Notes under the pieces: model-generated
The model's input: the letters and a program-made list of their open reading frames with translations, nothing else
The model's database searches: none
Told to the model about the DNA's origin: nothing
Position numbers and translations under genes: made by a program
Sequence record: NC_106514.1
Source of the DNA: Escherichia phage vB_EcoS_ESCO40
Direction: 5' to 3' (one strand)
Length of the DNA stretch: 64,000 bases
Shown: positions 1-64,000 of the stretch, one piece after another
How the letters are laid out: every line of letters starts with the position of its first letter
Position numbering within the stretch: the stretch's first letter is position 1

Positions 1-834
1 CGTAGATTAATTATTATTAGTGGTGCAGGTTTGAGTGTTGAAAGTGGTGTACGAGCCTTCCGTACTGATACTGCTAGTGGTAAAGCATTGTGGGATGATT
101 ATGATCTAGAAGAGGTGTGTAATATTCATGCCTTTCGTGGTAATTTTTACCATAAAACTCACGCATTTTACAATAAACGTCGTGAAGAGTTAGAAACTGT
201 TGAACCTAATCTTGCACACTTGCGTATTGGTGAATGGTATAAACAATACCCAGGTCAGGTAGTAAACTTGACTACCAACGTTGATGACCTTATTGAGCGT
301 GCTGGTGTTCCGCATAGTGACATTCTGCACATTCACGGATACTTAAAAGAGGTTGTTGTAGCTGATAGCTACAATAGTAGCAATAAACGAATTATTGATG
401 TTGGGTATAGCTCTATTGACCCAGATGATTATAAGTGGGTTAAACCTAATGTAATCTTCTTCGGAGAACATGCTCCAGCATACGCGGAGATGTACAATGT
501 TTTTGATGGTATTACCAGTCAAGATATGATTGTGGTGGTTGGTTGCTCTAACCAAGTAATTAACTTCTACTGGGAATTATTCCCTGTTCTTAATCGGACT
601 GCTGCGAAACTTATGGTAGTTAACTACTACGATAGTGCCTTAGCGGCGGAACCAGGCTATCAAGGTATGACTCGTAGTGATATGTACCAACTGGAAGATC
701 GTGATATTCCTTACTGGAGTAAAGGTGCGGTAGATGCTTTCAGTGACCCTGGTTTTATCGCTCGTGTAGAAGCTCATCTAGAGGGTAGACCTTATATGCC
801 GGAGAGAAGGGGAAACAGATATGTCCATAGTTAA
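1..834 (+). CDS. Sir2-family NAD-dependent protein (sirtuin-like), 5' end outside window
   Basis: Reading frame open to window edge; GAGLSVESGVRAFR glycine-rich NAD motif at codons 8-21, later TTNVDDLIERAG, HIHGYL and PNVIFFGE resemble sirtuin motifs. Confidence 0.7.
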   Translation, partial: RRLIIISGAGLSVESGVRAFRTDTASGKALWDDYDLEEVCNIHAFRGNFYHKTHAFYNKRREELETVEPNLAHLRIGEWYKQYPGQVVNLTTNVDDLIERAGVPHSDILHIHGYLKEVVVADSYNSSNKRIIDVGYSSIDPDDYKWVKPNVIFFGEHAPAYAEMYNVFDGITSQDMIVVVGCSNQVINFYWELFPVLNRTAAKLMVVNYYDSALAAEPGYQGMTRSDMYQLEDRDIPYWSKGAVDAFSDPGFIARVEAHLEGRPYMPERRGNRYVHS

Positions 835-1003
835 ATCTGTATATACACATCCCGATGATATATTTGTATGGGCGGATGGTAGTTGGTGTTATCGTTGTGA
901 GCTATGGGAAATGGACTATAAATCTGATGACTATGGTGTCATATATGTTGATACGGTTGAGTATGATACGTTCTTAGCAAGGGACAAAAATGGAAATAAG
1001 TAA
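821..1003 (+). CDS. hypothetical protein (60 aa)
   Basis: ORF overlapping the upstream stop by 14 nt; purine-rich stretch before ATG; no motif recognised. Confidence 0.35.
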   Translation: MSIVKSVYTHPDDIFVWADGSWCYRCELWEMDYKSDDYGVIYVDTVEYDTFLARDKNGNK

Positions 1004-1496
1004 TACTCCAATTATTTTTCTAGATATTGATGGGGTGCTCAACTCGAGCATCTCTCATCACCATGCACCTGATGATGAAAAGATTTTCTTTGGAAGTGAC
1101 TGGGTTTTTAAACCGCTTCTCAAGGCTTTTCAGGACTTTATTCGTCCTTCTCCAATAATGATTGTTGGGGTATCTTCATGGTTCTCTGTCAGGAATGAGA
1201 TGGAGAACGTTCAGATTATGACCGGATTAGATCTTATCGATCGTTTTCTTGGTACAACGGATTTTACTGGTGGTGGGCTATCTAGGGGTAATTCTGTTCT
1301 TCGCTTCGTTGAAAAGTATAAGCTCAAACATTGGTGTGTGCTGGATGACGCTGGTGCTATGATGTATCAGTATCCAACGGTTATAGTCAATGGTAGAACT
1401 GGAATAAATCTTCAAGATTTAAGAGCTGTTAGCTATATGTTAGAATTTAGTCCAGATCTTGAAATGTGTAAAGCCCTACAACAATTTAAGGTGTAA
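990..1496 (+). CDS. HAD-superfamily phosphatase-like protein
   Basis: FLDIDGVL (HAD motif I, DxDG) near N-terminus and VLDDAG (motif IV-like). Confidence 0.6.
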   Translation: MEISNTPIIFLDIDGVLNSSISHHHAPDDEKIFFGSDWVFKPLLKAFQDFIRPSPIMIVGVSSWFSVRNEMENVQIMTGLDLIDRFLGTTDFTGGGLSRGNSVLRFVEKYKLKHWCVLDDAGAMMYQYPTVIVNGRTGINLQDLRAVSYMLEFSPDLEMCKALQQFKV

Positions 1497-1498
1497 AT

Positions 1499-1927
1499 AT
1501 GTTTAATAATGTATTCTCTAAAGAAGCTAACCCAATATTGGTTAATTTTTGGCGTACTCTTCCAGACAACCTGTACAATGAGGCTATTAATGCCCTGAAA
1601 ATATGGTGTGAGAATAATGAAATCTCCTTTGCTTTTAGAGGTGAGGTTGAAGAATCTCCCTGTATTGGTTTAATTGTGCAGGTAGAGGATGGTTTTGAAG
1701 AGATTGTCGGCTGGAAAGAGTTAGATGAAATGGGCTTGGTTTTTGCATTAAACTATAAGCTGTTTATGCCTAATAAACACCGTATTGTTGTTAACTATAA
1801 AACCAATGAATCTCCTGGTTTTCAAGTTAATGAACATTACGGTTGGTCTTACTCACCGGAAGAGGTAAATGATGGTATCCAGAAACTTCGTCGTTTTGGT
1901 TATCAGATTCCTGGTTTAACTGCCTAA
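1499..1927 (+). CDS. hypothetical protein, paralog of adjacent gene
   Basis: 142-aa ORF; shares SF-F...PC-G...W-EL-MGL-ALN-LF-P...PGL pattern with the 1937-2329 product. Confidence 0.55.
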   Translation: MFNNVFSKEANPILVNFWRTLPDNLYNEAINALKIWCENNEISFAFRGEVEESPCIGLIVQVEDGFEEIVGWKELDEMGLVFALNYKLFMPNKHRIVVNYKTNESPGFQVNEHYGWSYSPEEVNDGIQKLRRFGYQIPGLTA

Positions 1928-1936
1928 GGGGACACA

Positions 1937-2329
1937 ATGGAACAAGTATATTGGCGTCAGATTGATCCTAGTTTGGTGAAGCGTGCGGAGAAGCTGCTAC
2001 AACGTTGGTTGGGGGTAAGACAAGCCTCCTTCACTTTTCCAGAGCAGCAAATAGATGATCCCTGTGTTGGTGTTTTCCTATCAGGCTACGCTAGGGAATG
2101 GGAATTGGATTGGAATGAATTGTCTGCTATGGGTTTAATTGTTGCACTAAATTTCTCTTTGTTCCATCCACGTGGTTTGGCCATATGTCGTGTGCCTGGT
2201 GACGGTTGTTCGCCCCATCTTTTACAGGTGGAAGATGATATTTGGGAGTACACTCCAGGTATTCTCAAAGAAGCTAAAGAACAATTAAATCGTGTTGGAA
2301 TCTATGTTCCGGGACTAAATGATGAATAA
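1937..2329 (+). CDS. hypothetical protein, paralog of adjacent gene
   Basis: 130-aa ORF; tandem duplicate of the 1499-1927 product by shared motif pattern. Confidence 0.55.
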   Translation: MEQVYWRQIDPSLVKRAEKLLQRWLGVRQASFTFPEQQIDDPCVGVFLSGYAREWELDWNELSAMGLIVALNFSLFHPRGLAICRVPGDGCSPHLLQVEDDIWEYTPGILKEAKEQLNRVGIYVPGLNDE

Positions 2330-2513
2330 AGAATATTGGGTATGTTATGGTAAAATTAAAAAGTGGAATAAGGGTCAACTTTCCGCTAAACAAGTAAAAT
2401 TTATGGCGAGATATTTGACTGATCCCACTTTCGATATTAAAAAGTTAAGTAGCTCAAACCGCGCTATTATACTTAAATTTGCTAATACTATTCGTGGTCT
2501 TTTTTATGATTAA
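2319..2513 (+). CDS. hypothetical protein (64 aa)
   Basis: ORF overlapping upstream stop; followed by a hairpin. Confidence 0.4.
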   Translation: MMNKEYWVCYGKIKKWNKGQLSAKQVKFMARYLTDPTFDIKKLSSSNRAIILKFANTIRGLFYD

Positions 2514-2521
2514 TCCGTATA

Positions 2522-2548
2522 ACCGAGTCATTTTGGCTCGGTTTTCTC
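2522..2548 (+). terminator. putative intrinsic terminator
   Basis: Stem AACCGAG/CTCGGTT with 9-nt loop followed by TTCTCT. Confidence 0.4.
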
Positions 2549-2589
2549 TGTACTCAAAGACACTGATAGCACCATCCGGAAAATTTTAC

Positions 2590-2618
2590 TTGCATGATAC
2601 TCAAAATCTTGATATAAT
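2590..2618 (+). promoter_or_regulatory. T5-type early promoter (family member P1)
   Basis: TTGCAT-17 bp-TATAAT followed by conserved initial transcribed sequence ATTTATATTGAATTGAGAGA. Confidence 0.7.
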
Positions 2619-3118
2619 ATTTATATTGAATTGAGAGACATTAGTAAAAATTGGTTTTACTAATTTTTCTTGTTTACAATCCGCGATACGGAACAGTTAG
2701 GCTGCCCCATTAAGGGTTGTTTTAACTGTTACGTGTTAGTTTTTAAACAAATAGTTAATAGAATACTTAGCGATCTGCGTCCCATAGGAACCCTGGTAAG
2801 GCCTCGAAGCAACCTAGTATGAGGTGGTTGTGAAGTGAGATGGGAGGAGTGAAAAACTACCGAGACGTGATTCTGTAAGTTATATTGCATCTAGTATGAG
2901 CTAGTATATGAAGCATTAGGTGAGCAAATCTGGCTTAGCGGCCATCCTCAAGGATTTGTGCGGTATAATGAGGCAGCAGCGCAGCGTGAAAGTGGAAGTT
3001 GCCACCCCACTTCAGTATTTGCGATTAATTTGTTGAGAAATTGACAGTAACAGTTGTTCTATTCTTTCTGAATAGTCCTAAAGAAAACTTATTTCATTTC
3101 CAACACAGGAGTATTGTT

Positions 3119-5908
3119 GTGTTTTCAATCCTACAAGGTCATGCAGGATTTCATCGCGATTTAGCCACAGGCAATTGGCGAGAAGTTAAAGCAGAAGATT
3201 ATCTTTTTGCTAAAAGATTTTCCTCAAAGCATCCTGAAGGTAAACCAGCTTCAATGCCCTTCAAGTTTGATGTAATTGACGAAGTTGATCCTCAAACCCT
3301 AGTAGAAATGCTCCCTCTTATGAGACGTTTAACGTCTGACCCTCATATCGTTGCGGTACGAGGTCGATGTCTTGCACCTAAAAATAATGTGCGGCGTAAG
3401 AAGGGCAACTTTAATGTATCTAATCCAAGTCATATAATCGCAATGGATGTGGATGGTATTGTAGATACAGGAGGTTGTAACAAGTTTGATCTTGTTGGCG
3501 TGGCTCGACATATTATTAGGATGTTAAATAGTATTAGTGAGGATATGTTTCCTCTTGATGCAGGGTTTATCGCTCATGCATCGTCTTCGGCTGGACTAAA
3601 ACCAGGTATCCGAATGCACTTAATACTAGAATCTAATGTTAAAGTTACACAGGGTCAGATCAAGTTCTTATTTACATCTATCAACGAAAGTAGTAGACAA
3701 AAGTATGGCTTTGATATTGCCGACTTAGCTTATTACTCTTCCGTACAGCTCCACTATTTCGCAGATCCTTTATTTATTGATGGTATAGTCGATCCGTTTA
3801 AAGCGGAGGGTGCTTCACGTCTGGTATTTGTTAAAGGCTCAAAAGTAAATTTACCTAATAATCTAGTTGACTATGAAACAACTAGAGGAGAGTTTAAAGA
3901 GGAATTCTACTCTTTACTCGATCAAATTAAAGGTAAAAAAGCTGCCTCTGATAAAGTAGAGGAAACTATCAGTGAGCTAGAAGAGGCTGATGATGGGGTA
4001 TACTTACGTATTATTCCAAAGCTATATCACCGAGCGTTAGAGGATGGGGTAGATTTTGGTTGGCTAGAAAAAGAAATCCGCCCAGCTTTATCAGAATATA
4101 TTGCAACTAAAGATAATAGCCGTAATATTCAGGATTATTTCAATAACGGACGGAAACAGGCATTAAAAGCCTTTGTGAATAACTCTAAGCGTGAGATCCC
4201 TGAAGTATTAAAAGGTATCCCCCTTAAAAAGCTAGAAACTAATTCACTAGAGACTGACAACTTCTTGAAATTAAATACTGTACCACCAGAAGGCTATATG
4301 ACTTTTGTAAAAGCAAGTCTAGGCACAGGTAAAACCACGGCGGTTGTGCGTTGGTTAGATTCAGGGGTTATTAAAGGTAATTTCTTAGCAATTACCAATA
4401 CTAGAGCACTGGTATCTTCAAATGCTAAGAAATTTAGTGCAGGACAATATGATAAGTCTGTAGATATGCTTAATTTTAAGCGTGGTGCTATTGACCGTAT
4501 GTCCACAACTATTCACTCTTTGCATAAATTCAAGAGTTTTATTGGTCAAATTGACGCAATCTTTATCGATGAATGTGATGCAGTAATGAATGACCTATTA
4601 TTCGCTCCGGTTGTTAAGCAACGTCGCGAGTGTATTCAGGTTCTTCGTGATATTCTTGCAACTGCAAAAATAATTATATTATCTGATGGGGATATTAGTG
4701 CAGAAACAATTGAAGCATATGGTTCTTTGATTGAGTTCGATAAACCAGTTGCATTTTACAATCACCACCGTAAAATGCTGTCAAAAGCTCATGCTTATGA
4801 GTTCCCTGATGAATCCAGTATTTGGGTTGCACTTCAGACTTCTCTAGAGATGGGTGAGAAATCTATTCTAGTATCTGATTGTGGCCCGGATGAGCTGAAT
4901 GAGAAAGGTATGGCACTGCGTCGTAATACGGGTGCGTTAGTTAAGGAAATCCATTCAAACTCTACCTCAGATGTGGATATTCGACGTATTCTGGATTACA
5001 CAACTAATGAACTAATTGATCAACAAATTGATTGCTTATTATGTAGTCCATCCGTAACGAGTGGTGTTGACTTTAACTATTTTGATAACGTATTTGTTAT
5101 TACTAGAACTAGTAATCAAGCGCCAAACATGCGTTTTCAAGCAATCAGGCGCGACCGTGGTGCTCAGAATATCTATTATTTTATTGATAAATCCACTAGT
5201 GGGTTCTCTGCTGGTTCTGAACAATATAATATTGATGAAGGTTGGCTGGAGTTAGCACAGCAGTTATATGCGCGTCGCAGGGAGCTAGAATCTAGGAACT
5301 ATACTAGTACTTTACGTTATTACTTGCTTGATCAAGGTGCAACTATTGATATTTTCAGCGAAAGCTGGGGAACTATTGAAGGTGCTGGTAAAGAGTACAC
5401 AGAAGAGCGAATCAAAGCTATTCTGCATTCAACTCCAGATTATTGTGCTCCACGTCATGCGGATGCGTATGAAGCTAAACTACTTCTTGTTCGCTATTAT
5501 CATCTTGAGTCTATTAAAGATGTAACAGTTGAGCATGTTGAACAATATATCAAAGATAAGCCGAATGATCGAGCTGCATTCTTCCATAAGATGCACGAGA
5601 TGTTCTGGGAAGATATTAAGAAGTGTTCAAATGTGACCATTAAACCATTCATAGAAGCTCTGAAAGGTAAGAAGAAGGACTTCTTCCTTAAAACAGGTCA
5701 GAGTGCTAACCCAAAATATGCTAGAATGTATCTTGGTATGATGGGTATTGGTAAAGATATGAACACGGAGAATATCGTAGACTGGTACAGAACCTATTGT
5801 AAAATCGAGTGTATGCCAATTCCTTATAAGTTCATGACTGACGAGGAAAAACATATGCACGATGAAGCAATGTCAGAGCTAGGTGCTAGAAATGACAGTG
5901 AAGAATAA
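3119..5908 (+). CDS. SF2 helicase-domain protein, putative replication initiator / origin-binding-like
   Basis: Walker A GTGKTT and DExD-like IFIDECD in central region; ORF open from 3041 (TTG); GTG at 3119 follows AGGAG by 7 nt; start uncertain. Confidence 0.6.
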   Translation: MFSILQGHAGFHRDLATGNWREVKAEDYLFAKRFSSKHPEGKPASMPFKFDVIDEVDPQTLVEMLPLMRRLTSDPHIVAVRGRCLAPKNNVRRKKGNFNVSNPSHIIAMDVDGIVDTGGCNKFDLVGVARHIIRMLNSISEDMFPLDAGFIAHASSSAGLKPGIRMHLILESNVKVTQGQIKFLFTSINESSRQKYGFDIADLAYYSSVQLHYFADPLFIDGIVDPFKAEGASRLVFVKGSKVNLPNNLVDYETTRGEFKEEFYSLLDQIKGKKAASDKVEETISELEEADDGVYLRIIPKLYHRALEDGVDFGWLEKEIRPALSEYIATKDNSRNIQDYFNNGRKQALKAFVNNSKREIPEVLKGIPLKKLETNSLETDNFLKLNTVPPEGYMTFVKASLGTGKTTAVVRWLDSGVIKGNFLAITNTRALVSSNAKKFSAGQYDKSVDMLNFKRGAIDRMSTTIHSLHKFKSFIGQIDAIFIDECDAVMNDLLFAPVVKQRRECIQVLRDILATAKIIILSDGDISAETIEAYGSLIEFDKPVAFYNHHRKMLSKAHAYEFPDESSIWVALQTSLEMGEKSILVSDCGPDELNEKGMALRRNTGALVKEIHSNSTSDVDIRRILDYTTNELIDQQIDCLLCSPSVTSGVDFNYFDNVFVITRTSNQAPNMRFQAIRRDRGAQNIYYFIDKSTSGFSAGSEQYNIDEGWLELAQQLYARRRELESRNYTSTLRYYLLDQGATIDIFSESWGTIEGAGKEYTEERIKAILHSTPDYCAPRHADAYEAKLLLVRYYHLESIKDVTVEHVEQYIKDKPNDRAAFFHKMHEMFWEDIKKCSNVTIKPFIEALKGKKKDFFLKTGQSANPKYARMYLGMMGIGKDMNTENIVDWYRTYCKIECMPIPYKFMTDEEKHMHDEAMSELGARNDSEE

Positions 5909-6125
5909 AAAATGGGAAACAAGGAAGTTTCCAGTAAAAGAACGTAAGGTTCCTGTTTATGATACTTCGGAAAAGCTATGTAGGGTGGTACCACACAGAT
6001 TAGCTGGTATCCCTAACATATCCGAGTGGTTACTTAAACAACGGAGGACTAGCGTATCCCTCCGCATAGGGTTTGAGTTAGATAAAGTATATGCTGAACT
6101 TTCTTCTTTGCTCAAAGAATCATAA
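5883..6125 (+). CDS. hypothetical protein (80 aa)
   Basis: ORF overlapping the end of the upstream gene; no motif recognised. Confidence 0.35.
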   Translation: MLEMTVKNKKWETRKFPVKERKVPVYDTSEKLCRVVPHRLAGIPNISEWLLKQRRTSVSLRIGFELDKVYAELSSLLKES

Positions 6126-6133
6126 AAAATTAT

Positions 6134-6162
6134 TTGCTTTCAGGAAAAATTTTCTGTATAAT
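6134..6162 (+). promoter_or_regulatory. T5-type early promoter (P2)
   Basis: TTGCTT-17 bp-TATAAT then AGATTCATAAATTTGAGAGAGGAG. Confidence 0.75.
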
Positions 6163-6193
6163 AGATTCATAAATTTGAGAGAGGAGTTTAAAT

Positions 6194-6898
6194 ATGGCTG
6201 GTTCTCGCAGAAAGAAACATATCCATGAAATCCCGGATGAAGTCTTTAAAAAAGTTATAGAGCATCTGGAGAACGGTGGTACTAAGAAAGCAGCATGTGA
6301 AATGCTCGGCGTATCATCCAATCCAACTATGGAAAGGATGATTGAAGAATGGCAAGACCGCCAGATTCAAGTTGCCGAAATGAAGAAAAAGAAACGTGGT
6401 ACACTCATTGAAGGTATTGAGTTGGCCAACGTTATTGAGCAGTATCTATCTGGTGACTCCTTTGAGGAGATTGCCGATCGTAATTATCGTTCTGTAGCAA
6501 TGGTTAAATCTGTTCTGGAACGATATGGTGCTCTACTTCGTTTGAACGATATTGTAGATCCATTGAATCCACCAATTATTCCTGATGATGCTGTAGCAGA
6601 AGAATTTGAGGTAGGCGAGCTTGTTTGGGTTCCTGGATACCAGTGTATCGGTGAAATCAAAAAGGCAATGGATAATCCTGTTGGTTGCTACCGTGTATGG
6701 CTTCTATCAGAAGGCAAACAACAGAACGTTCATTATATGAATTATGAATTAGCTTCTGTAAAGCATTTGGAAAAGTTAGGGGTTGACGTAAAATCTCTGG
6801 GGTACAAGTGGACTCGTGAAGAAGTTATTACGTTGATTAACGAAGCTGTTAAGGCTGCCCTGAAACTTGATAAAGAAAAAGGAAAACGCCGTGAGTAG
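6194..6898 (+). CDS. putative DNA-binding protein
   Basis: GAGAGGAG RBS 7 nt before ATG; N-terminal helix-turn-helix-like segment GGTKKAACEMLGVS. Confidence 0.6.
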   Translation: MAGSRRKKHIHEIPDEVFKKVIEHLENGGTKKAACEMLGVSSNPTMERMIEEWQDRQIQVAEMKKKKRGTLIEGIELANVIEQYLSGDSFEEIADRNYRSVAMVKSVLERYGALLRLNDIVDPLNPPIIPDDAVAEEFEVGELVWVPGYQCIGEIKKAMDNPVGCYRVWLLSEGKQQNVHYMNYELASVKHLEKLGVDVKSLGYKWTREEVITLINEAVKAALKLDKEKGKRRE

Positions 6899-7142
6899 AC
6901 TAACTGATTTACTTAAAGATGGGGAAGTAAAAACACTATATCGCAGAAGCTGGGGTAACGATAATAACGGCTTAGTGTTACTAACTTTAGATGCTGACTC
7001 GGATGTAGCTACCCAGCATACCTGGGTAGCCGGTAACTATCCATATAGCGAGGTCGTTTCATTAACAGTATGCGAAGCTATTGCGGACGATTGGGAGGTT
7101 GCCAGCATTGATGATATGCTCGCTGTTGGCCTGGTGGAGTAA
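6891..7142 (+). CDS. hypothetical protein
   Basis: GTG start preceded by AAGGAAAA, overlapping upstream stop (GTGAGTAG); the ORF track extends to 6867. Confidence 0.4.
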   Translation: MSRLTDLLKDGEVKTLYRRSWGNDNNGLVLLTLDADSDVATQHTWVAGNYPYSEVVSLTVCEAIADDWEVASIDDMLAVGLVE

Positions 7143-7159
7143 CTACTTAAAAATTTCAG

Positions 7160-7188
7160 TTGCTTAATCCTATAATTCTTGATATAAT
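7160..7188 (+). promoter_or_regulatory. T5-type early promoter (P3)
   Basis: TTGCTT-17 bp-TATAAT. Confidence 0.7.
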
Positions 7189-7245
7189 ATTCTCATAGTT
7201 TGAAAGAACTATTCTGTTTAATTCTTAATTAAGGAAATATAAAAT

Positions 7246-7656
7246 ATGACTACTCCAACTCAGTGGACTGATGAACTGTTCGAAAAAATGTCTTCCGAAT
7301 ACGTTGCTCGTATGGAGCAATTCCCAGAGGATGAACGTCCGAGTGTTAGTATGGAAATTGTTAGTGAAATTGCCCAAGAAAATGGTGTAACTCCGAACGG
7401 TTTTCGTATGAAGCTGACTAAAGCAGGTGTGTATATCAAGAAAGCTGCTGGTTCTGCTTCTAAATCTAGCGCATCTACTGGAGAAAAAGCTTCTGGTGGT
7501 TCTCGTACCTCCAAAGCCCAAGCTCATGCCGACCTGCGTTCAGCATTCTCTGATGCTGGCTTAGCACCAGATTTTCTGGATGATGCAATTATCGACAAAC
7601 TGACCGGTAAAGCGGCCGCTCATCTGGCAGAAGCAATCCGAGCTATCACTAAGTAA
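7246..7656 (+). CDS. hypothetical abundant early protein
   Basis: AAGGA RBS; codon usage dominated by host-preferred codons (CTG, CGT, GGT); Ala/Ser-rich. Confidence 0.55.
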   Translation: MTTPTQWTDELFEKMSSEYVARMEQFPEDERPSVSMEIVSEIAQENGVTPNGFRMKLTKAGVYIKKAAGSASKSSASTGEKASGGSRTSKAQAHADLRSAFSDAGLAPDFLDDAIIDKLTGKAAAHLAEAIRAITK

Positions 7657-7693
7657 TATTTAGATAAATCCACCAACAAAAGGAACTACAGTT

Positions 7694-7990
7694 ATGACCA
7701 AAGCTGAAATTATCGCACAGTGTGAAAAATTTGGTGAGTTTTATCTTCATTACGAGAAACTTCGTCAGAAAGGAACCACGTACCTTCAGGGTACAATGGA
7801 ATTTGATCCGGCCCAAGATAAATATCTGGCTGAGCGTATTAAACGTGAACGTATTCGTAAAGCGAAAGATGATGAAATCCTTGTCTTCTCTCGTACTAAT
7901 GATAGCTTCCGTTTTATTCCTGTCGAGAAAGTTCGTCGTGTGACTAGCCTCCAATCAGAGTTAGATCGTGCTTCTCCAGTAGGCCGATAA
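7694..7990 (+). CDS. hypothetical protein (98 aa)
   Basis: AAGGA RBS; followed by a strong intrinsic terminator. Confidence 0.5.
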   Translation: MTKAEIIAQCEKFGEFYLHYEKLRQKGTTYLQGTMEFDPAQDKYLAERIKRERIRKAKDDEILVFSRTNDSFRFIPVEKVRRVTSLQSELDRASPVGR

Positions 7991-8000
7991 GAAAACAATT

Positions 8001-8022
8001 AGCCCCTATATGGGGCTTTTTG
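8001..8022 (+). terminator. intrinsic terminator
   Basis: AGCCCC-TATAT-GGGGCT hairpin followed by TTTTT. Confidence 0.7.
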
Positions 8023-8040
8023 TGTATTTGGGATATGTAA

Positions 8041-8349
8041 ATGAGCGAACAGGTAAATCAAAACTATGAAGGACACGTTGATGACCAGTCCATCATACTT
8101 TGGGAGAAGGAGGGGGAACAAGTAAGATTAACAGTATCTGAATTTCGTGGGAATCTATACATGGGTATTCGTTACTGGCTTCTTGATATTAATGATGAAT
8201 GGTTTCCAACGAAATCTGGCTTCTCTTTTCCTTACACCCTAGAAACAACATCACAGCTTTTCTATGCGTTTACACAGATTCTTAGTGAATCTGAGGTTTT
8301 ACATGAAGTACAGAAACGAGCTGAAGAACTCAAAGCCAAGAATGCCTAG
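8041..8349 (+). CDS. PC4/YdbC-like ssDNA-binding protein
   Basis: LTVSEFRGNLYMGIRYWL...WFPTKSGFSFP resembles the PC4-like fold signature; bracketed by two terminators. Confidence 0.45.
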   Translation: MSEQVNQNYEGHVDDQSIILWEKEGEQVRLTVSEFRGNLYMGIRYWLLDINDEWFPTKSGFSFPYTLETTSQLFYAFTQILSESEVLHEVQKRAEELKAKNA

Positions 8350-8366
8350 TTCTTGGCTTTTTCTTT
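8335..8366 (+). terminator. intrinsic terminator
   Basis: GCCAAGAA/TTCTTGGC stem followed by TTTTTCTTT; overlaps the stop codon. Confidence 0.7.
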
Positions 8367-8376
8367 ATAAATGTAT

Positions 8377-8405
8377 TTGCTTTCAACTCAGTTTTGTTAT
8401 ATAAT
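8377..8405 (+). promoter_or_regulatory. T5-type early promoter (P4)
   Basis: TTGCTT-17 bp-TATAAT then ATTTATATAAATTAATGAGAGG. Confidence 0.75.
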
Positions 8406-8434
8406 ATTTATATAAATTAATGAGAGGATCAATC

Positions 8435-8635
8435 ATGGCAATGACAGTAACACTTCCCAAGATTCAAGCAAAACTTAATCTACTTTCCACAGCACGTATT
8501 AATTATCAAGATAGCATAGGCACAGTAAATCAAAAAGCGTACAAAGATGCGTTTCTGAAAGAATCTGCTGATTTGATGGATATGGTTACACAATATAATA
8601 AAGAACTCAAGATGGAAATCGCCGATGATGAATAA
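8435..8635 (+). CDS. hypothetical protein
   Basis: ATG 8 nt after GAGAGGA; the track ORF from 8420 would start inside the conserved promoter leader. Confidence 0.45.
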   Translation: MAMTVTLPKIQAKLNLLSTARINYQDSIGTVNQKAYKDAFLKESADLMDMVTQYNKELKMEIADDE

Positions 8636-9599
8636 TGTAAAAGGCTTTATTAGGCGTTGTCAAGAAGCATATTATCAAGGCATGTCTTTAATCTCTGATG
8701 AGGAGTATGATTGCCTGGTAAAACGCTTCCCGTTAGAAGAAGAGATCGGGCCTAAAGGTGATATTCCACATCTGTATCGTATGTATTCTTTACAGAAAGT
8801 TTATTATAATCGTGGAGATAAACCCCCATTTAACCCCTTAGGTCAGGTAGAAACTGATAAGTTAGATGGTTGTGCAATTTCTCTGTTATATATTAACGGC
8901 GAATTTGTCCAAGCATTAACCCGTGGTAATGGTATTCTAGGGAATGATGTCACAAGCAACGTAAGATTGCTGAACATTCCTAAAAAGATTTCCCAAAAAG
9001 TACCTACTCAAATCACTGGTGAAGTTCTAATTACAAAAGAAGTAGAAAATAAACGTAACTTTGCCTCTGGTGCTATTAACCTCAAAGATAGTGATGATTT
9101 CGTACAACGCATTGGAGAAGGCGGTTTAATCTTTGTTGCTTACGGTATCCAATGTTCTGCTGAATCTGTAGGTATTACAGAAGCATACTTAAAAGATATG
9201 CTTTGGCTAGAGAATGAGAACTTCTTAACAGTTGTTAATGTGCGTTCCTTCTTTAAATGGATTCCGACGGACGGTAAAGTTGTTCGTATTAATGACAACA
9301 ACAAATTCTTCCGTGAAGGCTGGACTAATAAATTCCCTCGTGGAGCATTCGCTATTAAAGAGGATGAAGAAGGCGAAATTACAACTCTTACTAAAGTTGA
9401 ATGGCAGGTAGGGGCTTCTGGTAAAGTAACTCCAGTTGGTTATTTCGAACCGGTAATTATTGATGATGCTACAATTGTTAAGGCGACTCTTAATAACGTT
9501 GATTATATTAACTCTCTCGATCTAGAGATCGGTTGCCAGATTCGAGTGATTCGTGCTGGTGGTGTAATCCCGTGCATAGTAGAGCGAGTATACGATTAA
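8625..9599 (+). CDS. NAD-dependent DNA ligase, N-terminal fragment (Ia-like, adenylation and OB regions)
   Basis: KLDG adenylation motif (KxDG); SDEEYD Ia-like segment; ends where a Zn-finger would follow in an intact LigA. Confidence 0.8.
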   Translation: MMNNVKGFIRRCQEAYYQGMSLISDEEYDCLVKRFPLEEEIGPKGDIPHLYRMYSLQKVYYNRGDKPPFNPLGQVETDKLDGCAISLLYINGEFVQALTRGNGILGNDVTSNVRLLNIPKKISQKVPTQITGEVLITKEVENKRNFASGAINLKDSDDFVQRIGEGGLIFVAYGIQCSAESVGITEAYLKDMLWLENENFLTVVNVRSFFKWIPTDGKVVRINDNNKFFREGWTNKFPRGAFAIKEDEEGEITTLTKVEWQVGASGKVTPVGYFEPVIIDDATIVKATLNNVDYINSLDLEIGCQIRVIRAGGVIPCIVERVYD

Positions 9600-9649
9600 T
9601 ACATAACCCTTTGCTACCCATCTACCATATCGGAATTATAAAGTGGTTA

Positions 9650-9678
9650 TTGACATTTTCGCCGCTTAGGTATATACT
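9650..9678 (+). promoter_or_regulatory. sigma70 consensus-like promoter in the ligase gap
   Basis: TTGACA-17 bp-TATACT. Confidence 0.6.
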
Positions 9679-9742
9679 ATTATCATTCAGTTGAGGGATA
9701 GAAAGTTATGGCGAGGGTAAGCAAAGTTAGTTAAAATTGTAG

Positions 9743-9771
9743 TTGCTAAATGCTTAAATACTTGCTATAAT
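9743..9771 (+). promoter_or_regulatory. T5-type early promoter (P5)
   Basis: TTGCTA-17 bp-TATAAT then ATTTATATAAATTGATAAGGAAG. Confidence 0.75.
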
Positions 9772-9801
9772 ATTTATATAAATTGATAAGGAAGAAATTT
9801 G

Positions 9802-10581
9802 ATGAAAATCGAAATTCCAACACAATGTCCCTCTTGTGGTTCTAAGCTAGATCTTGTCAACGGACAATTATTCTGTCGTAATAAGTCCAACTGTCCAGCG
9901 CAATCAAGTAAGTTAATTGAGAACTTCTGTACAAAAATGAAGTTAAAGGGCTTTGGCCCGAAAACTATTGAGAAGCTGGAGCTGACGAAGATTTCAGAAC
10001 TATTTTACCTAACCGAAGAAGATTTGGTTAGAGCCGTGGGTAGCAAGGTTGCCGCTAAGTTAATTAGCGAATTAAATACTAAAGTTCGCGGAGACATTGA
10101 CTTTGGTTCAGTTCTCGGTTCTTTAGGAATCCCTCTAATTGGAGAGGTTGCAGCAAAGAAATTGTCCCAAAATTGCACCAGTTTTCAAGATGTGAGAGCT
10201 GATGGCAAAGCTGGAGAAAATTATAAAGCCTGGCTAAATTCCCCACAAGGCAAGGATGTTATCGAATTACCGTGGAAATTCACAACTGGTATTAAAGGTG
10301 CTAAAGCTGGGGTCATCATTACTGATGGTCTAGTAGCCCAGCCAAATGGAATCACGGTGTGTATTACCGGGTCTTTGCAAGATTTTGCAAATAGAACGGA
10401 TGCAACAAATTATTTAGAAGGTCTAGGGTATACTGTTAAAAAATCAGTTACCAAAGACGTTAAATACCTAATCTGTGAGGATGAATCGAAGCGTTCTTCC
10501 TCATCTTATAAGAAAGCCGAAACGAATGGGATAGAAATCCTGTCGATTAAAGAACTATTGGAGAAAAATAATAATGTCTAA
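9802..10581 (+). CDS. NAD-dependent DNA ligase, C-terminal fragment (Zn finger, HhH, BRCT-like)
   Basis: CPSCGS...CRNKSNC zinc finger at N-terminus; ITGSL BRCT-like segment; TAAGGAAG RBS 8 nt upstream. Confidence 0.75.
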   Translation: MKIEIPTQCPSCGSKLDLVNGQLFCRNKSNCPAQSSKLIENFCTKMKLKGFGPKTIEKLELTKISELFYLTEEDLVRAVGSKVAAKLISELNTKVRGDIDFGSVLGSLGIPLIGEVAAKKLSQNCTSFQDVRADGKAGENYKAWLNSPQGKDVIELPWKFTTGIKGAKAGVIITDGLVAQPNGITVCITGSLQDFANRTDATNYLEGLGYTVKKSVTKDVKYLICEDESKRSSSSYKKAETNGIEILSIKELLEKNNNV

Positions 10582-11341
10582 ACTGAACTGGAACGTAGAA
10601 GGTGTAACCGAGTCTCTGAAAGCAAAAGCCACTGCTCTGGGTGTTGATGTAATCTCTCAAGAACAAGTAGCTACTATCGCTGCTGAACTGGCCGCTGAAA
10701 CTGGCAAAGACGTTACCGCTCGCTCTGTTGGCTCTAAGCTGCGTAAAGAAGGTTTCGAAGTACAGAAAGCTAACGAAGTACAGAAATCTCCGTGGACTCC
10801 TGAGCAGGAAGCTGAACTGGTTGATTTCCTGAACGCTCATGCTGGTCAGTATACTTATGCTGAAATCGCTGCTGCTGTAGCTGGTGGTCAATTTGGTGCT
10901 AAGCAGGTACAGGGTAAGATCCTGAGTCTGGAAATGACCGCTTCTGTTAAACCAACTGAAAAAGCTGCTGCTGTTCGTTCCTTCACTCCGGATGAAGAAA
11001 CTGACTTTGTTAATCAGGTTGTTGCTGGTGCTACTATTGAAGCTATCGCTGCTCACTTCGGTCGTAATATCAAGCAGATCCGTGGTAAAGCTCTGAGTCT
11101 GCTGCGTGAAGGTCGTATCGCTGCTATGCCGGTACAGGAAACTTCAAGTGCTAAAACCCGTGAAGATCTGTTAGAAGGTCTGGATCTGGCTAATATGACC
11201 GTTGCTGAGATCGCTGAGAAAACTGGTAAGTCTGAGCGCGGTGTTAAATCTATGCTGTCTCGTCGTGGTCTGGTTGCTAAGGACTATGATGGTGCCGCTA
11301 AGCGTGCTAAACTGGATGCAAAAGCTGCGGCTGCTGAATAA
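10574..11341 (+). CDS. hypothetical abundant protein with internal repeats
   Basis: Three to four internal copies of a TxxE(I/V)AxxxG...SL-R-G module; host-preferred codon usage. Confidence 0.55.
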   Translation: MSKLNWNVEGVTESLKAKATALGVDVISQEQVATIAAELAAETGKDVTARSVGSKLRKEGFEVQKANEVQKSPWTPEQEAELVDFLNAHAGQYTYAEIAAAVAGGQFGAKQVQGKILSLEMTASVKPTEKAAAVRSFTPDEETDFVNQVVAGATIEAIAAHFGRNIKQIRGKALSLLREGRIAAMPVQETSSAKTREDLLEGLDLANMTVAEIAEKTGKSERGVKSMLSRRGLVAKDYDGAAKRAKLDAKAAAAE

Positions 11342-11358
11342 TCTGGTAAATTAAACCT

Positions 11359-11390
11359 AAGGGGAGGGGGCTATGCTCCTTCCCCTTTTT
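11359..11390 (+). terminator. putative intrinsic terminator
   Basis: AAGGGGAGG...CCTTCCCC imperfect hairpin followed by TTTTT. Confidence 0.55.
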
Positions 11391-11423
11391 GCATTTAGAA
11401 GGCACGAAAGCGTGCAAAGGAGA

Positions 11424-12896
11424 ATGACCTTGTTTAACGTGCAAGCTGTAGTGTTGAAGATGCTTCTAGCTTCAGAACAGAAGCAAATAGCATTGGAAAC
11501 ATTCTCAAAACTGCATAAAGATCATTTTAATGACGCTTTCTCCTCAATTTACCAAGCCGTCCAGAATTATTATAAAAAATATAACACAATGCCGTCCATT
11601 GACGCACTGATGCTTGAGGCTAATAGGAACGCCCGCCTTTCTCAAGCTCTAGTCGTTTTAGCTAACACTCAAATTCCAGAAGTTAGCATGGAACAGGCAC
11701 TTGAAGTCTTAGAGGCCGAGTATACACAGGATTTATTCCTGAAGCTTCTAGAAACAGACGTGCTTCAAGATTTAACAATGCTGGATCAGGGAGAAATTCT
11801 TAACCGAGTTGCCTCCCTTCACTTAAAATTAGAAGAGAAAGTAACGAATACTGGAAAAGTATTCAACGCAGATAACATGCGTATTTTCCAGAGAGAAGAA
11901 GATACCAAACTGAACTTAATCGCTCTTGGTATTTGTAATGAGTTCGATGCTCAAATTGGTTTAGCTCGCACAGAAACGTTACTGCTTGGTGGTTGGCGTG
12001 GTACTGGTAAATCCATTATCTGTTCAAACATACAGGTTCAGCAATATTTGAATGGAGATATTGCTCCATACTTCTCAATTGAGATGAAAGAACATGAAGT
12101 ATTTAGACGTAATCTAGCCATGTTAGCTGGTGTATCAGCACTAGCAATGCGTAATAATACTCTAGAAGGTGCAGCTCTGTTGAGATTAGCCAGAACTAGA
12201 GCTAGGATGTTTAATGGTGGTGAGGAGCTTTTCGATAACTTCGTTAAACAGTACACAATGGCTAAGATGAGTGATTTCTACGATATGGAAAGTAAGCTAA
12301 TAGAAGGATATGAGCTACATACTCCTATGATTATTGTTTATGATCCTGAGCTGTCTATTACAACAGTTGACGTAGAATTAAATAAATTAGTTGCTAGATA
12401 TGGGGATAAAGTTACAGTAGCTTTACTGGACTATATTAACCAAACCCGACTTCCAGACTCTAAAACCATTGATATGTATGACTGGAAAGAACAGATGGTT
12501 GTTAGCTCGTCTTTCAAATCTATCTGCCAGAAACATAACGTGGCTGGTGTAGCCCCTTACCAGATTGATCAAGATGGTAGAACACGTATGTCAAAGGGGA
12601 TTCTTGATTCCGCAGACATGGCTGCTAATCTTAATGCTGCTAAAGCTGATAATGGTCAAGGTGCTATTATGTTTGACTTCGTTAAGACCCGTTCTTCTGA
12701 TAGCGTGAAGTTTATGCCTAAAATGAACTGGGAAACCCTGCGAATGGATAACACTACCAACCTAGCAATGGAAGATATATCTCAAATGGAAGCTGAGTTC
12801 GTTATCCCTATTGAGAAGGATAAGCCAGCTCAATCTAAACGTGCTAAGAAAGACAAAGCTGAAAATTCAACAGGTGAACAGGCCAGCGATATATGA
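11424..12896 (+). CDS. DnaB-like replicative helicase
   Basis: Walker A GWRGTGKS and FSIEMKEHEVFRRNLAMLAGVS similar to DnaB motif H1a; start ambiguous (11373, 11424 or 11460). Confidence 0.7.
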   Translation: MTLFNVQAVVLKMLLASEQKQIALETFSKLHKDHFNDAFSSIYQAVQNYYKKYNTMPSIDALMLEANRNARLSQALVVLANTQIPEVSMEQALEVLEAEYTQDLFLKLLETDVLQDLTMLDQGEILNRVASLHLKLEEKVTNTGKVFNADNMRIFQREEDTKLNLIALGICNEFDAQIGLARTETLLLGGWRGTGKSIICSNIQVQQYLNGDIAPYFSIEMKEHEVFRRNLAMLAGVSALAMRNNTLEGAALLRLARTRARMFNGGEELFDNFVKQYTMAKMSDFYDMESKLIEGYELHTPMIIVYDPELSITTVDVELNKLVARYGDKVTVALLDYINQTRLPDSKTIDMYDWKEQMVVSSSFKSICQKHNVAGVAPYQIDQDGRTRMSKGILDSADMAANLNAAKADNGQGAIMFDFVKTRSSDSVKFMPKMNWETLRMDNTTNLAMEDISQMEAEFVIPIEKDKPAQSKRAKKDKAENSTGEQASDI

Positions 12897-13783
12897 GTAG
12901 AATAACAGAACTACTTGATCTGAAAGGCATTGAATATAAAGACACAGGTGGGGACATCCTCATCTGTTGTCTCAATCCAGATCATGACGATAAACACCCA
13001 AGTTTGCGTATTGACCCTGAAACAGGTATTATGCACTGCTTGAGTTGTGGCTTCGGTAAAGGTATACCGAGCATTTACCATTATTTTAATGAGACTCAGT
13101 ACCGACAGTCCCCAAGGCTATCGCAAGTACGTAAAAAGATTTCAGAGATTAGGAATGGATCAACGAATCTTGCAATTCCTGAATCTGCTTACCTTTTCGA
13201 AGGTGATTTCCGGGGTATAAGTTCTAAGACCTTGAAGAAATATTTTGCTTTCCAACACCAAGAGAGCTGGGAAGGCAGAATTGTATTCCCAATCACAGAT
13301 GCTGTTGGACGCAATATCCTATTTTTGGGTCGTTCTATAAACAGTTCTGCCCCTCCTAAATACTTAGTAAAACCAAAACAAGTTTCACCGCCAATTTTTC
13401 CTGTACGATATAATACTCCAGTTCTTATTCTAGTTGAAGGCATCTTTGATATGCTGAACCTAGAGGATAATGGTATAGACTATGCTTCTTGCTGCTTTGG
13501 TACACATCAGTTTACTTCGGATAACATTGCAGATAAGTTCAGTCCTTATATTATTGCTGGGGTAAAAGTTGTTGTTATCTTACTAGATAATGATGCTTCC
13601 GGTAATAAAGCTGCACAAGCACTGGCCAAGCTAATTCGTACAAAAACGCGTTTAACACCTGTAGTTGCTAACTTTCTTCTGCCCGAAGGTAAAGACCCCG
13701 GTGATTTAAATAAAGAAGAGATTGATATGTTAGCAAAACGTATTGAAATTTTAGTTGCTGAATCACTTAAAGATTTGGTATAA
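12893..13783 (+). CDS. DnaG-like DNA primase
   Basis: CHC2-type zinc finger (CCLNPDHDDKHPSL...CLSCGFG); TOPRIM-like LVEGIFD and LLDNDASGNKAA. Confidence 0.8.
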   Translation: MSRITELLDLKGIEYKDTGGDILICCLNPDHDDKHPSLRIDPETGIMHCLSCGFGKGIPSIYHYFNETQYRQSPRLSQVRKKISEIRNGSTNLAIPESAYLFEGDFRGISSKTLKKYFAFQHQESWEGRIVFPITDAVGRNILFLGRSINSSAPPKYLVKPKQVSPPIFPVRYNTPVLILVEGIFDMLNLEDNGIDYASCCFGTHQFTSDNIADKFSPYIIAGVKVVVILLDNDASGNKAAQALAKLIRTKTRLTPVVANFLLPEGKDPGDLNKEEIDMLAKRIEILVAESLKDLV

Positions 13784-13809
13784 TAGTCCTAAATAACTGA
13801 GGAGCTACT

Positions 13810-14139
13810 ATGGAATATGTATATATTTATGAAGATGTTCCAGTATACGATAGTATAACACACGAAGAAGTTAAACTAGAGCTATTTACAGTACTAGAGT
13901 CCCTTAATAAACGAAAGGATTTCCATTTATTTGGTGATCCTAAATTACCTGCATCTTATATTTTCTTTAAAGTAAAAGATACAGGTCAAGAGGTGTATCT
14001 AACTTATGATTGGGCTGTTGTAGAAAATACTGAGCAATCTATGAAAGTGTTAGGTGCTTTTCTGCGTATAGATGAAGAATTTCGGTCACTAGAAAAGCAG
14101 CGCAATGAAATGCGTAAATTACTACATACCTATAAATAG
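13810..14139 (+). CDS. hypothetical protein (109 aa)
   Basis: GAGGAG-type RBS; no motif recognised. Confidence 0.45.
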   Translation: MEYVYIYEDVPVYDSITHEEVKLELFTVLESLNKRKDFHLFGDPKLPASYIFFKVKDTGQEVYLTYDWAVVENTEQSMKVLGAFLRIDEEFRSLEKQRNEMRKLLHTYK

Positions 14140-14142
14140 TAT

Positions 14143-14172
14143 TTGCTATTATCCCAATATTTTTGATACAAT
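14143..14172 (+). promoter_or_regulatory. T5-type early promoter (P6)
   Basis: TTGCTA-18 bp-TACAAT; downstream leader contains the inverted repeat GGTAAGT...ACTTACC. Confidence 0.6.
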
Positions 14173-14233
14173 ATATTGGTAAGTTAGAGAAGAAACACTG
14201 AAGTTATACTTACTTACCAAGAGGAGATTAAAT

Positions 14234-16801
14234 TTGAAAATCGCAGTAGTTGATAAAGCTCTAAATAACACTCGTTATGATAAACATTTCCAGCTATACG
14301 GCGAGGAAGTTGATGTATTCCATATGTGTAACGAGAAGTTGTCCGGTCGTTTGCTCAAAAAGCATATTACTATCGGGACTCCGGAAAACCCATTTGACCC
14401 GAATGATTATGATTTTGTTATACTGGTAGGTGCCGAACCTTTCCTATACTTTGCAGGTAAGAAAGGTATTGGTGATTATACTGGTAAACGTGTAGAGTAT
14501 AATGGATATGCTAACTGGATTGCGAGTATCAGCCCAGCCCAGTTACACTTTAAACCTGAAATGAAACCAGTTTTTGGTGCAACAGTAGAGAATATCCACG
14601 ATATTATCAATGGTCGTGAGAAGATTGCAAAAGCTGGTGATTACCGTCCTATTACTGACCCGGATGAGGCAGAAGAATATATCAAGATGGTGTATAATAT
14701 GGTTATCGGACCTGTCGCATTCGACTCCGAAACCTCAGCACTATACTGTCGAGATGGTTATCTGCTTGGTGTTTCTATGTCTCACCAAGAGTATCAGGGT
14801 GTATATATCGATTCTGATTGTCTCACAGAAGTTGCAGTATATTACCTCCAGAAAATTCTAGATAGTGAAAACCACACTATTGTTTTTCACAACTTGAAGT
14901 TTGATATGCACTTTTATAAGTACCATCTGGGACTTACTTTTGATAAAGCACATAAAGAACGCAGGCTCCATGATACCATGTTGCAGCACTATGTTCTAGA
15001 TGAACGTCGGGGTACTCATGGCTTGAAATCTCTAGCAATGAAGTATACCGATATGGGTGACTATGACTTCGAACTAGATAAGTTCAAAGATGATTACTGC
15101 AAAGCACATAAAATCAAGAAAGAAGATTTCACCTATGATTTAATTCCGTTTGATATTATGTGGCCTTACGCTGCGAAAGATACAGATGCTACCCTACGTT
15201 TACACAACTTCTTCTTACCGAAAATTGAGAAGAATGAAAAACTTTGCAGTCTGTACTATGATGTTTTGATGCCTGGTTGCGTATTCTTGCAACGTGTTGA
15301 GGATCGTGGAGTACCTATCTCTATTGATCGTTTGAAAGAAGCTCAGTATCAATTGACTCATAATTTGAATAAAGCCCGTGAGAAACTGTACACTTATCCA
15401 GAAGTTAAACAGCTAGAACAAGATCAGAATGAAGCATTTAACCCGAACTCTGTTAAGCAACTTCGTGTTCTTCTGTTCGATTATGTTGGTTTGACTCCAA
15501 CTGGTAAGTTAACAGATACTGGTGCAGATTCTACAAACGCAGAAGCTCTGAATGAGTTGGCAACCCAGCATCCGATTGCTAAAACTCTTCTAGAGATTCG
15601 TAAGCTGACTAAGCTGATCTCTACTTATGTTGAGAAGATTCTACTGAGTATTGATGCAGATGGTTGCATTCGTACTGGTTTCCATGAACATATGACTACT
15701 TCTGGTCGTCTGAGTTCTTCTGGTAAACTGAACCTGCAACAGTTACCTCGTGATGAATCTATCATTAAGGGTTGTGTAGTTGCACCACCTGGATACCGTG
15801 TAATCGCATGGGACTTAACAACTGCGGAAGTTTATTATGCTGCTGTTCTATCTGGTGATAGAAATATGCAACAAGTATTTATCAACATGAGAAATGAACC
15901 TGATAAATACCCTGACTTCCACTCTAACATCGCCCACATGGTATTTAAATTGCAATGTGAACCTCGTGATGTTAAGAAGTTGTTCCCAGCTCTACGTCAG
16001 GCAGCTAAGGCAATTACCTTTGGTATTTTGTATGGTTCTGGCCCGGCTAAAGTAGCACATTCTGTTAATGAAGCATTGCTAGAACAAGCAGCCAAAACTG
16101 GTGAACCGTTTGTTGAATGTACTGTTGCAGATGCTAAAGAGTATATTGAGACTTACTTTAGTCAATTCCCACAGCTTAAGCGTTGGATTGATAAGTGCCA
16201 CGATCAGATCAAGAATCATGGATTTATCTATAGTCACTTTGGTCGTAAACGTCGTCTACATAATATCCACTCCGAAGACCGTGGCGTTCAGGGTGAAGAA
16301 ATTCGTTCTGGATTTAACGCAATCATTCAGTCTGCTTCTTCTGATAGTCTCCTTTTAGGTGCTGTAGATGCAGATAATGAGATCATTTCTCTTGGCTTAG
16401 AACAAGAGATGAAGATTGTTATGCTGGTTCATGACTCCGTAGTTGCTATTGTTCGTGAGGATTTGATCGACCAATACAATGAACTTCTGATTCGTAATAT
16501 TCAGAAAGACCGTGGTATCAGTATTCCTGGTTGTCCTATTGGTATTGATTCAGATTCTGAAGCTGGAGGTTCTCGTGACTATTCTTGTGGTAAGATGAAG
16601 AAACAGCACCCATCAATCGCTTGTATTGATGATGATGAGTATACTCGTTATGTCAAGGGTGTATTACTTGATGCAGATTTCGAGTATAAGAAATTAGCTG
16701 CAATGGATAAAGAGCATCCAGACCACAGCAAGTACAAGGATGATAAGTTTATTGCTGTATGTAAAGATCTGGATAACGTGAAAAGGATTCTCGGTGCTTA
16801 A
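14234..16801 (+). CDS. DNA polymerase, family A, with 3'-5' exonuclease domain
   Basis: DSETSALY (Exo I), FHNLKFDMHF (Exo II), RQAAKAITFGILYGSG (motif B), LVHDSVV (motif C); 855 aa; TTG start 8 nt after AGAGGAG. Confidence 0.9.
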   Translation: MKIAVVDKALNNTRYDKHFQLYGEEVDVFHMCNEKLSGRLLKKHITIGTPENPFDPNDYDFVILVGAEPFLYFAGKKGIGDYTGKRVEYNGYANWIASISPAQLHFKPEMKPVFGATVENIHDIINGREKIAKAGDYRPITDPDEAEEYIKMVYNMVIGPVAFDSETSALYCRDGYLLGVSMSHQEYQGVYIDSDCLTEVAVYYLQKILDSENHTIVFHNLKFDMHFYKYHLGLTFDKAHKERRLHDTMLQHYVLDERRGTHGLKSLAMKYTDMGDYDFELDKFKDDYCKAHKIKKEDFTYDLIPFDIMWPYAAKDTDATLRLHNFFLPKIEKNEKLCSLYYDVLMPGCVFLQRVEDRGVPISIDRLKEAQYQLTHNLNKAREKLYTYPEVKQLEQDQNEAFNPNSVKQLRVLLFDYVGLTPTGKLTDTGADSTNAEALNELATQHPIAKTLLEIRKLTKLISTYVEKILLSIDADGCIRTGFHEHMTTSGRLSSSGKLNLQQLPRDESIIKGCVVAPPGYRVIAWDLTTAEVYYAAVLSGDRNMQQVFINMRNEPDKYPDFHSNIAHMVFKLQCEPRDVKKLFPALRQAAKAITFGILYGSGPAKVAHSVNEALLEQAAKTGEPFVECTVADAKEYIETYFSQFPQLKRWIDKCHDQIKNHGFIYSHFGRKRRLHNIHSEDRGVQGEEIRSGFNAIIQSASSDSLLLGAVDADNEIISLGLEQEMKIVMLVHDSVVAIVREDLIDQYNELLIRNIQKDRGISIPGCPIGIDSDSEAGGSRDYSCGKMKKQHPSIACIDDDEYTRYVKGVLLDADFEYKKLAAMDKEHPDHSKYKDDKFIAVCKDLDNVKRILGA

Positions 16802-17291
16802 TTTCAAATTGCCCGTCTATGCGTTACGGGCGTTTGTATCAATTGAGCAAGAAGGTGATTATTCCGTAATTACAACAAGATATAATAAATATGTGCTAGA
16901 TAACAGGAAGTTGCCTGGCACGTTTTCTCAACGTAGGCTTATTCTATTTGAGAAACGGAAAGAATTACCATACAAGCTTTATCCTATTAGGGGTAGAATA
17001 TCAATGTTGTCTCAATTAGTTGGGTCAAAGCGTGACCAATTTATAGATTCTGATGGAAATCTTATTAATTGGAAGAAAACTACGTTCTATGATGTTGTCA
17101 CCTCTAAAGTTTTGCATTCAGCTAGAATTTATAATGGAAAATACCAATGCTATGTGGCTAAAGTCCCTTATCCATTTGTACTATCCTATGTTCCAGCTTA
17201 TATAAGCTATATTCTGGTAAATAATAGCCCTGTTATTTATCAAGCCCATCAAGAGGAGCCTGAAATTCCTAGACTTAGAATAAAATTATGA
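16794..17291 (+). CDS. hypothetical protein (165 aa)
   Basis: ORF overlapping polymerase stop; no motif recognised. Confidence 0.45.
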   Translation: MLNFKLPVYALRAFVSIEQEGDYSVITTRYNKYVLDNRKLPGTFSQRRLILFEKRKELPYKLYPIRGRISMLSQLVGSKRDQFIDSDGNLINWKKTTFYDVVTSKVLHSARIYNGKYQCYVAKVPYPFVLSYVPAYISYILVNNSPVIYQAHQEEPEIPRLRIKL

Positions 17292-18640
17292 AGGTTGTTA
17301 TATCTAATAAAGCCTATTTCAAGCCCGATGATGAACTTTGGGATTATTGTAGTAAGCAAACCACTTATCACATAGAGACAATGACTAGTAAATACCCTAT
17401 TATGTATAAGAATAGTGGTGTTGTTGCCAAAGAGATTAAGTGGATTCCTATTACGCGTCTGGACTTACTAGATGCTAAAGGAGTAAAATACGAATTAGTC
17501 GATAAACGCACATTAGCTCCGGTAGATATACCAAAACCTAAGTTCAAACTGCGTGAAGAAGATCAGCTTCCAATATACGAAGAATGCGATGATACCTGTA
17601 TTATTAATGGTAAGCCTGGATTTGGTAAAACTATCCTAGCCCTTGCACTTGCGTATAAATTTGGCCAGAAAACTTTGGTAATCTGTACGAATACATCCAT
17701 TCGTGAAATGTGGGCGGCAGAAGTTCGTAAATGGTTTGGGTTTGAACCAGGCATCATAGGTTCTGGGAAATACAATATTGATCCACCAATTGTAGTTAGT
17801 AATATTCAAACAGTGAATAAACATGCGAATAATCTTTCTAAAGTATTCGGTACTGTTATAGTTGATGAAGTTCACCATTGTGTAGCTACAACTTTCACTA
17901 ACTTCCTAGAAATATCATGTGCTCGCTATAAAATTGGACTATCCGGTACACTAAAACGAAAAGATGGTTTGCAAGTTATGTTCAAAGATTTCTTTGGATA
18001 TAAAATCTTTAGTCCTCCAGTTAATAATACTGTTGCTCCTACAATCCACAGGTACTCCGTACCAGTTGAATTGTCTGGAAACCAAAACGTACCGTGGGCA
18101 TTACGTGCTAACGATGTGTATAATCATCCTGAATATCGAGAGACCATTATAAACCTAGCACATTTATATGTGAATATGGGACATAAAGTACTCATTGTAA
18201 GTGATAGAACAGAGTTAATCCAAACAGTACTAGAAGCACTATCTCAGAGAGGAGTCACAACCTATGAGATTATTGGCGCAACCCACTTAGATGACCGATT
18301 AAAAATTCAGGAAGATATAGCAAAAGGTGGGTCTTGTGTACTTGCAGCAGCTCAAAGTATCTTCTCTGAAGGTATTTCCCTTAACGAGCTGTCTTGTTTA
18401 ATAATGGGAAGCCTCATTAATAATGAATCTCTCATCGAACAGCTTGCAGGCCGTGTTCAACGTATTGTCGATGGTAAACTCGACCCTATTGTTGTAGATC
18501 TAATTATGAAAGGTGGCACTGGGTTAAGGCAGGCTTCTGGACGTATGGCAGTATATCGTAACAACGGGTGGAAAACTATTACTATGACTCCGGAGAAAGC
18601 AGTTCAATTAGCTAAAATTGCATTTGGCAACAGCTCATAA
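17288..18640 (+). CDS. SF2 DNA helicase (DEVH-box)
   Basis: Walker A GKPGFGKT, Walker B VIVDEVHH, C-terminal helicase motifs (QLAGRVQR). Confidence 0.75.
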   Translation: MKVVISNKAYFKPDDELWDYCSKQTTYHIETMTSKYPIMYKNSGVVAKEIKWIPITRLDLLDAKGVKYELVDKRTLAPVDIPKPKFKLREEDQLPIYEECDDTCIINGKPGFGKTILALALAYKFGQKTLVICTNTSIREMWAAEVRKWFGFEPGIIGSGKYNIDPPIVVSNIQTVNKHANNLSKVFGTVIVDEVHHCVATTFTNFLEISCARYKIGLSGTLKRKDGLQVMFKDFFGYKIFSPPVNNTVAPTIHRYSVPVELSGNQNVPWALRANDVYNHPEYRETIINLAHLYVNMGHKVLIVSDRTELIQTVLEALSQRGVTTYEIIGATHLDDRLKIQEDIAKGGSCVLAAAQSIFSEGISLNELSCLIMGSLINNESLIEQLAGRVQRIVDGKLDPIVVDLIMKGGTGLRQASGRMAVYRNNGWKTITMTPEKAVQLAKIAFGNSS

Positions 18641-18652
18641 ATGATGTATAAT
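18624..18652 (+). promoter_or_regulatory. T5-type early promoter (P7)
   Basis: TTGGCA-17 bp-TATAAT then ATATACATAAATTTGAGAGAGAAAG; overlaps the helicase gene end. Confidence 0.65.
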
Positions 18653-18723
18653 ATATACATAAATTTGAGAGAGAAAGTTTCGGATTGATAAGAAAGTCCG
18701 AAGCAGAAAAATAAAAATTTTAG

Positions 18724-18753
18724 TTGCTAAATTCTCTCGAAATCTAGTATAAT
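18724..18753 (+). promoter_or_regulatory. T5-type early promoter (P8)
   Basis: TTGCTA-18 bp-TATAAT then ATATACATAAATTCGAGGAGAAAAC. Confidence 0.7.
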
Positions 18754-18860
18754 ATATACATAAATTCGAGGAGAAAACAAAAATTAAATTCTTCGATTAT
18801 GAAAAGCTATACTTACTAGCTAGAGGAAATTCTGACCTAATTATTAAGCTATTCAAAAGA

Positions 18861-19145
18861 ATGCTTACAGAGCCTGATGCTCACCAATTATTGGTCGGTT
18901 CCTCATTTATTTTGAATGAATCAACAATAGTTGATAATCCAAATAAATTGTCTAATAGACAACTGGCAGAATATCTAGGAATTTTAAGTCTACGAAATTA
19001 TGCCGAATACAAGTTTACAAACGATCCTAGTTTGGACATACAATATGTTCCAGTATGGATACCACGTTTAGTAATCGACACTAACCCACTAATCGCAATT
19101 AACAAATCGAAATTAATCTTTAAAGAGGAAATAAAATATGGCTAA
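18861..19145 (+). CDS. hypothetical protein (94 aa)
   Basis: ORF with weak RBS; ends at the start of the next gene. Confidence 0.35.
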   Translation: MLTEPDAHQLLVGSSFILNESTIVDNPNKLSNRQLAEYLGILSLRNYAEYKFTNDPSLDIQYVPVWIPRLVIDTNPLIAINKSKLIFKEEIKYG

Positions 19146-19911
19146 GTCTTGGGGCGAAACTACTGGCGGTTCTAACGATAAAATCGAATTCCTGAAGTTC
19201 AACAACGGTATCACTCGTGTTCGTATCGTTTCTGGTGTTCTTCCACGTTATGTCTATTGGCTGACTAATAAAGAGGGTAGCGTAGCTCCTTTCGAATGTC
19301 TCCGTTTTAACCGCGACAAAGAGAGCTTTGTTCGTGGTAAAGCTGATCCGGTTCATGAGATGGGTTTCTTTGAGAAAGAGCTGGATAAAGATGGTAATCG
19401 CGTTCCGCTGAAACCGAAGAAAAACTATATCGCTTTTGTTATCGACCGTTCTGATAACAAACTGAAAGTAATGGAAGTCAAGGCTACTATTCTGAAAGGC
19501 ATCCAGTCTATCATGAAGCAGTTGAATCTGGCGACTCCGTTTGATATTGATATTTCTATTGAGAAGAAGGGTAAAGGTTTCGATACCGAGTATGATGTAC
19601 AGCAGATTGCTGCTATGCAGTTCCAAATTAAGCTGCAAGATCCTAACAGCGCAGAATCTAAGCAATATGCTGCGGATGTAGATCTGATCGGTGAAGCTAT
19701 GTGTGATGAAGATGGCGACATCATCAAGTTCGAAAAAGTTCCTTCTCTGGAACAAACATATCCGGTTCCTACCTATGAAGAGCAGAAAGAAGCAATTCAA
19801 GCCTTCATGGAAGGTCGTGAGAATAAAGATGATGATGCCAAATCTGGTAACAGCAATGCTGGTTCCCAGAAAGGTATTGACCAAGAAGCTGCAAGCGATC
19901 TGGACGACTAA
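19138..19911 (+). CDS. putative ssDNA-binding protein (abundant early protein)
   Basis: AAGAGGAAA RBS; host-preferred codons; acidic C-terminal tail EAASDLDD typical of SSB-type proteins; not confirmed by motif. Confidence 0.4.
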   Translation: MAKSWGETTGGSNDKIEFLKFNNGITRVRIVSGVLPRYVYWLTNKEGSVAPFECLRFNRDKESFVRGKADPVHEMGFFEKELDKDGNRVPLKPKKNYIAFVIDRSDNKLKVMEVKATILKGIQSIMKQLNLATPFDIDISIEKKGKGFDTEYDVQQIAAMQFQIKLQDPNSAESKQYAADVDLIGEAMCDEDGDIIKFEKVPSLEQTYPVPTYEEQKEAIQAFMEGRENKDDDAKSGNSNAGSQKGIDQEAASDLDD

Positions 19912-19918
19912 TAAATAG

Positions 19919-19942
19919 AGGGGCTTCGGCCCCTTTCTTTTT
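19919..19942 (+). terminator. intrinsic terminator
   Basis: GGGGC-TTCG-GCCCC hairpin followed by TTTCTTTTT. Confidence 0.75.
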
Positions 19943-19947
19943 AACTT

Positions 19948-20478
19948 ATGAGAAATAAGCTATATTCCTTATTTTTGGAAGACCCTAAAAAATTCATTTT
20001 ATTAGTAAATAAATTCAGAGAAAGATTTTCTTATGATCCTGAGTCCGGCCTACTCTCTAGGAAAGTAGGAACGGGTGGTCAGTTAGCAGGATCTATAGTA
20101 GGCACGGATAATGGAAAAGGGTATTTAAGAACCTCATTTAATAATGAGCAGTATCTTGTACATTTAATTATTTATGCCATGCAGACTAATGAAATGGCAG
20201 AAGTAGTAGACCACAAAGACTTAGATAAGAAGAATAATAGATGGAATAATCTAAGACCAACTAATAAATCAGGTAATGAAAGAAACACAAGCGTAAGATC
20301 TAATAGTACCACAGGTGTTAAAAACGTATATTGGATACCTGGGAGACATAAGTATAGGGTTCAGTTTAAAATCCACGGAGAAACAAAATACTTTGGATAT
20401 TATGATACTATTCAAGAAGCAGAAGTAGTAGCTGATAGGGAACGTAGGCGACTACACGGAGAATTTGCCAGATCATGA
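19948..20478 (+). CDS. HNH homing endonuclease with AP2-like DNA-binding domain
   Basis: VDHKDLDKKNNRWNNLR HNH motif; C-terminal GVKNVYW...YRVQFKIHGETKYFGYY AP2-like segment. Confidence 0.8.
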   Translation: MRNKLYSLFLEDPKKFILLVNKFRERFSYDPESGLLSRKVGTGGQLAGSIVGTDNGKGYLRTSFNNEQYLVHLIIYAMQTNEMAEVVDHKDLDKKNNRWNNLRPTNKSGNERNTSVRSNSTTGVKNVYWIPGRHKYRVQFKIHGETKYFGYYDTIQEAEVVADRERRRLHGEFARS

Positions 20479-21452
20479 AAATACTCTTTAGTGCTGATCA
20501 CCATATAAAACTTGGGCAAGATAAAATTCCCAAAGAATGGCAGAAGAAAAGATTCTTAATGCTGGGAGACCGTCTAAATGATATATTCCATAATCATAAC
20601 TGTGATTTGCATATTATTGGTGGTGATTTATTTGATCATTCCGACCCGTCGTCGGAAGAAGTAGAACTTCTAGAAAAATTTATGTCTAGGCTAGATCATA
20701 TAGGAATGGTATTTACAGGTAATCATGAATTAATAACTAAAACCATTTCGTGCCTATATCATTATGCGGGGGTTATTAACAAAGTAACTAGTGGGAAGTG
20801 GGAAGTAATTACCAAACCATATCGTTCCCCTGAATTTGATATTGTTCCGTATGATGAGATCCATAAATCTAAGTGGAAACCTCCTGTATCAAAACTATGT
20901 TTCACGCATGTTCGTGGTGAAATCCCTCCGCATGTAAAACCAGAAATTGATCTAACTAAGTACAACTGTTATGATACTGTAATTGCTGGCGATTTACATT
21001 CTTATACTAATAGCCAGACTATCGGATCTACTAGACTTCTCTACCCAGGCTCTCCATTAACTACATCGTTCCATAGAGAACGCACAAAAGGTACAAATGG
21101 TTGCTTTATCATTGATACCGACACATTAAAAGTAGAATGGATTGAACTAGGTGATTTACCACAACTGATTCGTAAAACAATCGGAGCAGGTGAAGAGATG
21201 GAACCTAGTGATTATGATCGTGTAGTCTACGAAGTTACTGGTGACGTTGTTCAATTAAAGTCTATTAAAGACTCTGATTTATTAGATAAGAAGATTAACC
21301 ATCGAGTTACTAAAGATGCTAAGTTAAATCTTGTTGATCTTGATATGTTGGGCGAACTTGAACTTTACTTCCGTGAAGTCGAGAAGCTATCTCAAGGCGA
21401 CATTGATAGAATCTTGGCTAGAGCTGCGAAATATGTCAAAGATTACAATTAA
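20475..21452 (+). CDS. SbcD/Mre11-like nuclease
   Basis: Calcineurin-like phosphoesterase motifs SADHHI, GGDLFDH, TGNHE. Confidence 0.8.
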   Translation: MKILFSADHHIKLGQDKIPKEWQKKRFLMLGDRLNDIFHNHNCDLHIIGGDLFDHSDPSSEEVELLEKFMSRLDHIGMVFTGNHELITKTISCLYHYAGVINKVTSGKWEVITKPYRSPEFDIVPYDEIHKSKWKPPVSKLCFTHVRGEIPPHVKPEIDLTKYNCYDTVIAGDLHSYTNSQTIGSTRLLYPGSPLTTSFHRERTKGTNGCFIIDTDTLKVEWIELGDLPQLIRKTIGAGEEMEPSDYDRVVYEVTGDVVQLKSIKDSDLLDKKINHRVTKDAKLNLVDLDMLGELELYFREVEKLSQGDIDRILARAAKYVKDYN

Positions 21453-23271
21453 GACACTAAAATTTAGTAACGTTATGTCTTACGGTAAGGACATCGTAAT
21501 TCATTTCGATAAGAATCCAGTTACTCAACTAATTGGTGGCAATGGGCTAGGGAAATCCACCATCGCTACGGTTATCGAGGAATTGTTTTATAACAAGAAC
21601 TCTCGAGGTATCAAGAAGGATGCTCTATTCTCCTGGGCTTCTCCGAAGAAAGAATACGATATGCACGCTTACTTTTCAAAAGATGATGATGAGTATGAGC
21701 TGCATAAAGTTGTCAAGTCAACTGCTAAAGTAACGTTGATTAAGAATGGGGAAGATATTAGTGGGCACACGGCAACCCAAACATACAAGATGATTGAAGA
21801 GATTATGGGTGGTGACTTTCAAACATTCACCAAACTGATTTATCAATCAGTGGGTTCTAATCTAGATTTTCTAAAAGCAACAGATGCAACACGTAAGGCT
21901 TTTCTTGTTAACTTGTTCAATCAGGAACAATACAAAGAAATGTCGGAAACTATTAAGGCCGACCGTAAAGAAATAGCAAATACCTTAAATAATTTGCAGG
22001 GCCAAATGGCTGTAATTACGAAAATCCTTAATGGAAAAAATAATCTAGGAACTTTGCAGGAACCTGTAGAGGTGCCGGAGTTTGATGAAGAGCCATTAGC
22101 GCAAGAACTTACTGAATCGAAAATTAAGGCGGCATTAGCCAAGTCTCAAGAGGCTAATATTACTAAGTTGCGTAATTTGGACAAAGCTGTACAAGTTGCC
22201 GAACAATCTTTCGAACCTTTCAAAAATTTGCCCGCGCCCACCGACCAAAATGAAGAGATCTCGAGTGTTACGCGTGACCTAACGATTGTGACCTCACGTG
22301 CGAGCGAAGTTAAGAAACGTTATCAGAAGTTCAAGCAAGAGGCTTCGAATACTGAATGCCCTACTTGCGGTACTCATCTAGATACAACTGCTGCTCAAAA
22401 AGCAATGGATATGGCTAGAGTAGAATATGATCCTCTGTTCAAAGAGAAGCAATCTCTTGAAGCTAAGCTAGAACAGTTGAAGAAAGAACAACTTGAGTAC
22501 GTTGCGTATACTAGAGCAAAAGATGCTCTTGATAAAGCGGTGGTAGCTAGAGACGAGTTCAAAAATTCAATGAGTGATGCTTCTTTTGAAGAACTCAATG
22601 TGCAAATCCTACAGGTGCAAATCCGACAATTAGAACAGGCAATCGCTGATGGACGTTCTAAGGTTGCAATTGCCAAAGAGCATAATGCAAATGTAGAATT
22701 AGCCAATGCAAAATATAAAGCAAAGTTAGAACAGATTGAGAAAGCAGAAGCAGAAATGACTGAGATTACTTCCAAACTGAATGGAGTAGCCGAAGCTGTA
22801 GCTGATCTTGATATTCTAATTGCTGCTTTGAAAAATCTGGTGGGGTATAAACTAGAGCATAGTGTGAAAGTATTTGAAGAACTAATTAATAAATACCTTT
22901 CCATTATGACTGGAGGTAAATTCGCACTTGGATTTGAACTGGATGAAACGAAGTTACAAGTAGTAATCTTCAATGATGGAAACCGTACCAGTATGGAGAA
23001 CTGCTCTACTGGTCAGCAAAGTCGAATTAATCTAGCAACCCTGTTAGCTATTCGGATGCTGTTAACATCTATTAGTAAAGTTAATATTAATCTTCTATTC
23101 CTTGATGAAGTAATTAGCTTTATTGATACGAAAGGACTTGATACTCTCGTTGAACTATTAAATGAGGAAGAAAGTCTAAATTCTATCATTGTTTCTCATG
23201 GGCATACGCATCCATTAGCTCATAAGATTACTGTCAAAAAAGATGCAGAAGGATTTTCCTACTTAGAATAA
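21433..23271 (+). CDS. SbcC/Rad50-like ATPase
   Basis: N-terminal Walker A GGNGLGKST, central coiled coil with CPTCG zinc hook, C-terminal LLFLDEVISFID Walker B/D-loop; start taken at ATG 21433 (MSKITIK). Confidence 0.8.
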   Translation: MSKITIKTLKFSNVMSYGKDIVIHFDKNPVTQLIGGNGLGKSTIATVIEELFYNKNSRGIKKDALFSWASPKKEYDMHAYFSKDDDEYELHKVVKSTAKVTLIKNGEDISGHTATQTYKMIEEIMGGDFQTFTKLIYQSVGSNLDFLKATDATRKAFLVNLFNQEQYKEMSETIKADRKEIANTLNNLQGQMAVITKILNGKNNLGTLQEPVEVPEFDEEPLAQELTESKIKAALAKSQEANITKLRNLDKAVQVAEQSFEPFKNLPAPTDQNEEISSVTRDLTIVTSRASEVKKRYQKFKQEASNTECPTCGTHLDTTAAQKAMDMARVEYDPLFKEKQSLEAKLEQLKKEQLEYVAYTRAKDALDKAVVARDEFKNSMSDASFEELNVQILQVQIRQLEQAIADGRSKVAIAKEHNANVELANAKYKAKLEQIEKAEAEMTEITSKLNGVAEAVADLDILIAALKNLVGYKLEHSVKVFEELINKYLSIMTGGKFALGFELDETKLQVVIFNDGNRTSMENCSTGQQSRINLATLLAIRMLLTSISKVNINLLFLDEVISFIDTKGLDTLVELLNEEESLNSIIVSHGHTHPLAHKITVKKDAEGFSYLE

Positions 23272-23274
23272 AAC

Positions 23275-23757
23275 ATGGCTGTAGATAGTAGAGAGAAAGG
23301 TAAACGTGGTGAATATCAGGTAAGAGATATTTTACGTGAGCGTACAGGTCTTGAGTGGGAACGTGTTCCTGGCTCTGGTGCTTTTGGCCAGAGCCACGGA
23401 CTGAAAGGTGACATCTACCTTCCACCACAAAGCGGACACATTAGTAAATACTGCTTCGAAGTTAAGTGGTATAAAGATGATAATATATCAAGTAATTTAT
23501 TTAATGTTGGTGAATCCACTCTAGAGAAGTGGTGGCAGCAGTGTTCACGTGAAGGTGAGCAGATGAACTCCAAACCTGCATTAATATTCAAAAAAGACAG
23601 AGGACAGTGGTTAATAGCTTTGGATAGCTCAGACCCGATGGTTGACAACTTAATGAGTCGTACCCATATGGTCTTAAATAAGAAAGGCATGGAAATCGTA
23701 ATCGGTTTATTTGAGCCGTGGCTACATAATGCATCTGTTGAGGACTTAATTAAATAA
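23275..23757 (+). CDS. putative PD-(D/E)xK nuclease (Hjc/VRR-NUC-like)
   Basis: GEYQVRDIL ... GDIYL ... FEVKW spacing consistent with E...D...EVK catalytic pattern. Confidence 0.4.
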   Translation: MAVDSREKGKRGEYQVRDILRERTGLEWERVPGSGAFGQSHGLKGDIYLPPQSGHISKYCFEVKWYKDDNISSNLFNVGESTLEKWWQQCSREGEQMNSKPALIFKKDRGQWLIALDSSDPMVDNLMSRTHMVLNKKGMEIVIGLFEPWLHNASVEDLIK

Positions 23758-24632
23758 TGAGTAAATCCTGGGGAAAATTTATTGAAGAAGAGGAAGCTGA
23801 AATGGCTTCCCGTCGTAACCTAATGATTGTCGATGGAACTAACTTAGGCTTTCGCTTCAAACATAACAACAGTAAAAAACCATTTGCCTCAAGTTATGTT
23901 TCAACTATTCAATCTCTGGCAAAATCCTACTCTGCAAGAACCACGATTGTTTTAGGCGATAAAGGGAAGTCTGCATTTCGCCTAGAGCATCTTCCGGAGT
24001 ATAAAGGGAATCGAGACGAGAAATACTCTCAGCGTACGGAAGAGGAGAAAGCGTTAGATGAGCAGTTCTTCGAGTATTTGAAAGATGCTTTCGAACTATG
24101 TGAAACTACATTCCCAACCTTCACTATTCGTGGCGTAGAAGCAGATGATATGGCAGCTTATATTGTTAAGCTCATCGGGCATCTATATGATCACGTTTGG
24201 TTGATTTCTACTGACGGTGACTGGGATACCTTATTAACTGATAAAGTTTCTCGCTTCTCTTTCACAACACGTCGTGAATATCATCTTCGTGATATGTACG
24301 AGCATCATAATGTTGACGATGTAGAGCAGTTTATCTCTCTGAAAGCAATTATGGGTGATTTAGGGGATAATATCCGAGGTGTTGAAGGTATCGGGGCAAA
24401 ACGCGGGTATAACATTATTCGTGAATTCGGTAACGTTCTGGATATTATTGATCAGCTTCCATTGCCTGGAAAACAGAAATATATACAGAATTTAAATGCT
24501 TCGGAAGAGTTGCTTTATCGAAACCTAATTCTGGTTGATTTACCTACCTACTGCGTGGATGCTATTGCTGCTGTAGGTCAAGATGTATTAGATAAGTTCA
24601 CAAAAGATATTTTGGAGATTGCAGAACAATGA
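23757..24632 (+). CDS. D15: flap endonuclease / 5'-3' exonuclease
   Basis: 291 aa; N-terminal MIVDGTNLGFRF and central GVEADDMAAY motifs of FEN/5' nuclease family; matches the T5 D15 exonuclease as recalled. Confidence 0.9.
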   Translation: MSKSWGKFIEEEEAEMASRRNLMIVDGTNLGFRFKHNNSKKPFASSYVSTIQSLAKSYSARTTIVLGDKGKSAFRLEHLPEYKGNRDEKYSQRTEEEKALDEQFFEYLKDAFELCETTFPTFTIRGVEADDMAAYIVKLIGHLYDHVWLISTDGDWDTLLTDKVSRFSFTTRREYHLRDMYEHHNVDDVEQFISLKAIMGDLGDNIRGVEGIGAKRGYNIIREFGNVLDIIDQLPLPGKQKYIQNLNASEELLYRNLILVDLPTYCVDAIAAVGQDVLDKFTKDILEIAEQ

Positions 24633-25075
24633 TTAAAATTAAATTAACTCACCCAGATTGTATGCCTAAGATTGGTTCCGAAGATGCCGCAGGTATGGAT
24701 CTGCGAGCATTCTTTGGTACAAACCCTGCCGCAGATTTACGTGCTATTGCGCCAGGCAAATCCCTAATGATTGACACCGGTGTCGCGGTAGAAATTCCGC
24801 GAGGTTGGTTCGGTTTGGTGGTTCCTCGCAGCTCTTTAGGTAAGCGCCATTTGATGATTGCAAACACCGCTGGAGTGATCGACTCAGACTATCGTGGTAC
24901 TATTAAGATGAACCTTTATAACTACGGTTCTGAAATTCAAACTCTGGAGAATTTTGAAAGACTTTGCCAGTTAGTGGTACTACCGCATTACTCAACCCAT
25001 AATTTTAAAATCGTTGATGAACTAGGGGAGACTGATCGTGGAGAGGGTGGATTTGGAAGTTCAGGAAGCAAATAA
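24629..25075 (+). CDS. dut: dUTPase
   Basis: AAGMDL, VVPRSSLG and GVIDSDYRG dUTPase motifs. Confidence 0.85.
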   Translation: MIKIKLTHPDCMPKIGSEDAAGMDLRAFFGTNPAADLRAIAPGKSLMIDTGVAVEIPRGWFGLVVPRSSLGKRHLMIANTAGVIDSDYRGTIKMNLYNYGSEIQTLENFERLCQLVVLPHYSTHNFKIVDELGETDRGEGGFGSSGSK

Positions 25076-25301
25076 TTTTACTGATCCTAATATGGTAGGT
25101 ATTGATACTAATGTGTCAACTTATCAGACTAAAACTACAGAACCGGAAAGATTTGTACTAAAAACAGACAAAGAAGGTAATGTTACTTTCTGGGATCCTG
25201 AAGGTTTTGTAGAGCTTTGTACTAATACAGATAATGAGCAGTTAAAATTACTATTAACTATTTATAATCTTGGTATTATAGAAGGTTGTAGAAGAGAATA
25301 G
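25038..25301 (+). CDS. hypothetical protein (87 aa)
   Basis: ORF overlapping the dUTPase 3' end; weak start signals. Confidence 0.3.
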   Translation: MERVDLEVQEANNFTDPNMVGIDTNVSTYQTKTTEPERFVLKTDKEGNVTFWDPEGFVELCTNTDNEQLKLLLTIYNLGIIEGCRRE

Positions 25302-25307
25302 TAGAGA

Positions 25308-25338
25308 AAACCCCAGTGGACAAAATCCGCTGGGGTTT
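25308..25338. terminator. bidirectional terminator between convergent early and late units
   Basis: AAACCCCAG/CTGGGGTTT stem with 13-nt loop; T-rich flank on both strands. Confidence 0.6.
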
Positions 25339-25686
25339 CTTATTATGATATTAGCTTATTAGCTAATATTTTTAGTTTGTCCCTATTTGAGTGGGTTATT
25401 TAGATGTTTTTAGTGCCACTATCCCTGCCCCCAAATCCTACGTTTGTTTACTTAGATACTAGACAAATCCTAGTAGACCACAAGGGTTGGGGCCTACTAA
25501 AGGCCTATCTCTATCCTACCAGTATCACGAGTGTCCTTTTAAGCTCCATTGCTATATTTGGTATATTAAGATGCTATACCCTCCCGTTGGCAATAACACC
25601 GAAGTTGGTAGGACTATGTACGCACAACATCAGAATAGGGTAGAAAATTCTACATCTGCAGAATTTTTAGAGGAATCCAGGTGGCG

Positions 25687-27366
25687 TTACTTCTGTACCA
25701 TTAGATTGACCAGTTCTCTGAGTTCAGCCAATTCAGCTTTCATCTCAGCCAACTCCCTATCCTGCTCCTGTACCACTGCCACGATATCTGCTAGTATCGC
25801 ACGATCGTTCAGGTTGAGCATTCCAGACATGCTACCGGAAAACGCGTAAATCTCATCCGCTTCTTTAGCTTCCTGAGCAACAAATCCGCGATCTTTGCGC
25901 CCATCTGATAGCCATTCAAACTCACGCGCAACAAGGCGGTTAATACGGTCACGTGGGGTGTTGCCTTCCGTATTGGTGGTGTCTGTGATCTTGTCTTTGA
26001 GGCGACGATCTGAACCGCCAGGTTGGATAAGGCCTAAATTAGTGTCGATACATGAATTTTCCCATTTAAACGCCCAATATTTATTACCTCCTACGGCTCT
26101 ATTAATATTTAGTTGTACGGCTCTAAATTGTGTATTACCTTCACGTATGCCACCAAATTCCCACCTATCGTCATACCAATGACCACGAATAATATTTACA
26201 TAGGTATTACCTTCGCTACTAGGAGTAACATTGAAAAACTCGATGGCATTGGGTTCTCCTGTATTACCTACGAAAAAACCACCTCTCCCTGGTACTGTTA
26301 CCACACCAATTGAGTTAACAGACATTACCTCCCGCAACGTACCTTCTTGTCCTTTTACTTCTAGTGCAGAATAAAAATCTGTCCCAAAAAGAATCTTGGT
26401 ACGCAATTGTGAGACATATGCTTCCGCGCCAGCAATATTGTATACAGATCGCACAGCACCGCCATAGGCCATTACGCCGTTAGATGGACTTGTCGCATCA
26501 CCATTAATAACACTCCACGAGGTATTCGCAGCCACGAACCCCCCAGAAGCACGGATTACCCAGACGCCGACAAAGTTTCGTGTAAGGATTTCGTCCCTTG
26601 ATGCCCCGTAGATAGGGCTTGAGCGTGAGGCGTCAAAATTTAATGTATTATAGCGCCCAGCTACTGCAATATTTCCTGTACTTGGAATTGCATCCCCATC
26701 CCCATTAGGAAAAATCGCATTATCAACAAAGAAAGCACCGCTAGCAGCAGAACCAAATACCTGAGCGTAACTACCCCCTGAGTAACTAGGAACAGCAGCA
26801 GTAATATTAGGCGCAGCGGATTCAAATAGCTGGCCATTTGCACCACTATTCCCACCATCACCACGACCGTAGAGAGCACGTATTGATCCTTGTTGCACAC
26901 CGTTCCTATCTGGCACACGGAAAGTAGTTGTACCGTCACCCAATGAGTATCTGCCACGCTGAAATTTATCTGCTAACCAAACTGAATCATCTATAGCCCC
27001 AACCATTTGTGCATACGCCCAAAGTTCAGGCCAGTCAGCCCTATTAAGAAGCTGTCCGTCAGAAACGACTTCGTATGGTTGAATATACGCACGACTATCT
27101 CGAAGGTGGAAATCACCAACACCGTAATTCATAACACCATTCATAGTGGGACCGACTGTACCGGTGTTAATCTTATTCTCTACCCAACGTTTAGTTGCGG
27201 CATCATAGTCCCCAACAGGATCCCCCGCAAGAGGGGTGGACCCAATAGGACGCACATTTAACCATGCTGCTGCACGGTCTGCAAGATCGGATAAATTGTT
27301 GTTTTTATCCATCTTTTCGTCTTTAAGTTTTGTAATATCCTGGGGGATATTAGTATAAGTAGTCAT
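25687..27366 (-). CDS. L-shaped tail fibre protein, distal part, with C-terminal intramolecular chaperone domain
   Basis: Gly/Ser/Asn-rich fibre-like sequence; C-terminal GGSDRRLKDKI...AELAELRELV resembles the autocleaving S74-type chaperone domain. Confidence 0.7.
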   Translation of the reverse strand: MTTYTNIPQDITKLKDEKMDKNNNLSDLADRAAAWLNVRPIGSTPLAGDPVGDYDAATKRWVENKINTGTVGPTMNGVMNYGVGDFHLRDSRAYIQPYEVVSDGQLLNRADWPELWAYAQMVGAIDDSVWLADKFQRGRYSLGDGTTTFRVPDRNGVQQGSIRALYGRGDGGNSGANGQLFESAAPNITAAVPSYSGGSYAQVFGSAASGAFFVDNAIFPNGDGDAIPSTGNIAVAGRYNTLNFDASRSSPIYGASRDEILTRNFVGVWVIRASGGFVAANTSWSVINGDATSPSNGVMAYGGAVRSVYNIAGAEAYVSQLRTKILFGTDFYSALEVKGQEGTLREVMSVNSIGVVTVPGRGGFFVGNTGEPNAIEFFNVTPSSEGNTYVNIIRGHWYDDRWEFGGIREGNTQFRAVQLNINRAVGGNKYWAFKWENSCIDTNLGLIQPGGSDRRLKDKITDTTNTEGNTPRDRINRLVAREFEWLSDGRKDRGFVAQEAKEADEIYAFSGSMSGMLNLNDRAILADIVAVVQEQDRELAEMKAELAELRELVNLMVQK

Positions 27367-27376
27367 TGATCACCTC

Positions 27377-27643
27377 TTATGCCCATTTGCGTACATCAGG
27401 ATTCTTAATAATGAATTGTTCGATGTCTGACAAGTCTATATTATCTCCTACTATCCTTATATTTATGTAATAACCTTCTTTACCAATAATAGCAGGGGTT
27501 TTACTTTTAGGGTCGTCTACCACAGGGATAAAACCAATTTCATCTATAAACACGTTACCGTAGTTTGTCTTAAGCCACCCACTATCAACGACAACATCCA
27601 GATAATGTTTTTCATCCTTGAATTGTAAATTAATATCTTTCAC
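27377..27643 (-). CDS. hypothetical protein (88 aa) between fibre genes
   Basis: Tightly packed between the two fibre ORFs. Confidence 0.45.
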   Translation of the reverse strand: MKDINLQFKDEKHYLDVVVDSGWLKTNYGNVFIDEIGFIPVVDDPKSKTPAIIGKEGYYINIRIVGDNIDLSDIEQFIIKNPDVRKWA

Positions 27644-30091
27644 TTAAACTTTCTCCCGCATTTGACTATCTGTTAATACTCTATTCCATATTCTAAGGTT
27701 ACGAATATGACCATACAATTTAGTTGAATCTGAAAGTCTACCGCCTATTTCTACTAGTGCGTCCGCGTCCGTTCCTTTCCATGTAAAACCGTGTGAGGTC
27801 TCACCCCTATTACCATTAACAAACGAGGTGACCTCTACATCGCCACGGAGAATAAAACCAAATACATGTGGAGAAAATTGTTTTTCAAATGAATAACCTC
27901 TGGACAGTATAGTTGATCCATCCTCAGTTACCACATACGTGTAAGGTGTAACGGAGGTTCTGTCAAATTCCGCAACAAATGCTTTTCCTCTTACGAAGTA
28001 GTGGTTGTTATCCACTATCATTGGGTATATATTATCTAAGTGAAAGCTATCCCAGTTAACACTTACCTCAGCAAGTAATGAAATATTTGTCCCGAAGAAA
28101 TTATTCCTTGCTGGTATAGTAACATAGTCTAGAGCCCTTGTTGCAGGCGTGCTTCCCGTAATAATGAAGGAGGATGCACAAAAACCCTTTTCAAATTGCG
28201 GGTTACAAAATGATATTTCATCCCCAACTTGTAAAGGCTGACCATCCACCCGACAATAATTCACCGAACCAATAGAATTTCCGCCAATCTCCACAAATTT
28301 ACACATAGCTTCAACTTTCAACCATCCGTTGTCTTCTCTATATATTCTATGTGCTATAGTCCCGCTCCCTTCTACTACAGAAGAAATTTCGCCGGTTCCG
28401 CAACTTATGACAGATCTAGCGCCGAGAATAAGTCCTCCGTCCTCACCTACTAAATAAAATTGAGGGGTAATATAGATATCCTGGCCTGCTTTTACTCGTA
28501 TGGATAAAGAGACATATTCATTTTTCTGACAGTTAATCGCATTTGCTGTTTCACAATAAAATAGGTTTGGCGTATCACCTTGACCATTTTGGTTTACAGT
28601 TGCCGTTGTGTATGTAAAACCATACTTATCAACACCATATGTAACATCGATACGATGTCTATCCGTATTTAAAGAAGCCGGGTCGTTACTGAAAGTAATG
28701 TGATTTGTCCTCTGCCCTTCAATCAAGAGTCCTTGCTTTTCAAATCTAGGCTCATCGATATTGGCAATACAAAACTCACCGTGTTTGTTTATATATGTTG
28801 CATTTGATGCGCGGGAGAAACTGACAACCTTATCCGAGGGCATTGTAATAACATCTTCACCAACTGTTATTTTCTTGTATCCTGGCGAGTAACCTGCAAG
28901 CATATCAAGCGAGTCATTAAAGGGAATCCATACGTCAGGGAATGGTTGAAGATCCGGAGCCCTGTTAGCTGCAATTTCCGCACGGTCTGCTTCTGCTTTT
29001 GCACGGTCTGCCTCTACTTTAGAGCTATTTGCACTACCAGCAGCATTGCTAGCTTGTTGCCCGGCCTCAACAGCACTATTACCTGCTTGTGTAGCAGAAG
29101 CAGCAGCTTGGTTTTTTAAAGTTGTTGTCTCAGATACCGCGCTATCCTTAATACCTTGTGTATCTGTTTTTAATTGCTCAACCTCTGCTTTTAAAGCTGT
29201 TGTCTCTGTTACAGCACTATTTTTAATGGCCTGGGTATCAGATTTTAACTGTTCGACATCCGCTTTTAAAGCTGTTGTCTCTGTTATAGCACTATTTTTA
29301 ATGGCCTGGGTATCAGATTTTAATTGTTCAACATCTGATTTAAGTCCTTGAATAGTAGTTACAGATTGGTTGGCGGAGGCTGCAGACCCTGCCGCATTAG
29401 TTTCGCTAGCCTTAGCTTTTGTTTCCGAGGTTTTTGCATTGGTTTCAGAGATTTTTGCCGCAGATGCCGATGCAGCAGCTTGCCCAGAAAATATTTCCGC
29501 CTCATTCCTAAAACCGCTAGAATCAGCTGCTGATTGAGCTGCATTAGTCTCACTGACCTTTGCATTACCCTCGCTAAGTTTTGCATCAGTAGCTGATTGA
29601 GCTGCATTAGTCTCACTTGCCTTTGCATTAGTCTCACTAATTTTTGCAGCAGCAGCTGATGCGTCAGCATTAGTTTCACTAGTCTTCGCATTAGTTTCAC
29701 TAGTCTTCGCATTAGTTTCACTAGTCTTCGCATTAGTCTCGGATATTTTAGCTGCGGCAGCGGACTCTGCAGACTTATTGGCTGACGCTGCGGACTGAGT
29801 AGCAGAGGTAGCAGACTGAGTAGCAGAAGCTTCTGAAGCTCCAGCAGAAATAGCAGCTTCCTGTTCAGAGTTCTTAGCATTAAGCTCTGAAGTCTTAGCT
29901 GCTATTTCAGAATCTTTTGCAGCCGCAGCAGACTTAGCAGCGGCCTCTATAGAGGATACTAACTCATTAGCAGTAATAGAGCTAATAGAATTTCCAAGAG
30001 TTACTGTGTATCTAGGAAATTTACTAGCAGTAGCTTTAGTATCATCAATATTTAATATTTGTTGTACAATAATCTTAGTAGTTATTGCCAT
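27644..30091 (-). CDS. L-shaped tail fibre protein, proximal part (repeat-rich shaft)
   Basis: N-terminal MAITTKII... then SETNAK heptad repeats and 24-aa DVEQLKSDTQAIKNSA repeats. Confidence 0.7.
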   Translation of the reverse strand: MAITTKIIVQQILNIDDTKATASKFPRYTVTLGNSISSITANELVSSIEAAAKSAAAAKDSEIAAKTSELNAKNSEQEAAISAGASEASATQSATSATQSAASANKSAESAAAAKISETNAKTSETNAKTSETNAKTSETNADASAAAAKISETNAKASETNAAQSATDAKLSEGNAKVSETNAAQSAADSSGFRNEAEIFSGQAAASASAAKISETNAKTSETKAKASETNAAGSAASANQSVTTIQGLKSDVEQLKSDTQAIKNSAITETTALKADVEQLKSDTQAIKNSAVTETTALKAEVEQLKTDTQGIKDSAVSETTTLKNQAAASATQAGNSAVEAGQQASNAAGSANSSKVEADRAKAEADRAEIAANRAPDLQPFPDVWIPFNDSLDMLAGYSPGYKKITVGEDVITMPSDKVVSFSRASNATYINKHGEFCIANIDEPRFEKQGLLIEGQRTNHITFSNDPASLNTDRHRIDVTYGVDKYGFTYTTATVNQNGQGDTPNLFYCETANAINCQKNEYVSLSIRVKAGQDIYITPQFYLVGEDGGLILGARSVISCGTGEISSVVEGSGTIAHRIYREDNGWLKVEAMCKFVEIGGNSIGSVNYCRVDGQPLQVGDEISFCNPQFEKGFCASSFIITGSTPATRALDYVTIPARNNFFGTNISLLAEVSVNWDSFHLDNIYPMIVDNNHYFVRGKAFVAEFDRTSVTPYTYVVTEDGSTILSRGYSFEKQFSPHVFGFILRGDVEVTSFVNGNRGETSHGFTWKGTDADALVEIGGRLSDSTKLYGHIRNLRIWNRVLTDSQMREKV
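29115..29335. repeat. 72-bp tandem repeat (about 3 copies) inside the fibre gene
   Basis: Near-identical units CTTTTAAAGCTGTTGTCTCTGTTA...CAGATTTTAA read directly. Confidence 0.8.
29667..29742. repeat. 21-bp tandem repeat (3.5 copies) inside the fibre gene
   Basis: GCATTAGTTTCACTAGTCTTC repeated head to tail, encoding TSETNAK heptads. Confidence 0.85.
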
Positions 30092-30513
30092 TATCTAGTT
30101 ACCCCATCACTGATAAATACTTTACCCTCCATTATACGAAAAGAGCTAATAGCTGATCCTATGACATCTCGTGTCATAATTATATCATAGTATCCTGCAA
30201 AACGTTGGCGAGGGTTATACTTATCTCTCTCTTTGGTAGCTTTTTCACCAATATTATCTACCGCCTCTACAGGTAAACTTATAGCTATGGCACCCTGAGC
30301 AGCATCAATAATTTTAGTAGTAAAAGATGCCAAAGTTTCCGCATTCTCATCAAGCCCGGCCTTTATAGTACCCCTTAGGGAATACCCTGTTAAGTTAACA
30401 GGGGTATTTGTAGGTGGATAAGTACTATCATCAACATCTAAGAATTGCATCATTAGACCATAAGGTACTTTCTCATCTATCACTAAGTCTATAACTCTAT
30501 TTTCAGTACTCAT
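30091..30513 (-). CDS. tail collar / fibre-attachment protein (p132-like)
   Basis: 140-aa ORF between the pb4-like and fibre genes; assignment by position and size only. Confidence 0.4.
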
Positions 30514-30519
30514 TATTTA

Positions 30520-32592
30520 TTACCTTATATGGATATACCCACTATTTAGGTCTATCTTCATCTTGTAGTATGCCTCAGGGTTTCCTGATAACGCAGCGTT
30601 CCTATCATAAATGATGTTAACACCGATCTGAGATAAGAAAGCATTTCCTGCTACAATTTTATCTGCCGTCACCGTTCCGTTAACAATCATGTTTCCATGG
30701 AGAACCATTGCAGGGTTAACCCAACCAGACCCATTCCATTGCCTTGTAAATGCTGATTGTGGGGCATTACTATTAAATTCAGTTAATACATCGTATTTAA
30801 CTGGTGGAGAACCGAAGTTACTTTGAAAGAAGGAATTAGCTTGTCCATCATCCCAACCACCTAAACCTGCTATACCTACAGAATACATCCCAGGACCACG
30901 TTGTCCATCATGCCCTATAGTACCTTCAGTACCACTCCACTGAACTACATCCGACCAGCTAGTACCCTCTAATAACCTATTAGTAACTGGATCAAGCGTA
31001 CCTGTAGTGGCATAGATATTTTGTGTCATATCTGTACGGTTAGGTGGAGTTTTTGACCAACCAGGAGGTGGATAATCTTGTTCTAGTGGTTTAGCCGGTA
31101 GAGATGTTGCTAACTTATAAACAAATACTGTCTGTTTACCTTGTAAACCAGTTTCAATATCTACGTCACCATTTGGTGTTCCAATTACTACACCACTAGA
31201 GATACGCAAAGTAGTACCATCATAACGTATCCATTGTGTAGCATTACCAATGTCTAATTTAGCTTTGGCAGAGGTATTATCCATACCCATCCAAATACCG
31301 GAGTTATTATCCCCCCAAGATTTACCTTGAGTGTAAATTGCTGGGTTATCCTTACCAGATAAGTTAGTCATGATAAAGTTCGCAGCATTAATATCCCTAG
31401 TAATTACTTTACCATCAACGTTAACAACACGGTTTATAGGATCAAAAGAAATAGGTGCTTTTCCTTCTTCATCTAGCAGACCAATGTTAATAGCACCAGT
31501 AGCTGCGTCGATTAAGAATGTCTGTCTCCAGATTTCTCCATCTTTCATGCTGCCCTTAATAAAGGCATAATTAACATCAATACCCGTCTCATTGACAAAG
31601 CTGTTGTCTAGAGGAGTATCTTCATTCAATATAAATGTTACAGGAGCTGATTCTGTTATATCTTGCTTATTTGGTCCCCAGGCAATTGATGATACCTTAA
31701 AAGTATGCTCAACTTTCCATGGGAATGATATAATCGTTGCAGCTCTAGCAGCCCCAACGTTTATCTTTTGAGCTTTAGCCCAACCAGTCTTAGCGTATTC
31801 TTCAGAGTTTATATAAGTAACCAGAAATTCACGGACATTAGCACCCGCACCACGTTCCCAGTCCCACTCTATTCTAACATCATATCGTTCCTTACCATCT
31901 GCGATTCGTGCAGCTTTAAAGGCAATGTTAGTAGGTGCAGTAGGTGGTACGAAATTATAAGCTACAGTGAAAATGCTAGGATATTCATAATAGCCAGATG
32001 AGTCAACTGTAACACCATCTGGCATAGTAACTTGACCAGATATTCTGATCTTATAGTTGCCAACAGGAACACCACCAAATTTGATAGTAGGTCCCAGCGC
32101 GCCTATATAATATTTAACCCATTCACTATCTTCTGATGCAGTACTTTTTAATTCAATAGTGCAGTAACTAGCTTCACCAGCAGTCTCTACAACAACTATT
32201 GGAGCACCAACACCAACATCAACGGGTTCTGATTCAGATCTTGCTGCAGTAATTATTGGCTTTTCCTTTGTTCTAAAGTTAGTTTCATTAGAGAGGTTGA
32301 TACCAATTTTTGCATTTAAAAGCTCTGAGTCGATAATTGAGTCATAGAAAGCCCCCTGAATCTCATAGGAGGTAGAGGGGGTTAGATTATTAATCATTAC
32401 GAAGAAAGTATCTATACCGGTGTAATCACGTCTATCTATACTTTCTCCTATTTTTAACCAAAAAGATCTACCAATAACATCATAATCAGTATAAATGGAG
32501 TGCTGGACATAAGCCAAAGTATATCCAGTCATTATACTATTTAAGACCATTTTGGCTGGTGCATTATTTGAAATCATTAAATGGATGCCCAC
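30520..32592 (-). CDS. baseplate / central fibre protein (pb4-like)
   Basis: 690 aa; position downstream of the hub gene. Confidence 0.6.
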   Translation of the reverse strand: MGIHLMISNNAPAKMVLNSIMTGYTLAYVQHSIYTDYDVIGRSFWLKIGESIDRRDYTGIDTFFVMINNLTPSTSYEIQGAFYDSIIDSELLNAKIGINLSNETNFRTKEKPIITAARSESEPVDVGVGAPIVVVETAGEASYCTIELKSTASEDSEWVKYYIGALGPTIKFGGVPVGNYKIRISGQVTMPDGVTVDSSGYYEYPSIFTVAYNFVPPTAPTNIAFKAARIADGKERYDVRIEWDWERGAGANVREFLVTYINSEEYAKTGWAKAQKINVGAARAATIISFPWKVEHTFKVSSIAWGPNKQDITESAPVTFILNEDTPLDNSFVNETGIDVNYAFIKGSMKDGEIWRQTFLIDAATGAINIGLLDEEGKAPISFDPINRVVNVDGKVITRDINAANFIMTNLSGKDNPAIYTQGKSWGDNNSGIWMGMDNTSAKAKLDIGNATQWIRYDGTTLRISSGVVIGTPNGDVDIETGLQGKQTVFVYKLATSLPAKPLEQDYPPPGWSKTPPNRTDMTQNIYATTGTLDPVTNRLLEGTSWSDVVQWSGTEGTIGHDGQRGPGMYSVGIAGLGGWDDGQANSFFQSNFGSPPVKYDVLTEFNSNAPQSAFTRQWNGSGWVNPAMVLHGNMIVNGTVTADKIVAGNAFLSQIGVNIIYDRNAALSGNPEAYYKMKIDLNSGYIHIR

Positions 32593-35426
32593 TCCACAGA
32601 CTGTTCTCCATCATCCCCTTCAGCTCTAATACGAAAATACAATTTTCTATTTATACCTAGAGCACCGCTGTTTTGGAGAGCAAAATCTGCCTTATTATAC
32701 GTTAATAAATAGTCATAAGTATACTGATTTTCAATACGTACACTTCTTAACATCCTATTTTGTGAATCGTGTATTTCAAGTGTATAAAATATACTCTCTA
32801 TTATATCTTCTTCAGGTATTCTATCCCAGGCTAGTTTCACATCTGGGCCAACAAACTCAGTTACATCTCCAGAAGCCGTATTAGTTACTCTAAAATTAGA
32901 TACTACACTAAGGTTTTTAGCAGAGTTAAGCTCTATGGACAGAGTCACCGGGGAACTTCTTCTACCATTAATATCTACTGCCCTTATCTCAAATATAGCC
33001 AGACCTGCTGGTTCCCCAATTATTTCTTGGATCATACGTTCATTAGGGTTGGTCTCTAACTGTTGTACTATGTAAGGTTCGGCATGGCCTGAGTGCACAA
33101 TAGAGTAATAAACTACATTATTGGTTAGACTCGGAAGCCAAGATAACTCACCATTTTTACCTATAGAGCCTACTAAACCGCCAGGAGTAGGGGTATACTT
33201 AAAGTCTCTAGGAGGAAGGACATTATTACTAATATCGGGAATATCATTACCGCTATTATCAACCTGCTCAGAGTTGATGAATACATCTTCTCCATACTCC
33301 TGTAGAGTAACATTTATCTTTCCTTCCCTAGAGTTTTCCACTTCGTCTACTAGGAAGTACTTCTTATCCCATCCGTAACGGTCATACGTGAATGCAATAG
33401 CATCATTGGGTTCAATCCCTATGAACTGGTATGGTAATGAGAAAGAAAGTGTTCTTGAGTATCTGGATTTCTTAAGTTCCCTATCAGCAAAACTTCTTGC
33501 AGTATAGTAATTAGTAATATTAGCAAAAGATAGTTGTAATTTTTTATCTAGGTTCTTGTCCTGTTCCTTATACTTGGAATTATAGAATGTAATAGAATTA
33601 GTTTTCCAGCTAAGGGCGGGATCTACGATAGATGCTTGAACTGAGTTGAATTTATTTCTACCAGTAGTATCTGATAGCTCCAAATCACCGTAAGTATCTA
33701 GAAAATTAATCTCTAAGGGAGTATTAGAGTATTTTTCTACAGTAACCCTATACTGGCCAGATAAATTGTTAATAGCCCCACCATAGGACTCTAACAAACC
33801 TTGCACATTTTTAAATACTGATTCAGATGTATCCAGAATAGTATTCATTTGTACTATTTGTCTATTTTCTGCTAGTGGATCAGTCCACCCAACGTATCTC
33901 CAATATGGCTGCCAAGATACCTGATAGGATTCATCTATAATATCTAAAATAGCTGCCTCCTGTATTAATTGCTGAAGAGGAAACTGATCAATGGTAATAT
34001 TAGCGCCATATCTATCAGAGGTTAAGTAATCAAGTGTTTGCCAAATACCATTTAAACTAGTACTATTAGCAGTTACTCTACCATCAGAATGATAGACTTT
34101 TACTTTTTTACCTTGAATTTCAGCACTAACTTCTGGAATCTCAGTCCTATTTTCATTAATAGTGAAGCGCACCACTGCGTATGCAGTATCTAGTAGCTTA
34201 TATCTAGCATCCCAGTACTCCGGCCCATTGCCATTCATATTCTGAAGGTAGAATCCACGTTCTTTAGCTATATCTACTAGTACTTCAGAGGCTGTTTGAT
34301 CAGATTTTCCGTGATAAGTCCAAATCCTTATGTCACCATTTCCATCATTATACTTATACTCTTGACCATGGACGGATGGACTACTAGAAGAGGTTCCAGA
34401 TGCTATCCTCTGCATTGTATCTCCTGCTATTTTTTTAGTACCAAAGCAGGTTCTAGCGGAGCTGTCATTAGCATCTACGCAGATCATAGGGTTATCACCA
34501 AAGGAGAAATCAAGAAAACCATCAATCTCCCCCTCAGCAAAGGCGTATACGACATAAACTATGTTGGGATTGTGTAGTTCTGTATCAGCAAAAATGGGTA
34601 TTCCAGGAATTTTTTGAACTCCATAAACCACCGGTATGTATTTAGCAGCAAGGTTAAAATCTATATCCACTTCCTTAGTGACAGTTTCATAGTATTTTTT
34701 AAGGCTGTAGCTTCTAGATAAACCAAATAATTTTTTCTTTGATTTTAGCTTGTATCTTTCTTCTTGAACCTGATATTTTGCTAGGATAGAGATACTTTTA
34801 TTAGAGTGGAAGAACCCATAGTCTTCTTGGTACTCAGGTCTTTTAGCCCCGTTAGATGGAACTAATTGTCCTGCTACAACTTCAAGCCCTCTATGGGAGG
34901 CGTCATCAGTATATCTACCGTTAACTCTATCAAAGTCATAGAATTGGTTAGAACAATTCCAGGTAATTGTAGAGGTTCCTACCCCAGAGGTACTAATATT
35001 ATCTTTAATGCCCCCTCCAGTAATCCTCCCCCTAAAGTATAGTAAAGGACCATTTGTATCTGGGTCTACTGGTAGAATAGAACCATCTTCGGTAATAATT
35101 GCTTGATGAATTGATACGGTTCTATCTAAGAAGGATACACCATTTTGCACTAGTTTTAGTACTTCATCCTGTGCTGTACCAGTAATAGTAAAAGATAGAC
35201 TACCAATAGATAAATCTCTATTTTGTTTGTGTGAGCTAATAGACTTAACTTTACCTGCCTGGTATAAGATGCCATTATATAGTACATCCCTAAAATAATC
35301 AGTTAAATAAATAAAAGCAGTACTAGTACCAGTAGAGCCAGGTAACTCTAGAGAAATTAGACTAGCAGTTTTTATTCTGCTATTATTTTTTAAGTAGTTT
35401 CTAGCACTATCTAGTATTTTTTTCAT
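32577..35426 (-). CDS. baseplate hub protein (pb3-like)
   Basis: 949 aa; position between distal tail protein and pb4-like genes. Confidence 0.65.
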   Translation of the reverse strand: MKKILDSARNYLKNNSRIKTASLISLELPGSTGTSTAFIYLTDYFRDVLYNGILYQAGKVKSISSHKQNRDLSIGSLSFTITGTAQDEVLKLVQNGVSFLDRTVSIHQAIITEDGSILPVDPDTNGPLLYFRGRITGGGIKDNISTSGVGTSTITWNCSNQFYDFDRVNGRYTDDASHRGLEVVAGQLVPSNGAKRPEYQEDYGFFHSNKSISILAKYQVQEERYKLKSKKKLFGLSRSYSLKKYYETVTKEVDIDFNLAAKYIPVVYGVQKIPGIPIFADTELHNPNIVYVVYAFAEGEIDGFLDFSFGDNPMICVDANDSSARTCFGTKKIAGDTMQRIASGTSSSSPSVHGQEYKYNDGNGDIRIWTYHGKSDQTASEVLVDIAKERGFYLQNMNGNGPEYWDARYKLLDTAYAVVRFTINENRTEIPEVSAEIQGKKVKVYHSDGRVTANSTSLNGIWQTLDYLTSDRYGANITIDQFPLQQLIQEAAILDIIDESYQVSWQPYWRYVGWTDPLAENRQIVQMNTILDTSESVFKNVQGLLESYGGAINNLSGQYRVTVEKYSNTPLEINFLDTYGDLELSDTTGRNKFNSVQASIVDPALSWKTNSITFYNSKYKEQDKNLDKKLQLSFANITNYYTARSFADRELKKSRYSRTLSFSLPYQFIGIEPNDAIAFTYDRYGWDKKYFLVDEVENSREGKINVTLQEYGEDVFINSEQVDNSGNDIPDISNNVLPPRDFKYTPTPGGLVGSIGKNGELSWLPSLTNNVVYYSIVHSGHAEPYIVQQLETNPNERMIQEIIGEPAGLAIFEIRAVDINGRRSSPVTLSIELNSAKNLSVVSNFRVTNTASGDVTEFVGPDVKLAWDRIPEEDIIESIFYTLEIHDSQNRMLRSVRIENQYTYDYLLTYNKADFALQNSGALGINRKLYFRIRAEGDDGEQSVEWASI

Positions 35427-36037
35427 AAACTTTCCCGTAAATTTAATGAGATGCCGGAATATGTTCCGTTATTGTTTAATGTAGATCCGAAAGCATCACC
35501 ATTCATGAGTTTTGTTCTAAACAGTATCCCATTAAATACTGGTTTTTCAGCTCCAGTAGTCGTTACAAATAAATCAGGGTATAGATTTATAGACCATGTA
35601 TTGCCTGATTTGTTAAATGATGTTATTTTGTAAACTTTTGGGTGATTGGATAATTTAAATAAATCACCTGGTTTAGGGATACCGGTAAGAACACCTTTTG
35701 TATCCATAGTAATATTGGAACCTTTTTGTCCTGCTGGTATATTTACTAAGTTAGTATTACCCCTAACCCTAAAAGCCTCATACTGAGGTAATATAACATC
35801 AATGTAGCCTCCTGTCCTCTTATACTCTAGAATAAAGGAATCTAGAACACTATATTCATCAGGAAACAATTCTGGGTAAGAAATATTTATACCCCAGTAC
35901 TGAGCAGATACCTTAACTTCGTTAACTTTACCATTAGGTAACTCATCACGAATTACTGGGTCATTATCAATCAGGTTAACACTTTCGAATCCTAATCCTG
36001 AAAGTTCTGGATTCGTGTATGGGTCTGGTAATCTCAT
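35423..36037 (-). CDS. distal tail protein (pb9-like)
   Basis: 204 aa; immediately downstream of the tape measure gene; AAGAGGAG RBS. Confidence 0.6.
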   Translation of the reverse strand: MRLPDPYTNPELSGLGFESVNLIDNDPVIRDELPNGKVNEVKVSAQYWGINISYPELFPDEYSVLDSFILEYKRTGGYIDVILPQYEAFRVRGNTNLVNIPAGQKGSNITMDTKGVLTGIPKPGDLFKLSNHPKVYKITSFNKSGNTWSINLYPDLFVTTTGAEKPVFNGILFRTKLMNGDAFGSTLNNNGTYSGISLNLRESL

Positions 36038-36064
36038 AGTTAATTTCTCCTCTTAGATACAATT

Positions 36065-36093
36065 ATTATAATAGTATTAGAAAATTTTATCAA
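36065..36093 (-). promoter_or_regulatory. sigma70-like promoter for the distal-tail/baseplate operon
   Basis: On the minus strand TTGATA-17 bp-TATAAT about 25 nt upstream of the RBS. Confidence 0.55.
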
Positions 36094-36111
36094 GAAATTT
36101 TTATTTTTCCA

Positions 36112-36139
36112 TAAAGAAAAGGAGGACTCAAAGTCCTCC
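36112..36139 (-). terminator. intrinsic terminator after the tape measure gene
   Basis: GGAGGACT-CAA-AGTCCTCC hairpin followed on the minus strand by TTTTCTTT. Confidence 0.6.
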
Positions 36140-36146
36140 TCCAGTT

Positions 36147-39100
36147 TTAAGAATTTCCTAGTGTTTTTAGGCTAGCACCATTCTCATTCAGAGCTAATTC
36201 TACTGCATCCCTCAGAGCACCGCTATTACTAGAGGCGAACTCTCTAAAACTAGCAGCATCCATAGCACTAATATTCAGGATGATAGGTCTTCCTGAGGTT
36301 GAATTAGAGGAATTTTTTAACTCATCATTAGGTGTAGCTTTCATAGGAATCATAGGTGTAATTACTTCTGTACCATGTTCTCCCATCTGGTAGCTAACCC
36401 CTGGGTACATATTACCACCTTCGGCACGAGGCACAAATGAATTAGCATTACCAATACCTTGATCACCACGTACATAGGATAGTTCCCCAGCATTAGCAGA
36501 CATAGATACATCAATGTTCTTCTGACGCTCCCCAAGAGTTAAATAACTAGTAGTATCCGCTCCAGAATCTGCAATACTTGACATACTAGAGGCAGAGGAT
36601 GCCTGCGCTAATGCCAGAGCACCTGCTAATCCTGCCGCTACCATTAGAGGGATAGAGAACGGGTATGGTACAGCTGTTGCTGCCTGCATAACTGCTACTG
36701 CAGTTTGGATGATAATCTGCTTCTTAGCTGCATCTTGTTGAATCTTCAGCTTTTCAGCTTCTAGCTTCTTCAATTTAGCTTTAGATGCCTCAGATTTACC
36801 ATCACGTTTCTGTTCGGCGGCGATAGCCTGATCAATGGCACTAACCTGCTGACTAGTACTATATTGAATCATGGAAGCCACAGTCTGCATACCAACTGCA
36901 ATAGTAGAAGTGGTATCTAGAGATCCCTGGGAGAACTGAATCATAGCATTGGCTAAGTTACCCATACTTTGTGCTACCGCAGTTGCTTCGGAGTTTAGCT
37001 CGGACAGCTTAGAGATTGCTTGGTCATAAGAAGCCAATTGATTTCCCATATCTGCAAATTTCTTATCTTCTCCAGATAACCCAGTAGTAGGGGTGTATAC
37101 AGCACCTAAAGAAGATCCAACAGAAGCTTGCATTTGAGCATTACGTTGCGCTGTTAAAGCAGACATTTGAGCCCTTGTCTTAGCTATTTCAGCATTCCAG
37201 CGCATCTGCTCATTAGCATTACCTTTAGTAAGTTCCTTCATCTGAGTATAAAAATCTAGCTGCATTTCCATTTTCTGCATTTCCCCAGCCAGAGGGAACA
37301 TGGAAGTTAGTGTATTTTCAAAGGCTTCTTGCCTTTTGCGGGTCATTTCAGCTTGCTGATCTTGGCGGAATTTCCAGATTTCACGCTCTATCTGTGCTTG
37401 AGCACGCCTAGATTGTTCAGCCTCTTTTTGTTTATCTGCCTGTTTTGTGTACCACTCATACTTTTCCTTTTCAATAGTCAGCTCTAGATTTAACTGCGCC
37501 AGACGATACTGAGTATCAGTCATAGTACGGTTATTCAAGAGAGCAATCTCACGATCTACACCAAGAATTTTATCTGTGTAATCCTTGACCTTCTTCTGAG
37601 CTTCCATACCCTGATTGGTAAGTTTAAGTTTCTCCAGCTGAATTTTTTCAATTTCTTTCTCAACAGCTTTATTCCCCTGGTTTGTTTTAAGAACACGGCG
37701 TAAAGCAGCTTCTTGCTCTTCTAACTGTTGCAACTCTAAACGTCTACCAGCTTCCTGAGCCTTTTCCTTATCCTTAGTTTGATTATACACATCAGCTATT
37801 TTCTGTTGAACTGCTAACTGATTTTTAGTTTCATTACCAGTTAGTTTAACATACTCAGATAGAGCCTGAGATGCAGTTTTCATTTCAGACAGGGTGTTAT
37901 AGCCCAGGTTAAGGTTTTTAACATATTCATCGGCACTCTTACCAGTGCCTAAGGATAGAGATTCTATGTTTTTTATAGCATCTGCTAAAGTAGCACTAGT
38001 TTTAGCAGCAGTATCTGTATTCTGAGCAACGTTCTGTATATCATTAGCTAAGTCACTAGCAGTTTTCTTAGTTTGATTATATGCTTTCTGTTGTTCAGTT
38101 AGCCCTTTTAATACTGTGGAGTTAAAGTCATATACAGCACCAGGATCAGTAGTATCCCTCTGTAGATTAATCTGTTTTTGGAATTCTGGATTAGCTTTTG
38201 CAGCAGCAGCACCCGCAGCTTGATAGGCTGACTTCCAAGCATTAAGGTTTTCAGTAGAATCTTCTACCTCCTTACCTAGTCTGGTTACTTGTAGACCCAT
38301 AGCTGCAGTTTCTTCTACGAACTTTTTATTAGCTTCGGAAGCACCAGCAGCAGCAAGACCAACAGGAATACCTTCACCAACTTGACGTATGGCTAATCTT
38401 GTATAGAAATCCGCTTGCTCCATTCGTTTATCGAATTCGGATTTTAGCTTATTACGCTTATCAAGAGATTCCTTATACATATCTAGAGCTTTATTATAGC
38501 CTTCTTCAGAAGCGGCCAAACTTAAAGCAACAGCACCAACGTTGGTAGGATCTATCTGTCTATTAGTTTTTTCTTGAGCTCTAGCTGCTTCAGCAGATAC
38601 AGAAGCCTGAGAAGTATAAAATACTGTGTTGATAGCATCAATTACTGGTCCTAAGTACTTAGCAGCAGCTTGTTGTATTGTTCTTAATGCAGCATCAGCA
38701 TTAGCAGCAAACTGCTCCCATGGAGTAGCACGCAGAACTTCATCTAGATACCCGAATTGTTTAGTAGATTCTGCTATAGCAGCCTTAGCGTATGCCTGCT
38801 GTTTCTGGAAAGTAGTAAGACTATTAATGTTATAAGTTATACCCGTGTTAGCAGCATTTAGCTGTTTAACATAGTCAGCATAAGCATCGTTAAGACGAAT
38901 AGTAATACCAAGTTCATCCATAAGTTCGATTTCTTGTTTAGATATACCCTTAATTACACGGTTAAGTGCATCAGTCATATCAACACCAAGAACAGCAGCC
39001 GCACGACGTGCTATCAAACCAAACTGCTCCAGTTGTTCAGCATCAAATCCGTACGCAGAAGCAGAGGATGCTTGTCTCATTGCTTCTTCAAAGGAGATAG

Positions 39101-39830
39101 CATATCCGGCAGCTTCTTGTAGTGATCTAGCAAGAGACTGAACAGGAGTACCTGTCTGAGTACCTACTATAACACCAAATTTTTCTAGACGATTTAGCTG
39201 GTCACCTAGTTTAAGTTGTTCGAATGCAGATTGCAAAACGAAGATGTTGGAAGCAAGAGCTGCGTACATAATAGGTAAACTACCACCTATCTTAGCCATT
39301 GCTGCAAAATCACGAGTTGCACCGCGTGCTGAACCAGAAGTATTACCAATAGCTCTAGAAGCCCTACCAGCAGCACCAGTAGTATCATTAAAGCCTTTAG
39401 TTGTACCACCTAAAGCTCTATTAGTATCGTATAACCTATCTTGAACTTTCTCTGTTGCAGATGCAACATCATTACCCATTGCTTTAACAGATCTAGAAAC
39501 CCCATCGAATCCAATTTCTAGCTTATCTGTTACTTCAATAAGTTGAATAGCCAGGTAATCTAGCTTATCACCAATACCCTCAATGGATTTAGTGATACCA
39601 GCCATACCCCTACTAGCTTGCATTTTAGTAAGACTTTTTGCTGCCCTGTCTGCTGCCCTCTCAATGGAGTATAGAGTTTTGGGCATTTTACCTAACTGTT
39701 CATTTGTCAGTTCGGAAGCAGCAGCAGCATTTTCTAATGCATCAGATACGTTTTCAATAGACTTCGCAGTACGGGTTGCCCCTTTCTGTTTAACGTCTAT
39801 TAGTAATTCTCGTATTAGCTTATCAGTCAT
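36147..39830 (-). CDS. tail tape measure protein (pb2-like)
   Basis: 1227 aa, largely coiled-coil/Ala-Gln-rich with Gly-rich C-terminal region; position between tail tube and distal tail genes. Confidence 0.8.
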   Translation of the reverse strand: MTDKLIRELLIDVKQKGATRTAKSIENVSDALENAAAASELTNEQLGKMPKTLYSIERAADRAAKSLTKMQASRGMAGITKSIEGIGDKLDYLAIQLIEVTDKLEIGFDGVSRSVKAMGNDVASATEKVQDRLYDTNRALGGTTKGFNDTTGAAGRASRAIGNTSGSARGATRDFAAMAKIGGSLPIMYAALASNIFVLQSAFEQLKLGDQLNRLEKFGVIVGTQTGTPVQSLARSLQEAAGYAISFEEAMRQASSASAYGFDAEQLEQFGLIARRAAAVLGVDMTDALNRVIKGISKQEIELMDELGITIRLNDAYADYVKQLNAANTGITYNINSLTTFQKQQAYAKAAIAESTKQFGYLDEVLRATPWEQFAANADAALRTIQQAAAKYLGPVIDAINTVFYTSQASVSAEAARAQEKTNRQIDPTNVGAVALSLAASEEGYNKALDMYKESLDKRNKLKSEFDKRMEQADFYTRLAIRQVGEGIPVGLAAAGASEANKKFVEETAAMGLQVTRLGKEVEDSTENLNAWKSAYQAAGAAAAKANPEFQKQINLQRDTTDPGAVYDFNSTVLKGLTEQQKAYNQTKKTASDLANDIQNVAQNTDTAAKTSATLADAIKNIESLSLGTGKSADEYVKNLNLGYNTLSEMKTASQALSEYVKLTGNETKNQLAVQQKIADVYNQTKDKEKAQEAGRRLELQQLEEQEAALRRVLKTNQGNKAVEKEIEKIQLEKLKLTNQGMEAQKKVKDYTDKILGVDREIALLNNRTMTDTQYRLAQLNLELTIEKEKYEWYTKQADKQKEAEQSRRAQAQIEREIWKFRQDQQAEMTRKRQEAFENTLTSMFPLAGEMQKMEMQLDFYTQMKELTKGNANEQMRWNAEIAKTRAQMSALTAQRNAQMQASVGSSLGAVYTPTTGLSGEDKKFADMGNQLASYDQAISKLSELNSEATAVAQSMGNLANAMIQFSQGSLDTTSTIAVGMQTVASMIQYSTSQQVSAIDQAIAAEQKRDGKSEASKAKLKKLEAEKLKIQQDAAKKQIIIQTAVAVMQAATAVPYPFSIPLMVAAGLAGALALAQASSASSMSSIADSGADTTSYLTLGERQKNIDVSMSANAGELSYVRGDQGIGNANSFVPRAEGGNMYPGVSYQMGEHGTEVITPMIPMKATPNDELKNSSNSTSGRPIILNISAMDAASFREFASSNSGALRDAVELALNENGASLKTLGNS

Positions 39831-39847
39831 AATTTATTTTTCCCAAT

Positions 39848-39878
39848 AAAAAAGGCTCTGGGCAAATCACCCAGAGCC
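39848..39878 (-). terminator. intrinsic terminator / hairpin module
   Basis: GGCTCTGGG/CCCAGAGCC stem followed on the minus strand by TTTTTTATTGGGAAAAATAAAT and then the tape measure ATG. Confidence 0.65.
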
Positions 39879-39912
39879 AAGCCTCATCGTGGAACGCCCA
39901 TTGGAGGAAACC

Positions 39913-40281
39913 TTACCGTGCTCGAGATTTGGCATGTGGCTTAACGTTAGGTATTCTACCGTTTTGCGGCTTATGCTTCTCAGCACGTTTACGTGCAGCG
40001 TCTACAGCTTTAGCATCAAATATATTGATAATGTGTAGAACAAATTCTTTTTCTATAGGATCAGTAATCCCATAAATATCAAATAAAACACCTAAAGCAG
40101 CTTTGTCTTTACCTATAAAGATAGGGAAGTCACCAGGTATGAAACAGTCAACTAGACTATTATAAATATTCATACTAATAGCTACAATAGGTGGAAAGTC
40201 TTCAAGTTCAACAGGCATAGCCTTAGGATCAGGTTCTATACCCATTGACTCACAAAGTATTAGATATTGTTGTTTAGTCAT
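39913..40281 (-). CDS. hypothetical tail assembly protein (122 aa)
   Basis: Position immediately upstream of the tape measure gene. Confidence 0.4.
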   Translation of the reverse strand: MTKQQYLILCESMGIEPDPKAMPVELEDFPPIVAISMNIYNSLVDCFIPGDFPIFIGKDKAALGVLFDIYGITDPIEKEFVLHIINIFDAKAVDAARKRAEKHKPQNGRIPNVKPHAKSRAR

Positions 40282-40342
40282 TTTAGATGCTGAGCTTTTA
40301 ATACACTTATCTGCAAAATCAGCAACAGCATCTAGTAATTCT

Positions 40343-40762
40343 TTACGCTTTTGAGCTACGAAAAGTATCTAAGTGGAACACTGTCTGGTTGATCCAAGAA
40401 TCAAACGCAGCAGAGTTCTGCATAAGCATTACAGCATTATCACGACTAAATGGAACTTCAGTAGCAGGATCAGCATCTGTTTCAATCAGCATCAGTTTTT
40501 CAACGTCACCTACAGTCAAACCAGTCCAACCTTTAATTGCAGCATCAACGAAAGCTTCGATAAACTTATCGTCATCCTGTACTTGAATTAGAGTACCATT
40601 AACCCACTCATCGCGTTTGGCAGAAGAGACAACACGTTTAGAAGTAGCACGAGACATGTAGTTAAGCTCTAGCTTAAAGTTTGGCATACCTGGGTATGAA
40701 AGAGTAATAGTACGGGTATCAAGAGTAATATCTTTTAAATTAATCATTTTTAATTTCTCCAA
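40343..40762 (-). CDS. hypothetical tail protein (139 aa)
   Basis: Position between tail tube and tape measure genes. Confidence 0.4.
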   Translation of the reverse strand: MEKLKMINLKDITLDTRTITLSYPGMPNFKLELNYMSRATSKRVVSSAKRDEWVNGTLIQVQDDDKFIEAFVDAAIKGWTGLTVGDVEKLMLIETDADPATEVPFSRDNAVMLMQNSAAFDSWINQTVFHLDTFRSSKA

Positions 40763-41642
40763 AGAAATCTATTCTCACTGGGTCTGAAGAAGCAGTAGGT
40801 ATAATATCCCACTCAACTTTATACACATCTGAGAAATCTAGGCGTTTTGTAATACGTGCTAAAGGAAAATCTATAGAAATATTATTATTTCTTATATTTA
40901 AAGGTACATCGGTTTCTGGTTCAATATTGTAAACCATATCTCCAGCAAAACGTTTTAAGTAATATAGAGAAATGGTTGCTGAAGCATTCATTTCATTTAC
41001 ATAGGCTCTTTTATTATTATAGATTTTATTTATATCAAAAACACTCTTATCTTCTCTCCAAGAGCATTGCTGTTGAAAAGATAAAGAAGCGGAAATAAGG
41101 CCAGGTAAGATGCTACCGTTAGTAGAAACTATTACCGGGCTATAAGACATTGCTTCACCTTGTATAATAGAAGCTGCTTCTCTATATGTAGATACCTCGG
41201 AAAATTTCCCTGATTCAATACCAACGTTAAGAATTGGTATATTCTTATCTAAAGAAAAATCTACAGTAGATACATAGCAGTTCTCAAAGTATACACAGTT
41301 ATTATCTTTATTTACTATATAGATATTAAACATAATAGGTTCAATATTGTTACTATATAGTGGTAGTAAGAAAGTATTACCTTTTCTATCAAAACCTAGC
41401 CATTCGAAAAAATTAGCTTCAGTAAGCGTATTACTAAAATTTACTGCTAGAGAGATAGAAGAAGGAGTTTGAGCATTTATAATAGAGTCTGCATAGTTAG
41501 TTCTACGATGAATAGTCCTACGAAGGGTCTTAAATTCTTCGTAGGAGGTTTGTACATCATAGTTTGATAGGGCATCAAAATGAAATGCCCTACCATCATA
41601 CTCAACTATAACTTTTGACTCTCGCATTAGAGAGTAGTACAT
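40740..41642 (-). CDS. hypothetical tail protein (300 aa)
   Basis: ORF directly downstream of the tail tube gene. Confidence 0.45.
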   Translation of the reverse strand: MYYSLMRESKVIVEYDGRAFHFDALSNYDVQTSYEEFKTLRRTIHRRTNYADSIINAQTPSSISLAVNFSNTLTEANFFEWLGFDRKGNTFLLPLYSNNIEPIMFNIYIVNKDNNCVYFENCYVSTVDFSLDKNIPILNVGIESGKFSEVSTYREAASIIQGEAMSYSPVIVSTNGSILPGLISASLSFQQQCSWREDKSVFDINKIYNNKRAYVNEMNASATISLYYLKRFAGDMVYNIEPETDVPLNIRNNNISIDFPLARITKRLDFSDVYKVEWDIIPTASSDPVRIDFFGEIKND

Positions 41643-41646
41643 TTAT

Positions 41647-43053
41647 TTATTCACCAGCACTAACTGTGATAGTTTTAGTACCTTTTACGCCAGAACCGTC
41701 TTTAGCTACAGCCTTCACAATAACTTCGCCCGTTTTAGAAACATCAGCAGTTAATAGTCCAGATTCGGCATCAATCGTAGCGGCATCACCACTAGAAATA
41801 GACCAAGTCACAGCCTTATTAGTAGCTTCTGGAGGGGTTACCTCAACAGACATCTGTAAAGTATTACTATTTGTTACAGAAGTAGCATCAGCAGCAGATT
41901 TAACTGTGATTGATTCGACCAGTTTTGGTGGAGTTTTAGCACCATCCCCCGTAGCAATCAGATTAGCCACAGTAGTTTTTGTATACTTGTTAGAAAATCC
42001 AAGATAACCTTCGTCACCAGTATCCAAATCTGTAGGAATAGCCTTAAACTCTACTGAAGTACCAAGTACATCATCAGTCTCAATAGTAGGAATGTTAACG
42101 TGCGCCTGTTTAGCAACTAACACAGCTGCCGGACGTTCATCATCATATTCACCACCAAGGATAAGTGCAATCTCAAACCTGTTAACTACCTTAAGAGTTT
42201 TAATTAGATCTTTATATAATTCCATAGATCCTAGAGCTTTATCGTTAAGGTATGCTGTTAGAGAACCAGTTAATTCAAATGCACCCGTAAATGAGCCGAT
42301 TGGAATATTTACACGTGACATAATATTCGGGGTTAGATACGTGATGTTGTTATTAATGGTAAAAGTACCACCAGTAATAGGAATATCATATGCCTTATCA
42401 GAATCCATATCCTTAATTTTTAGGATAGTTAACTTGTTCTTAATGTAAGAACTCTGAATAGTCATGTAGGTTTCATCATCAATACCTAATGCATCTGGAT
42501 CAAATGGTTGGCTATCTAACGGAATGAGCTGATTACCATTACCAGACCAAGTTACACGACCAATATCTTCAATATCAACGTTAACTTCTGCCTGGTTGAT
42601 CTGGCAAGAGTCAATATAGCTCCATGCTTTGTCAGTAAGAATGTAGATGTGCAGCATAGCCAACTCATGATAAGAGTTATCTTTAAAGTTAACCATGAAG
42701 TTAGCTTCATTATTATGCGCACCTGTGTCTCCCTCAAGGTTTAACGCTTTACCACTAGAAAGAGCATGCCATAACATGTAGTCGGGAACAATCTGTTTAT
42801 TAGAGGTTTTATCCTTGTATGGCAGGATATAAGTAGAAAAACTCCACTCAGCCGCATTCAAGGAATCGTTAAAACGTTTAGAACCACGAGTAGGACGCGG
42901 ACCAGCTTCGTTAACAGTAATATCTGTTGAGTTGCTGTCCTGACCCCAAGAAATATCATCCTGAACTAGAATCTCTTGCGTGTTGGTCTTATTGTGACCA
43001 GTCTTAACCGTAGACACGAAGATTCGAGTATTACGTAATAGTTGTAAAGACAT
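41647..43053 (-). CDS. major tail tube protein (pb6-like) with C-terminal Ig-like domain
   Basis: 468 aa; C-terminal TVKSAADATSVTN...VTWSISSGDAATID...GEVIVKAVAKDGSG BIG2-like segment. Confidence 0.75.
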   Translation of the reverse strand: MSLQLLRNTRIFVSTVKTGHNKTNTQEILVQDDISWGQDSNSTDITVNEAGPRPTRGSKRFNDSLNAAEWSFSTYILPYKDKTSNKQIVPDYMLWHALSSGKALNLEGDTGAHNNEANFMVNFKDNSYHELAMLHIYILTDKAWSYIDSCQINQAEVNVDIEDIGRVTWSGNGNQLIPLDSQPFDPDALGIDDETYMTIQSSYIKNKLTILKIKDMDSDKAYDIPITGGTFTINNNITYLTPNIMSRVNIPIGSFTGAFELTGSLTAYLNDKALGSMELYKDLIKTLKVVNRFEIALILGGEYDDERPAAVLVAKQAHVNIPTIETDDVLGTSVEFKAIPTDLDTGDEGYLGFSNKYTKTTVANLIATGDGAKTPPKLVESITVKSAADATSVTNSNTLQMSVEVTPPEATNKAVTWSISSGDAATIDAESGLLTADVSKTGEVIVKAVAKDGSGVKGTKTITVSAGE

Positions 43054-43079
43054 TTAATTATTTTCTCCTAATCTGTAAC

Positions 43080-43565
43080 TTATCTGCGAAGTGACCTACG
43101 TGGAGGCTGATACCTCACTGTTACATTTATTTCTGCTAAACCATATGGGGCCAGTAGACCCTCATCTGTACTAACTGATGTAATGCTCATATCAGTCGCC
43201 TCACATGGGAAGGTCGATCCATTAGGTTTACTAACAGTATATTCTAAATTTCCACCTGTGTCAATAACGGTTTTTATATCCGCTACGAGTTTTTCAAGTT
43301 GCTCTTGAATGTCTGTTTTCTCTTTATCGTACACCAGGATTGGAAGTTCTAAAAACATCCACTGTTGGCCTGAAGGAAGATACTGCCCAGTTTCAGTTCC
43401 GATATGAACTGCAACATAAGGAAACTCTCGTATCTCCTCAAACTTATAAGTTTGACGTGAGACGTTTCCATACAAGTTATTAAAATATTCATCTGGTTGA
43501 GAGCCATCCATTTGTTTGGCTATTCGGTCAACCAGAGCTTGTGCTATACTTGTTCTGTGATCCAT
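43080..43565 (-). CDS. tail completion protein
   Basis: 161 aa; position between neck and tail tube genes. Confidence 0.45.
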   Translation of the reverse strand: MDHRTSIAQALVDRIAKQMDGSQPDEYFNNLYGNVSRQTYKFEEIREFPYVAVHIGTETGQYLPSGQQWMFLELPILVYDKEKTDIQEQLEKLVADIKTVIDTGGNLEYTVSKPNGSTFPCEATDMSITSVSTDEGLLAPYGLAEINVTVRYQPPRRSLRR

Positions 43566-43568
43566 TTA

Positions 43569-44336
43569 TTAGGTTCCTTGATTAACCTTAATTTTGTATC
43601 TGGAGTGAATTAAGTCTCTTGCAGCTTTAGCTATCGCCTCTCCAATTAGTCTTTGAGGATTTCTAGCACCTGGGTAGGGTCGTAATGACAATCTTCGATA
43701 TGTAGATACTGCAGGATTAAATACTGAATATGGACGTACCATATAATTATATGTAACATTTAATTCAGGAGCACCTTTGCTAGTTCCAGCATCTCTAAGC
43801 ATAACATCTTTAACTTTTAGAGAATTTGCAAAACGACCTGTTCTAAATTTAAGTGGAGCTCCTGCTTTTTTCATATCCTTTATTAAGTATTCTTTAGCAA
43901 CCAACTCCAGAATAACCTTCATATTACTATTTGACACAAAACGACCAGAAGCACCGGTTACTGCACCAGAATATCCGTCTTCTACATCTCTAGGATCCCC
44001 AAAGTTTACCTCTACTCTACCAGTAGAGCGTTTTTTACCTACAGAAGATTTCTTGCCTGCGGTTGATTGAATAAGGCTTTCTAAAGCCCCTAGATCTCCT
44101 GTTAGGTCTAAGCTAGAAGAAACTGCTTTTAGAATAGAGGCTGTCCTAACACTAAGGAGATCCTGTGATACCGGTTTTGAGAATTTAAAAGATACTTGAG
44201 CAACAGTACCATCTCTAGTGGGATCTTTTAATCCTGTTTCAACAGAATATACAACAGTATTCTTATTGTTCTCGGAACGTCCAACATTATCTAGCTGCTC
44301 CTTAATAATTTGTGTAGCTAAATCAGAAAGAGACAT
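43569..44336 (-). CDS. neck / tail terminator protein
   Basis: 255 aa; position in the head-tail joining cluster. Confidence 0.4.
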   Translation of the reverse strand: MSLSDLATQIIKEQLDNVGRSENNKNTVVYSVETGLKDPTRDGTVAQVSFKFSKPVSQDLLSVRTASILKAVSSSLDLTGDLGALESLIQSTAGKKSSVGKKRSTGRVEVNFGDPRDVEDGYSGAVTGASGRFVSNSNMKVILELVAKEYLIKDMKKAGAPLKFRTGRFANSLKVKDVMLRDAGTSKGAPELNVTYNYMVRPYSVFNPAVSTYRRLSLRPYPGARNPQRLIGEAIAKAARDLIHSRYKIKVNQGT

Positions 44337-44848
44337 TATACTCTCCTGTAAACTTCAATAATAGTACGAATATGCTCTGGAATACCAGACTTAGTATTAT
44401 TAAAGGTAACTGTTTCTCCGCCAATTGTTTTAGCTTGACGGTAATCCTGTTTATGCCAATGATCTACTAGCATACATGCTGCAAGTTTGAGATCTTCAGG
44501 AATTGGGTTAAATCCACCTTGTGTGTATTCTACATCCATATAACCTTCCGGAGGATTAAATTTAAGAAGTATAACCCCATCAGAATACAACTTATACTGT
44601 TTGGGATCTATCTCCTTATCATTAATAGTCATTTTAGTTACTGAAGTAGCCGAGGGAGAACTTAAGAAGTATTTTTTACGAGTAGGTTTTGTATTGATTA
44701 ACTGGTCTACCGCATCAGCATCATCCATACCTAAGAGGCTAGTAATCAGCGCGTTGGCAGCAGTAATCATCATCTCTACTCCAGATTCTAGTTCCGGTCG
44801 TTTTAACCCGCCGTATAGTCTATAGTCTTCAGCTGTGATTATTTGCAT
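44336..44848 (-). CDS. head completion protein
   Basis: 170 aa; first gene after the capsid terminator module. Confidence 0.4.
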   Translation of the reverse strand: MQIITAEDYRLYGGLKRPELESGVEMMITAANALITSLLGMDDADAVDQLINTKPTRKKYFLSSPSATSVTKMTINDKEIDPKQYKLYSDGVILLKFNPPEGYMDVEYTQGGFNPIPEDLKLAACMLVDHWHKQDYRQAKTIGGETVTFNNTKSGIPEHIRTIIEVYRRV

Positions 44849-44862
44849 TTATTTTTCCCAAT

Positions 44863-44889
44863 AAAAAAGGAGAGCCGAAGCTCTCCTTA
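44863..44889 (-). terminator. intrinsic terminator / hairpin module after the capsid gene
   Basis: GGAGAGC-CGAA-GCTCTCC hairpin followed on the minus strand by TTTTTTATTGGGAAAAATAAAT and then ATG. Confidence 0.7.
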
Positions 44890-44907
44890 TCGGCTGAAAA
44901 GCCTGTA

Positions 44908-46284
44908 TTAAGATGCAGCGTAAGTACCAGATACAACGCCATTATTAAAGTAACGTTGCAGGTTAACACGCTGAGTAACGTAGTATGCATCACGCTGTTT
45001 ACCAGCTTGGCGCTCACGTTCAACAGTAACAGCACGCTGACGCGGCATTACGAAGTTATCTTTATAAACAATAACTGCGAACTCTGCTGAGTTAGCTTTA
45101 GCTGGGAAGAATTCAGAAACTACAACCGGCAGACCGTAAATACGACCAACTTGACCTTGCAGTTTAACAGCATCGTTACCAACCTGTGCAACATCCTGCC
45201 ATTCTTCATCTTCCAGCAGATCGTAGTAAGCATCCATAGATACGATCAGTACCAGCTTGCTTAGTTTCAGACCATGACGGCCCAGTTTACGACGCAGTTT
45301 AGAGATAGTCTTAGCGGTTACCTTTACGGAACCGTCAGCTTTAGCTTCTGTGACAACCTTAGCACTATCTTCACTAGCAAGGGTCAACAGACCTTTCGGC
45401 TTACCAGAACCATCACCAGTCATAAATGCTTCTTCGATAGAAACAGCGTGTGCTTCAATCAGACGTTTACGCAGCAGCGGTAGCAGAGAGAAGATTGCAT
45501 CTTCTTCAGTTTCATCAGTAATAAAGGACTTAGCAGCCAGTTTGTAGGTTTTAAAACTAATTTCAGTTAATGTACCTTTAACTTCGTTACCAGTAGTATT
45601 GTCAGTACCATAAGCGGAAGCATCTACCCAAGTAGCTTTACCAGCTTCTGGTTCAACCAGCATAGTAAGAATCTTACTAGACATCGGCAGTTCTTCGAAC
45701 AGTGCGCCAACTACCAGTTCTTTCTGCAGGTCACGAATGATACGGGTAGAGAAAATAGTTTCGTAGTTTTCGCTAGAAACCTGAACTGAGGAAGAAGAGT
45801 TTACAGCTTTAAGGTGATTCTGACCATGTTCAGTTTCGAATACGCCTTTTTCCATTACATAAGATAACAGAACCAGTTTTTCAACTTCATCTTCAAAGGC
45901 TTCCTGAGTACCGTACAGTGCTTTAGCAACACTATCACCAACGAAGGAACGACCTTCACGAGCTGTCAGCAGGGATTTGATTTCGTCCTGAAGACCAACA
46001 ATAGTTTCCTGCTGTTTTTCTACAGTTTGTGCAAACAGTTCTGCGCTCTTCTTAGATTTTTCATCCAGGGATTTAACCAGTTCCAGAGCTTCTTCCAGAC
46101 GCTTACGGTCTTCGCCAACTGCTTTAGAAACCAGGTCATTCATACGAGCCAGTTCTTTTTCTTCCTGCTCTTTACGCATACGTTCAGCTTCCTGAGCTTT
46201 CTGAGCAGCGGTCAGACCTTCCAGAGATTTAGCCAGATCACCCAGACCAAGTTCTTCTTTCAGCTTATTAATATCAATAGTCAT
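44908..46284 (-). CDS. major capsid protein precursor (pb8-like)
   Basis: 458 aa; N-terminal coiled-coil scaffold-like domain then HK97-fold-like body; host-preferred codon usage. Confidence 0.85.
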   Translation of the reverse strand: MTIDINKLKEELGLGDLAKSLEGLTAAQKAQEAERMRKEQEEKELARMNDLVSKAVGEDRKRLEEALELVKSLDEKSKKSAELFAQTVEKQQETIVGLQDEIKSLLTAREGRSFVGDSVAKALYGTQEAFEDEVEKLVLLSYVMEKGVFETEHGQNHLKAVNSSSSVQVSSENYETIFSTRIIRDLQKELVVGALFEELPMSSKILTMLVEPEAGKATWVDASAYGTDNTTGNEVKGTLTEISFKTYKLAAKSFITDETEEDAIFSLLPLLRKRLIEAHAVSIEEAFMTGDGSGKPKGLLTLASEDSAKVVTEAKADGSVKVTAKTISKLRRKLGRHGLKLSKLVLIVSMDAYYDLLEDEEWQDVAQVGNDAVKLQGQVGRIYGLPVVVSEFFPAKANSAEFAVIVYKDNFVMPRQRAVTVERERQAGKQRDAYYVTQRVNLQRYFNNGVVSGTYAAS

Positions 46285-46301
46285 TTTTAAATAATTCTCC
46301 G

Positions 46302-46934
46302 TTATTCTTTAACGTAGCCTAAAGCTATCGCAAGTTTTTCTAGTTCAGAAAGATTACGTTCTTGAGCTGGGACAGCTTTAGAACTTATTGCAGTAAAAGA
46401 TTTACGCCATTCAGTATAATCATGACCATTCATGCTCTTAGCGAGATTGAACGTTGAGTCCTGATTACAAGGTACAGAAACTACCGAAACTTCGTATAGT
46501 TCTAAATCTTTAATAATAAATATATCAGTAGCTTCATCCCACTCTGCATCTAGGCAGCGGAATCCGATACTAAAAGTTTTCAGTACACCGTTTTTAATTA
46601 GTGAAAAGATAGCCGGGTCAGAACTTTCATAGATCTCGCATTCGATTTCGAGACCCATTTCAGTAGGGTTAAGATCAATACACTTGCCGATTGGACGACG
46701 ATGATCGTGTCCGAAAAGAATAATCGGGTTTTTCATGTAGTTAGCAAGTGCATTAGATGTTTTCCACGCAGAAGCAGGAATTACATCACCAGCGCGATCT
46801 TTACTAATTGTGTTAGCGAATCCACGGATTTTTACAACACCTTCTTTGGATTCGCTATCAATAGATTTAATATAAGCATCTAAATGAACGGGTGCTGATT
46901 TTAACTTGTTATAGTCAATAGCAGCTTGTGTCAT
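46302..46934 (-). CDS. prohead protease
   Basis: 210 aa; ILFGHDH segment; position between decoration/portal and capsid genes. Confidence 0.7.
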   Translation of the reverse strand: MTQAAIDYNKLKSAPVHLDAYIKSIDSESKEGVVKIRGFANTISKDRAGDVIPASAWKTSNALANYMKNPIILFGHDHRRPIGKCIDLNPTEMGLEIECEIYESSDPAIFSLIKNGVLKTFSIGFRCLDAEWDEATDIFIIKDLELYEVSVVSVPCNQDSTFNLAKSMNGHDYTEWRKSFTAISSKAVPAQERNLSELEKLAIALGYVKE

Positions 46935-46937
46935 TTA

Positions 46938-47432
46938 TTAGCCTCCAGGAACAGTAGGATTAACTGTCACAGCACATGTAGTAGAGTCCTTGCTTACTTG
47001 CTTACTATCTGTTACAGTTACTTTATAGGCTCCAGAATCCTCCGTAGCTGCTGCAGGCTTAGTATAGGTAGCTCCTGAAGCATCCGGAATAGGAGAACCA
47101 TCTTTAGTCCATGCATAAGTATATGGACCAGTACCACCAGTTGCAGTAACAGAAAGTGTTAATGCTGTTCCCTCTTCAACGGACATGCTAGCAGTTAAAT
47201 CTTTAGAAAGAGTTAACGGTGGGGCCGGTGGAGCAGGAGGAACTGCTTTACCATAAGCCTCTACAAATTTCTTCCATACTTTACGGTTAGTATGCGCAGA
47301 TGAAAGTCCTAGTTCTCTACGCAGAAAAGCATAGCTAGGAACATATTTATGCGCAGCAACCGTAGCAAAGAAGATATGAGATTCTGGCAGTTTTTCACCA
47401 AAAATGGTCTTTAGACCATTATAATCAATCAT
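46938..47432 (-). CDS. capsid decoration protein with Ig-like domain (pb10-like)
   Basis: 164 aa; C-terminal LTLSVTATGGTGPYTYAWTKDG...YKVTVTD Ig-like (BIG2) signature. Confidence 0.6.
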   Translation of the reverse strand: MIDYNGLKTIFGEKLPESHIFFATVAAHKYVPSYAFLRRELGLSSAHTNRKVWKKFVEAYGKAVPPAPPAPPLTLSKDLTASMSVEEGTALTLSVTATGGTGPYTYAWTKDGSPIPDASGATYTKPAAATEDSGAYKVTVTDSKQVSKDSTTCAVTVNPTVPGG

Positions 47433-48646
47433 TCTTTATCTCCCTCGGTGGAACCTTGAGGTCTACCACCTTCTTGACCAGATACACCTGTTGCAGAACC
47501 AGCAACGTTAGCAGGAATACGAATCTTATCCATCTGCTCATCATCTAAAGGTTCAAGGTTCAGCTCTAAACGAGCTTCGTTACCAGTCATAATACCATTA
47601 TTAACCAATGAGGTTAAATGTTTAGCCTCAGCTTCTTTATCTGGGGTTAATGCAGCTACCTCCTTAGTATTAGGGGTAATCTTATAACCAAAAAAGAAAG
47701 TAAGAGAACTAGTCAGTTTGTTCAGCATAGGAATGATAGTCATATAATAGAACAATTCGATGTTTGGTCGAATATTCGCATTATTACCACCATCAAGCAG
47801 TACTTGCGGAACACCAAAGGCTAGACAGATAGATTTATTAAATCCTTCGATGTCTTCCTTAAAGTCTAGATCTTTAAAAGAGGATATTTGGGAGTACGGT
47901 TTAGCTTTCATACCACCATCTAGAATCAGGACAGAAGACTGACCCGTACTAGGATTATAATCGAGTTGTAATTCTTCTTGTTTACGCTCACGCAATTTCT
48001 TGTTCAGGATTTCATCCGTCTCAAGAATAAGACCAATCACGGTACCGTTATCGAGGAATTTCTCTTTAAAGTTAAGCATTTTAGAACGCTTCTCGAGAGA
48101 ATCAATAACAGTAGCAACACGAGATTGTCCAGAAATTTGAGAATTTGTGCCACACACGTAACTGTTATCCTTTATAAAGATAATCTCATCTACGCGATAG
48201 TCTATCTGATTATTAAATATAAATTTTTTGATAAACTTATTGGCATCTGCCTCGACCTGCATAAGAGCGGCCGGGACATGGTAAAGCGATGTGCCATCCC
48301 AATAGATGTATGCACAACCTTCAAAAAGTAGGTCAGTGACTACAAGTCTACGGAATGTGCTTATATCCATGAATGGATTAGGTCGTACATTTAAGAGAGT
48401 GTCTAGAGTCTTTGTCTTGATGCCATTGGCATACGTGACAATATTATATTTATCTCCGACAGTATAAGAACACTCCGCCGCACTATCTATAACCATATTG
48501 GCAGTTCGATTGAGAATCTCAATCTTGCTATAGGCTTGTCCAGTGGTAAAAGGCTTACGGTTAGTGCGATGACTAACTGGTTCCATGTCTCTTATAATAC
48601 GTTGACCCGGATTTAACTTTTCAGTAATCCAGCTTTTTAAACCCAT
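47429..48646 (-). CDS. portal protein
   Basis: 405 aa; position between terminase and protease; acidic Gly-rich C-terminus. Confidence 0.75.
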   Translation of the reverse strand: MGLKSWITEKLNPGQRIIRDMEPVSHRTNRKPFTTGQAYSKIEILNRTANMVIDSAAECSYTVGDKYNIVTYANGIKTKTLDTLLNVRPNPFMDISTFRRLVVTDLLFEGCAYIYWDGTSLYHVPAALMQVEADANKFIKKFIFNNQIDYRVDEIIFIKDNSYVCGTNSQISGQSRVATVIDSLEKRSKMLNFKEKFLDNGTVIGLILETDEILNKKLRERKQEELQLDYNPSTGQSSVLILDGGMKAKPYSQISSFKDLDFKEDIEGFNKSICLAFGVPQVLLDGGNNANIRPNIELFYYMTIIPMLNKLTSSLTFFFGYKITPNTKEVAALTPDKEAEAKHLTSLVNNGIMTGNEARLELNLEPLDDEQMDKIRIPANVAGSATGVSGQEGGRPQGSTEGDKE

Positions 48647-49083
48647 TATAAGAACCTTGCGAATCCTGATTTTATTTCAGTCTTGACTTGTGTCTTTTCT
48701 TGAGGATTCTGTAATTTGTCTTTCTGCTTTTGAACCCACACTTTTTGCTTATTAGCAGAAAATAAAGGAGGTTCTTTTGTGTAAACCTTATGTAATAGTT
48801 GGTGATGGTGTACACAAAGGGTAACAGTGTCTTCTACCAGCTCATGCCTATATCGATCATAGAATGCCGTCCTATTTGAAAGGACTGTTTCTTCGTCAGT
48901 GAAATCCAATTGGAGTTCTTTAGCAAATTTTTTAACTAGTAGAGACACCGTATGGTAATGATGAAGCTCTAATTCTTCAGCACAACCGCAGATAGCACAT
49001 TGAGAGTCTTTTTTATATTGACTTTTTATTCCGTCTCTCATAAGGGATATAGCATCGCGTTTATATTTTATATTGCTTGCCAT
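48646..49083 (-). CDS. HNH-type endonuclease-like zinc-finger protein
   Basis: CAICGC...HHYH...CVHHHQLLH Cys/His cluster; start taken at ATG preceded by GAGGAG (track ORF extends to 49170). Confidence 0.5.
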   Translation of the reverse strand: MASNIKYKRDAISLMRDGIKSQYKKDSQCAICGCAEELELHHYHTVSLLVKKFAKELQLDFTDEETVLSNRTAFYDRYRHELVEDTVTLCVHHHQLLHKVYTKEPPLFSANKQKVWVQKQKDKLQNPQEKTQVKTEIKSGFARFL

Positions 49084-49197
49084 AGTGTTCTCCTCAACTG
49101 TATGAATATAGTATACATAATCGTATCGAATTTGTAAAGGGGATTTTAAAATACAGGAATGGGATACCAACTGAGTAGTATCCCATCCTATACTTAT

Positions 49198-50514
49198 TTA
49201 TTTACCACGGGAAATAGAGTAAATTCCATAGCGGAGCGCATCACAAAGGTGAGAGTTAGCATCATGACGTGGTTTTTCACGTGATAATTTCTCTTCACCT
49301 TCTTGGAAATCCCACTTATAGTTCTGCAGTGCATGGATTAATGAGGAACATGAAGCATCTACAATAATCTTACCCTGTTGGAATAGTGCCTGCAGACATG
49401 CTAGGCCATCTAGGACAGATTTTTTAGCTGGAGCCGATGCGATTTCATGCTCATAAGCTAAGTCCTGTCGGAACTGAGCTGCTGCAGAGTCAACAAAAAT
49501 ACGATCAACTTTATAACGATCTATACAGTGCTGAATATAAGCAGCATGCTGAGCTGTAGTTTTCTCCGCCTGCTGGTACTCTTCTAATACATAGTAAGTA
49601 TCCGTATCGTAATGATATTTAATAGTAAGAACTGCTGTAGGATCACGATAACCAACGTCAATACCAAGCAACGTTTCGAATGCTTCATCATCTTTAAAGA
49701 AGTGACGCATACCTTTGAGGTCTTTAACATGATCGATAGCATTAAAGGTATCAAAGATCTGGCCCTCGAATACAGAGAAGTCAGCCTCGTATTCTTGGCG
49801 GAAGTAGTTTTTACTAACTGTACGGCGTGCTTCCTCAATATCATTCAAGTCAGCACGTGGGTTATCACGATATGTACCATGAATAGATACCCAGTTAGGC
49901 AACGTATCATCAAATCCGTAGGCGTAAAACTCTTTAAACCAGTTACCTCCACGAGGGGTGGAAATAAATAGAGCCTTAGAATTAGGTTTATCCAGAGTAG
50001 GACGCAGCTGAACCCTGAAAGCATCACCACCCACGTCGGAAATTGCCGCTTCGTCAAAGATGATAAAATCATATGAACGTCCAACTGCGGAGTCAGCCTG
50101 CGCCGCAGAAGCTAGTTTGAAGAGCGAGCCGTTTGCCAGCTCAATCTCTTTATCTTTGGCGTTTTCACGTTCGGTTTGTAGGCCATACTTCTTGATAAGA
50201 CCACGAATCTGTGACCAACCAATGTTAGCCAGTGAGTAGTTAGGGGCAACTACTAGTACCTTCACATTAGGTTCCAGCAATTTTAGGAACCCAAGTGTGT
50301 ATGCTATAAAGGACTTGCCTACACGGCGTGATACACACGCCGTTACAAAACGATGTCTAGGGTCTTCTAGGGCATTGATAATTGCTATTTGAGGGCCATT
50401 AGGCGTGATACCCTCTTGTGCTAGTATTCCGGAAACAGGTAAACGAAAGAAACGCTTATCTATTCCGAAATCAATAACATCTACTGTGTTAACATAGGGT
50501 CTTGATACTTCCAT
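49198..50514 (-). CDS. terminase large subunit
   Basis: 438 aa; Walker A-like VSRRVGKS, Walker B FIIFDEAA, C-terminal nuclease-like IDVGYRD. Confidence 0.85.
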   Translation of the reverse strand: MEVSRPYVNTVDVIDFGIDKRFFRLPVSGILAQEGITPNGPQIAIINALEDPRHRFVTACVSRRVGKSFIAYTLGFLKLLEPNVKVLVVAPNYSLANIGWSQIRGLIKKYGLQTERENAKDKEIELANGSLFKLASAAQADSAVGRSYDFIIFDEAAISDVGGDAFRVQLRPTLDKPNSKALFISTPRGGNWFKEFYAYGFDDTLPNWVSIHGTYRDNPRADLNDIEEARRTVSKNYFRQEYEADFSVFEGQIFDTFNAIDHVKDLKGMRHFFKDDEAFETLLGIDVGYRDPTAVLTIKYHYDTDTYYVLEEYQQAEKTTAQHAAYIQHCIDRYKVDRIFVDSAAAQFRQDLAYEHEIASAPAKKSVLDGLACLQALFQQGKIIVDASCSSLIHALQNYKWDFQEGEEKLSREKPRHDANSHLCDALRYGIYSISRGK

Positions 50515-50996
50515 TACTTTTTACCTCCAGTAGCTAGGGAAGTAATTAAGTCCATGTAGTTTTGGTCCCCAGCTCCAGCAATAATGTTATTCTGGATATT
50601 GGTCTGATTAGCAGGAGCACGGACAGCAGCTTTAGCTTTCTCTAACTCTACCATCATCTTCATTTCTTCCATCTTCATTTTGTGTGCCTTCCAGAGAATA
50701 TCCATAATATCTTGGTCAGAACCCATGCCAGTTTCTTCTAGCTCTTCTAGCTTACGCTTAATAACCTCATCTAGAACACCAAATAAACGATCCCTATTAC
50801 GGAATCCACTCTCCATAAAAATATCGTTTAAGTAGTTCTTAACTTCACTACGATTCATAATATCTCGAAAAGCAATTTCGGACATTCCAAGGCTACGTGC
50901 GGCAGAAGGCACATCGCTACCACACTGTAAATAAGCTTCAATCACATCCATCCCTTCAGGGGACATAAGATCTGGTACTAATACATCATTTGCCAT
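50514..50996 (-). CDS. putative terminase small subunit / DNA-binding protein
   Basis: 160 aa immediately upstream of terminase large subunit; HTH-like [16 protein letters not shown]. Confidence 0.4.
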
Positions 50997-51006
50997 ATTT
51001 CCTCCT

Positions 51007-52764
51007 TTAGGTAAGGCGCTGAACTGTTACTCTTAATCTAGGTAGGAAAACTGCGCTACCCAAACTCACGTGCATAACTACTCCTAACTCTACATTTCCA
51101 TTTCCTAAATTTTTAACAGTGTATATAAAACTGTTCCTACTTAGAGCATTGTTAGGTGTATATCTAAAAGCAGATGTAGTATGAAAAGGTACTAGATAAC
51201 CCACAGGTAGCGTTAAAATCTGGTGGAATATTGCATCTCCATTACTATAACTATGCGCTTTTCTTCCTTGTACTTGAAACACACCATTATTCCATGTATT
51301 AGCTGGAACACCCGCACAATTAAGATTACCTGATATAACTTCAGTAGTAAGAATTACTGTAGCATTTCCGCCTGGTATACCTAGCCCAATAGTTGATAAA
51401 CCAACGTATCTGTCCCCAGTTCCTGGATAGTGGGGTGTAATATCATCTCCCATATAAGAACTACCTACATTTCCACTAAAAAGTCGAAGTGGAACTGCTG
51501 ATGGTCCCCAAACAACCCCATGTTCATTACCAATAGTATTATTATTTGAGTTTACGTACCATTGTTTACCGGCCCCAAATTTATAAATGCTAATCTGTGA
51601 TTTAGCTCCCCCATAATCTACAGGAGACCACAACCCTCCGTTACTAGATCCTACAAGTTCACACCTTGCAGTGGTGTCCCCAAAAACCCCAGTATACGCT
51701 GCGTTATTCCCTATATACTCCATATCAGGACGATAACCTAGGTTACCAAAGGCATTCTGATTTATAAATTTATATCCGGTATTAGGGAGACTTACCCCTT
51801 TAATTATGAAATTAGAAGGAGATATAAGAATATCAGAACCAGTAAAGGGATTGCCGGAAATACTCATTCCACCATTAGAGTACCTTAAATTAAGAACATA
51901 CCAAATAACCTTAGTAGGAGTTATATTATACCAGTCCTGTAGTATTGTAGAGTCACCCGACTGGTTGGCCAGATTAGTAGTAGATCCCCTACAAACAAAT
52001 CTGTTCCCGCCGTCGTGGTACATAGTATTTACACTACCTGGGAGCCCTTGCCTAACCCCACCATACCCACGTATATTAGAATTACAAACATAAAACCAAT
52101 CATGCCCTCTATGCGCTGCCCCTAGGGGTGACATCCATCCAGGATCCCAATAGTACTGGTTATTCCCATCTACAGGTACTGTGCTACTATTAGTAGGAAA
52201 ACCTAATTGTGCAAAGGCTTCTGCAACAGTAACACCTACAGGAGCTCCCGCACCGGGCCTAACTATACCATGGTATGTACTATGTAACGTAGTACCCCCT
52301 GTGCCACTCCTAGAGATAGATTCTTCGTGCCCTATCGAGGGATTATAATTATAAGTTCCAGATGCTAGACTATTACCGAAGGCAAATCCACTGGTTTGAG
52401 AAACACTAGCAAAAGATCTAAAGGGATCTGCCTGGGTGGCAACTATAGTTTGACCAACTTTACTCTGAGTACCATTAAGAAAAGCTCTGTGAGTACCATT
52501 AATTTCAATAGCAGTTAGTATAACTCTACCAGGATCGTTAGATTTAATATTTACTATATCAGAAGGCATTTGACATACAAAAAACCCATTCCCGGCATTG
52601 CCTAATCCTGCCTCATAAGTACCATCAACTAGAACAAATGGCATATCACTATGAAAAATACTATTATTGTTTGGACTATAGTGACGATTAATGTCACCAC
52701 CAGATTCAGTATTTAAAGATAGTACGGTCTTACCATCGCTATATTTTCCAGCGAAAAAACCCAT
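51007..52764 (-). CDS. receptor-binding tail protein (pb5-like)
   Basis: 585 aa, Gly/Asn/Ser-rich; N-terminus MGFFAGK and C-terminus VQRLT resemble T5 pb5 as recalled; divergent from the lipoprotein gene. Confidence 0.7.
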
Positions 52765-52789
52765 ATAATCTCCTATTATAAAAATGTAT

Positions 52790-52818
52790 TTGCTTTCATC
52801 CCTCTATTTTGCTATAAT
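52790..52818 (+). promoter_or_regulatory. T5-type early promoter (P9)
   Basis: TTGCTT-17 bp-TATAAT then AGACTCATAAATTAGAAATGGAGAG. Confidence 0.75.
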
Positions 52819-52849
52819 AGACTCATAAATTAGAAATGGAGAGATAAAT

Positions 52850-53116
52850 ATGAAAAAGTTTGTAATTGCACTAGTTGCCACAGTTATGTTATCTGGTTGT
52901 GCACCTGCTCCCAAACCATTTTGTACGGGATTTGTAAAATCTTTTGGCGGTGCGGGAGAAGAACATTACGGTCTCAAGGTTCAAAAAGTTCGTATTAAGG
53001 GAGATCGCTTTCCAGTAGTACAGCTCCGTACTAAATTTGGGTGGTGGGATCTCAGTCAGTTTGACCTTAAATATGGTGATTGTAAATTTAAACTAGAGCA
53101 ATCTAATTACCTGTAA
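52850..53116 (+). CDS. llp: lipoprotein, Llp-like (receptor-blocking superinfection exclusion)
   Basis: Signal peptide with lipobox MLSGC; divergent arrangement next to the receptor-binding protein gene. Confidence 0.7.
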   Translation: MKKFVIALVATVMLSGCAPAPKPFCTGFVKSFGGAGEEHYGLKVQKVRIKGDRFPVVQLRTKFGWWDLSQFDLKYGDCKFKLEQSNYL

Positions 53117-53291
53117 TTAGTATAAAGCAAAAATACATCCAAGTAAACTAAATTTTTTATTTCTTGGATGGTATACTGGCAGAAAACACTATATAAAAAA
53201 GTAGAAGTCCTTCTAGGAGTTCACAGGCACGGTCGGTTATGCACAAATTGTAGAATATTTTAAATACCACACTTATAGGAGCATGAAAGAT

Positions 53292-53420
53292 ATGTCAAAC
53301 AAAAGAAAGAGCAGGCGTGGAGAAGTGTATGAAAGTTGGATAAATAGTTTTGGGTTCGGAACTATCCTATTCTTTATTTTCGTAGGTTTTTGGTTGGCAG
53401 CTATGGCGGGGTGGATTTAA
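53292..53420 (+). CDS. small membrane protein (42 aa)
   Basis: ATG 10 nt after AGGAG; basic N-terminus then one hydrophobic helix (FGTILFFIFVGFWLAAMAGW); not in the ORF track because it is under 60 aa. Confidence 0.45.
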   Translation: MSNKRKSRRGEVYESWINSFGFGTILFFIFVGFWLAAMAGWI

Positions 53421-53527
53421 TGGAATGGGTAATTATTGCACTGCTAGGGGTTGTTATTATCGGACAATGTATTTTAGATAATCACTTAGCTAGAATTGAA
53501 ACTTTACTAACGGAGAAACGTAAATGA
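53420..53527 (+). CDS. small membrane protein (35 aa)
   Basis: Start overlaps upstream stop (TAATG); hydrophobic helix WVIIALLGVVIIGQCIL. Confidence 0.4.
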   Translation: MEWVIIALLGVVIIGQCILDNHLARIETLLTEKRK

Positions 53528-53718
53528 TGGAAGTAGTAGCTACACTAATAGTAATACTAGTCTGGGCAACTTTCATTGTTTCTTATAACGCGTATGTTCG
53601 CCTAAAAACTCTAGAGGCTCAAGTAAAACAGCAACAATTTGCTATAGAAAAATTAGTAGAACTCCAACGTTGTGATAGTACCCGTATTCTGCAAATTGAG
53701 AGGGAATTAGATGTTTAG
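53524..53718 (+). CDS. small membrane protein (64 aa)
   Basis: Start overlaps upstream stop (ATGA); hydrophobic helix VVATLIVILVWATFIV then charged coiled-coil-like tail. Confidence 0.5.
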   Translation: MMEVVATLIVILVWATFIVSYNAYVRLKTLEAQVKQQQFAIEKLVELQRCDSTRILQIERELDV

Positions 53719-53950
53719 TATTATAGTTGCTTTTATTATCGGGATAATCGCGGGAGTTTTCGGAATGACTGCGGCTATTAACAAGCATCGTAAGTATACT
53801 GCGGAAGTATCGCGGGAGATTGCGGAAAGAGAGCGAAAGTTTGACGAGAAACGTGCGGAGTTTGACGAGAAACGTGCGGAGTTTGAGCGGGAGTGGAATG
53901 ATGGTTCAAGAAGTTCTCGGAGGAGATTCAAGATAAATGGCAAATCATAA
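53711..53950 (+). CDS. small membrane protein (79 aa)
   Basis: Hydrophobic helix IIVAFIIGIIAGVFGMTAAI then charged tail with duplicated FDEKRAE. Confidence 0.5.
   Translation: MFSIIVAFIIGIIAGVFGMTAAINKHRKYTAEVSREIAERERKFDEKRAEFDEKRAEFEREWNDGSRSSRRRFKINGKS
53838..53879. repeat. 21-bp direct duplication inside the small membrane-protein gene
   Basis: GTTTGACGAGAAACGTGCGGA occurs twice in tandem. Confidence 0.8.
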
Positions 53951-54434
53951 ACCTCTTCTATCATTAGAAGAATATAAGAAAAAATATGACTATGATCCAG
54001 AGGCAGGTATATTTACTTGGAGTTCAGGGAGTCGTAAAGGTAAACCAGCAGGTAGTAGAAATAGTTCAGGAATATCCCTATCAATGGGTAGTAATGGGTT
54101 GTATAAGGCTCATCGGGTAGCGTATCTATACATGACAGGAGAAGACCCGGGTGAGTTTCTCATTGACCACAAAGATCAAGACCCCTTTAACAATAGATGG
54201 AATAACTTACGTAAAGCAACAAATGCAGAGAATGGAAAAAACTCTTCGGGATGGAAGAATGAGTCTACAGGGGTTAAGGGAGTATATAAACGCGGAGAGG
54301 GAAAGTTCGAAGCAAAACTACGTGTAAATGGTAATAGAATTACCATAGGAACTTTTAAAACTCTTGAGCAGGCTGAAAAAGAACTTAGAAAAGCCAGGGA
54401 GCATTACCACGGTGAGTTTGCAAACCATAATTAA
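53937..54434 (+). CDS. HNH homing endonuclease with AP2-like domain
   Basis: IDHKDQDPFNNRWNNLR HNH motif; GVKGVYKRGEGKFEAKLRVNGNRITIGTF AP2-like segment; paralog of the 19948-20478 product. Confidence 0.8.
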   Translation: MANHKPLLSLEEYKKKYDYDPEAGIFTWSSGSRKGKPAGSRNSSGISLSMGSNGLYKAHRVAYLYMTGEDPGEFLIDHKDQDPFNNRWNNLRKATNAENGKNSSGWKNESTGVKGVYKRGEGKFEAKLRVNGNRITIGTFKTLEQAEKELRKAREHYHGEFANHN

Positions 54435-54554
54435 TTAGCACTAAAATGACTTTTGCCAAATTTCATAAGATTACACATGGAGGTGTGCTCACTGCCTCCG
54501 GCGAAAATACTTAGTCTCCTAACCGCCACCCCCGTTACTATTACTCTGCTAACT

Positions 54555-54591
54555 GTTTCACCCTGCAACCATTTTAATTGCAAGGTGAAAC
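54555..54591. terminator. long hairpin between convergent genes
   Basis: 14-bp stem GTTTCACCCTGCAA/TTGCAAGGTGAAAC (one mismatch) with 9-nt loop; no clear U-tract. Confidence 0.35.
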
Positions 54592-54608
54592 AATTTCAAC
54601 TTTAATTG

Positions 54609-55343
54609 TTAGGCAACTTTTAATTTCTCGATGTACTGTTGCGGGCTGCAACTATATTCTGCGCGTTCTTCCTCGGTCATACTTTCCCAGCATAATTTTA
54701 AACGGTCGGCTAGAAATTGATAATCATTATCATCCTCAAGAGATTCATCAATAAAGGTTTCACCTATCAATGTGACACCGATTGATAGAATATCGTTAAT
54801 AGCTTGCGCGTCCAGCGTTTTAAATCCGTATGATGCCGCCGCTGATAGCACGCCTTTATGATCATCAATCATAGTAAAATCAGCGTTCGGATAAAGCTGT
54901 TTAAATAACTCAAAGTAATGGCTTTTATATATAGCGTCTTTACTGTGGTATATTTCGCTAACTTTATCAGCTTCAAAATATTTGTGCAGTGTATCGCGGG
55001 AAAATACGCGGATATTACTATCCCCACGCCCTCGCAGTCCTTGCTTGCGTAGGTAATAATAATCGGACTTGCTCATCAGTCGAGCGGTGCAGATAATGTT
55101 TAACGTGTTAACGTCATTCATACATTGGCGCATATATGTAACAAGCGGCAAGAGTGTATCTTGCATTATTAAATCGTGTTTACATGCTTCATTCTTGTAC
55201 TTATTTAGATCTAGATTGCCGTCGCTATCAAAGCAAGGCGCTACGCGATGGAATGAATTAACGATAGTGCCATCTAGATCCCAAATCATGACGCGGGAAA
55301 TATGCGGGAAATTACGGGTAATATTCGTTTTAACTTGATTCAT
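54609..55343 (-). CDS. dmp: HAD-family deoxyribonucleoside 5'-monophosphatase-like protein
   Basis: 244 aa; MIWDLDGTI HAD motif I; position next to A2-like and A1-like genes. Confidence 0.6.
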   Translation of the reverse strand: MNQVKTNITRNFPHISRVMIWDLDGTIVNSFHRVAPCFDSDGNLDLNKYKNEACKHDLIMQDTLLPLVTYMRQCMNDVNTLNIICTARLMSKSDYYYLRKQGLRGRGDSNIRVFSRDTLHKYFEADKVSEIYHSKDAIYKSHYFELFKQLYPNADFTMIDDHKGVLSAAASYGFKTLDAQAINDILSIGVTLIGETFIDESLEDDNDYQFLADRLKLCWESMTEEERAEYSCSPQQYIEKLKVA

Positions 55344-55417
55344 TTTGTTACGTTCTCCTTTTAAGGGATTAAATTAAATTAATCCAGCCCACTGGATGGG
55401 CTGGACTATTCCAGCTA

Positions 55418-55813
55418 TCAAAGACCATAAGCCAACGCATCGGCGATGACGGTAATATCCTCGCCCGATACATCGGAACGAATGCCCGCGCATGTAAATA
55501 CCTTCGCACTCATTAGCTGATCATCCAGACAAGCGGGGCAAGGCGCGACAACTGCGAAAGCTAAACCTGATTTTACGGCGTCGATGATAGTCGTTTCCTG
55601 CTTCACTGTGTCAATATAAACGCCTTTCGCCTTGATGCGGCTGGATAGTTTGCCCGTGGTATAGGCGAAAGTCGTGATCTGTAGCGCCTCGTTAAACTCG
55701 ATTAAATCATCGACAACGTGACCGGCCTCAACGTGATACCGCTCACCATTTGAATAAACTAGGACGATGGAAGAACGAGCGCGATCGAATGGAATACGGT
55801 TAGAAATAGCCAT
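55418..55813 (-). CDS. pre-early protein, A2-like
   Basis: 131 aa; assignment by size and position between dmp-like and A1-like genes. Confidence 0.4.
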   Translation of the reverse strand: MAISNRIPFDRARSSIVLVYSNGERYHVEAGHVVDDLIEFNEALQITTFAYTTGKLSSRIKAKGVYIDTVKQETTIIDAVKSGLAFAVVAPCPACLDDQLMSAKVFTCAGIRSDVSGEDITVIADALAYGL

Positions 55814-55885
55814 GTTTATAGCTCCAATTAATTTAATAAACTTTTATAGCGGCTATATTTCAAGCCGCCAACCTGATTTATTGGC

Positions 55886-57559
55886 TTACTGTACAAAAAA
55901 TTTGCCGTTCTTAAAGTCGATCAAAGTGCGCTGGCCGTTCGCATAGGTAATAACATGCGTTTGCGTCCAGCTCGACGCGCCAACGTTATAGCCCATGTCC
56001 AGACTACCAGATACGCCAGCGGTATAAACGCCGCCGTAAATGCTGGCGGTGTGAGTGTGCCCCGTGTTTAATTTGCCCAATTTCTTAAATTGCTTCGGAT
56101 TGCCACGGCTCCCGTTAATGCCATTGTGACCGTGTACACCGCACTCAATGCCTGCAATCTTGAAAGATTGATCAGTGGTCAGGAAAATAGCGTTAAATTC
56201 ACAACCTGCAACCTTGCGCAGCGCATAATCCAGCACGTTGAAAGTATCGTCTTTTTCTGCAATAGCTCCGTAAATCGCAGCATTAAGGCGGTGATATAGT
56301 TCCGCGTTGGCTGGATCGTCTTTAATGTTAGCATTACGATCATCAAGCCAACGGGATAACGCCAGATCATGGTTAGATTCAACAATGATCGTTTGAGCAA
56401 AATCGCGCTCCATTGATTCCAGTACGCGCCCGGTATCGATAAGGTCATCCAGAACTTTATCACGTCCGGCGGCGTATTGTTTTGCTAGGAATACACCAGA
56501 AGCGCGGTTGTGATGATTGCGCGATGTAAAATCATGCACGTCATGCACGAATTGATATTTTGGTTTAAGAATATCAACAAGCCCGTAGGTATCACCATGC
56601 CCCCACGACGCAGCGGCGCACTCCTCATCCAATTTTTCGGCGTGTATGTCGCCATATTGCAAGCCTAAAACATGATCGGACGTTTCAAAGCATCCGGCGG
56701 GAGTGGCGCAAATATTCAAATCGTAAAACATGCCGCTTTCGTCCATCGTTTCAAGCTGGCGAACAAAAAATTCACCGTCCTCGTCAAACTCAACAATCAG
56801 CGCACCAAAATTATGTAGCGCCTCGGCCTTTTGCCCTGCCTTTTGCTGAATGTAGTTTTTGAGCGTTGCCGTTCCGGTCGAGTACATACGGCGCACTACT
56901 TCACCTTTTAAAGCTGGGACGCTTTCGGCGGTGATTTTAGCCGCTCCAATTGCCAGACCTTCCAGATTAAGCGCGGTTGCAGTTTCAGCGAATCCAGAAA
57001 GCGGATAATCTGCAGTTGGTAACACGTTAATCTCAGCCATGAAAGCAAAACGGCGATTATTCAAAAACACGTTTTTATTGCAGATATATTTATCAAACGC
57101 AGAATCATATTTGATTCCGTCCGCGCCCTCACCATTTTGAAAACCGTTTTTATTATAAATATACTTGCTAACCAGCAAATCAGCGCCAATAAATTGGGCA
57201 TATTGTTCAAGCGAGGATAAAAAGTTTTTATGCGGGAAAGTATTATTCTGAATCGATGTAATAATAAAGCGTTTACCTTGTTTTACTTCCCAGCTTTCCA
57301 CCGTGCTAGAAATAACTCCAGCGGCTTCAGGGCGGTCATCGTTTTTAATAGCTTTTACAGTTTTTGCCGCTTTTGGTTTCGCTGGTTTATTTGCTTCCAG
57401 CCAATCACAAATAGCGGTGGAATGCTTTGGAGTATCGTAAACCATTTTAGAAATATCGTCACATACTTCCAATTTAGTGGCGCGCAGACGTTTACCATAG
57501 AAATTAAAGTCAGCGGCCATTTTCAGGATAACGGTTTGTTTTTCTGCGGAAATAATCAT
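55886..57559 (-). CDS. A1: pre-early protein A1-like (metallophosphoesterase-type)
   Basis: 557 aa; calcineurin-like motifs GDIHAE, GHGD, NHD, GHTH in the C-terminal half; position and size match T5 A1. Confidence 0.6.
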   Translation of the reverse strand: MIISAEKQTVILKMAADFNFYGKRLRATKLEVCDDISKMVYDTPKHSTAICDWLEANKPAKPKAAKTVKAIKNDDRPEAAGVISSTVESWEVKQGKRFIITSIQNNTFPHKNFLSSLEQYAQFIGADLLVSKYIYNKNGFQNGEGADGIKYDSAFDKYICNKNVFLNNRRFAFMAEINVLPTADYPLSGFAETATALNLEGLAIGAAKITAESVPALKGEVVRRMYSTGTATLKNYIQQKAGQKAEALHNFGALIVEFDEDGEFFVRQLETMDESGMFYDLNICATPAGCFETSDHVLGLQYGDIHAEKLDEECAAASWGHGDTYGLVDILKPKYQFVHDVHDFTSRNHHNRASGVFLAKQYAAGRDKVLDDLIDTGRVLESMERDFAQTIIVESNHDLALSRWLDDRNANIKDDPANAELYHRLNAAIYGAIAEKDDTFNVLDYALRKVAGCEFNAIFLTTDQSFKIAGIECGVHGHNGINGSRGNPKQFKKLGKLNTGHTHTASIYGGVYTAGVSGSLDMGYNVGASSWTQTHVITYANGQRTLIDFKNGKFFVQ

Positions 57560-57655
57560 AGTAATAAAACTCCATTAAAGGGATTAAAAACGTTTGTTAT
57601 TGGCAATATTGCCAGATATAACGCCGCAAATGAGTGGCGTTATAATTTGCAACAT

Positions 57656-57853
57656 TTAACTAATAGGCATTAGGCTGGCACTAACCCCACAAGCAACGGC
57701 GGCGATTAAGCAAAGTAAACCCAACCGCCTTGCTAAATTAGCCTTGCGTTTAAAATAATATGAATCCAGATCATTTTGAAAATAAGCAAACAATAATGAG
57801 GCGGCCATAATAAATAAGCCTAGAATGAGGGATTCAGTAGGGTAAAAGATCAT
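57656..57853 (-). CDS. small membrane protein (65 aa)
   Basis: Two hydrophobic segments (LILGLFIMAASLLFAYF and LGLLCLIAAVACGVSASLM). Confidence 0.5.
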   Translation of the reverse strand: MIFYPTESLILGLFIMAASLLFAYFQNDLDSYYFKRKANLARRLGLLCLIAAVACGVSASLMPIS

Positions 57854-57909
57854 TTTAAAACTCCAGTCAAAGGGAAATTATAGTGGGGAATAATCCCCAC
57901 TAATTAAAT

Positions 57910-58326
57910 TTATTCGCCAGCGGCTTGTTTTACTTCATCGGCAACGCCTAACAGTTGCGCCACGGCGTCCAGCGTTTCCAATTTTGCACTTTCCAGCGAG
58001 GCCAGATCATCGGCGTCTTTGATAATACCGGAATCGATCGCATGTTTTGCAATAACGCGCACATAATGCGCTTTACGAATGGAACTACCGCCGCCAACCT
58101 TGCGAGGTTTATCGCTTTTCTGATACGCTTTCGCGCTGGTCAATTTTGAGCGAACAGACACGGGAGAAGTCGCGCCAACTGTTTTAGCAATCTCTTTCAG
58201 GCCGTCGCTGTTGGCGAACTCTAATCCATTTTCATTGATTAGCTGTTGATACATAGTAACAGCCTGTTGGGTGTTTTCTTCATTCCATGCGAATTTTGCA
58301 GATTTTTCGGTTTTAACGTTAGCCAT
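57910..58326 (-). CDS. hypothetical protein (138 aa)
   Basis: ORF in the leftward pre-early operon; no motif recognised. Confidence 0.5.
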   Translation of the reverse strand: MANVKTEKSAKFAWNEENTQQAVTMYQQLINENGLEFANSDGLKEIAKTVGATSPVSVRSKLTSAKAYQKSDKPRKVGGGSSIRKAHYVRVIAKHAIDSGIIKDADDLASLESAKLETLDAVAQLLGVADEVKQAAGE

Positions 58327-58422
58327 GATTATAACTCCTATTGAATTAATTTAAGGGATAAGATTAACATAATGTTAATCGTTATATCCCCCGAACTACT
58401 GGGGGATATAAAAGTAACACTA

Positions 58423-58674
58423 TTACGCTACAGCTTCAAATTTTTCGTTCCGCTGGACAACCTTTACAACGTCGCCGGATTTAACCCGAACGTTATAAAT
58501 AGTTTTCCCGTTGTTACTCCGTTCCGTTTCAGCATATACCGCATCAATCACATCGAACGGCATAAGCGCCGCGCCTTTGATGCGTTCGGCCTTTCCAGTT
58601 GCCTCATCCGTTTTAGTAACGAAAGGAATAAAAACGGATTGACCAATTTTAGGCGCGGTAATAACGTTTTTCAT
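58423..58674 (-). CDS. hypothetical protein (83 aa)
   Basis: ORF in the leftward pre-early operon. Confidence 0.45.
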   Translation of the reverse strand: MKNVITAPKIGQSVFIPFVTKTDEATGKAERIKGAALMPFDVIDAVYAETERSNNGKTIYNVRVKSGDVVKVVQRNEKFEAVA

Positions 58675-58901
58675 AGTATAAACTCCTAGTTATTTGGGGA
58701 TTGTTCCGCATTACCTGCTAGAAAGTAGCAGGTAATAAGAAAAAATCCGCTCGCCAATATAATCAATTTAAAGAACTCCACTCAGGCCGCTATATCCCAG
58801 TTAGGGGGCGGGACACATTATGGTAAGTGCCGACCGTCAAATTGTATCAAGTTATCGCTCTTATCGAACTGGGTACATCTTAAAGCCTATCGGCTAGGGT
58901 G

Positions 58902-59105
58902 TCAAACAATTTTTTGCAGTTTTTTATGATTTTCTTTCAGGTCAATCATAATATTTCGCCAGATCATTTCCAGACCTTGCTGGCGGCCTTTCTTGTACTG
59001 CGTGAATCTATATCTTACGGATTGTTGAGCTATTGTCAACAATTTTTTAGTATTGCCATCCAATTTTTTGGCTGGTTTACCAGTTATCAAAAGCGTTTGT
59101 TTCAT
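58902..59105 (-). CDS. hypothetical basic protein (67 aa)
   Basis: Lys/Arg-rich ORF; AAGGA RBS 9 nt upstream on the minus strand. Confidence 0.45.
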   Translation of the reverse strand: MKQTLLITGKPAKKLDGNTKKLLTIAQQSVRYRFTQYKKGRQQGLEMIWRNIMIDLKENHKKLQKIV

Positions 59106-59725
59106 ATCTGCGATTCCTTATATAATTGATAAGTTTACCGCCGATAGACTTTAAGATATACCCAATTTTTAAAGAGCGCGGCGGTAAACTTCCCGCCGTT
59201 GTAGTCCGTTGCCGTCCTACGAGATAAATAATAGCAAATACCAAAAATGGCGCAACCTTATTTTTGTAAAGAAACGTAAAGAAAGCAACACGTCCGGCGT
59301 TCACCTAAGTTTAAAGGAAACGGGCGCGCGAATACCACAAAACACAGCAGATAGGCAAGTAATTTTTTCATTTATATTTGCCTTGCCCTACTTGACAAAA
59401 CTTAAAAAGCTCAAGGCGACGATAAACGGCTTATCCCTTTATGATGGCATACCTGAAAATTTTACCGCTTTCTAGGACGTTTTAGGCGGCTTATTTTCGA
59501 CTTAACAAATATTTAACAAAAGCAAAATTGAAAAATAGTTTGAAAAGATATTGACTTTTTAAAATCAAGATTAAACGAGTTATTTTATAAAATTAATTAA
59601 TTGACTTTTATTTGACGTTGTGTATTAGAAAGATAGCAGACTAATAATTGCTAGGATGATAATCATGCTGGTGGATTGTAACAGCCTGAACTATTAGCAG
59701 ACTATTAATCACGGAAAATCTCATT

Positions 59726-59754
59726 AGCCAACTAACTATTTCCTGAGTTATAAT
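59726..59754 (+). promoter_or_regulatory. promoter-like element with T5-type downstream leader (P10)
   Basis: TATAAT followed by ATAAGCATAAATTAATGAGAT matching the conserved leader of the early promoters; weak -35 (AGCCAA). Confidence 0.45.
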
Positions 59755-59805
59755 ATAAGCATAAATTAATGAGATAATAATAATTATAAGAAATCGTAAC
59801 CAATA

Positions 59806-59897
59806 GAAATAATAACTATAAAAATAATAACTATAAAAATAATAACTATAAAAATAATAACTATAAAAATAATAACTATAAAAATAATAACTATAAG
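59806..59897. repeat. 15-bp tandem repeat, about 6 copies
   Basis: AATAACTATAAAAAT repeated head to tail. Confidence 0.9.
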
Positions 59898-59934
59898 AAA
59901 CTATCGGCCTAAGTGAGAACCACTATCATTTAAG

Positions 59935-59943
59935 TTATCCACA
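59935..59943 (+). promoter_or_regulatory. DnaA box (perfect 9-mer)
   Basis: TTATCCACA. Confidence 0.5.
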
Positions 59944-59994
59944 AGTTTATTAACAGCACTTTTTGACTTGACACGATAGGCGGCGATATAAGGG

Positions 59995-60044
59995 CTTATC
60001 CACAGACTTATCCACAGGTTATCCTACTGTATAAATATACAGGG
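59995..60044 (+). promoter_or_regulatory. composite element A: two tandem DnaA boxes plus a LexA-box-like palindrome
   Basis: TTATCCACA at 59996-60004 and 60008-60016, then TACTGTATAAATATACAGGG (CTGT-N8-ACAG) at 60025-60044. Confidence 0.55.
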
Positions 60045-60308
60045 TAGAAAGGTAGTGTTAACAACTGCAATCAATTTTAAGCGGCCTAAATCGCTTTCTA
60101 ACGAGCTAAATGCAGTGGGGTAATATTAAAGTAAAGCCTTCACCCGCCGCCCTGGTGGCTTCGCCGTGTTTTGCTCTTTACTATACCGCTGCGCGGTTAG
60201 CATAAAACTAGGCGTTAGGCAAGGAAAATAAAAAGGTAAAATAATATTTGCCCCTAGAAAGAAAATACCCTTATCATTCACTCACCGATTAACGAGGGAG
60301 TCCAACAA

Positions 60309-61286
60309 ATGAGGCTGTATAAACCAGATAATGCCACCGTCTTAAAAGGTGCGCTGCGCAACCTGCTGGACGGTAGCAGAACAACCAGCATTAAGCACTT
60401 TGTTAACAAGGCCGAAGATATTCACCAAAATTTTTTTGATGATTTCGATGCCTATGATATGAGTAGTTTTTTGCAATTGTATAAGCAAGGGGCAACGCTT
60501 GTTTTGTATAATCGAGATAATCACCTGCTTACTAGTAGGGGGCCGGATACTGATTTTATAATTGTAAAAGGTAGCACAGTAAAAGCCTATGACACTGGGG
60601 CGGGCTTAGAAGTTTTTTCAATAGAAAACTATGAAGCCAACCCCAATGATCTTTATGACGTTGAAAACTTTCTTGATTCATTTTGGCGTTATTTATCAGT
60701 TGGCTGGAATCGGTCAATTGGTGACGGTTATCGTCTGGCGGCTGTAATGGCTTTTGATGATGATGGCAATTTTTTGCTACCGTCGGAAATATACCCTTAC
60801 GTATATGATGGGGATATAGAAAGCGCGGGCTTTTCTTTCTGGAAGGAGGAAGATCAGCCTATTGACAATATAGAAAAACATGCGGTAAATTCTAACGCTC
60901 AAACCATTGAAAACAAAGGAAAAAATACCATGACCAAGATCGCTAATATCGTTGCCGCTAATAAGTCTGCCGTTGTAAATGCTGCAAAATTGGAAGCGGG
61001 TAAAATTGCACTGACTCAAATCACGAAAGTAGCGGCTAAAAAAGCGCCGTTTATGATTAAAGGCTATATTGATACGCCTATCGGTCGGGTAGTGATTGCT
61101 AACCTGCTTAGCGTGGTGGTTGACCAGTATGCCCCTAGCAACCAGAAAGCGAAAGCGGTAGCGGGTGCAGCTATGGAAGCGGCTATGTTAGAAATGGTGC
61201 AAAGTTTTAACATTGCTGAAATGATTGACGAAATGGTGAAAGGTATTGATATTTCTACTTTTACCGTTAACACCGAAAACGAGTAA
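60309..61286 (+). CDS. hypothetical protein (325 aa)
   Basis: GAGGGAG RBS 9 nt upstream; no motif recognised; first gene of the rightward cassette. Confidence 0.6.
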   Translation: MRLYKPDNATVLKGALRNLLDGSRTTSIKHFVNKAEDIHQNFFDDFDAYDMSSFLQLYKQGATLVLYNRDNHLLTSRGPDTDFIIVKGSTVKAYDTGAGLEVFSIENYEANPNDLYDVENFLDSFWRYLSVGWNRSIGDGYRLAAVMAFDDDGNFLLPSEIYPYVYDGDIESAGFSFWKEEDQPIDNIEKHAVNSNAQTIENKGKNTMTKIANIVAANKSAVVNAAKLEAGKIALTQITKVAAKKAPFMIKGYIDTPIGRVVIANLLSVVVDQYAPSNQKAKAVAGAAMEAAMLEMVQSFNIAEMIDEMVKGIDISTFTVNTENE

Positions 61287-61313
61287 TAGTTAACCTAGTG
61301 TAAAGTTTTGTAA

Positions 61314-61340
61314 AGGTCGCCATAATCGGCGGCCTTTTTT
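61314..61340 (+). terminator. intrinsic terminator
   Basis: GGTCGCC/GGCGGCC hairpin (one G-U pair) followed by TTTTTT. Confidence 0.6.
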
Positions 61341-61348
61341 GTTATAAT
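61340..61348 (+). promoter_or_regulatory. extended -10 promoter element
   Basis: TGTTATAAT (TGn-TATAAT) directly after the terminator T-tract. Confidence 0.4.
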
Positions 61349-61405
61349 GCCTTTACACCAAAACGGTGGATTGAAAATTTTCCCAAAAAATTTTGGAGGC
61401 TTAAA

Positions 61406-61636
61406 ATGGTTGCTTACTCTTCTTCTGACGCTCTTTTCACTGGAAAAGGCTGGGTATCAAATCGCTGGATCATTCAAGAAATGGTGCAAGAATATGGCAT
61501 TGCTAAAACTTACACTACCATTCAGGCGCTTTATGATAATGATCAAATCGATCAGCAAACGGCGGGCTTTTTGCTGGATACCCTAAAAGCGGAACATTGT
61601 ACTAAAAAACAAGCCGCAAAAATTATTTTAATGTAA
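61406..61636 (+). CDS. hypothetical protein (76 aa)
   Basis: GGAGG RBS 7 nt before ATG. Confidence 0.55.
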   Translation: MVAYSSSDALFTGKGWVSNRWIIQEMVQEYGIAKTYTTIQALYDNDQIDQQTAGFLLDTLKAEHCTKKQAAKIILM

Positions 61637-61682
61637 TTAATAACGGGGCGTTATTTTCGCCCCGCTAACTAGGAGAATGAAA

Positions 61683-61832
61683 ATGGTTATTTTTCGAGCT
61701 ATTCTGGCGGGTATCTTGGGCGCTATTTTATCACTTTTTGCCATAGCTTTCGGCGTTCACGCGGTTATTGTTGGCGCGGGTATCGCTGTATTTTCTTATC
61801 TGCTGGGCTGCATGACTAGTAAAGGAGAATAA
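61683..61832 (+). CDS. small membrane protein (49 aa)
   Basis: AGGAG 7 nt upstream; almost entirely hydrophobic (two predicted helices); not in the ORF track because it is under 60 aa. Confidence 0.45.
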   Translation: MVIFRAILAGILGAILSLFAIAFGVHAVIVGAGIAVFSYLLGCMTSKGE

Positions 61833-61834
61833 AA

Positions 61835-62047
61835 ATGATTCGTAACGTTTCCCTTGCTCGTTCAAAGGGTTTTAGGCTGGTGGACGTTAACACGTTCGAG
61901 CGGGAAGACTGTAAAATCGAATATGTAGCACGGAATAAAAACGCCTTCCGTGTTACAGAAAAGAAATTCGATAAGCGCGGCAACGTGATCGCTGAAACGG
62001 TTAAATATTTTGCCACCTTTTACGCTGCGTTTCGTGGGGTACTATGA
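61835..62047 (+). CDS. hypothetical protein (70 aa)
   Basis: AAGGAGAA RBS; Lys/Arg-rich. Confidence 0.55.
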   Translation: MIRNVSLARSKGFRLVDVNTFEREDCKIEYVARNKNAFRVTEKKFDKRGNVIAETVKYFATFYAAFRGVL

Positions 62048-62178
62048 AAAACGTTATTATTATTATTATCCTTGCAATGGTTGGCGGTTTTACCGCCACC
62101 TTGTTTAAGAATGACCCCCTTTTACTGGGGGTTTTTATGCTTTTATCAGGCTATCTGATCGGGAGGATATGCAAATGA
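62044..62178 (+). CDS. small membrane protein (44 aa)
   Basis: Start overlaps upstream stop (ATGA); hydrophobic VIIIIILAMVGGFTATLF and LLLGVFMLLSGYLIG; under 60 aa. Confidence 0.4.
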   Translation: MKNVIIIIILAMVGGFTATLFKNDPLLLGVFMLLSGYLIGRICK

Positions 62179-62519
62179 TCATTTACGAGGGCAATCGTTT
62201 TGTTACTAATTGCCGCCCAGCATTATTAGCAAACTATTTAAACCAGCTTTCGCCAGCTTATAAGGGCGTTATTAATATTTATGAAGGCAAGGCGCACTAT
62301 AAAATCAATGCGGTCGTTGCCCGTGAACTAGCGTTTCAATTTTTGACCTTTGCATCTTGCGACGTTCAGGTTATGGGTGAGGCATTAATCGCAGAAAATG
62401 AAGATGATTTTATTAATATTTTCCGTAAGGTGTGCACCGAGCGCCTGATAATGAAAGGCGCATATATTCAATCCACGGCTGATAGTATTGAAACAGCGTT
62501 TCGAAAGGTGGCGCAATGA
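62169..62519 (+). CDS. hypothetical protein (116 aa)
   Basis: GGGAGG RBS upstream; no motif recognised. Confidence 0.55.
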   Translation: MQMIIYEGNRFVTNCRPALLANYLNQLSPAYKGVINIYEGKAHYKINAVVARELAFQFLTFASCDVQVMGEALIAENEDDFINIFRKVCTERLIMKGAYIQSTADSIETAFRKVAQ

Positions 62520-62611
62520 GATTATATATTTTCGCGGGCAATGTTGAGGCTGCAAATGATTCCGCTGGTGGCGATAACGTTCGCCACTACTGGCAAAAAT
62601 ATATTTACTAG
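62516..62611 (+). CDS. hypothetical small protein (31 aa)
   Basis: Start overlaps upstream stop (ATGA), fills an otherwise empty 100-bp gap. Confidence 0.3.
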   Translation: MRLYIFAGNVEAANDSAGGDNVRHYWQKYIY

Positions 62612-62619
62612 GGGTTACT

Positions 62620-62814
62620 ATGAGCAATAAAATTATTGTGACCAAAACCACCACAACGGTTGACGTTTTTTATGTGCCCGATACGCCGGAAAACCGGCAA
62701 GCGGTCGAACGTGGTGAATATGATAGCGTAATTTATGACGCTGATGGTTATTATCAGCATTTGGTCGATTCCTATGGGGAAGAGGAGAAGATCACGCATC
62801 AATTACCAGACTGA
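62620..62814 (+). CDS. small acidic protein (64 aa)
   Basis: About 14 Asp/Glu against about 5 Lys/Arg; last gene before a terminator. Confidence 0.55.
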   Translation: MSNKIIVTKTTTTVDVFYVPDTPENRQAVERGEYDSVIYDADGYYQHLVDSYGEEEKITHQLPD

Positions 62815-62820
62815 CAACAA

Positions 62821-62844
62821 ACGGGGAGCAGATCCCCGTTTTTC
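62821..62844 (+). terminator. intrinsic terminator
   Basis: ACGGGGA-GCAGA-TCCCCGT hairpin followed by TTTTCAC. Confidence 0.7.
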
Positions 62845-62954
62845 ACACCTGCAACCAGATAACCCCTTGTTTTAGTATCCCCGCCAAAATTAAACGCGTT
62901 AGAATGCGATCTAGGACGTTTTAAGCCTATATTAGAATTATTCACTGCATAGGA

Positions 62955-63064
62955 ATACTGTATAAATATACAGTAGAATAACCTGGGGATAAGTCTGTGG
63001 ATAACGCTTCAAAATGGCTAGGATTCTGTCAAGGCAAATCGTGCTGTTGATAAGTCTGTGGATA
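62955..63064 (-). promoter_or_regulatory. composite element B: LexA-box-like palindrome plus two DnaA boxes, inverted relative to element A
   Basis: TACTGTATAAATATACAGTA at 62955-62974 (one mismatch to the SOS-box consensus as recalled); TGTGGATAA at 62995-63003 and 63056-63064. Confidence 0.55.
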
Positions 63065-63093
63065 ACCTAAATAACAGTGTTTCTCACTTCCAT

Positions 63094-63290
63094 TCTTAAA
63101 TGAGAATCATTATCATTCGCATTCCACTATCTAACCGATAATCATTTCCTTTCTTAAATGAGAATCATTTCACTTTTTGAATAGTTCTCATTCTCTTTCT
63201 TAAATGAGAATCAATCTCATTTCATTTTCTAAATGCGAATTATTATCATTCTCATTCCGCTTTTTAAATGATAATGATTCTCATTATCAT
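63094..63290. repeat. array of about 5 AT-rich direct repeats (TCTTAAATGAGAATCAT-type)
   Basis: Copies at about 63094, 63153, 63198, 63227 and 63262; the last contains GATAATGATTCTCATTATC, 17 of 19 matches to the Fur-box consensus as recalled. Confidence 0.7.
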
Positions 63291-63328
63291 TCGCATTCAG
63301 GCGAGCAGGGCAATTGCCCTGCGCTTTT

Positions 63329-63929
63329 GTGCAAATCCGACAATTGCTCCAAGGGTTACGTGCTGGCGTGTATGTGCAAATCCGACAATTTTTGGTAGTG
63401 TGCAAATCCGACCCGAAAAATTTTTATAGTGTGCGAATCCGACAATGAATTTTCCTAAAAACTCCAGCAATCACGAACTGCGTTCGAATCCTGTGGGATA
63501 TGTGCAAATCCGACACGGTTTTTCTAGGATTAAGATGTGCGAATCCGATGAAGTTTTTGTGAGTTCGATTGGAAGGTGTGTGATTGTATGGGTTTGTGGA
63601 GAAGGTGAGAGAGCGAGAGAAATTTGGTGGGCTAGAAGGATGTGGTCGCAGGATTGGTGTGGAGCACCTGGTTTGCGGGGATTTTGGGGAAGAGTTGAGA
63701 TAATTTGGGGAAATTTGAGATAGGTGCAGAAAAAGTAAAATTTTATTAGCAAAATGGGGCAAAATAGCTTGACAAGTGAAAATTCTTGTGGCTCTAAAAA
63801 CTCAGGCAATCATGGGCCTTCGGCCCGAAATAATGCTGCTATTTTCAGGAGAGTAAGAGTTCCTAAAAACTTAGGCGTTTGTGCAAATCCGACCATAAAT
63901 TTCTAGAAACACAATGTGCGAATCCGACA
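63329..63929 (+). repeat. eight dispersed direct copies of a 14-bp motif GTGC(A/G)AATCCGA(C/T)
   Basis: Copies at 63329, 63374, 63400, 63431, 63502, 63537, 63881 and 63916, all in the same orientation, each followed within 12 nt by a T-run. Confidence 0.85.
63575..63730 (+). other. G+T-rich strand-asymmetric tract
   Basis: About 150 nt almost devoid of C on the plus strand (GGTGTGTGATTGTATGGGTTTGTGGAGAAGGTGAGAGAGCGAGAG...). Confidence 0.7.
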
Positions 63930-63970
63930 GTAATTTCTGGAAATGTGTTTTCAAAAAATGTCTTCTAGAA

Positions 63971-64000
63971 ATAACCGCCCTCCCTATAACCGCCCTCCCT
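63971..64000 (+). repeat. 15-bp direct repeat, 2 copies, at window edge
   Basis: ATAACCGCCCTCCCT twice in tandem. Confidence 0.8.

Follow-up and report, generated by a model that had tools for sequence, protein, structure and literature searches.

The stretch of DNA analysed here (the window) comprises 64,000 nucleotides of Escherichia phage vB_EcoS_ESCO40 (sequence record NC_106514.1). Positions 23275..23757 of the + strand hold an exact ATG-to-TAA ORF of 160 aa, as a first-pass annotation of this DNA had claimed, and this ORF is the orthologue of gene D14 of phage T5. The annotation had also set it between an SbcC-like gene and a flap endonuclease, with which the Pfam matches of both neighbours agree. 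The genes of this region are the following:

20475..21452, + strand: D12, an SbcD/Mre11-like metallophosphoesterase (calcineurin-like), from Pfam Metallophos, T5 exo1 and synteny
21433..23271, + strand: D13, an SbcC/Rad50-like ATPase, from Pfam AAA_15, SMC_N and SbcC_Walker_B and T5 exo2
23275..23757, + strand: D14, a predicted Hjc-like PD-(D/E)xK nuclease of family PF24608 (PDDEXK_15), with the TAA at 23755-23757
23757..24632, + strand: D15, the T5 flap endonuclease/5'-3' exonuclease, from Pfam 5_3_exonuc_N and 5_3_exonuc and T5 exo5
24629..25075, + strand: dUTPase, the final conserved gene of the syntenic block, from Pfam dUTPase (E = 1.8e-25) and synteny

The start codon of D13 is uncertain, ATG 21433 being the first ATG of an ORF that opens at 21331. 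A megablast search with positions 22800-24200 recovered 444 phage records, all of them T5-like (Tequintavirus and relatives) and at 80-99% identity, and the nucleotide identity to T5 itself was 96.2%. The window is thus a piece of a T5-like genome. The counterpart of our ORF in T5 is annotated as "D14 protein", and its neighbours there are D13, exonuclease subunit 2, on one side and the flap endonuclease D15 on the other. At the protein level, the window D14 is 99-100% identical to that of T5 and other sequenced Tequintavirus isolates, and several IMG/VR genomes carry a version with 100% identity. Few residues separate it from T5 D14 (dN 0.005). The gene is under purifying selection, with a dN/dS of 0.078 in the comparison with T5, the one pair for which the ratio is usable given that dS is saturated in pairs at 60-74% identity.

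The gene is tightly packed between its neighbours. D13 stops 3 nt ahead of the D14 ATG (23269..23277), which has no normally spaced Shine-Dalgarno, and at the other end the D14 stop overlaps the D15 ATG (ATAATG), with the D15 Shine-Dalgarno (GAGGA, 23740-23744) located inside D14. The short gap, the overlap and the internal ribosome binding site suggest that D13, D14 and D15 are translationally coupled. In an older T5 record (AY587007) the start of D15 was annotated 45 nt further downstream. The SbcCD-FEN recombination cluster named in the first-pass annotation is real and conserved, as seen with tblastn in 80 related IMG/VR loci, where the order helicase-D11-D12-D13-D14-D15-dUTPase was found in every sufficiently long one. 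Actually, this order holds down to 41% identity in D14, with D13 only 31-34% identical. Furthermore, members of the same family occur in Herelleviridae, at the following positions:

8995-9603 of Kayvirus locus L082: PF24608 member
8989-9543 of Nitunavirus locus L083: PF24608 member

These Herelleviridae proteins have 184-202 aa, and the Kayvirus and Nitunavirus genes score 241 and 225 bits against PF24608. They are located in a replication module, 2.5-3.4 kb downstream of SbcD-/SbcC-like genes, following helicase-SbcD-SbcC-(anti-)sigma-primase and preceding NrdI/NrdE/NrdF. Thus the link between PF24608 and SbcCD genes recurs in two unrelated phage families, Demerecviridae and Herelleviridae.

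The surroundings of these genes showed several other features. An ORF of 176 aa coding for an HNH_3 endonuclease (19948..20478, + strand) is inserted between D11 and D12; T5 (AY587007) lacks it, and among the 80 related loci a copy at 97-99% identity was found in just three (L006, L010 and L025), a patchy occurrence that fits the insertion of a mobile homing-type endonuclease. In two related genomes D13 and D14 are split by an insertion of ~500 bp (5534-5977 in L021 and ~5502-6001 in L025), and the protein encoded by the one in L021 is also HNH-like but distinct, sharing 32% identity with the HNH protein of the window, indicating that this junction is also a target of mobile endonuclease genes. 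D13 contains the site described in T5 as 'major single-stranded nick 4' (22231..22237 of the window), whose surroundings are identical in both phages over the 41 nt compared, so that the window phage probably has the same nick site. Downstream, an ORF of 87 aa (25038..25301, + strand) overlaps the 3' end of the dUTPase gene and corresponds to T5 ORF123 (DUF7369, E = 1.9e-28). Beyond it, on the - strand (25687..30091), the window has three ORFs in place of the single T5 gene for an L-shaped tail fibre of 1396 aa. The first (559 aa) carries a Peptidase_S74 intramolecular-chaperone domain, another has 88 aa, and the third (815 aa) contains 'SETNAKT' repeats rich in Ala, Ser, Thr and Glu, its Laminin_G_3-like C-terminus falling slightly short of the Pfam cut-off. 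These ORFs probably represent a receptor-binding fibre arrangement different from that of T5.

D14 belongs to Pfam family PF24608 (PDDEXK_15, "Phage putative PDDEXK endonuclease"), which it matched with 162.1 bits (E = 1.4e-47) for a gathering cut-off of 27 bits, residues 4-160 covering all the profile positions (1-164 of 164). It also matched PHROG 244 ("RusA-like Holliday junction resolvase") with E = 8e-37. As a member of PF24608 and PHROG 244 the window copy is full-length, has the same D13-D15 placement as T5 D14 and shows no substantive difference from them. An exhaustive profile search over 1.84 billion cluster representatives (clusters at 50% identity) gave 1,670 relatives at E <= 1e-3, of which 235 were found at E <= 1e-10. 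All 48 of the divergent relatives sampled matched PF24608, and one of them also matched the Pfam Hjc family (PF01870, E = 5e-4). One sequence, P0156 (1605 aa), scored E = 8.5e-24 with 28 matching stretches and was discarded, as it consists of perfect tandem repeats of ~53 residues and appears to be an artefact of assembly or of the repeats rather than a relative. With a distant member as query, tblastn picked up 1,548 phage records that carry the family, among them Herelleviridae of Staphylococcus, Listeria, Bacillus and Enterococcus. The Pfam match, the 1,670 relatives, the dN/dS and the invariant residues described below rule out a chance ORF. No match of D14 was found in NCBIfam or PADLOC, and so there is no sign in these collections that it belongs to a defence or anti-defence family.

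The first-pass annotation had read a PD-(D/E)xK catalytic core in the motifs EYQV, GDIYL and FEVKW, and all three could be located, in the order expected for such enzymes (a Glu in helix 1, an Asp at strand 2 and the (D/E)xK in strand 3): GEYQV contains E13, GDIYL D46, and FEVKW E62 and K64. The corresponding codons are:

23311..23313, + strand: E13, in helix 1, predicted first metal-binding acid, equivalent to E9 of Pyrococcus furiosus (Pfu) Hjc, invariant and aligned
23356..23379, + strand: W28-G35 (WERVPGSG), the invariant loop preceding the catalytic Asp, from conservation
23410..23412, + strand: D46, the Asp of the PD motif, which is invariant and aligns with D33 of Pfu Hjc
23458..23466, + strand: E62-V63-K64 (E62 at 23458-23460 and K64 at 23464-23466), the ExK motif, located in strand 3, whose counterpart in Pfu Hjc is E46-V47-K48

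The acidic residues, whose absence would have spoken against a nuclease, are present and conserved. No exception to E13, D46, E62 or K64 occurs among 36 homologues of 45-82% identity, and the same is true of K8, G9, R11, R30, the VPGSG loop, H41, K44, Q89, R92, E93, K107, D108 and W112. Among 48 more divergent homologues (22-47% identity) K8, G9, E13, S34, G35, D46 and K64 are still invariant, and E62, R30, P32, G45, Q89 and P101 are kept in at least 90%. The retention of the E...D...ExK tetrad across homologues of 22-82% identity argues for a catalytically active enzyme. The loop W28-G35, in which S34-G35 is invariant family-wide, is likely a flexible loop that would bind DNA, equivalent to the R25/SG loop of Hjc.

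We modelled the D14 monomer with AlphaFold2 from the alignment of 36 sequences, and the model had a mean pLDDT of 86.6 and a pTM of 0.83, low confidence being limited to the extreme N-terminus and the loop 31-40. It consists of a helix (12-24), short strands at ~29 and ~47, a strand (59-66), a helix (82-96) and a strand (100-107), followed by further C-terminal strands and helices. When compared by Foldseek with the PDB, the Hjc resolvases of A. fulgidus, P. furiosus and S. tokodaii occupied ranks 1-17 (best E = 1.8e-3, probability 1.0), and restriction endonucleases and other PD-(D/E)xK proteins came after them. The best structural matches are therefore nucleases of the Hjc/Hje type and not a non-nuclease fold. 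Among predicted viral structures the whole fold, C-terminal extension included, recurs in many phage proteins (TM 0.67-0.82), some of them labelled as Holliday junction resolvase.

The relation to Hjc was also found in profile-profile comparisons. A profile built from aligned Hjc/Hje sequences of the PDB (1gef, 2wcz, 1ob8 and 4tkd) matched that of the D14 family over D14 residues 8-116 with a probability of 88% (E = 3.2e-6), and placed E13, D46, E62 and K64 on E9, D33, E46 and K48 of Pyrococcus Hjc, which we take to be the catalytic residues of that enzyme. The same four columns were invariant in a MAFFT alignment of D14, two Herelleviridae homologues, one distant member and Pfu Hjc. By profile and by structure D14 is thus homologous to Hjc, with the catalytic E/D/E/K in equivalent positions. 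The PF01870 profile gave no match to D14 at E <= 1, hence none at the family threshold, and the Kayvirus homologue reached E = 0.015 and 15.7 bits, under the cut-off of 21.1 bits. Direct sequence searches of the PDB with D14 alone or with the profile of 36 sequences gave nothing but sub-significant matches, the best meaningful one being the N-terminal part of Tth15-6 Hjc (7bgs; E = 0.26-1.1), while matches to a tyrosine phosphatase and to DHFR were set aside as noise. Family membership, residue conservation, the Hjc profile alignment and the structural matches all agree, and support the assignment of D14, predicted from sequence and model, as a PD-(D/E)xK nuclease family protein with an Hjc-like core. 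The two more specific proposals of the first-pass annotation parted ways. A Holliday-junction-resolvase-like enzyme is what the top structural matches and the aligned tetrad indicate. The VRR-NUC-like alternative fell, with no Pfam match to VRR_NUC (PF08774) at E <= 1 and a lone sign in a BFVD entry named 'VRR-NUC domain containing protein' (rank 42, E = 0.07).

The comparison with the archaeal Hjc/Hje enzymes (PF01870; 1gef, 2wcw, 1hh1, 1ob8) shows the same order of elements (KG..E helix, R..SG loop, D and ExK) and a catalytic tetrad that aligns residue for residue. Unlike them, D14 comes from a bacterial phage. Its invariant loop ahead of the catalytic Asp (VPGSGAFGQSHGLKGD) is longer, its strand 3 is followed by an insertion, and its C-terminus extends ~45 residues further. 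Among phage enzymes, Hjc_15-6 of the Thermus thermophilus phage Tth15-6 (7bgs/7bnx) is able to cut X-shaped DNA, its motif reads E-SD-EVK (E10, D40, E53 and K55), and in its crystals the loop equivalent to D14 31-40 is disordered (PMC8805305). Its sequence similarity to D14 is under significance, and at the catalytic Asp it has SD whereas D14 has GD. Tth15-6 is a thermophilic phage, and its genomic context presumably differs from that of D14. T7 endonuclease I and RecU are also PD-(D/E)xK enzymes but of other families, and T4 endonuclease VII, RusA and the phage RuvC (bIL67) differ from D14 in both family and fold; the Pfam search of D14 gave no match to the families of T7 endonuclease I, RecU, endonuclease VII, RusA or RuvC.

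With these data D14 is probably an Hjc-like PD-(D/E)xK endonuclease that resolves Holliday junctions or branches in the replicating DNA of T5. By analogy with Hjc, we infer that it would act as a homodimer that reads the shape, and not the sequence, of four-way or other branched DNA. E13, D46 and E62 would hold Mg2+, K64 would help to activate the water and stabilise the transition state, and paired nicks would be made near the branch point. In this way the enzyme may clear the junctions and branches arising from recombination-dependent replication in T5 concatemers, together with D12/D13, a nuclease of SbcD/SbcC type, and D15, the flap endonuclease, all encoded in the same coupled gene string, and the DNA could then be finished and packaged. 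The best-supported reading is that of a metal-dependent, structure-selective endonuclease, whose role would be analogous to that of T7 endonuclease I or T4 endonuclease VII and whose fold is homologous to Hjc. In the literature on T5 D14, on PF24608/PDDEXK_15 and on phage enzymes of Hjc type, our search met with no experimental characterisation of the D14 family. In a CRISPRi-ART screen of T5, "D14 (Holliday junction resolvase)" was classified as Semi-Fit, with D12 and D15 (10.1101/2023.09.18.558157, Suppl. Text S3), and its authors caution that the Semi-Fit calls in T5 are imprecise. Given the coupling of D14 and D15, polarity may also contribute to the knockdown phenotype. D14 has been asserted to be essential for replication, with no data added (PMC9961651). 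The 'D14' that appears in a paper on DRT4 is not this gene but part of the residue mutation D149A.

The closest competitor keeps the Hjc-fold nuclease and changes its substrate. D14 might be the endonucleolytic partner of D12/D13 instead of a symmetric resolvase, acting on other branched or damaged DNA (stalled or reversed forks, D-loops, 3' flaps, nicked junctions, and the bases of hairpins or cruciforms) to create or process ends that SbcCD and FEN then resect. We consider this unlikely, even if the tight coupling to D13 and D15 (3-nt gap and stop/start overlap), the link with SbcD/SbcC genes in two unrelated phage families and the invariant loop (WERVPGSG...H41.LKGD) and C-terminal extension, which have no Hjc counterpart, would all suit it, as would the promiscuity on branched DNA typical of phage resolvases (PMC3864405). 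The closest characterised relatives (archaeal Hjc and Tth15-6 Hjc) cut four-way junctions, and in Herelleviridae the PF24608 gene stands apart from SbcCD, with sigma/anti-sigma, primase and small genes in between. In fact, this possibility differs from junction resolution in substrate preference alone, which sequence cannot reveal. A wider version, in which the PF24608 enzymes as a whole are dedicated branch and hairpin cutters of the phage SbcCD (Mre11-Rad50-like) and not stand-alone resolvases, appears rather less probable again. If true, a conserved SbcD-SbcC-Hjc-like trio in Demerecviridae and Herelleviridae would convert branched intermediates into ends for resection, and the invariant loop and C-terminal extension of PF24608 would mediate the partnership with SbcCD.

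Other functions fit much worse. The genomes of the T5 group carry specific nicks (PMC10644984), and a putative nuclease encoded by a phage of T5 type, with an annotated major nick site ~1 kb upstream inside D13 and identical in the window, could be thought to make the site-specific single-strand nicks of the virion DNA. This is very improbable, because the family (1,670 clusters, with myoviruses of Staphylococcus, Bacillus, Listeria and Enterococcus) extends far beyond the nicked T5 group and every close structural relative is structure-specific and not sequence-specific; in addition, the CRISPRi-ART supplement equates sciB with T5.156, the small terminase subunit, and not with D14. It is hardly credible either that D14 is an inactive PD-(D/E)xK-fold protein with a DNA-binding or accessory role, given the conserved tetrad, or an RNA endonuclease of the tRNA-intron type, a label found on one Serratia phage record that fails by fold and by profile. 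A RusA-type Holliday-junction resolvase, the least probable of all, has in its favour the PHROG 244 match (E = 8e-37) and the same name in many GenBank/RefSeq phage records, but it is contradicted by the fold and the profile results: RusA structures were absent from both structural match lists of D14, which gave no Pfam match to the RusA family (PF05866) either.

The label 'RusA-like Holliday junction resolvase' has spread to hundreds of records of T5-like, Vibrio, Staphylococcus and Bacillus phages. For D14 it is wrong, since the fold is that of an Hjc-like PD-(D/E)xK enzyme and not RusA, and the choice between both names affects the assignment of the active site and the design of mutants. 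D14 itself is not new: its family has a curated Pfam entry that already predicts a PD-(D/E)xK endonuclease, and the gene is called a resolvase in publications, in databases and in a published screen, so that as a discovery the finding carries little weight. What is added here is the support for the active site at the level of residues, the correction of the "RusA-like" name and the recurring link with SbcCD in two phage families. The family is large (~1,700 clusters), and includes T5-like siphoviruses and the Staphylococcus, Listeria and Bacillus myoviruses that are used in phage therapy, in all of which a gene of the D14 family is near-universal.

Follow-up and report, generated by a model that had tools for sequence, protein, structure and literature searches.

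Tail-Fibre Exchange as the Probable Origin of a Long Gap Behind a Known Bidirectional Terminator in a T5-Like Phage

Introduction

In the genome of Escherichia phage vB_EcoS_ESCO40, the rightward early genes and the leftward late genes run towards each other and stop on either side of a long intergenic gap, which raises the question of whether so much DNA between two converging gene blocks serves a regulatory purpose or has simply been left there. The stretch analyzed here, referred to as the window, comprises 64,000 nucleotides of sequence record NC_106514.1. An initial annotation of the window, made from the letters alone, described an early/late convergence zone with a bidirectional terminator, a short palindrome, a perfect 8-bp stem, and about 350 bp of non-coding sequence, and proposed that the gap may hold transcription-collision control elements or an unannotated small RNA. 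The present analysis favors an ordinary explanation, with a probability of roughly three in four: the gap would consist of a known bidirectional terminator plus ~340 bp of passive scars from repeated swaps of the 3' end of the neighboring tail-fibre gene. This reading is built on the homologies and the gene order of the region, on searches that found no coding or RNA signals, and on a near-neutral level of divergence.

The Phage and the Borders of the Gap

A 2.4-kb query taken around the gap matched 405 phage records, almost exclusively T5-like (Tequintavirus), and the best matches were to WP85 (92.9%), AKFV33 (91.6%), and NBEco002 (87.9%). Judged by this similarity, the window is a Tequintavirus (T5-like) genome with AKFV33, WP85, and NBEco002 as its nearest relatives. 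Two genes border the gap:

25038-25301, + strand: T5.132 homologue, last rightward early gene and left border of the gap (ORF list; Pfam DUF7369, E 1.9e-28)
25687-27366, - strand: 559-aa LtfB-like lateral tail fibre carrying a Peptidase_S74 chaperone at its C-terminus, bounding the gap on the right (ORF list; Pfam)

Annotated homologues of the left-hand ORF are found in AKFV33, WP85, SelmaRatti, and T5. It closes a rightward run of genes homologous to the T5 early genes D13, D14, D15 (flap endonuclease), dut (dUTPase), and T5.132, and the fibre ORF heads a long run of leftward late (tail) genes. The GC skew switches sign at ~25350-25400, and within the gap the skew matches the - strand type. 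Both the ORF list and the gene order confirm the ends that had been given for the early genes (25301) and the late genes (25687), and the positions of all three hairpins proved correct on re-check. The gap itself is also real and measures 385 bp; it is not strictly ORF-free, in that one 79-codon ORF, which is not conserved, lies inside it on the + strand (25404-25643).

A Conserved Two-Way Terminator

The first element of the gap, counted from the early genes, is also its best-defined one:

25308-25338, both strands: bidirectional intrinsic terminator common to T5-like phages (fold energies, T-rich tails, T5/AKFV33 annotation)

The stem has 13-bp arms that include seven G-C pairs and enclose a 5-nt loop. 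Folding energies are -24.6 (+ strand) and -21.2 kcal/mol (- strand), with z-scores of -7.8 and -5.1, respectively, and none of 200 shuffled sequences equalled it. T-rich tails lie 3' of the stem on both strands, reading GGGGTTTCTTATTAT on the + strand and GGGGTTTTCTCTACT on the - strand; a simple terminator scan flagged the element on the + strand only. The hairpin thereby unites the three features by which a bidirectional intrinsic terminator may be known, namely a stable GC-rich stem-loop, a U tract on both sides, and a conserved position between convergent genes.

Existing annotation points the same way. The T5 record (NC_005859 81641-81680) places an [quoted passage not shown] between T5.132 and ltf, and the AKFV33 record carries terminators on both strands at the homologous hairpin. 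Together with the gene order, these annotations uphold the description of the region as an early/late convergence zone with a bidirectional terminator. Like its counterpart in the window, the T5 terminator directly follows the T5.132 homologue, has a near-identical sequence (AAAACCCCAGTGGACAAAATCC[A/G]CTGGGGTTTC), and shows the same loop orientation; the sole difference is a T-G pair at one stem position of the window, which gives a C-A mismatch in the - strand RNA. Likewise, most of the 235 phage records that match the gap of another phage do so within the terminator stretch only. On these homologies, the hairpin is identified as an already-known bidirectional intrinsic terminator, conserved in hundreds of T5-like genomes, and it is the sole element of the gap under clear constraint.

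The terminator loop and inner stem (25318-25328) exist in two mirror-image forms among T5-like phages. The form GGACAAAATCC occurs in the window, WP85, T5, and HMD-P4, and the form GGATTTTGTCC in AKFV33, NBEco002, PNJ1902, K36, K16, and SelmaRatti. The loop of a second hairpin in the gap (25644-25667) is flipped too, in NBEco002. Flipped loops of this kind look like the outcome of template switching that inverted the spacer of a palindrome, and the two orientations are harmless to a terminator that works in both directions.

Gap Length Follows the Fibre Allele

The fibre gene on the right border is a mosaic. Its N-terminal part is common to SelmaRatti, and its C-terminal, receptor-binding part is shared only with AKFV33, WP85, and NBEco002. 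When aligned to the SelmaRatti fibre (L003 2546-4294), the first ~190 residues are identical and the remainder diverges, for an overall identity of 57%. Among the four relatives, synonymous divergence is sharply unequal between the N- and C-terminal halves of the fibre, with WP85-AKFV33 values of 0.46 and 0.06 at four-fold sites, which suggests that several independent recombination breakpoints may lie inside the gene. Remnants of the present fibre protein or of the SelmaRatti fibre were sought in the gap by tblastn, and none were found.

Across the T5-like phages compared, the spacing between the T5.132 homologue and the stop codon of the fibre gene changes with the fibre allele:

SelmaRatti, Kenya-K16, HMD-P4: 40-44 bp
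T5: 227 bp
AKFV33, WP85, NBEco002, window: 375-385 bp
PNJ1902: 415 bp
K36: 484 bp

Most relatives cease to match the window at ~25365-25377. Beyond that point, the stretch 25378-25686 has relatives only in WP85 (95%), AKFV33 (89.5%), and NBEco002 (86%), which are also the phages whose fibres have the window's C-terminal receptor-binding part. No further copies of the gap were found in E. coli genomes, plasmids, IMG/VR, JGI metagenomes, or GTDB genomes beyond AKFV33 and NBEco002 themselves. The orf134-orf135 region of AKFV33 (HQ665011 79749-80123) is homologous to the window's gap from end to end (89.5%) and is flanked by the same genes; it differs in its flipped terminator loop, in the deletion of 8 bp of the palindrome, in two single-base deletions, and in a divergent patch corresponding to window positions 25605-25625.

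Layers Between the Terminator and the Fibre Gene

Past the terminator, the gap can be divided into four stretches of apparently different origin:

25343-25381, - strand: remains of the final codons and the stop (DKLKILANKLIS-stop) of an older lateral tail-fibre allele, holding the palindrome 25348-25369 (HMD-P4 homology)
25382-25455 (also given from 25379), no strand assigned: block A, non-coding (~70-75% identity to PNJ1902 and Kenya-K36/K38/K42/K45)
25456-25643, no strand assigned: blocks B and C, ~190 bp of orphan non-coding DNA (only in the four phages that share the receptor-binding domain)
25644-25667, - strand: AT-rich hairpin, 19 nt past the tail-fibre stop codon (homology to contig L008; kept in four phages)

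The short palindrome of the first stretch has perfect 9-bp arms (25348-25356 and 25361-25369) and folds at -9.9 and -8.4 kcal/mol on the two strands, with z about -4. When read on the - strand, 25381-25343 gives DKLKILANKLIS-stop. In HMD-P4, where the tail-fibre/chaperone CDS is intact, the 3' terminus of that gene (…ELKILVNKLISQ-stop) agrees with the palindrome region at 34 of 40 nt. Such a match to an intact gene end shows the palindrome to be the fossil of a former fibre gene end (…KLKILANKLIS-stop), palindromic by happenstance. The stop codon of the HMD-P4 gene adjoins the same terminator, and the fossil lies at an equal distance from it; the stretch thus shows what a pseudogene relic should show, i.e., likeness to an intact fibre end and the same place relative to the terminator. 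At the protein level, tblastn matches the window to HMD-P4 at 9 of 12 aa, and a longer fossil, KLE[A/T]EVKELKILANKLIS-stop, is present in PNJ1902 and K36, where 14-15 of 18 aa equal those of HMD-P4 (15 of 18 in K36). The palindrome is short of 8 bp in AKFV33 and degenerate in NBEco002.

Block A, the next stretch, is carried by phages (PNJ1902 and Kenya-K36/K38/K42/K45) with fibres unlike that of the window, and 21-22 nt present in the PNJ1902 and K36 copies are missing from the window. In K36, block A continues in frame with the fibre-end fossil for 41 open codons, with no Pfam signal. Block A probably represents older material from the fibre pseudogene to which 25343-25381 also belongs. The further idea that it represents the start of a Peptidase_S74 domain was set aside, given that Pfam is silent and that a tblastn match to the terminal peptide of K16 reached an E-value of only 0.14 in a tiny database.

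The orphan DNA at 25456-25643 has no relative beyond the four phages and no donor in any collection searched. It includes a hairpin at 25471-25499 with 13-bp arms and two mismatches, which is not followed by a T tract on either strand. In NBEco002, CC/GG-to-TT/AA changes turn this hairpin into a fully paired 15-bp stem (-18.6 kcal/mol, z -7.4); it is also better formed in WP85, and degraded in AKFV33. Two sets of long inverted repeats, 25397-25408/25626-25637 and 25514-25521/25606-25613, were considered as mobile-element ends or RNA helices and rejected, as they are not conserved in AKFV33. Also rejected was a direct repeat, AGAATAGTAGAGAAAA (25295) and AGAATAGGGTAGAAAA (25632), as the mark of a duplication or target site; by our own estimate, about two such 13-of-16 matches are expected by chance per 500 A-rich bases.

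Closest to the fibre gene lies the AT-rich hairpin that had been described as an 8-bp stem near 25650. Its arms are AAAATTCT (25644-25651) and AGAATTTT (25660-25667), and ten pairs are possible on the - strand, where it folds at -8.8 kcal/mol (z -3.5; equalled by 2 of 200 shuffles). On the + strand, the energy is -5.8 kcal/mol (z -1.2; equalled by 24 of 200). Taken by itself, the stem is near chance level, yet it is kept in all four phages and has a homologue elsewhere. Specifically, contig L008 (Logan DRR569831, 48.5 kb), which comes from a phage or prophage that is richer in GC and unrelated to this one, encodes a fibre with a receptor-binding domain 82% identical to that of the window. Behind the stop codon, the alignment of L008 with the window carries on for another 56 nt, at 40 of 56 identical positions versus 86% over the last 300 coding nucleotides, and homology is then lost. 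The L008 trailer is a canonical terminator (AAAAACCCUGC-AAAU-GCGGGGUUUUUU, -15.2 kcal/mol). Relative to it, the window's stem shows two C-G pairs changed to U-A, plus two one-sided, compatible changes, and no disruptive ones; pairing is kept at the cost of C-G pairs, and the stem is therefore preserved yet weak. The hairpin is best read as an AT-decayed homologue of the GC-rich L008 terminator, carried in with the donor module, and it probably acts as a weak proximal terminator or 3' stabilizer. L008 itself would be a candidate relative of the donor lineage. Behind its terminator lies a possible relic, an ORF of 70 aa in which the start motif of Peptidase_S74 is weakly matched (E 0.12). Further ORFs on the same strand follow the fibre gene (L008 1-1660), and one of these is hydrophobic.

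The Same Process in Related Phages

Two relatives offer views of comparable gaps. The 227-bp gap of T5 occupies the same place as that of the window, holds an older fibre-end fossil (of K16 type), and has a second hairpin right behind the ltf stop. It differs in that its sequence past the terminator is not homologous to the window's gap and in that it has an annotated rightward promoter (T5.134) and a GC-rich proximal hairpin, both of which are lacking in the window. The T5 gap (NC_005859; L011 4690-4790, - strand) carries DFKKQIADLTQVVNSLLASKV-stop, 17 of 20 aa of which equal the intact C-terminus of the Kenya-K16 fibre. Going by this match, the gap of T5, the annotated promoter of the antisense ORF T5.134 included, is itself identifiable as a fossil of a K16-type fibre 3' end.

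A further example is PNJ1902, where the right half of the gap (L009 2659-2861) is 83-88% identical to DNA of Seuratvirus phages of ~60 kb (for SeppeHuegi, L012 2501-2707). In these phages, the matching sequence sits right behind the lateral tail-fibre gene and overlaps the next gene (bas24_0023). The match indicates an apparent cross-family transfer of a fibre end plus its flank. The PNJ1902/SeppeHuegi exchange is modular in kind: a foreign fibre 3' end and some donor flank have been set down upstream of the resident terminator. In the window, the counterpart of this donor flank would be the donor-type terminator hairpin and the orphan DNA; unlike in PNJ1902, no donor of 25456-25643 turned up in the collections searched. 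A literature search returned nothing relevant on T5 transcriptome or 3'-end maps, nor on fibre remnants.

A Model for the Growth of the Gap

These comparisons suggest a simple history. The receptor-binding and chaperone 3' end of the lateral fibre gene would have been replaced repeatedly, and each swap may have introduced a fresh gene end along with a bit of the donor's downstream DNA, pushing the old gene end towards the terminator. The gap DNA would have accumulated because fibre-end recombination anchors downstream on the conserved terminator/early-gene side and lands at varying points. Counted from the terminator, the predicted layers are the HMD-P4-type fossil, the older block A, ~190 bp of orphan DNA, and the donor's weakened A-T hairpin. 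The resulting ~340 bp would then be no more than the untranslated trailer of the late tail-fibre operon, passively accumulated.

With regard to transcription, the strong hairpin at 25308-25338 is expected to stop early transcripts arriving from the left and late fibre transcripts arriving from the right. The latter would first meet the AT-rich hairpin, 19 nt past their stop codon, and those that read through this weak element would end at the strong one, with the scars in between having no function of their own.

If this model holds, the main lesson is one of annotation, in that a long gap of this type is not to be read as a regulatory locus. It also follows that the spacer between fibre gene and terminator in T5-like phages may serve as a layered record of past fibre alleles, donor flanks, and host-range swaps, and that it may mark the downstream recombination boundary of fibre exchange. 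The downstream boundary of fibre exchange is already exploited by phage engineers.

Could the Gap Encode Something Else?

The proposal of collision-control elements or an unannotated small RNA is without support from Rfam, promoter, interior-fold, and divergence analyses, and the palindrome and the 8-bp stem are explained by descent. A search of the gap for tRNA and tmRNA genes found none. Rfam searches at permissive E-values returned no family at its gathering score, and every weak match fell on the terminator hairpin, including the top-scoring STnc370 (30.3 bits; gathering 54) and His_leader (28.7 bits; gathering 49). The gap as a whole folds with a z of -3.4 on both strands. This excess was considered as a sign of hidden structure and discarded, since it is due to the terminator and the palindrome and is gone when both are left out; for the interior (25378-25686), z is 0.0 on the + strand and -1.1 on the - strand, and the mean of 72 control windows from the same genome is -1.07. 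Thus, none of the hallmarks of a small-RNA gene, i.e., its own promoter or processing site, excess stability or covariation, or a match to an RNA family, was found in the gap, and the sole terminator on offer is the shared one. The T5 nick consensus GCGC is likewise absent from the gap, as judged by reading the sequence.

Divergence gives a similar picture. The p-distance of the gap is 0.05-0.21, versus 0.06-0.34 at four-fold sites in the flanking genes, a comparison that is confounded by mosaic ancestry. Relative to the four-fold sites of the fibre C-terminus, the gap is about two-fold less diverged in five of six pairs and more diverged in the WP85-AKFV33 pair. Divergence is thus roughly at the level of four-fold sites, which speaks for no strong constraint and leaves room for a mild one.

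Among the alternatives, the one that survives best casts the gap as an extended, structured 3' UTR of the late fibre mRNA, possibly processed to a stable 3'-UTR-derived small RNA. Bounded by the leaky AT-rich hairpin on one side and the strong terminator on the other, this RNA would regulate phage or host genes. Consistent with this alternative are the frequent position of the gap below four-fold-site divergence, its - strand type of GC skew, the compensatory changes in hairpin 25471-25499 of NBEco002, and a long-range helix (25415-25419/25681-25685) in which one-sided changes are G-U compatible on the - strand only. RNAalifold on the four sequences, moreover, yields three or four double-change pairs versus ~1.5 in shuffles, with four on the - strand (6 of 500 shuffles), a covariation that is weak and strongly biased in that the consensus structure was fitted to the same four related sequences. 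Several of the helices so predicted are broken in AKFV33, the interior - strand fold is no better than the genome-wide average, Rfam is without a match, and the sequence occurs in four phages only, being missing from relatives with other fibres, some of which manage with a gap of 40-44 bp. On balance, a 3'-UTR-derived RNA is unlikely. A related version, in which the ~300-nt trailer would be reached by read-through and act as a functional RNA (either a 3'-UTR small RNA or a stability/processing element at 25471-25499), moving with the receptor-binding module and tuning fibre or host genes, must be considered decidedly unlikely.

Alternatively, a rightward promoter in the gap, like that of T5.134, might drive an antisense RNA over the 3' end of the fibre gene and so modulate its expression. 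The idea gains some appeal from the + strand promoter annotated at the equivalent place in T5, but the T5 gap is not homologous to that of the window. In all, two promoters were found in the gap versus 4.8 expected from shuffles, and neither scored better than shuffled sequence. The best promoter-like site, TGGACA-18-TATTAT (25317-25346), matches at 10 of 12 positions, but it lies within the terminator, and its -35 box is destroyed in the flipped-loop relatives. Two overlapping extended -10-like motifs (TGCTATATT and TGGTATATT; 25550-25567) face the fibre gene, but their -35 boxes are poor and one motif is lost in NBEco002. An antisense promoter is therefore very improbable, and passive accumulation of fibre-end scars remains the preferred reading of the gap.

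Finally, the 79-codon ORF (25404-25643), whose product would be hydrophobic, might be thought a real small protein gene. It is intact in the window and in WP85, and NBEco002 keeps the frame save for one stop codon. In two of the four phages, though, the ORF is broken, by two single-base deletions (frameshifts) in AKFV33 and by that nonsense codon in NBEco002, and the window and NBEco002 disagree at 20 of 79 residues. The 79-aa product has no homologue among 5.8 billion proteins and belongs to no PHROG or Pfam family, and tblastn returns the same four phages only; a frame kept in relatives and homologues elsewhere, the usual marks of a coding sequence, are thus both lacking. Given also that the ORF lies downstream of a strong terminator with neither a convincing promoter nor a Shine-Dalgarno sequence, that it straddles two blocks of different history, and that an open frame of 79 codons is expected by chance about once per five such gaps (our own estimate), a functional gene here is scarcely credible. 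The WP85 record annotates the ORF as a 101-aa hypothetical protein in the gap (L002 2604-2909), overlapping the end of the fibre gene, and this annotation, by the same comparisons, is very likely a spurious gene call.

Follow-up and report, generated by a model that had tools for sequence, protein, structure and literature searches.

How the L-shaped side tail fibre of a T5-like phage is put together when three open reading frames stand at the position of the single T5 fibre gene is the question raised by this locus. The window analysed here is a stretch of 64,000 nucleotides from Escherichia phage vB_EcoS_ESCO40 (NC_106514.1), and by sequence comparison its positions 25687-30091 are the side (lateral, L-shaped) tail-fibre locus of this Tequintavirus, a T5-like coliphage. 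Indeed, the encoded proteins of 815, 88 and 559 residues are all exact matches to ESCO40 proteins (GenBank OM386660). These are LtfA, the proximal fibre protein (ESCO40_00133; 27644..30091, minus strand; identical to UPW39087.1), which also matches the tail protein family phrog_1419 (E 8e-223); the product of a small GTG-started gene (ESCO40_00132; 27377..27643, minus strand), which matches phrog_1361, a family with no function assigned; and LtfB, the distal fibre protein, which includes an intramolecular chaperone (ESCO40_00131; 25687..27366, minus strand; identical to UPW39085.1). The genes for LtfC and pb4 lie directly upstream of ltfA. The former (30091..30513, minus strand; Pfam LtfC PF23926, E 8e-15) encodes the collar protein attaching the lateral fibre to the tail, is annotated in relatives with this role (collar protein attaching the L-shaped tail fibre), and adjoins ltfA with an overlap of 1 nt at its start. 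At the other end, a hairpin with flanking A and T runs (25308..25338, no strand assigned) is probably a bidirectional terminator separating the fibre operon from the dUTPase-side genes that converge on it; the annotation of phage AKFV33 has a terminator at the corresponding site, on both strands. The three reading frames, on the minus strand and downstream of ltfC, are exactly those of the first-pass annotation, and its reading of a lateral fibre of a T5 relative with two fibre genes, versus one in T5, also holds. The ESCO40 genome paper, whose locus is identical, listed tail-fibre genes ESCO40_00133 and ESCO40_00131 parted by ESCO40_00132 with function unassigned (Microbiol Spectr 2023, PMC10269720), and contains no domain analysis, repeat analysis or assembly model.

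LtfA begins with an N-terminal anchor that binds the LtfC ring (residues 1-60; 29912..30091, minus strand). Its residues 1-44 are 82% identical to DT57C LtfA, its first ~80 residues are 67% identical to T5 Ltf, and the anchor matches residues 1-225 of chain d in PDB 8hqz, which together indicate a T5/DT57C-type anchor for the LtfC collar. The following Ala/Ser/Thr-rich zone (residues 61-242; 29366..29911, minus strand) is presumably the shaft; as claimed earlier, it consists of SETNAK-type heptads, which run in a single unbroken 7-residue register from residue 61 to about 242, with TRF periods of 21 and 63. The description of LtfA as a shaft protein is apt for this repeat-rich zone but not for residues 381-815 (27647..28951, minus strand), which form a globular C-terminal module. 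NCBIfam GTA_spike_fiber matches residues 456-653 above the family cut-off, Pfam Laminin_G_3 matches residues 742-810 at 26.8 bits, slightly below its 27.6-bit cut-off, and a low-confidence AF2 monomer model of the module (pLDDT 56) gave weak Foldseek matches to tandem LamG/galectin folds. Since this model is poor, the assignment of the last ~435 residues to lectin-like beta-sandwich domains depends on these family and fold matches and is tentative. The module has 2463 homologues, the majority of them E. coli prophage side tail fibres. A domain search of the 815-residue LtfA found no S74 domain, and S74 is likewise missing from the chains of the 120 best homologues of the C-terminal module.

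The shaft also contains the repeats from which a variable fibre length had been proposed. The 21-bp tandem is real and perfect, over 3.38 copies only (71 bp; 29667..29737, minus strand), and perfect tandems in 100 codon shuffles of ltfA reached at most 18 bp. The repeat previously described as a perfect 72-bp, 24-residue unit proved instead to be a 75-bp, 25-residue unit, DVEQLKSDTQAIKNSA(I/V)TETTALKA, present in three imperfect copies (residues 253-327; 29111..29335, minus strand), of which copies 1 and 2 agree with each other at 71/75 positions but with copy 3 at only 55-56/75. Comparison with relatives supports the proposed change in length. LtfA of phage SelmaRatti equals that of the window minus an in-frame 834 bp (278 residues), so that the heptad zone (residues 61-242) is absent; the deletion junction falls in a GCTGCT microhomology, and its flanks are 97-99% identical to the window. 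AKFV33 LtfA is 31 residues shorter, with the difference in copy number within the heptads, and the SP15 and WP85 genes are interrupted in the repeat zone. The length of the repeat-rich shaft thus varies among relatives.

The gene for LtfB is preceded by the Shine-Dalgarno sequence AAGAGGTG, and its product aligns to both DT57C fibre proteins (LtfA 508-1072 and LtfB 206-531), with residues 16-358 matching DT57C LtfA 528-870 (E 5e-123). These alignments identify LtfB as a fibre protein in its own right whose homologues are the distal portions of the two DT57C proteins. The C-terminal intramolecular chaperone assigned to it in the first-pass annotation is borne out by Peptidase_S74 (Pfam PF13884; residues 452-559; 25690..26013, minus strand), which matches at residues 452-503 with 31 bits against a cut-off of 22, and by the Ser-Lys motif SDRRLK (452-457), which aligns with T5 SDARLK, where the mature peptide is annotated to end; cleavage at Ser452 is predicted. 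Among relatives, residues 191-451 are only 33-97% identical, with residues 1-190 at 86-100%, which marks residues ~190-450 as a hypervariable region and apparently the variable receptor region. LtfB shows no resemblance anywhere along its length to the anchor of T5 Ltf or to the N-terminus of DT57C LtfB. Its first 16 residues (27319..27366, minus strand) instead carry the motif M-T-x-T-x-IP-x-DIT-x-LK, found by aligning N-termini from T5-like, Seuratvirus, Nonagvirus and lambdoid prophage cassettes. The motif is common to the third gene of most of these cassettes, weaker in a second prophage type, and conserved across most lineages where the remainder of the protein varies, making it a candidate docking peptide.

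The same genes are found in different company elsewhere. T5 pb1 (Ltf, 1396 aa) occupies the equivalent genomic position and also contains an S74 chaperone with this Ser-Lys motif, but it is one polypeptide; ESCO40 divides these parts between two chains, anchor plus shaft on one and the S74-matured tip on the other, and places a foreign lectin-like module and a small gene in between. In gene content and order, the locus follows a type first reported for AKFV33 as ltpA (ORF137)-ORF136-ltpB (ORF135), with ORF137 and ORF135 described as a two-protein fibre (PLoS One 2012, PMC3326045). The two regions share ~91% DNA identity over 85% of their length; the 88-residue proteins are 95% and the LtfB proteins 89% identical, falling to only 76% at LtfB 191-360. 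The locus is ordinary, because a layout of two fibre genes with a small gene in between is already in the literature. Furthermore, the distal part of ltfA, the small gene and ltfB make up a mobile cassette, which phages of Nonagvirus and Seuratvirus as well as E. coli prophages carry behind a lambda Stf-type N-terminus (PF08400) in place of the T5 anchor. In phage BRET, the products of BRET_23, BRET_24 and BRET_25 are 75%, 80% and 53% identical to LtfA 214-815, the 88-residue protein and LtfB, respectively (81% DNA identity over 2.8 kb), and only the N-terminal anchor differs. The three-gene order recurs in JenP1, VogelGryff, lambdoid prophages and the second prophage type; in these Queuovirinae and prophage loci the same C-terminal fibre module and a ~90-residue gene product are followed by an S74 protein of 234 to 582 residues, compared with 559 for LtfB.

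The 88-residue protein itself (10.1 kDa) gave an AF2 model of a small alpha/beta fold (pLDDT 87). No Pfam family was found for it, the fold search with its model returned no informative match, none of its 221 homologue clusters is named, and neither the fold nor the homologue searches revealed a likeness to known fibre chaperones. Its most likely role is that of a chaperone or an adaptor.

We then weighed other explanations of the locus. That the three reading frames are one fibre gene fragmented by sequencing errors in repetitive DNA has next to no probability. The ltfA TAA stop is immediately followed in the same frame by the GTG of the small gene, and in the deposited records of SP15 and WP85, which have the three-gene set, ltfA is truly split or truncated within the repeat zone. 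However, the boundaries in the window fall outside the repeats, all three genes have a start codon and a Shine-Dalgarno sequence of their own (GGGAG, 9 nt upstream, for the small gene), and in other lineages the first two genes overlap in different frames. The same set is also annotated in NBEco002, AKFV33, phiAPCEc03, FFH_1, SelmaRatti, VogelGryff, JenP1 and BRET, and its boundaries recur in at least 10 independent genomes from four phage lineages; given this conservation, the frameshift explanation was rejected. It is also highly improbable that LtfB acts as a free helper outside the fibre, as the label 'putative lateral tail fiber chaperone' on the Seuratvirus VogelGryff counterpart and the Pfam name of S74, 'chaperone of endosialidase', would have it. 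S74 domains act on the chain that carries them, as literature quoted in the DT57C paper demonstrates for T5 Ltf, and the LtfB-derived part (aa 288-767) of the fused DT571/2-ABF protein holds receptor specificity (PMC4728585; PMC10713586). Besides, LtfB shares ~340 residues of homologous sequence with the fibre body of both DT57C proteins.

The match to DT57C LtfA/LtfB suggested earlier stands in part. As in DT57C and DT571/2, an LtfC collar is followed by an LtfA with the common N-terminal anchor and a second fibre protein without a virion anchor but with a homologous distal body, and LtfA repeats change in copy number (Viruses 2016, PMC4728585; Nat Commun 2023, PMC10713586; PDB 8hqz); the DT57C paper, moreover, counts AKFV33 among phages with two ltf genes. 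In strict DT57C-type branching, LtfB would dock midway along an LtfA that itself ends in an S74-matured tip, and in DT57C the contact is proposed to run between LtfA residues 223-471, which are similar to phiEco32 gp14, and the gp15-like N-terminus of LtfB, both proteins terminating in S74 (PMC4728585; PMC10713586). We consider this very unlikely for ESCO40, where it conflicts with the sequence and both docking segments are missing. DT57C LtfB 1-205 found no match in the window, DT57C LtfA 227-507 gave only a weak collar-like motif located inside LtfB, ESCO40 LtfA ends in lectin-like domains rather than S74, nothing is encoded between ltfA and ltfB in DT57C, and the 559-residue protein corresponds to distal DT57C LtfA about as well as to DT57C LtfB. 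A further reading is that the 88-residue protein is no transient chaperone but stays in the virion as a structural adaptor where LtfA and LtfB join, comparable to the knee proteins of the T4 long fibre. Its gene lies between both fibre genes in every three-gene cassette examined, the cassette moves as a unit, the compact fold is confidently predicted, and the SelmaRatti counterpart is annotated as a tail fibre protein. Yet mEp460_4F5 and Vequintavirus FFH2 have the fibre module and the small gene with no S74 gene following, so that the third protein is dispensable for the set and the small protein must be more than an LtfA-LtfB adaptor, and virion mass spectrometry of AKFV33 identified ORF137 as the only fibre protein (PMC3326045). 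We regard the adaptor as possible, though somewhat unlikely.

The assembly that we favour, and hold to be probable as a whole, is an AKFV33-type operon in which LtfB sits on the C-terminal module of LtfA, with a small helper protein, S74 cleavage and a repeat-driven shaft length. LtfA has no S74 domain, and the 88-residue protein encoded right after it would most likely serve as its assembly chaperone; gene linkage would alternatively fit an adaptor at the LtfA-LtfB joint. LtfB would trimerise with the aid of S74, which would then cleave itself off at Ser452 and reduce the 60.8-kDa chain to ~48.5 kDa. As LtfB is without a virion anchor, gene linkage suggests that its conserved N-terminal peptide most likely attaches it to the C-terminal module of LtfA. 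The resulting fibre would be two-part or forked and may bind glycans at up to two sites. The length of the shaft may change by slippage or recombination between its Ala/Ser-rich repeats, which sit outside the variable receptor-binding part.

We called three tightly packed ORFs on the minus strand of the tail fibre locus, as the first-pass annotation had described them: ltfA (27644..30091), encoding the 815-aa LtfA; the gene for the small protein p88 (27377..27643; 88 aa); and ltfB (25687..27366), encoding the 559-aa LtfB. They lie directly 3′ of two ORFs matching pb4, the straight-fibre protein of T5, and the collar protein LtfC, and the pb4 domains and the LtfC Pfam match of these upstream ORFs place the locus at the T5-type position in the late tail operon. 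The TAA of ltfA is directly adjoined by the GTG start of the p88 ORF, with a GGGAG Shine–Dalgarno sequence 9 nt upstream of the GTG, and the p88 stop is followed by AAGAGGTG and then by the ATG of ltfB. A candidate bidirectional terminator hairpin is located at 25308-25338, the site of the annotated AKFV33 terminator. The interval of ~350 bp between this hairpin and the end of ltfB (25339-25686) contains no convincing gene, only short plus-strand ORFs (79 and 120 aa); at the equivalent site of WP85 a hypothetical protein is annotated.

LtfA, p88 and LtfB are exact matches to vB_EcoS_ESCO40 proteins, annotated as tail fiber protein, hypothetical protein ESCO40_00132 and putative tail fiber protein, respectively. 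The same three-gene set is annotated in NBEco002 (89% DNA identity across the whole region), AKFV33, phiAPCEc03, FFH_1, SelmaRatti, SP15 and WP85, and the order ltfA, ~88-aa gene, ltfB, with homologous products, is that of AKFV33. The ESCO40 paper itself reports a pair of tail-fibre genes with a gene of unknown function in between. For AKFV33, a two-protein fibre built from ORF137 (ltpA) and ORF135 (ltpB) was already proposed in 2012, and ORF137 was identified in its virions by mass spectrometry (PMC3326045). The locus is real, correctly located and already published, and the arrangement itself is not new.

We then investigated the architecture of the individual chains. Residues 1-44 of LtfA share 82% identity with DT57C LtfA, and the first ~80 aa share 67% with T5 Ltf. 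Residues 1-211 also match the solved DT57C chain PDB 8hqz_d (residues 1-225), in the segment that the DT57C structure paper places in the LtfC ring. By homology, LtfA carries a T5-type N-terminal anchor for the LtfC collar. The description of LtfA as a shaft protein applies to its SETNAK-type heptads, whose 7-residue register is uninterrupted between aa 61 and ~242, but not to aa 381-815, which follow the repeats and form a separate C-terminal module. A Pfam search found no S74 domain in LtfA. The module is matched by NCBIfam GTA_spike_fiber at 456-653, above the cut-off, and by Pfam Laminin_G_3 at 742-810 with 26.8 bits, just below the family cut-off of 27.6. A homology search returned 2463 relatives of the module, most of them side tail fibres of E. 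coli prophages whose N-terminus is of the lambda Stf type (PF08400), and none of the 120 best of these carried S74 in the same chain. Modelled as a monomer with AlphaFold2, LtfA 375-815 gave a poor result overall (pLDDT 56) that was good only at ~aa 475-635, and the Foldseek matches of this model, namely tandem LamG/galectin-type sandwiches and two Pseudomonas phage fibre/baseplate chains, had low TM-scores of 0.2-0.3. Since the GTA_spike_fiber match is accompanied by a near-threshold Laminin_G_3 score, a poor model and low TM-scores, we consider with moderate confidence only that the module is lectin-like, in general terms a tandem β-sandwich.

In contrast to LtfA, the 559-aa LtfB does contain the C-terminal intramolecular chaperone that the first-pass annotation had assigned to it. 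Peptidase_S74 (PF13884) matches aa 452-503 with 31 bits against a curated cut-off of 22, and the Ser-x4-Lys motif S452-DRRL-K457 corresponds to S1264-DARL-K of T5, where the mature T5 fibre is annotated to end; the predicted self-cleavage after trimerisation would yield a mature LtfB of ~48.5 kDa. Residues 16-358 match DT57C LtfA 528-870 (E 5e-123), and BLASTP aligned the whole of LtfB with DT57C LtfA 508-1072 at 45% identity and LtfB 30-359 with DT57C LtfB 206-531 at 60% identity. Among seven relatives, LtfB 1-190 is 86-100% identical, whereas identity in 191-451 falls to 33-97%, and the S74 domain occurs as two alleles. This hypervariable stretch is likely to be the receptor-binding part, a reading supported by the DT571/2-ABF fusion data. 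The counterpart of LtfB in the Seuratvirus VogelGryff (4980-6146 of the compared locus L008) is annotated as a "putative lateral tail fiber chaperone", probably after the name that Pfam gives to S74. This label is likely misleading, as the product resembles a fibre or tip protein that contains its own intramolecular chaperone.

The locus had been matched to the branched LtfA/LtfB fibre of DT57C, and this comparison stands only in part. T5 encodes a single polypeptide that runs from the anchor to the C-terminal S74 domain, whereas ESCO40 carries the anchor on the 815-aa chain and S74 on the 559-aa chain. In DT57C and ESCO40 alike, ltfC is followed by a pair of fibre genes of which the second lacks a T5-like anchor, so that gene count and the shared anchor agree. 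However, both LtfA and LtfB end in S74 in DT57C, as reported in the DT57C paper, while in ESCO40 Pfam S74 was found in the 559-aa protein only, and ltfA and ltfB of DT57C have no gene between them, where ESCO40 has the p88 gene. Moreover, in the joint proposed for DT57C, aa 223-471 of LtfA resemble phiEco32 gp14 and the LtfB N-terminus resembles gp15. BLASTP and tblastn searches with DT57C LtfB 1-205 gave no match in the window, and those with DT57C LtfA 227-507 found no counterpart in ESCO40 LtfA or in the LtfB N-terminus, their sole match being a weak collar-like motif within LtfB. Because these joint segments were not found, the analogy fails for the branch-forming parts; it holds for function in a loose sense, as two fibre proteins with the second presumably carried by the first, and not for family membership. 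The literature treats AKFV33-type phages as sharing the DT57C design, which the component parts, as judged from their sequences, contradict. We also sought a description of the ESCO40-type fibre in the BASEL and RBPseg papers, which yielded nothing specific.

The distal part of LtfA, the ~90-aa gene and the LtfB-like S74 gene recur together as a cassette in other phages and prophages. The products of Nonagvirus BRET share 75% identity with LtfA 214-815, 80% with p88 and 53% with LtfB, and the cassettes are 81% identical in DNA over 2.8 kb, only the N-terminal anchor being different. The same order of fibre, ~90-aa gene and S74 protein was found in JenP1 and VogelGryff. In lambdoid E. coli prophages the cassette follows gpJ and Lom, and the small protein there is indexed in 957 collection blocks. 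A reverse transcriptase gene (RVT_1) and a SLATT_5 gene lie on the opposite strand just after these prophage cassettes (6400-8300 of loci L014-L017), a pair that looks like a retron-type defence island beside the fibre genes. In a second E. coli prophage type (about 2900-6400 of loci L018-L021), a cassette of fibre, 92-aa gene and S74 protein has capsid genes on one side and the tail-tube gene on the other. It is thus not at the tail-module end, and the NCBIfam name is "head spike fiber domain"; taken together, these points hint that the fibre of this prophage type might be attached to the head or neck. The third proteins of the cassettes measure 234-582 aa, and most of them share the N-terminal motif M-T-x-T-x-IP-x-DIT-x-LK, of which the second prophage type shows only a weak form.

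The role of p88 was approached through its family, fold and position. It belongs to phrog_1361, of unknown function; all 221 clusters retrieved by a profile search were unnamed and without a Pfam domain, a phmmer search against 1.8 billion representatives gave only 5 matches and no annotated relative, and an exact look-up of p88-encoding contigs returned no record. The AlphaFold2 model is confident (pLDDT 87) and consists of a strand, a helix, a short helix and two long strands, with neither sequence nor fold similarity to the known tail-fibre assembly chaperones lambda Tfa/Caudo_TAP, T4 gp38 and gp57A. A fibre gene that encodes no intramolecular chaperone usually has a helper gene right after it, as in lambda stf-tfa and T4 37-38. 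The p88 gene occupies this position, directly 3′ of such a fibre gene, and a small gene also trails lectin-ended fibres that have no S74 gene next in line, in mEp460_4F5 and, more distantly, in Vequintavirus FFH2. Since LtfA lacks an intramolecular chaperone and such genes are usually followed by a helper gene, p88 is somewhat more likely to act as the assembly chaperone of the LtfA end module than as a structural adaptor at the joint between the two fibre proteins. Identities of p88 and of both its neighbours across seven relatives showed no pattern as to which partner p88 follows, because recombination breakpoints flank the small gene.

The ltfA TAA and the p88 GTG (27640-27650) are adjacent and in frame, as they are in AKFV33. 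The AKFV33 paper reports a virion band of 95.8 kDa for ORF137 (PMC3326045), and we calculated 83.1 kDa for ORF137 alone and 93.2 kDa if read-through fused it to ORF136, the AKFV33 counterpart of p88. Read-through of the ltfA TAA into the p88 ORF is nevertheless unlikely and cannot be general, since the two genes overlap out of frame in other lineages, and the band is probably a gel anomaly.

The 21-bp perfect tandem within ltfA was confirmed (29667-29737; 71 bp, 3.38 copies); when the codons of ltfA were shuffled 100 times, no perfect tandem was longer than 18 bp. On the other hand, the supposed 72-bp (24-aa) perfect tandem has in fact a period of 75 bp (25 aa) with three imperfect copies at 29111-29335, of which copies 1 and 2 match at 71/75 positions and copy 3 matches the others at only 55-56/75. 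The proposal that the repeats are sites of fibre-length change is supported by sequence comparison. SelmaRatti LtfA (537 aa) equals the window LtfA minus an in-frame 834 bp (aa 51-328, 278 aa), with the deletion junction within GCTGCT microhomology and flanks of 99% and 97% DNA identity; AKFV33 LtfA is 31 aa shorter within the heptads, and FFH_1 LtfA is 1 aa longer than the window LtfA. The deposited ltfA is broken within the repeat zone in SP15 (locus L013, 3651-6192), where a 203-aa and a 651-aa ORF overlap, and in WP85 (locus L012, 3477-6066), where the annotated CDS lacks the N-terminal anchor; these breaks are either repeat assembly errors or real frameshifts. A DT571/2 laboratory mutant that gained an extra copy of a 19-aa repeat completes the comparison that supports length change. 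The ltfA repeats and the variable part of LtfB are far apart.

Finally, in the simplest reading, LtfB would be held by the distal part of LtfA, since the distal unit keeps its composition across different virion anchors, and LtfB itself lacks an anchor; gene linkage likewise suggests that LtfB is attached to the virion through LtfA. The portable unit would comprise the lectin-ended fibre, the small protein and the S74 fibre with its conserved N-terminal peptide, and would move among T5-like phages, Queuovirinae and lambdoid prophages by exchanging the N-terminal anchor only. Taken jointly, the ~90-aa phrog_1361 family may represent fibre assembly factors or joint proteins of a new class, restricted to lectin-ended fibres, and the cassette a portable two-stage fibre, a reading to which we give slightly less than an even chance. 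If true, it would be a solution unlike the DT57C branch. p88 is a clear, testable candidate for a missing assembly factor. Lateral fibres carry T5-like phages through the O-antigen layer and therefore set the host range on wild strains, which is relevant to phage therapy and biocontrol: AKFV33 is used to combat E. coli O157, and the targets of ESCO40 are avian pathogenic E. coli. Viewing the locus as a cassette points to a practical application, in that the distal unit could be transferred between phage families by an anchor swap alone.

Follow-up and report, generated by a model that had tools for sequence, protein, structure and literature searches.

Putative intrinsic terminators fused to weak ribosome-binding sites before the tape-measure and head completion genes of a T5-like phage

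RESULTS

Two late gene junctions share a hairpin and a 22-nt string

The window (the whole 64-kb stretch of DNA analyzed) comes from the right-hand portion of the genome of a T5-like phage (Tequintavirus); its identity to BF23 at the site is 99.5%. All late genes are on the minus strand. An initial annotation of this DNA had described a hairpin and a 22-nt string duplicated before two late genes, those for the tape measure and for head completion. The duplication was borne out, and both gene calls were right, with 36147-39830 encoding the tape measure (a pb2 homologue) and 44336-44848 the head completion protein. The hairpin coordinates were refined from 39848-39878 to 39854-39878 and from 44863-44889 to 44867-44888. 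The features of the two junctions are as follows.

Site 2, capsid/head completion junction
44908..46284, minus strand: major capsid protein gene, high-copy product, homologue of T5.149 / BF23 D20
44908-44910, minus strand: capsid stop codon TAA
44892..44903, minus strand: small hairpin GGCTTTTCAGCC in the MFE fold, between the capsid stop and the putative terminator
44867..44888, minus strand: putative terminator hairpin AAGGAGAGC-UUCG-GCUCUCCUU, predicted fold
44860..44868, minus strand: U-tract TTTTTTATT, the first 9 nt of the 22-mer
44849..44859, minus strand: ribosome-binding region, GGGA (44856-44859) and spacer AAAATAA
44336..44848, minus strand: head completion protein gene, low-copy product, ATG at 44846-44848

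Site 1, chaperone/tape-measure junction
39913..40281, minus strand: second tape-measure chaperone gene (T5.142 homologue), upstream of the site
39879..39910, minus strand: conserved noncoding block TTTCCTCCAATGGGCGTTCCACGATGAGGCTT, 32 nt, upstream of the hairpin
39854..39878, minus strand: putative terminator hairpin GGCUCUGGGU-GAUUU-GCCCAGAGCC, predicted fold
39845..39853, minus strand: U-tract TTTTTTATT
39831..39844, minus strand: ribosome-binding region, GGGA (39841-39844) and spacer AAAATAAATT
36147..39830, minus strand: tape-measure/pore-forming tail tip protein gene (pb2 homologue)

In the 64-kb window, the 22-mer TTTTTTATTGGGAAAAATAAAT has two exact copies, both on the minus strand, at 39832-39853 and 44847-44868. 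Each lies directly 3' of a GC-rich hairpin and 5' of the start codon of the tape-measure or head completion gene. Identity between the copies reaches 24 nt (CC plus the 22-mer). At site 2, the final 2 bases of the 22-mer (44847-44848) supply the A and T in the ATG of the head completion gene; at site 1, the 22-mer is followed by a T and then by the ATG (39830) of the tape-measure gene. No further match with up to 3 mismatches was found in the window, and none was expected from 100 shuffles. When up to 4 mismatches were allowed, in the window and in positions 1 to 50,000 of BF23, only three late-operon sites were recovered. The third of these is a degenerate copy, and its region also contains a third hairpin.

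36119..36141, minus strand: third putative terminator hairpin, 3' of the tape-measure stop, annotated in T5, BF23, HdH2, and Sugarland
36094..36120, minus strand: degenerate third copy of the string, TTTTCTTTATGGAAAAATAAAAATTTC, 3' of the tape-measure stop (79% copy of the 24 nt at 36099-36122)

In IMG/VR, 31 stretches carried the exact 22-mer, 29 of them on contigs of 104 to 122 kb, the range of T5-like genomes, and many of the contigs with the 22-mer also encode a head completion homologue.

The 22-mer consists of the 9-nt U-tract TTTTTTATT, the 4-nt weak Shine-Dalgarno (SD) sequence GGGA, and an A-rich spacer, and it is therefore no separate element. The bases at its 3' end at site 1 vary among relatives (none, AAC, AAT, or ATT), so that the shared conserved core is the 20-nt sequence TTTTTTATTGGGAAAAATAA. 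Exact reuse of 22 nt holds for this phage; across relatives, only 20 nt are common. Both copies are at the family consensus, hence their identity in this phage; in other genera they drift independently. In T5 and Bas32, a homing-endonuclease-type gene is inserted between the U-tract and the tape-measure ribosome-binding site (RBS), so the two halves of the string are separable. The earlier proposal of a dedicated late regulatory module therefore stands as far as a regulatory feature of the late operon is concerned, but not as a dedicated 22-nt element, since the parts are generic and the copies drift.

The hairpins resemble intrinsic terminators and are conserved in structure

Both hairpins fit an intrinsic terminator, with a GC-rich stem-loop of the usual size (about 5 to 14 bp, loop of 3 to 8 nt) and of a stability well above that of shuffled sequence. 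The hairpin of site 1 (10 bp, loop of 5 nt, -19.1 kcal/mol, z of -5.7) lies 34 nt past the chaperone stop, and that of site 2 (9 bp, UUCG loop, -14.5 kcal/mol, z of -3.7) lies 19 nt past the capsid stop. At both sites, the U-tract begins at the 3' end of the stem on the transcribed strand; no T-run follows either hairpin on the opposite strand. Both hairpins are co-oriented with the genes and lie 3' of a stop codon. The terminator-like character ascribed to them initially is thus upheld by their canonical geometry and by terminator annotation in relatives. Indeed, both units already carry annotations, made independently, as putative rho-independent terminators in T5, BF23, HdH2, and Sugarland. 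The terminators of T5 (AY543070) after D20-21/T5.149, T5.142, and D18-19, like those of the other three phages, occupy orthologous positions and have the same hairpins and U-tract, with 96 to 99.5% identity and no structural difference. These records are predictions only, and they are silent on the common 20- to 24-nt string and its fusion to the RBS.

The order of hairpin, U-tract, SD, and ATG is kept at both junctions in Tequintavirus, Epseptimavirus, Sugarlandvirus, Priunavirus, Novosibvirus, Serratia phage Kamaji, and Vibrio phages. In the stems of the two sites, double-sided changes were found in 5 of the 19 consensus pairs, and the structure is kept across Demerecviridae genera. The site-1 stem has three compensatory pair changes in Sugarland, one in Kamaji, and G.U variants in PSTCR5. 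The Vibrio relatives retain a hairpin at site 2, one pair of which is G-C, G.U, and A-U in phi3, D254, and 70E34, respectively. In the small hairpin after the capsid stop, GGC/GCC is kept in all enterobacterial genera, and the fourth pair, U-A in this phage, has become A-U in PSTCR5. The 42-nt unit of site 2 is 89 to 100% identical across genera, versus 55 to 72% for flanking coding DNA. In Providencia phage PSTCR5, 46 nt (the 42 nt plus a 5' GAT and the A of the ATG) are 100% identical, whereas the neighboring proteins are at 27 to 46%. Such conservation is far above the needs of a terminator and counts against a plain terminator model.

As an SD, GGGA is positioned 7 nt (head completion) and 10 nt (tape measure) 5' of the ATG, within the usual 5 to 10 nt. 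Its predicted duplex is weak (-4.2 kcal/mol); those of the capsid, tube, and Dit genes reach -6.6, -7.3, and -9.1 kcal/mol. Such weakness fits low-copy products. The same position reads GGAGG or AGGAG in Vibrio phages, and an RBS is annotated there in Sugarland.

RNA levels of a relative change at the junctions and at two promoters

Homologues of two T5 late promoters, P-J5 and P-G25 (Bujard-laboratory promoters, annotated in AY543070), are present in the operon.

43236..43264, minus strand: P-J5 homologue, TTGACA-17-TATACT, within the tail-terminator gene; raises expression again for the tail tube gene
36065..36093, minus strand: P-G25 homologue, TTGATA-17-TATAAT; drives the distal tail protein gene

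Published RNA-seq data are available for the Tequintavirus Bas33 at 20 min, as per-gene TPM in two replicates (PMC13250531, Dataset S1). In these steady-state values, counted without strand specificity and in which termination is inseparable from decay or processing, TPM was 5136/3009 for capsid and 1971/1267 for the HEG remnant, after which come the module and the head completion gene at 221/122 (PMC13250531). RNA dropped 23- to 25-fold from capsid to head completion, and 9- to 10-fold across the site-2 unit itself (PMC13250531). At site 1, the drop from chaperone-2 (373/211) to tape measure (169/96) was 2.2-fold (PMC13250531), smaller despite the stronger hairpin there. TPM rose at P-J5 from 211 to 718 (3.4-fold) and at P-G25 from 169 to 327 (PMC13250531).

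DISCUSSION

A model for the two units and its alternatives

On the basis of hairpin geometry, conservation, and RNA levels in Bas33, each site is probably an intrinsic (Rho-independent) terminator within the late structural operon, fused to the weak RBS of the next gene. These terminator-RBS units most likely lower the expression of virion proteins that are needed in few copies and are encoded behind abundant ones: the unit of site 2 would act after the major capsid gene and before the head completion gene, and that of site 1 after the tail tube and chaperone block and before the low-copy tape-measure gene. Host RNA polymerase that has started at late promoters farther upstream would mostly halt in the U-tract, which would give capsid or tube mRNAs a stable 3' hairpin end. 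A minority of polymerases would read through and supply RNA for the downstream cistrons, which would be translated from GGGA and the A-rich spacer, starting right after the U-tract. We infer that the RNA steps are due to termination, not decay, and that read-through is the sole RNA source for the downstream genes.

It is unlikely that the hairpins are mainly RNA stability or processing elements. Late polycistronic RNA would then be cut near the AU-rich string, differential decay would set the RNA steps, and the hairpin would be protective, either by keeping 3' exonucleases off the capsid or tube mRNA upstream of it or, as a 5'-proximal structure, by shielding the cistron downstream. The steps in Bas33 are equally compatible with differential stability, the small drop at the strong site-1 hairpin agrees with it, and the UUCG-capped hairpin of site 2 is very stable and strictly conserved. 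However, a hairpin with an immediate 9-nt U-tract is a specific signature of intrinsic termination and would be superfluous for a mere stabilizer, the tract is kept in every genus examined, and no cleavage site is apparent. The two roles are compatible, because a terminated RNA bears a protective 3' hairpin anyway. A sequence-specific operator would account for the near-invariant sequence; the factor acting on it, of phage or host origin, might be an antiterminator, a translational repressor, or a small RNA, and would coregulate head completion and tape-measure synthesis. We regard this reading as quite improbable. Conservation far above that of the flanking genes and the identity of 20 to 24 nt at two sites would be expected of such an operator, and pairing is possible between the conserved pyrimidine-rich block of site 1 and the SD (GGGA there is predicted to be unpaired with a probability of 0.07 to 0.15, versus about 0.6 at site 2). 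Yet the copies differ from each other at 2 to 6 or more positions in Sugarland, Kamaji, PSTCR5, and Proteus and Vibrio phages, so that no shared exact sequence is required, and T5 and Bas32 split the string by the inserted gene. Sequestration of the SD by the block in relatives was not significant against shuffled-block controls (8, 35, 16, 20, 53, and 87 of 100), no covariation between block and SD was found in relatives, and an Rfam 15 covariance-model scan of 35500-46500 matched no family, giving three chance-level hits only (E of 0.67 to 4.8; 16 to 23 bits versus thresholds of 50 to 100). The 32-nt block has no role in the terminator model. It is unlikely that the near-invariant 42- to 46-nt unit, kept at 89 to 100% in genera with flanking proteins below 50% identity, and the conserved anti-SD-like block after the chaperone stop (TTTCCTCCAAT...GTTCCAC) make up a regulated switch that goes beyond a passive terminator. 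Such a switch might take the form of chaperone-coupled tape-measure translation via unmasking of GGGA, of a site through which a phage factor tunes late read-through, or of a small RNA that derives from the 3' UTR and carries an anti-SD seed.

A late promoter lacking the -35 element, as suggested in the initial annotation, or a string that overlaps a promoter, its A-rich part acting like an UP element of a promoter that extends into the start of the gene, is very improbable. The late promoters of T5 are of the canonical sigma-70 type (PMC7472727; PMC3326045), and T5-type promoters have an A-rich -43 region (PMC3326045). The degenerate third copy adjoins P-G25 and forms the A-rich upstream part of this real late promoter, a Sigma70Pred "hypothetical late promoter" window covers site 2 in the BF23 annotation, and the sequences CTGATA and ATGCAA, where the two genes begin, are similar to -35 hexamers of T5. 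But the distance from U-tract to ATG is a mere 11 to 14 nt; RNA from any -10 in the string would therefore begin at or after the start codon and lack this codon and the SD. A consensus promoter scan between hairpin and ATG gave no hit at either site, the candidate -10s inside the genes (TAATAG and TATAGA) lack the conserved final T, and the -35-like hexamers are codons altered in other genera. A T5-type sigma-70 late promoter was rejected at either site, as no pair of hexamers 16 to 18 nt apart, a -35 (TTGCTw or like TTGACA) and a -10 (TATAAT), lies upstream of the SD; P-G25 and P-J5 belong to the same late operon as the string copies, but the two exact copies have neither such a pair nor space for one. 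Finally, the units could be short homology linkers for swaps of head, neck, and tail modules between coinfecting T5-like phages, with identity arising from recombination, which appears extremely improbable. They do form islands of 89 to 100% identity between diverged genes at module boundaries, and homing-endonuclease-type genes insert beside both units in several relatives. Nevertheless, 42 to 46 nt is very short for efficient exchange, and divergence begins at once on both flanks, so no recent transfer tracts are visible. That structure and U-tract are kept where sequence is not, in the Vibrio phages, points to a function in RNA.

Comparison with known systems

The intrinsic terminators proposed here have counterparts elsewhere. 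In the late operon of T7, an intrinsic-type hairpin terminator, T-phi, lies directly after the major capsid gene 10, and its incomplete termination lowers tail-gene expression. The placement right after the capsid gene is alike, but T7 transcribes with a polymerase of its own and T5 with the sigma-70 RNA polymerase of the host, and there is no sequence relationship. Partial intrinsic terminators between cistrons also cause unequal expression within the rplL-rpoB and rpsU-dnaG operons of Escherichia coli; these are host genes, and the terminator is not fused likewise to the next RBS. The PeSL (promoter-early stem-loop) elements of T4-type phages are likewise short repeated intergenic regulatory cassettes with a stem-loop. 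However, PeSLs include an early promoter, are numerous near mobile accessory genes, and are linked to gene shuffling, whereas the units here lack a promoter and number two to three, each at a fixed syntenic junction between core structural genes.

With the proposed terminators and the internal promoters, the T5-type late operon would be split into expression blocks, in the order capsid, neck proteins, (P-J5) tube and chaperones, tape measure, and (P-G25) baseplate, which match virion stoichiometry. The units would be ordinary operon-internal attenuators of a known kind, and the finding has little weight beyond annotation. A compact, strongly conserved unit of terminator and weak RBS could be of use as a portable attenuator part when phages or operons are engineered.

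Two copies of a hairpin-linked string in the late operon

All late structural genes of the window lie on the minus strand. When assigned after the annotated BF23 and T5 records, their order of transcription was terminase, portal, decoration, protease and major capsid protein; then head completion, tail completion and tail terminator; then tail tube, minor tail protein and two tape-measure chaperones; and last tape measure (pb2), followed by distal tail protein. The 8-kb stretch around both units shared 94-95% identity with many Tequintavirus genomes (H8, T5_ev219, DT57C) and matched 548 Demerecviridae records; over 201 nt around site 2, BF23 was 99.5% identical to the window. Site 1 precedes the tape-measure gene and site 2 the head completion gene:

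44908-46284, minus strand: major capsid protein gene
44867-44888, minus strand: site-2 hairpin with a UUCG loop (-14.5 kcal/mol, z -3.7)
44336-44848, minus strand: head completion gene
39913-40281, minus strand: second tape-measure chaperone gene
39854-39878, minus strand: site-1 hairpin (-19.1 kcal/mol, z -5.7)
36147-39830, minus strand: tape-measure/pb2 gene

The initial annotation had described a 22-nt string exactly duplicated behind the two hairpins, and this was borne out at 39832-39853 and 44847-44868 (both minus). The search for the 22-mer that it had proposed, run on the window, gave these two exact copies and no further match at up to 3 mismatches, and the 22-mer was absent from 100 shuffled controls. 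With a 20-mer at up to 4 mismatches, no copies beyond the late-operon sites were found in the window or in BF23 1-50,000. The copies also agree at two further bases, within the stems, so that 24 nt are identical, and a third copy (79%) is found after the tape-measure stop at 36099-36122. A search of IMG/VR gave 31 stretches with the exact 22-mer, and 29 of these came from contigs as long as a T5-like genome (104-122 kb). The start codons had been placed correctly as well; the detail that differs is that at site 2 the string ends within the start codon, on the A and T of ATG. One extra T separates string and ATG at site 1.

Both hairpins have the features of rho-independent terminators

Each hairpin has a GC-rich stem with a U-tract directly 3' of it, lies in the same orientation as the genes and follows a stop codon, by 19 nt at site 2 (capsid) and by 34 nt at site 1 (chaperone). 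No T-run was present on the opposite strand at either hairpin. In the site-1 stem, both sides were changed in three pairs in Sugarland and in one pair in Kamaji, with a G.U in PSTCR5, and one site-2 pair was A-U, G.U and G-C across three Vibrio phages. RNAalifold gave double-sided changes in 5 of 19 pairs, and the G.U variants can pair solely in the sense RNA. The exact sites are marked as putative rho-independent terminators in the records of T5 (AY543070), BF23 (by ARNold), HdH2 and Sugarland, the last of which also marks an RBS immediately after them. The stem with its U-tract, the position after stops, the covariation and the independent annotations all upheld the earlier description of the hairpins as terminator-like. 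By every sequence criterion, both are putative terminators, and the units are the terminators already annotated in T5-like genomes. Rfam gave no family match in the region, and no transcript-end maps of T5-like phages were found in the literature.

In phage T7, the T-phi terminator follows the capsid gene, and rplL-rpoB of Escherichia coli contains an operon-internal attenuator. By analogy, both units may function like the post-capsid terminator of T7 and like operon-internal attenuators such as that of rplL-rpoB.

The string is a U-tract followed by a weak ribosome-binding site

Both junctions were aligned from nine Demerecviridae, including BF23, T5, Salmonella phage STG2, Klebsiella phage Sugarland, Serratia phage Kamaji, Providencia phage PSTCR5, Proteus phage VTCCBPA139 and Vibrio phage phi3; Vibrio phages D254 and 70E34 were added later, and Aeromonas phage AhP_Mru1 was left out, its record being fragmented by frameshifts. 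All aligned phages had, at both junctions, a hairpin, a T-run, a short purine motif, an A-rich spacer and then ATG. Because the Vibrio phages carry a canonical Shine-Dalgarno (SD) sequence, GGAGG or AGGAG, where the others have GGGA, we read the string as a U-tract (TTTTTTATT), a weak SD (GGGA) and a spacer. The duplex of this GGGA with the 16S 3' end was -4.2 kcal/mol; the capsid SD paired more strongly (-6.6), as did those of tail tube (-7.3), distal tail protein (-9.1) and terminase (-10.6 kcal/mol). Among 44 related loci, the invariant shared part was 20 nt, TTTTTTATTGGGAAAAATAA, followed directly by ATG at site 2 and by nothing, AAC, AAT or ATT before it at site 1; the 22-nt identity in this genome is therefore partly coincidence.

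In T5, the 250-aa gene T5.141, homing-endonuclease-like with CapR and zinc-finger domains, is inserted at site 1 directly after TTTTTTATT, and the tape-measure gene behind it has a different but similar RBS, CAGGAAAACATTAGATG. Bas32 has an insertion of the same kind. In more distant genera, several positions distinguish the site-1 from the site-2 copy, so neither conversion nor a shared reader keeps them identical; concerted evolution and gene conversion were ruled out, the copies being unlike in every such genus. Of the dedicated module proposed earlier, a regulatory, terminator-like unit thus stands; a dedicated, indivisible element does not, given the T5 and Bas32 insertions and the differing copies. 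The T5 nick consensus contains GCGC, which is absent from both units.

Several relatives carry homing-endonuclease-type genes next to the units. At site 1 these separate the U-tract from the tape-measure RBS, and at site 2 they stand between capsid gene and terminator:

15152-15904 of the T5 stretch (L003): T5.141
11843-12640 of the Bas32 stretch (L082): homing-endonuclease-type gene
2149-2719 of the Bas33 stretch (L083): Bas33 0008-0010

Promoters of the late operon

A late promoter without a -35 element, the other possibility raised by the initial annotation, was ruled out by geometry, consensus scan and published T5 promoter features. Only 11 nt (site 2) and 14 nt (site 1) lie between U-tract and ATG, and a promoter consensus scan of this interval gave no match at either site. 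In BF23, the "hypothetical late promoter" annotated over site 2 corresponds to a window of 81 nt from Sigma70Pred and does not represent a mapped start. Both the early and the late promoters of T5 are strong canonical sigma-70 promoters that differ mainly in the discriminator (PMC7472727), with an A-rich -43 region (PMC3326045). Homologues of two annotated T5 late promoters were located in the same operon:

43236-43264, minus strand: P-J5 homologue, TTGACA-17-TATACT
36065-36093, minus strand: P-G25 homologue, TTGATA-17-TATAAT

The A-rich upstream region of P-G25 is supplied by the third, degenerate string copy.

A repeat family on the plus strand, TTGCT...17 nt...TATAATATTTATAxAAATT (2579, 6123, 7150, 8366, 9732, 18613 and 52779), agrees with the consensus published for T5 early promoters, its ATATT discriminator included.

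Conservation around the two units

Over the last 42 nt before the head completion ATG, identity was 89-100% in four phages: Sugarland, Kamaji, PSTCR5 and the Proteus phage. It came to only 55-72% in the flanking coding DNA (150 nt) and to 27-72% in the adjoining protein segments. PSTCR5 matched perfectly over 46 nt (this stretch plus 3 nt upstream and into the ATG), with no match outside them to the 201-nt query. Conservation of the site-2 unit exceeds what a terminator requires, and there is a small residual chance that it hides a regulated switch.

Upstream of the site-1 hairpin, a second stretch was conserved across genera above the level of the adjacent coding DNA:

39879-39910, minus strand: 32-nt non-coding block TTTCCTCCAATGGGCGTTCCACGATGAGGCTT, between chaperone stop and site-1 hairpin

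Its core, TTTC(C)TCCAA, is retained even in distant Vibrio phages. An in-frame continuation past the chaperone stop is open in the window; a coding extension was ruled out because 1-nt and longer indels between stop and block shift the frame in relatives. The block contains two anti-SD-like pyrimidine runs able to pair with the tape-measure SD, and in the predicted fold of the window UUCCA(C) pairs with UUGGGAA, masking this SD (predicted unpaired probability 0.07-0.15, versus ~0.6 at the head completion site). Shuffled-block controls matched the observed masking in 8, 35, 16, 20, 53 and 87 per 100 in six phages, and the masking helix had no covariation. Since masking was thus not above the controls in most relatives, masking of this SD, or a coupling of its gene's translation to that of the chaperone, is put forward as a hypothesis.

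Ahead of the site-2 terminator lies a small hairpin, GGCTTTTCAGCC (44892-44903, minus); its GGC/GCC is kept in all enterobacterial genera, and PSTCR5 has a compensatory U-A to A-U change.

RNA levels in Bas33

Per-gene TPM values 20 min after infection are available for the Tequintavirus Bas33 (2026 PNAS, PMC13250531). Bas33 is HildyBeyeler (MZ501074), whose gene coordinates agree with the published table, and it has both units.

Table. TPM in Bas33, two untreated replicates (PMC13250531). Values are steady-state and counted non-strand-specifically; genes shorter than reads get almost no counts.
Gene, listed as transcribed: replicate 1, replicate 2
Portal: 3262, 1778
Protease: 3996, 2235
Capsid: 5136, 3009
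Degenerate homing-endonuclease ORF, between capsid and site-2 unit: 1971, 1267
Head completion: 221, 122
Tail completion: 377, 231
Tail terminator: 211, 117
Tail tube: 718, 408
Minor tail protein: 247, 143
Chaperone 1: 205, 121
Chaperone 2: 373, 211
Tape measure: 169, 96
Distal tail protein: 327, 199

RNA dropped 23- to 25-fold from capsid to head completion, 9- to 10-fold over the site-2 unit alone, and 2.2-fold between chaperone 2 and the tape-measure gene. It went up again at the positions of P-J5 and P-G25 annotated in T5. This pattern, in steady-state per-gene values rather than mapped ends, is what leaky terminators with internal promoters would predict.

Other features of the window

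A strong terminator-like hairpin on the late strand, CCCCAGCGGATTTTGTCCACTGGGG followed by TTTTCTC (25286-25310, minus; -15.7 kcal/mol), may be where the late operon ends.

The two chaperone ORFs showed an unusual arrangement:

40343-40762, minus strand: first tape-measure chaperone ORF
39913-40281, minus strand: second tape-measure chaperone ORF

The second lacks an SD (duplex -0.1 kcal/mol), and its frame is open for 29 codons further upstream, where it overlaps, in the +1 frame, with the last part of the first ORF. The missing SD and the overlapping open frame suggest a possible G/GT-like recoding event; no frameshift signal was predicted in T5 and Sugarland (PMC6256483).

Families of 21-, 63- and 75-nt repeats that look in-frame lie within a large late gene (29114-29793), whose product is probably a fibre protein containing a repetitive segment of coiled or collagen-like type. 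Three further repeat sets, near the right end, probably belong to the non-coding/terminal-repeat (injection-stop) region of T5-like genomes:

59788-59907: tandem 15-nt repeat ATAAAAATAATAACT, 6-7 copies
63099-63298: cluster of AATGAGAATCATTATCATTC-type repeats
63328-63936: TGTGCAAATCCGACA repeats, at least 7
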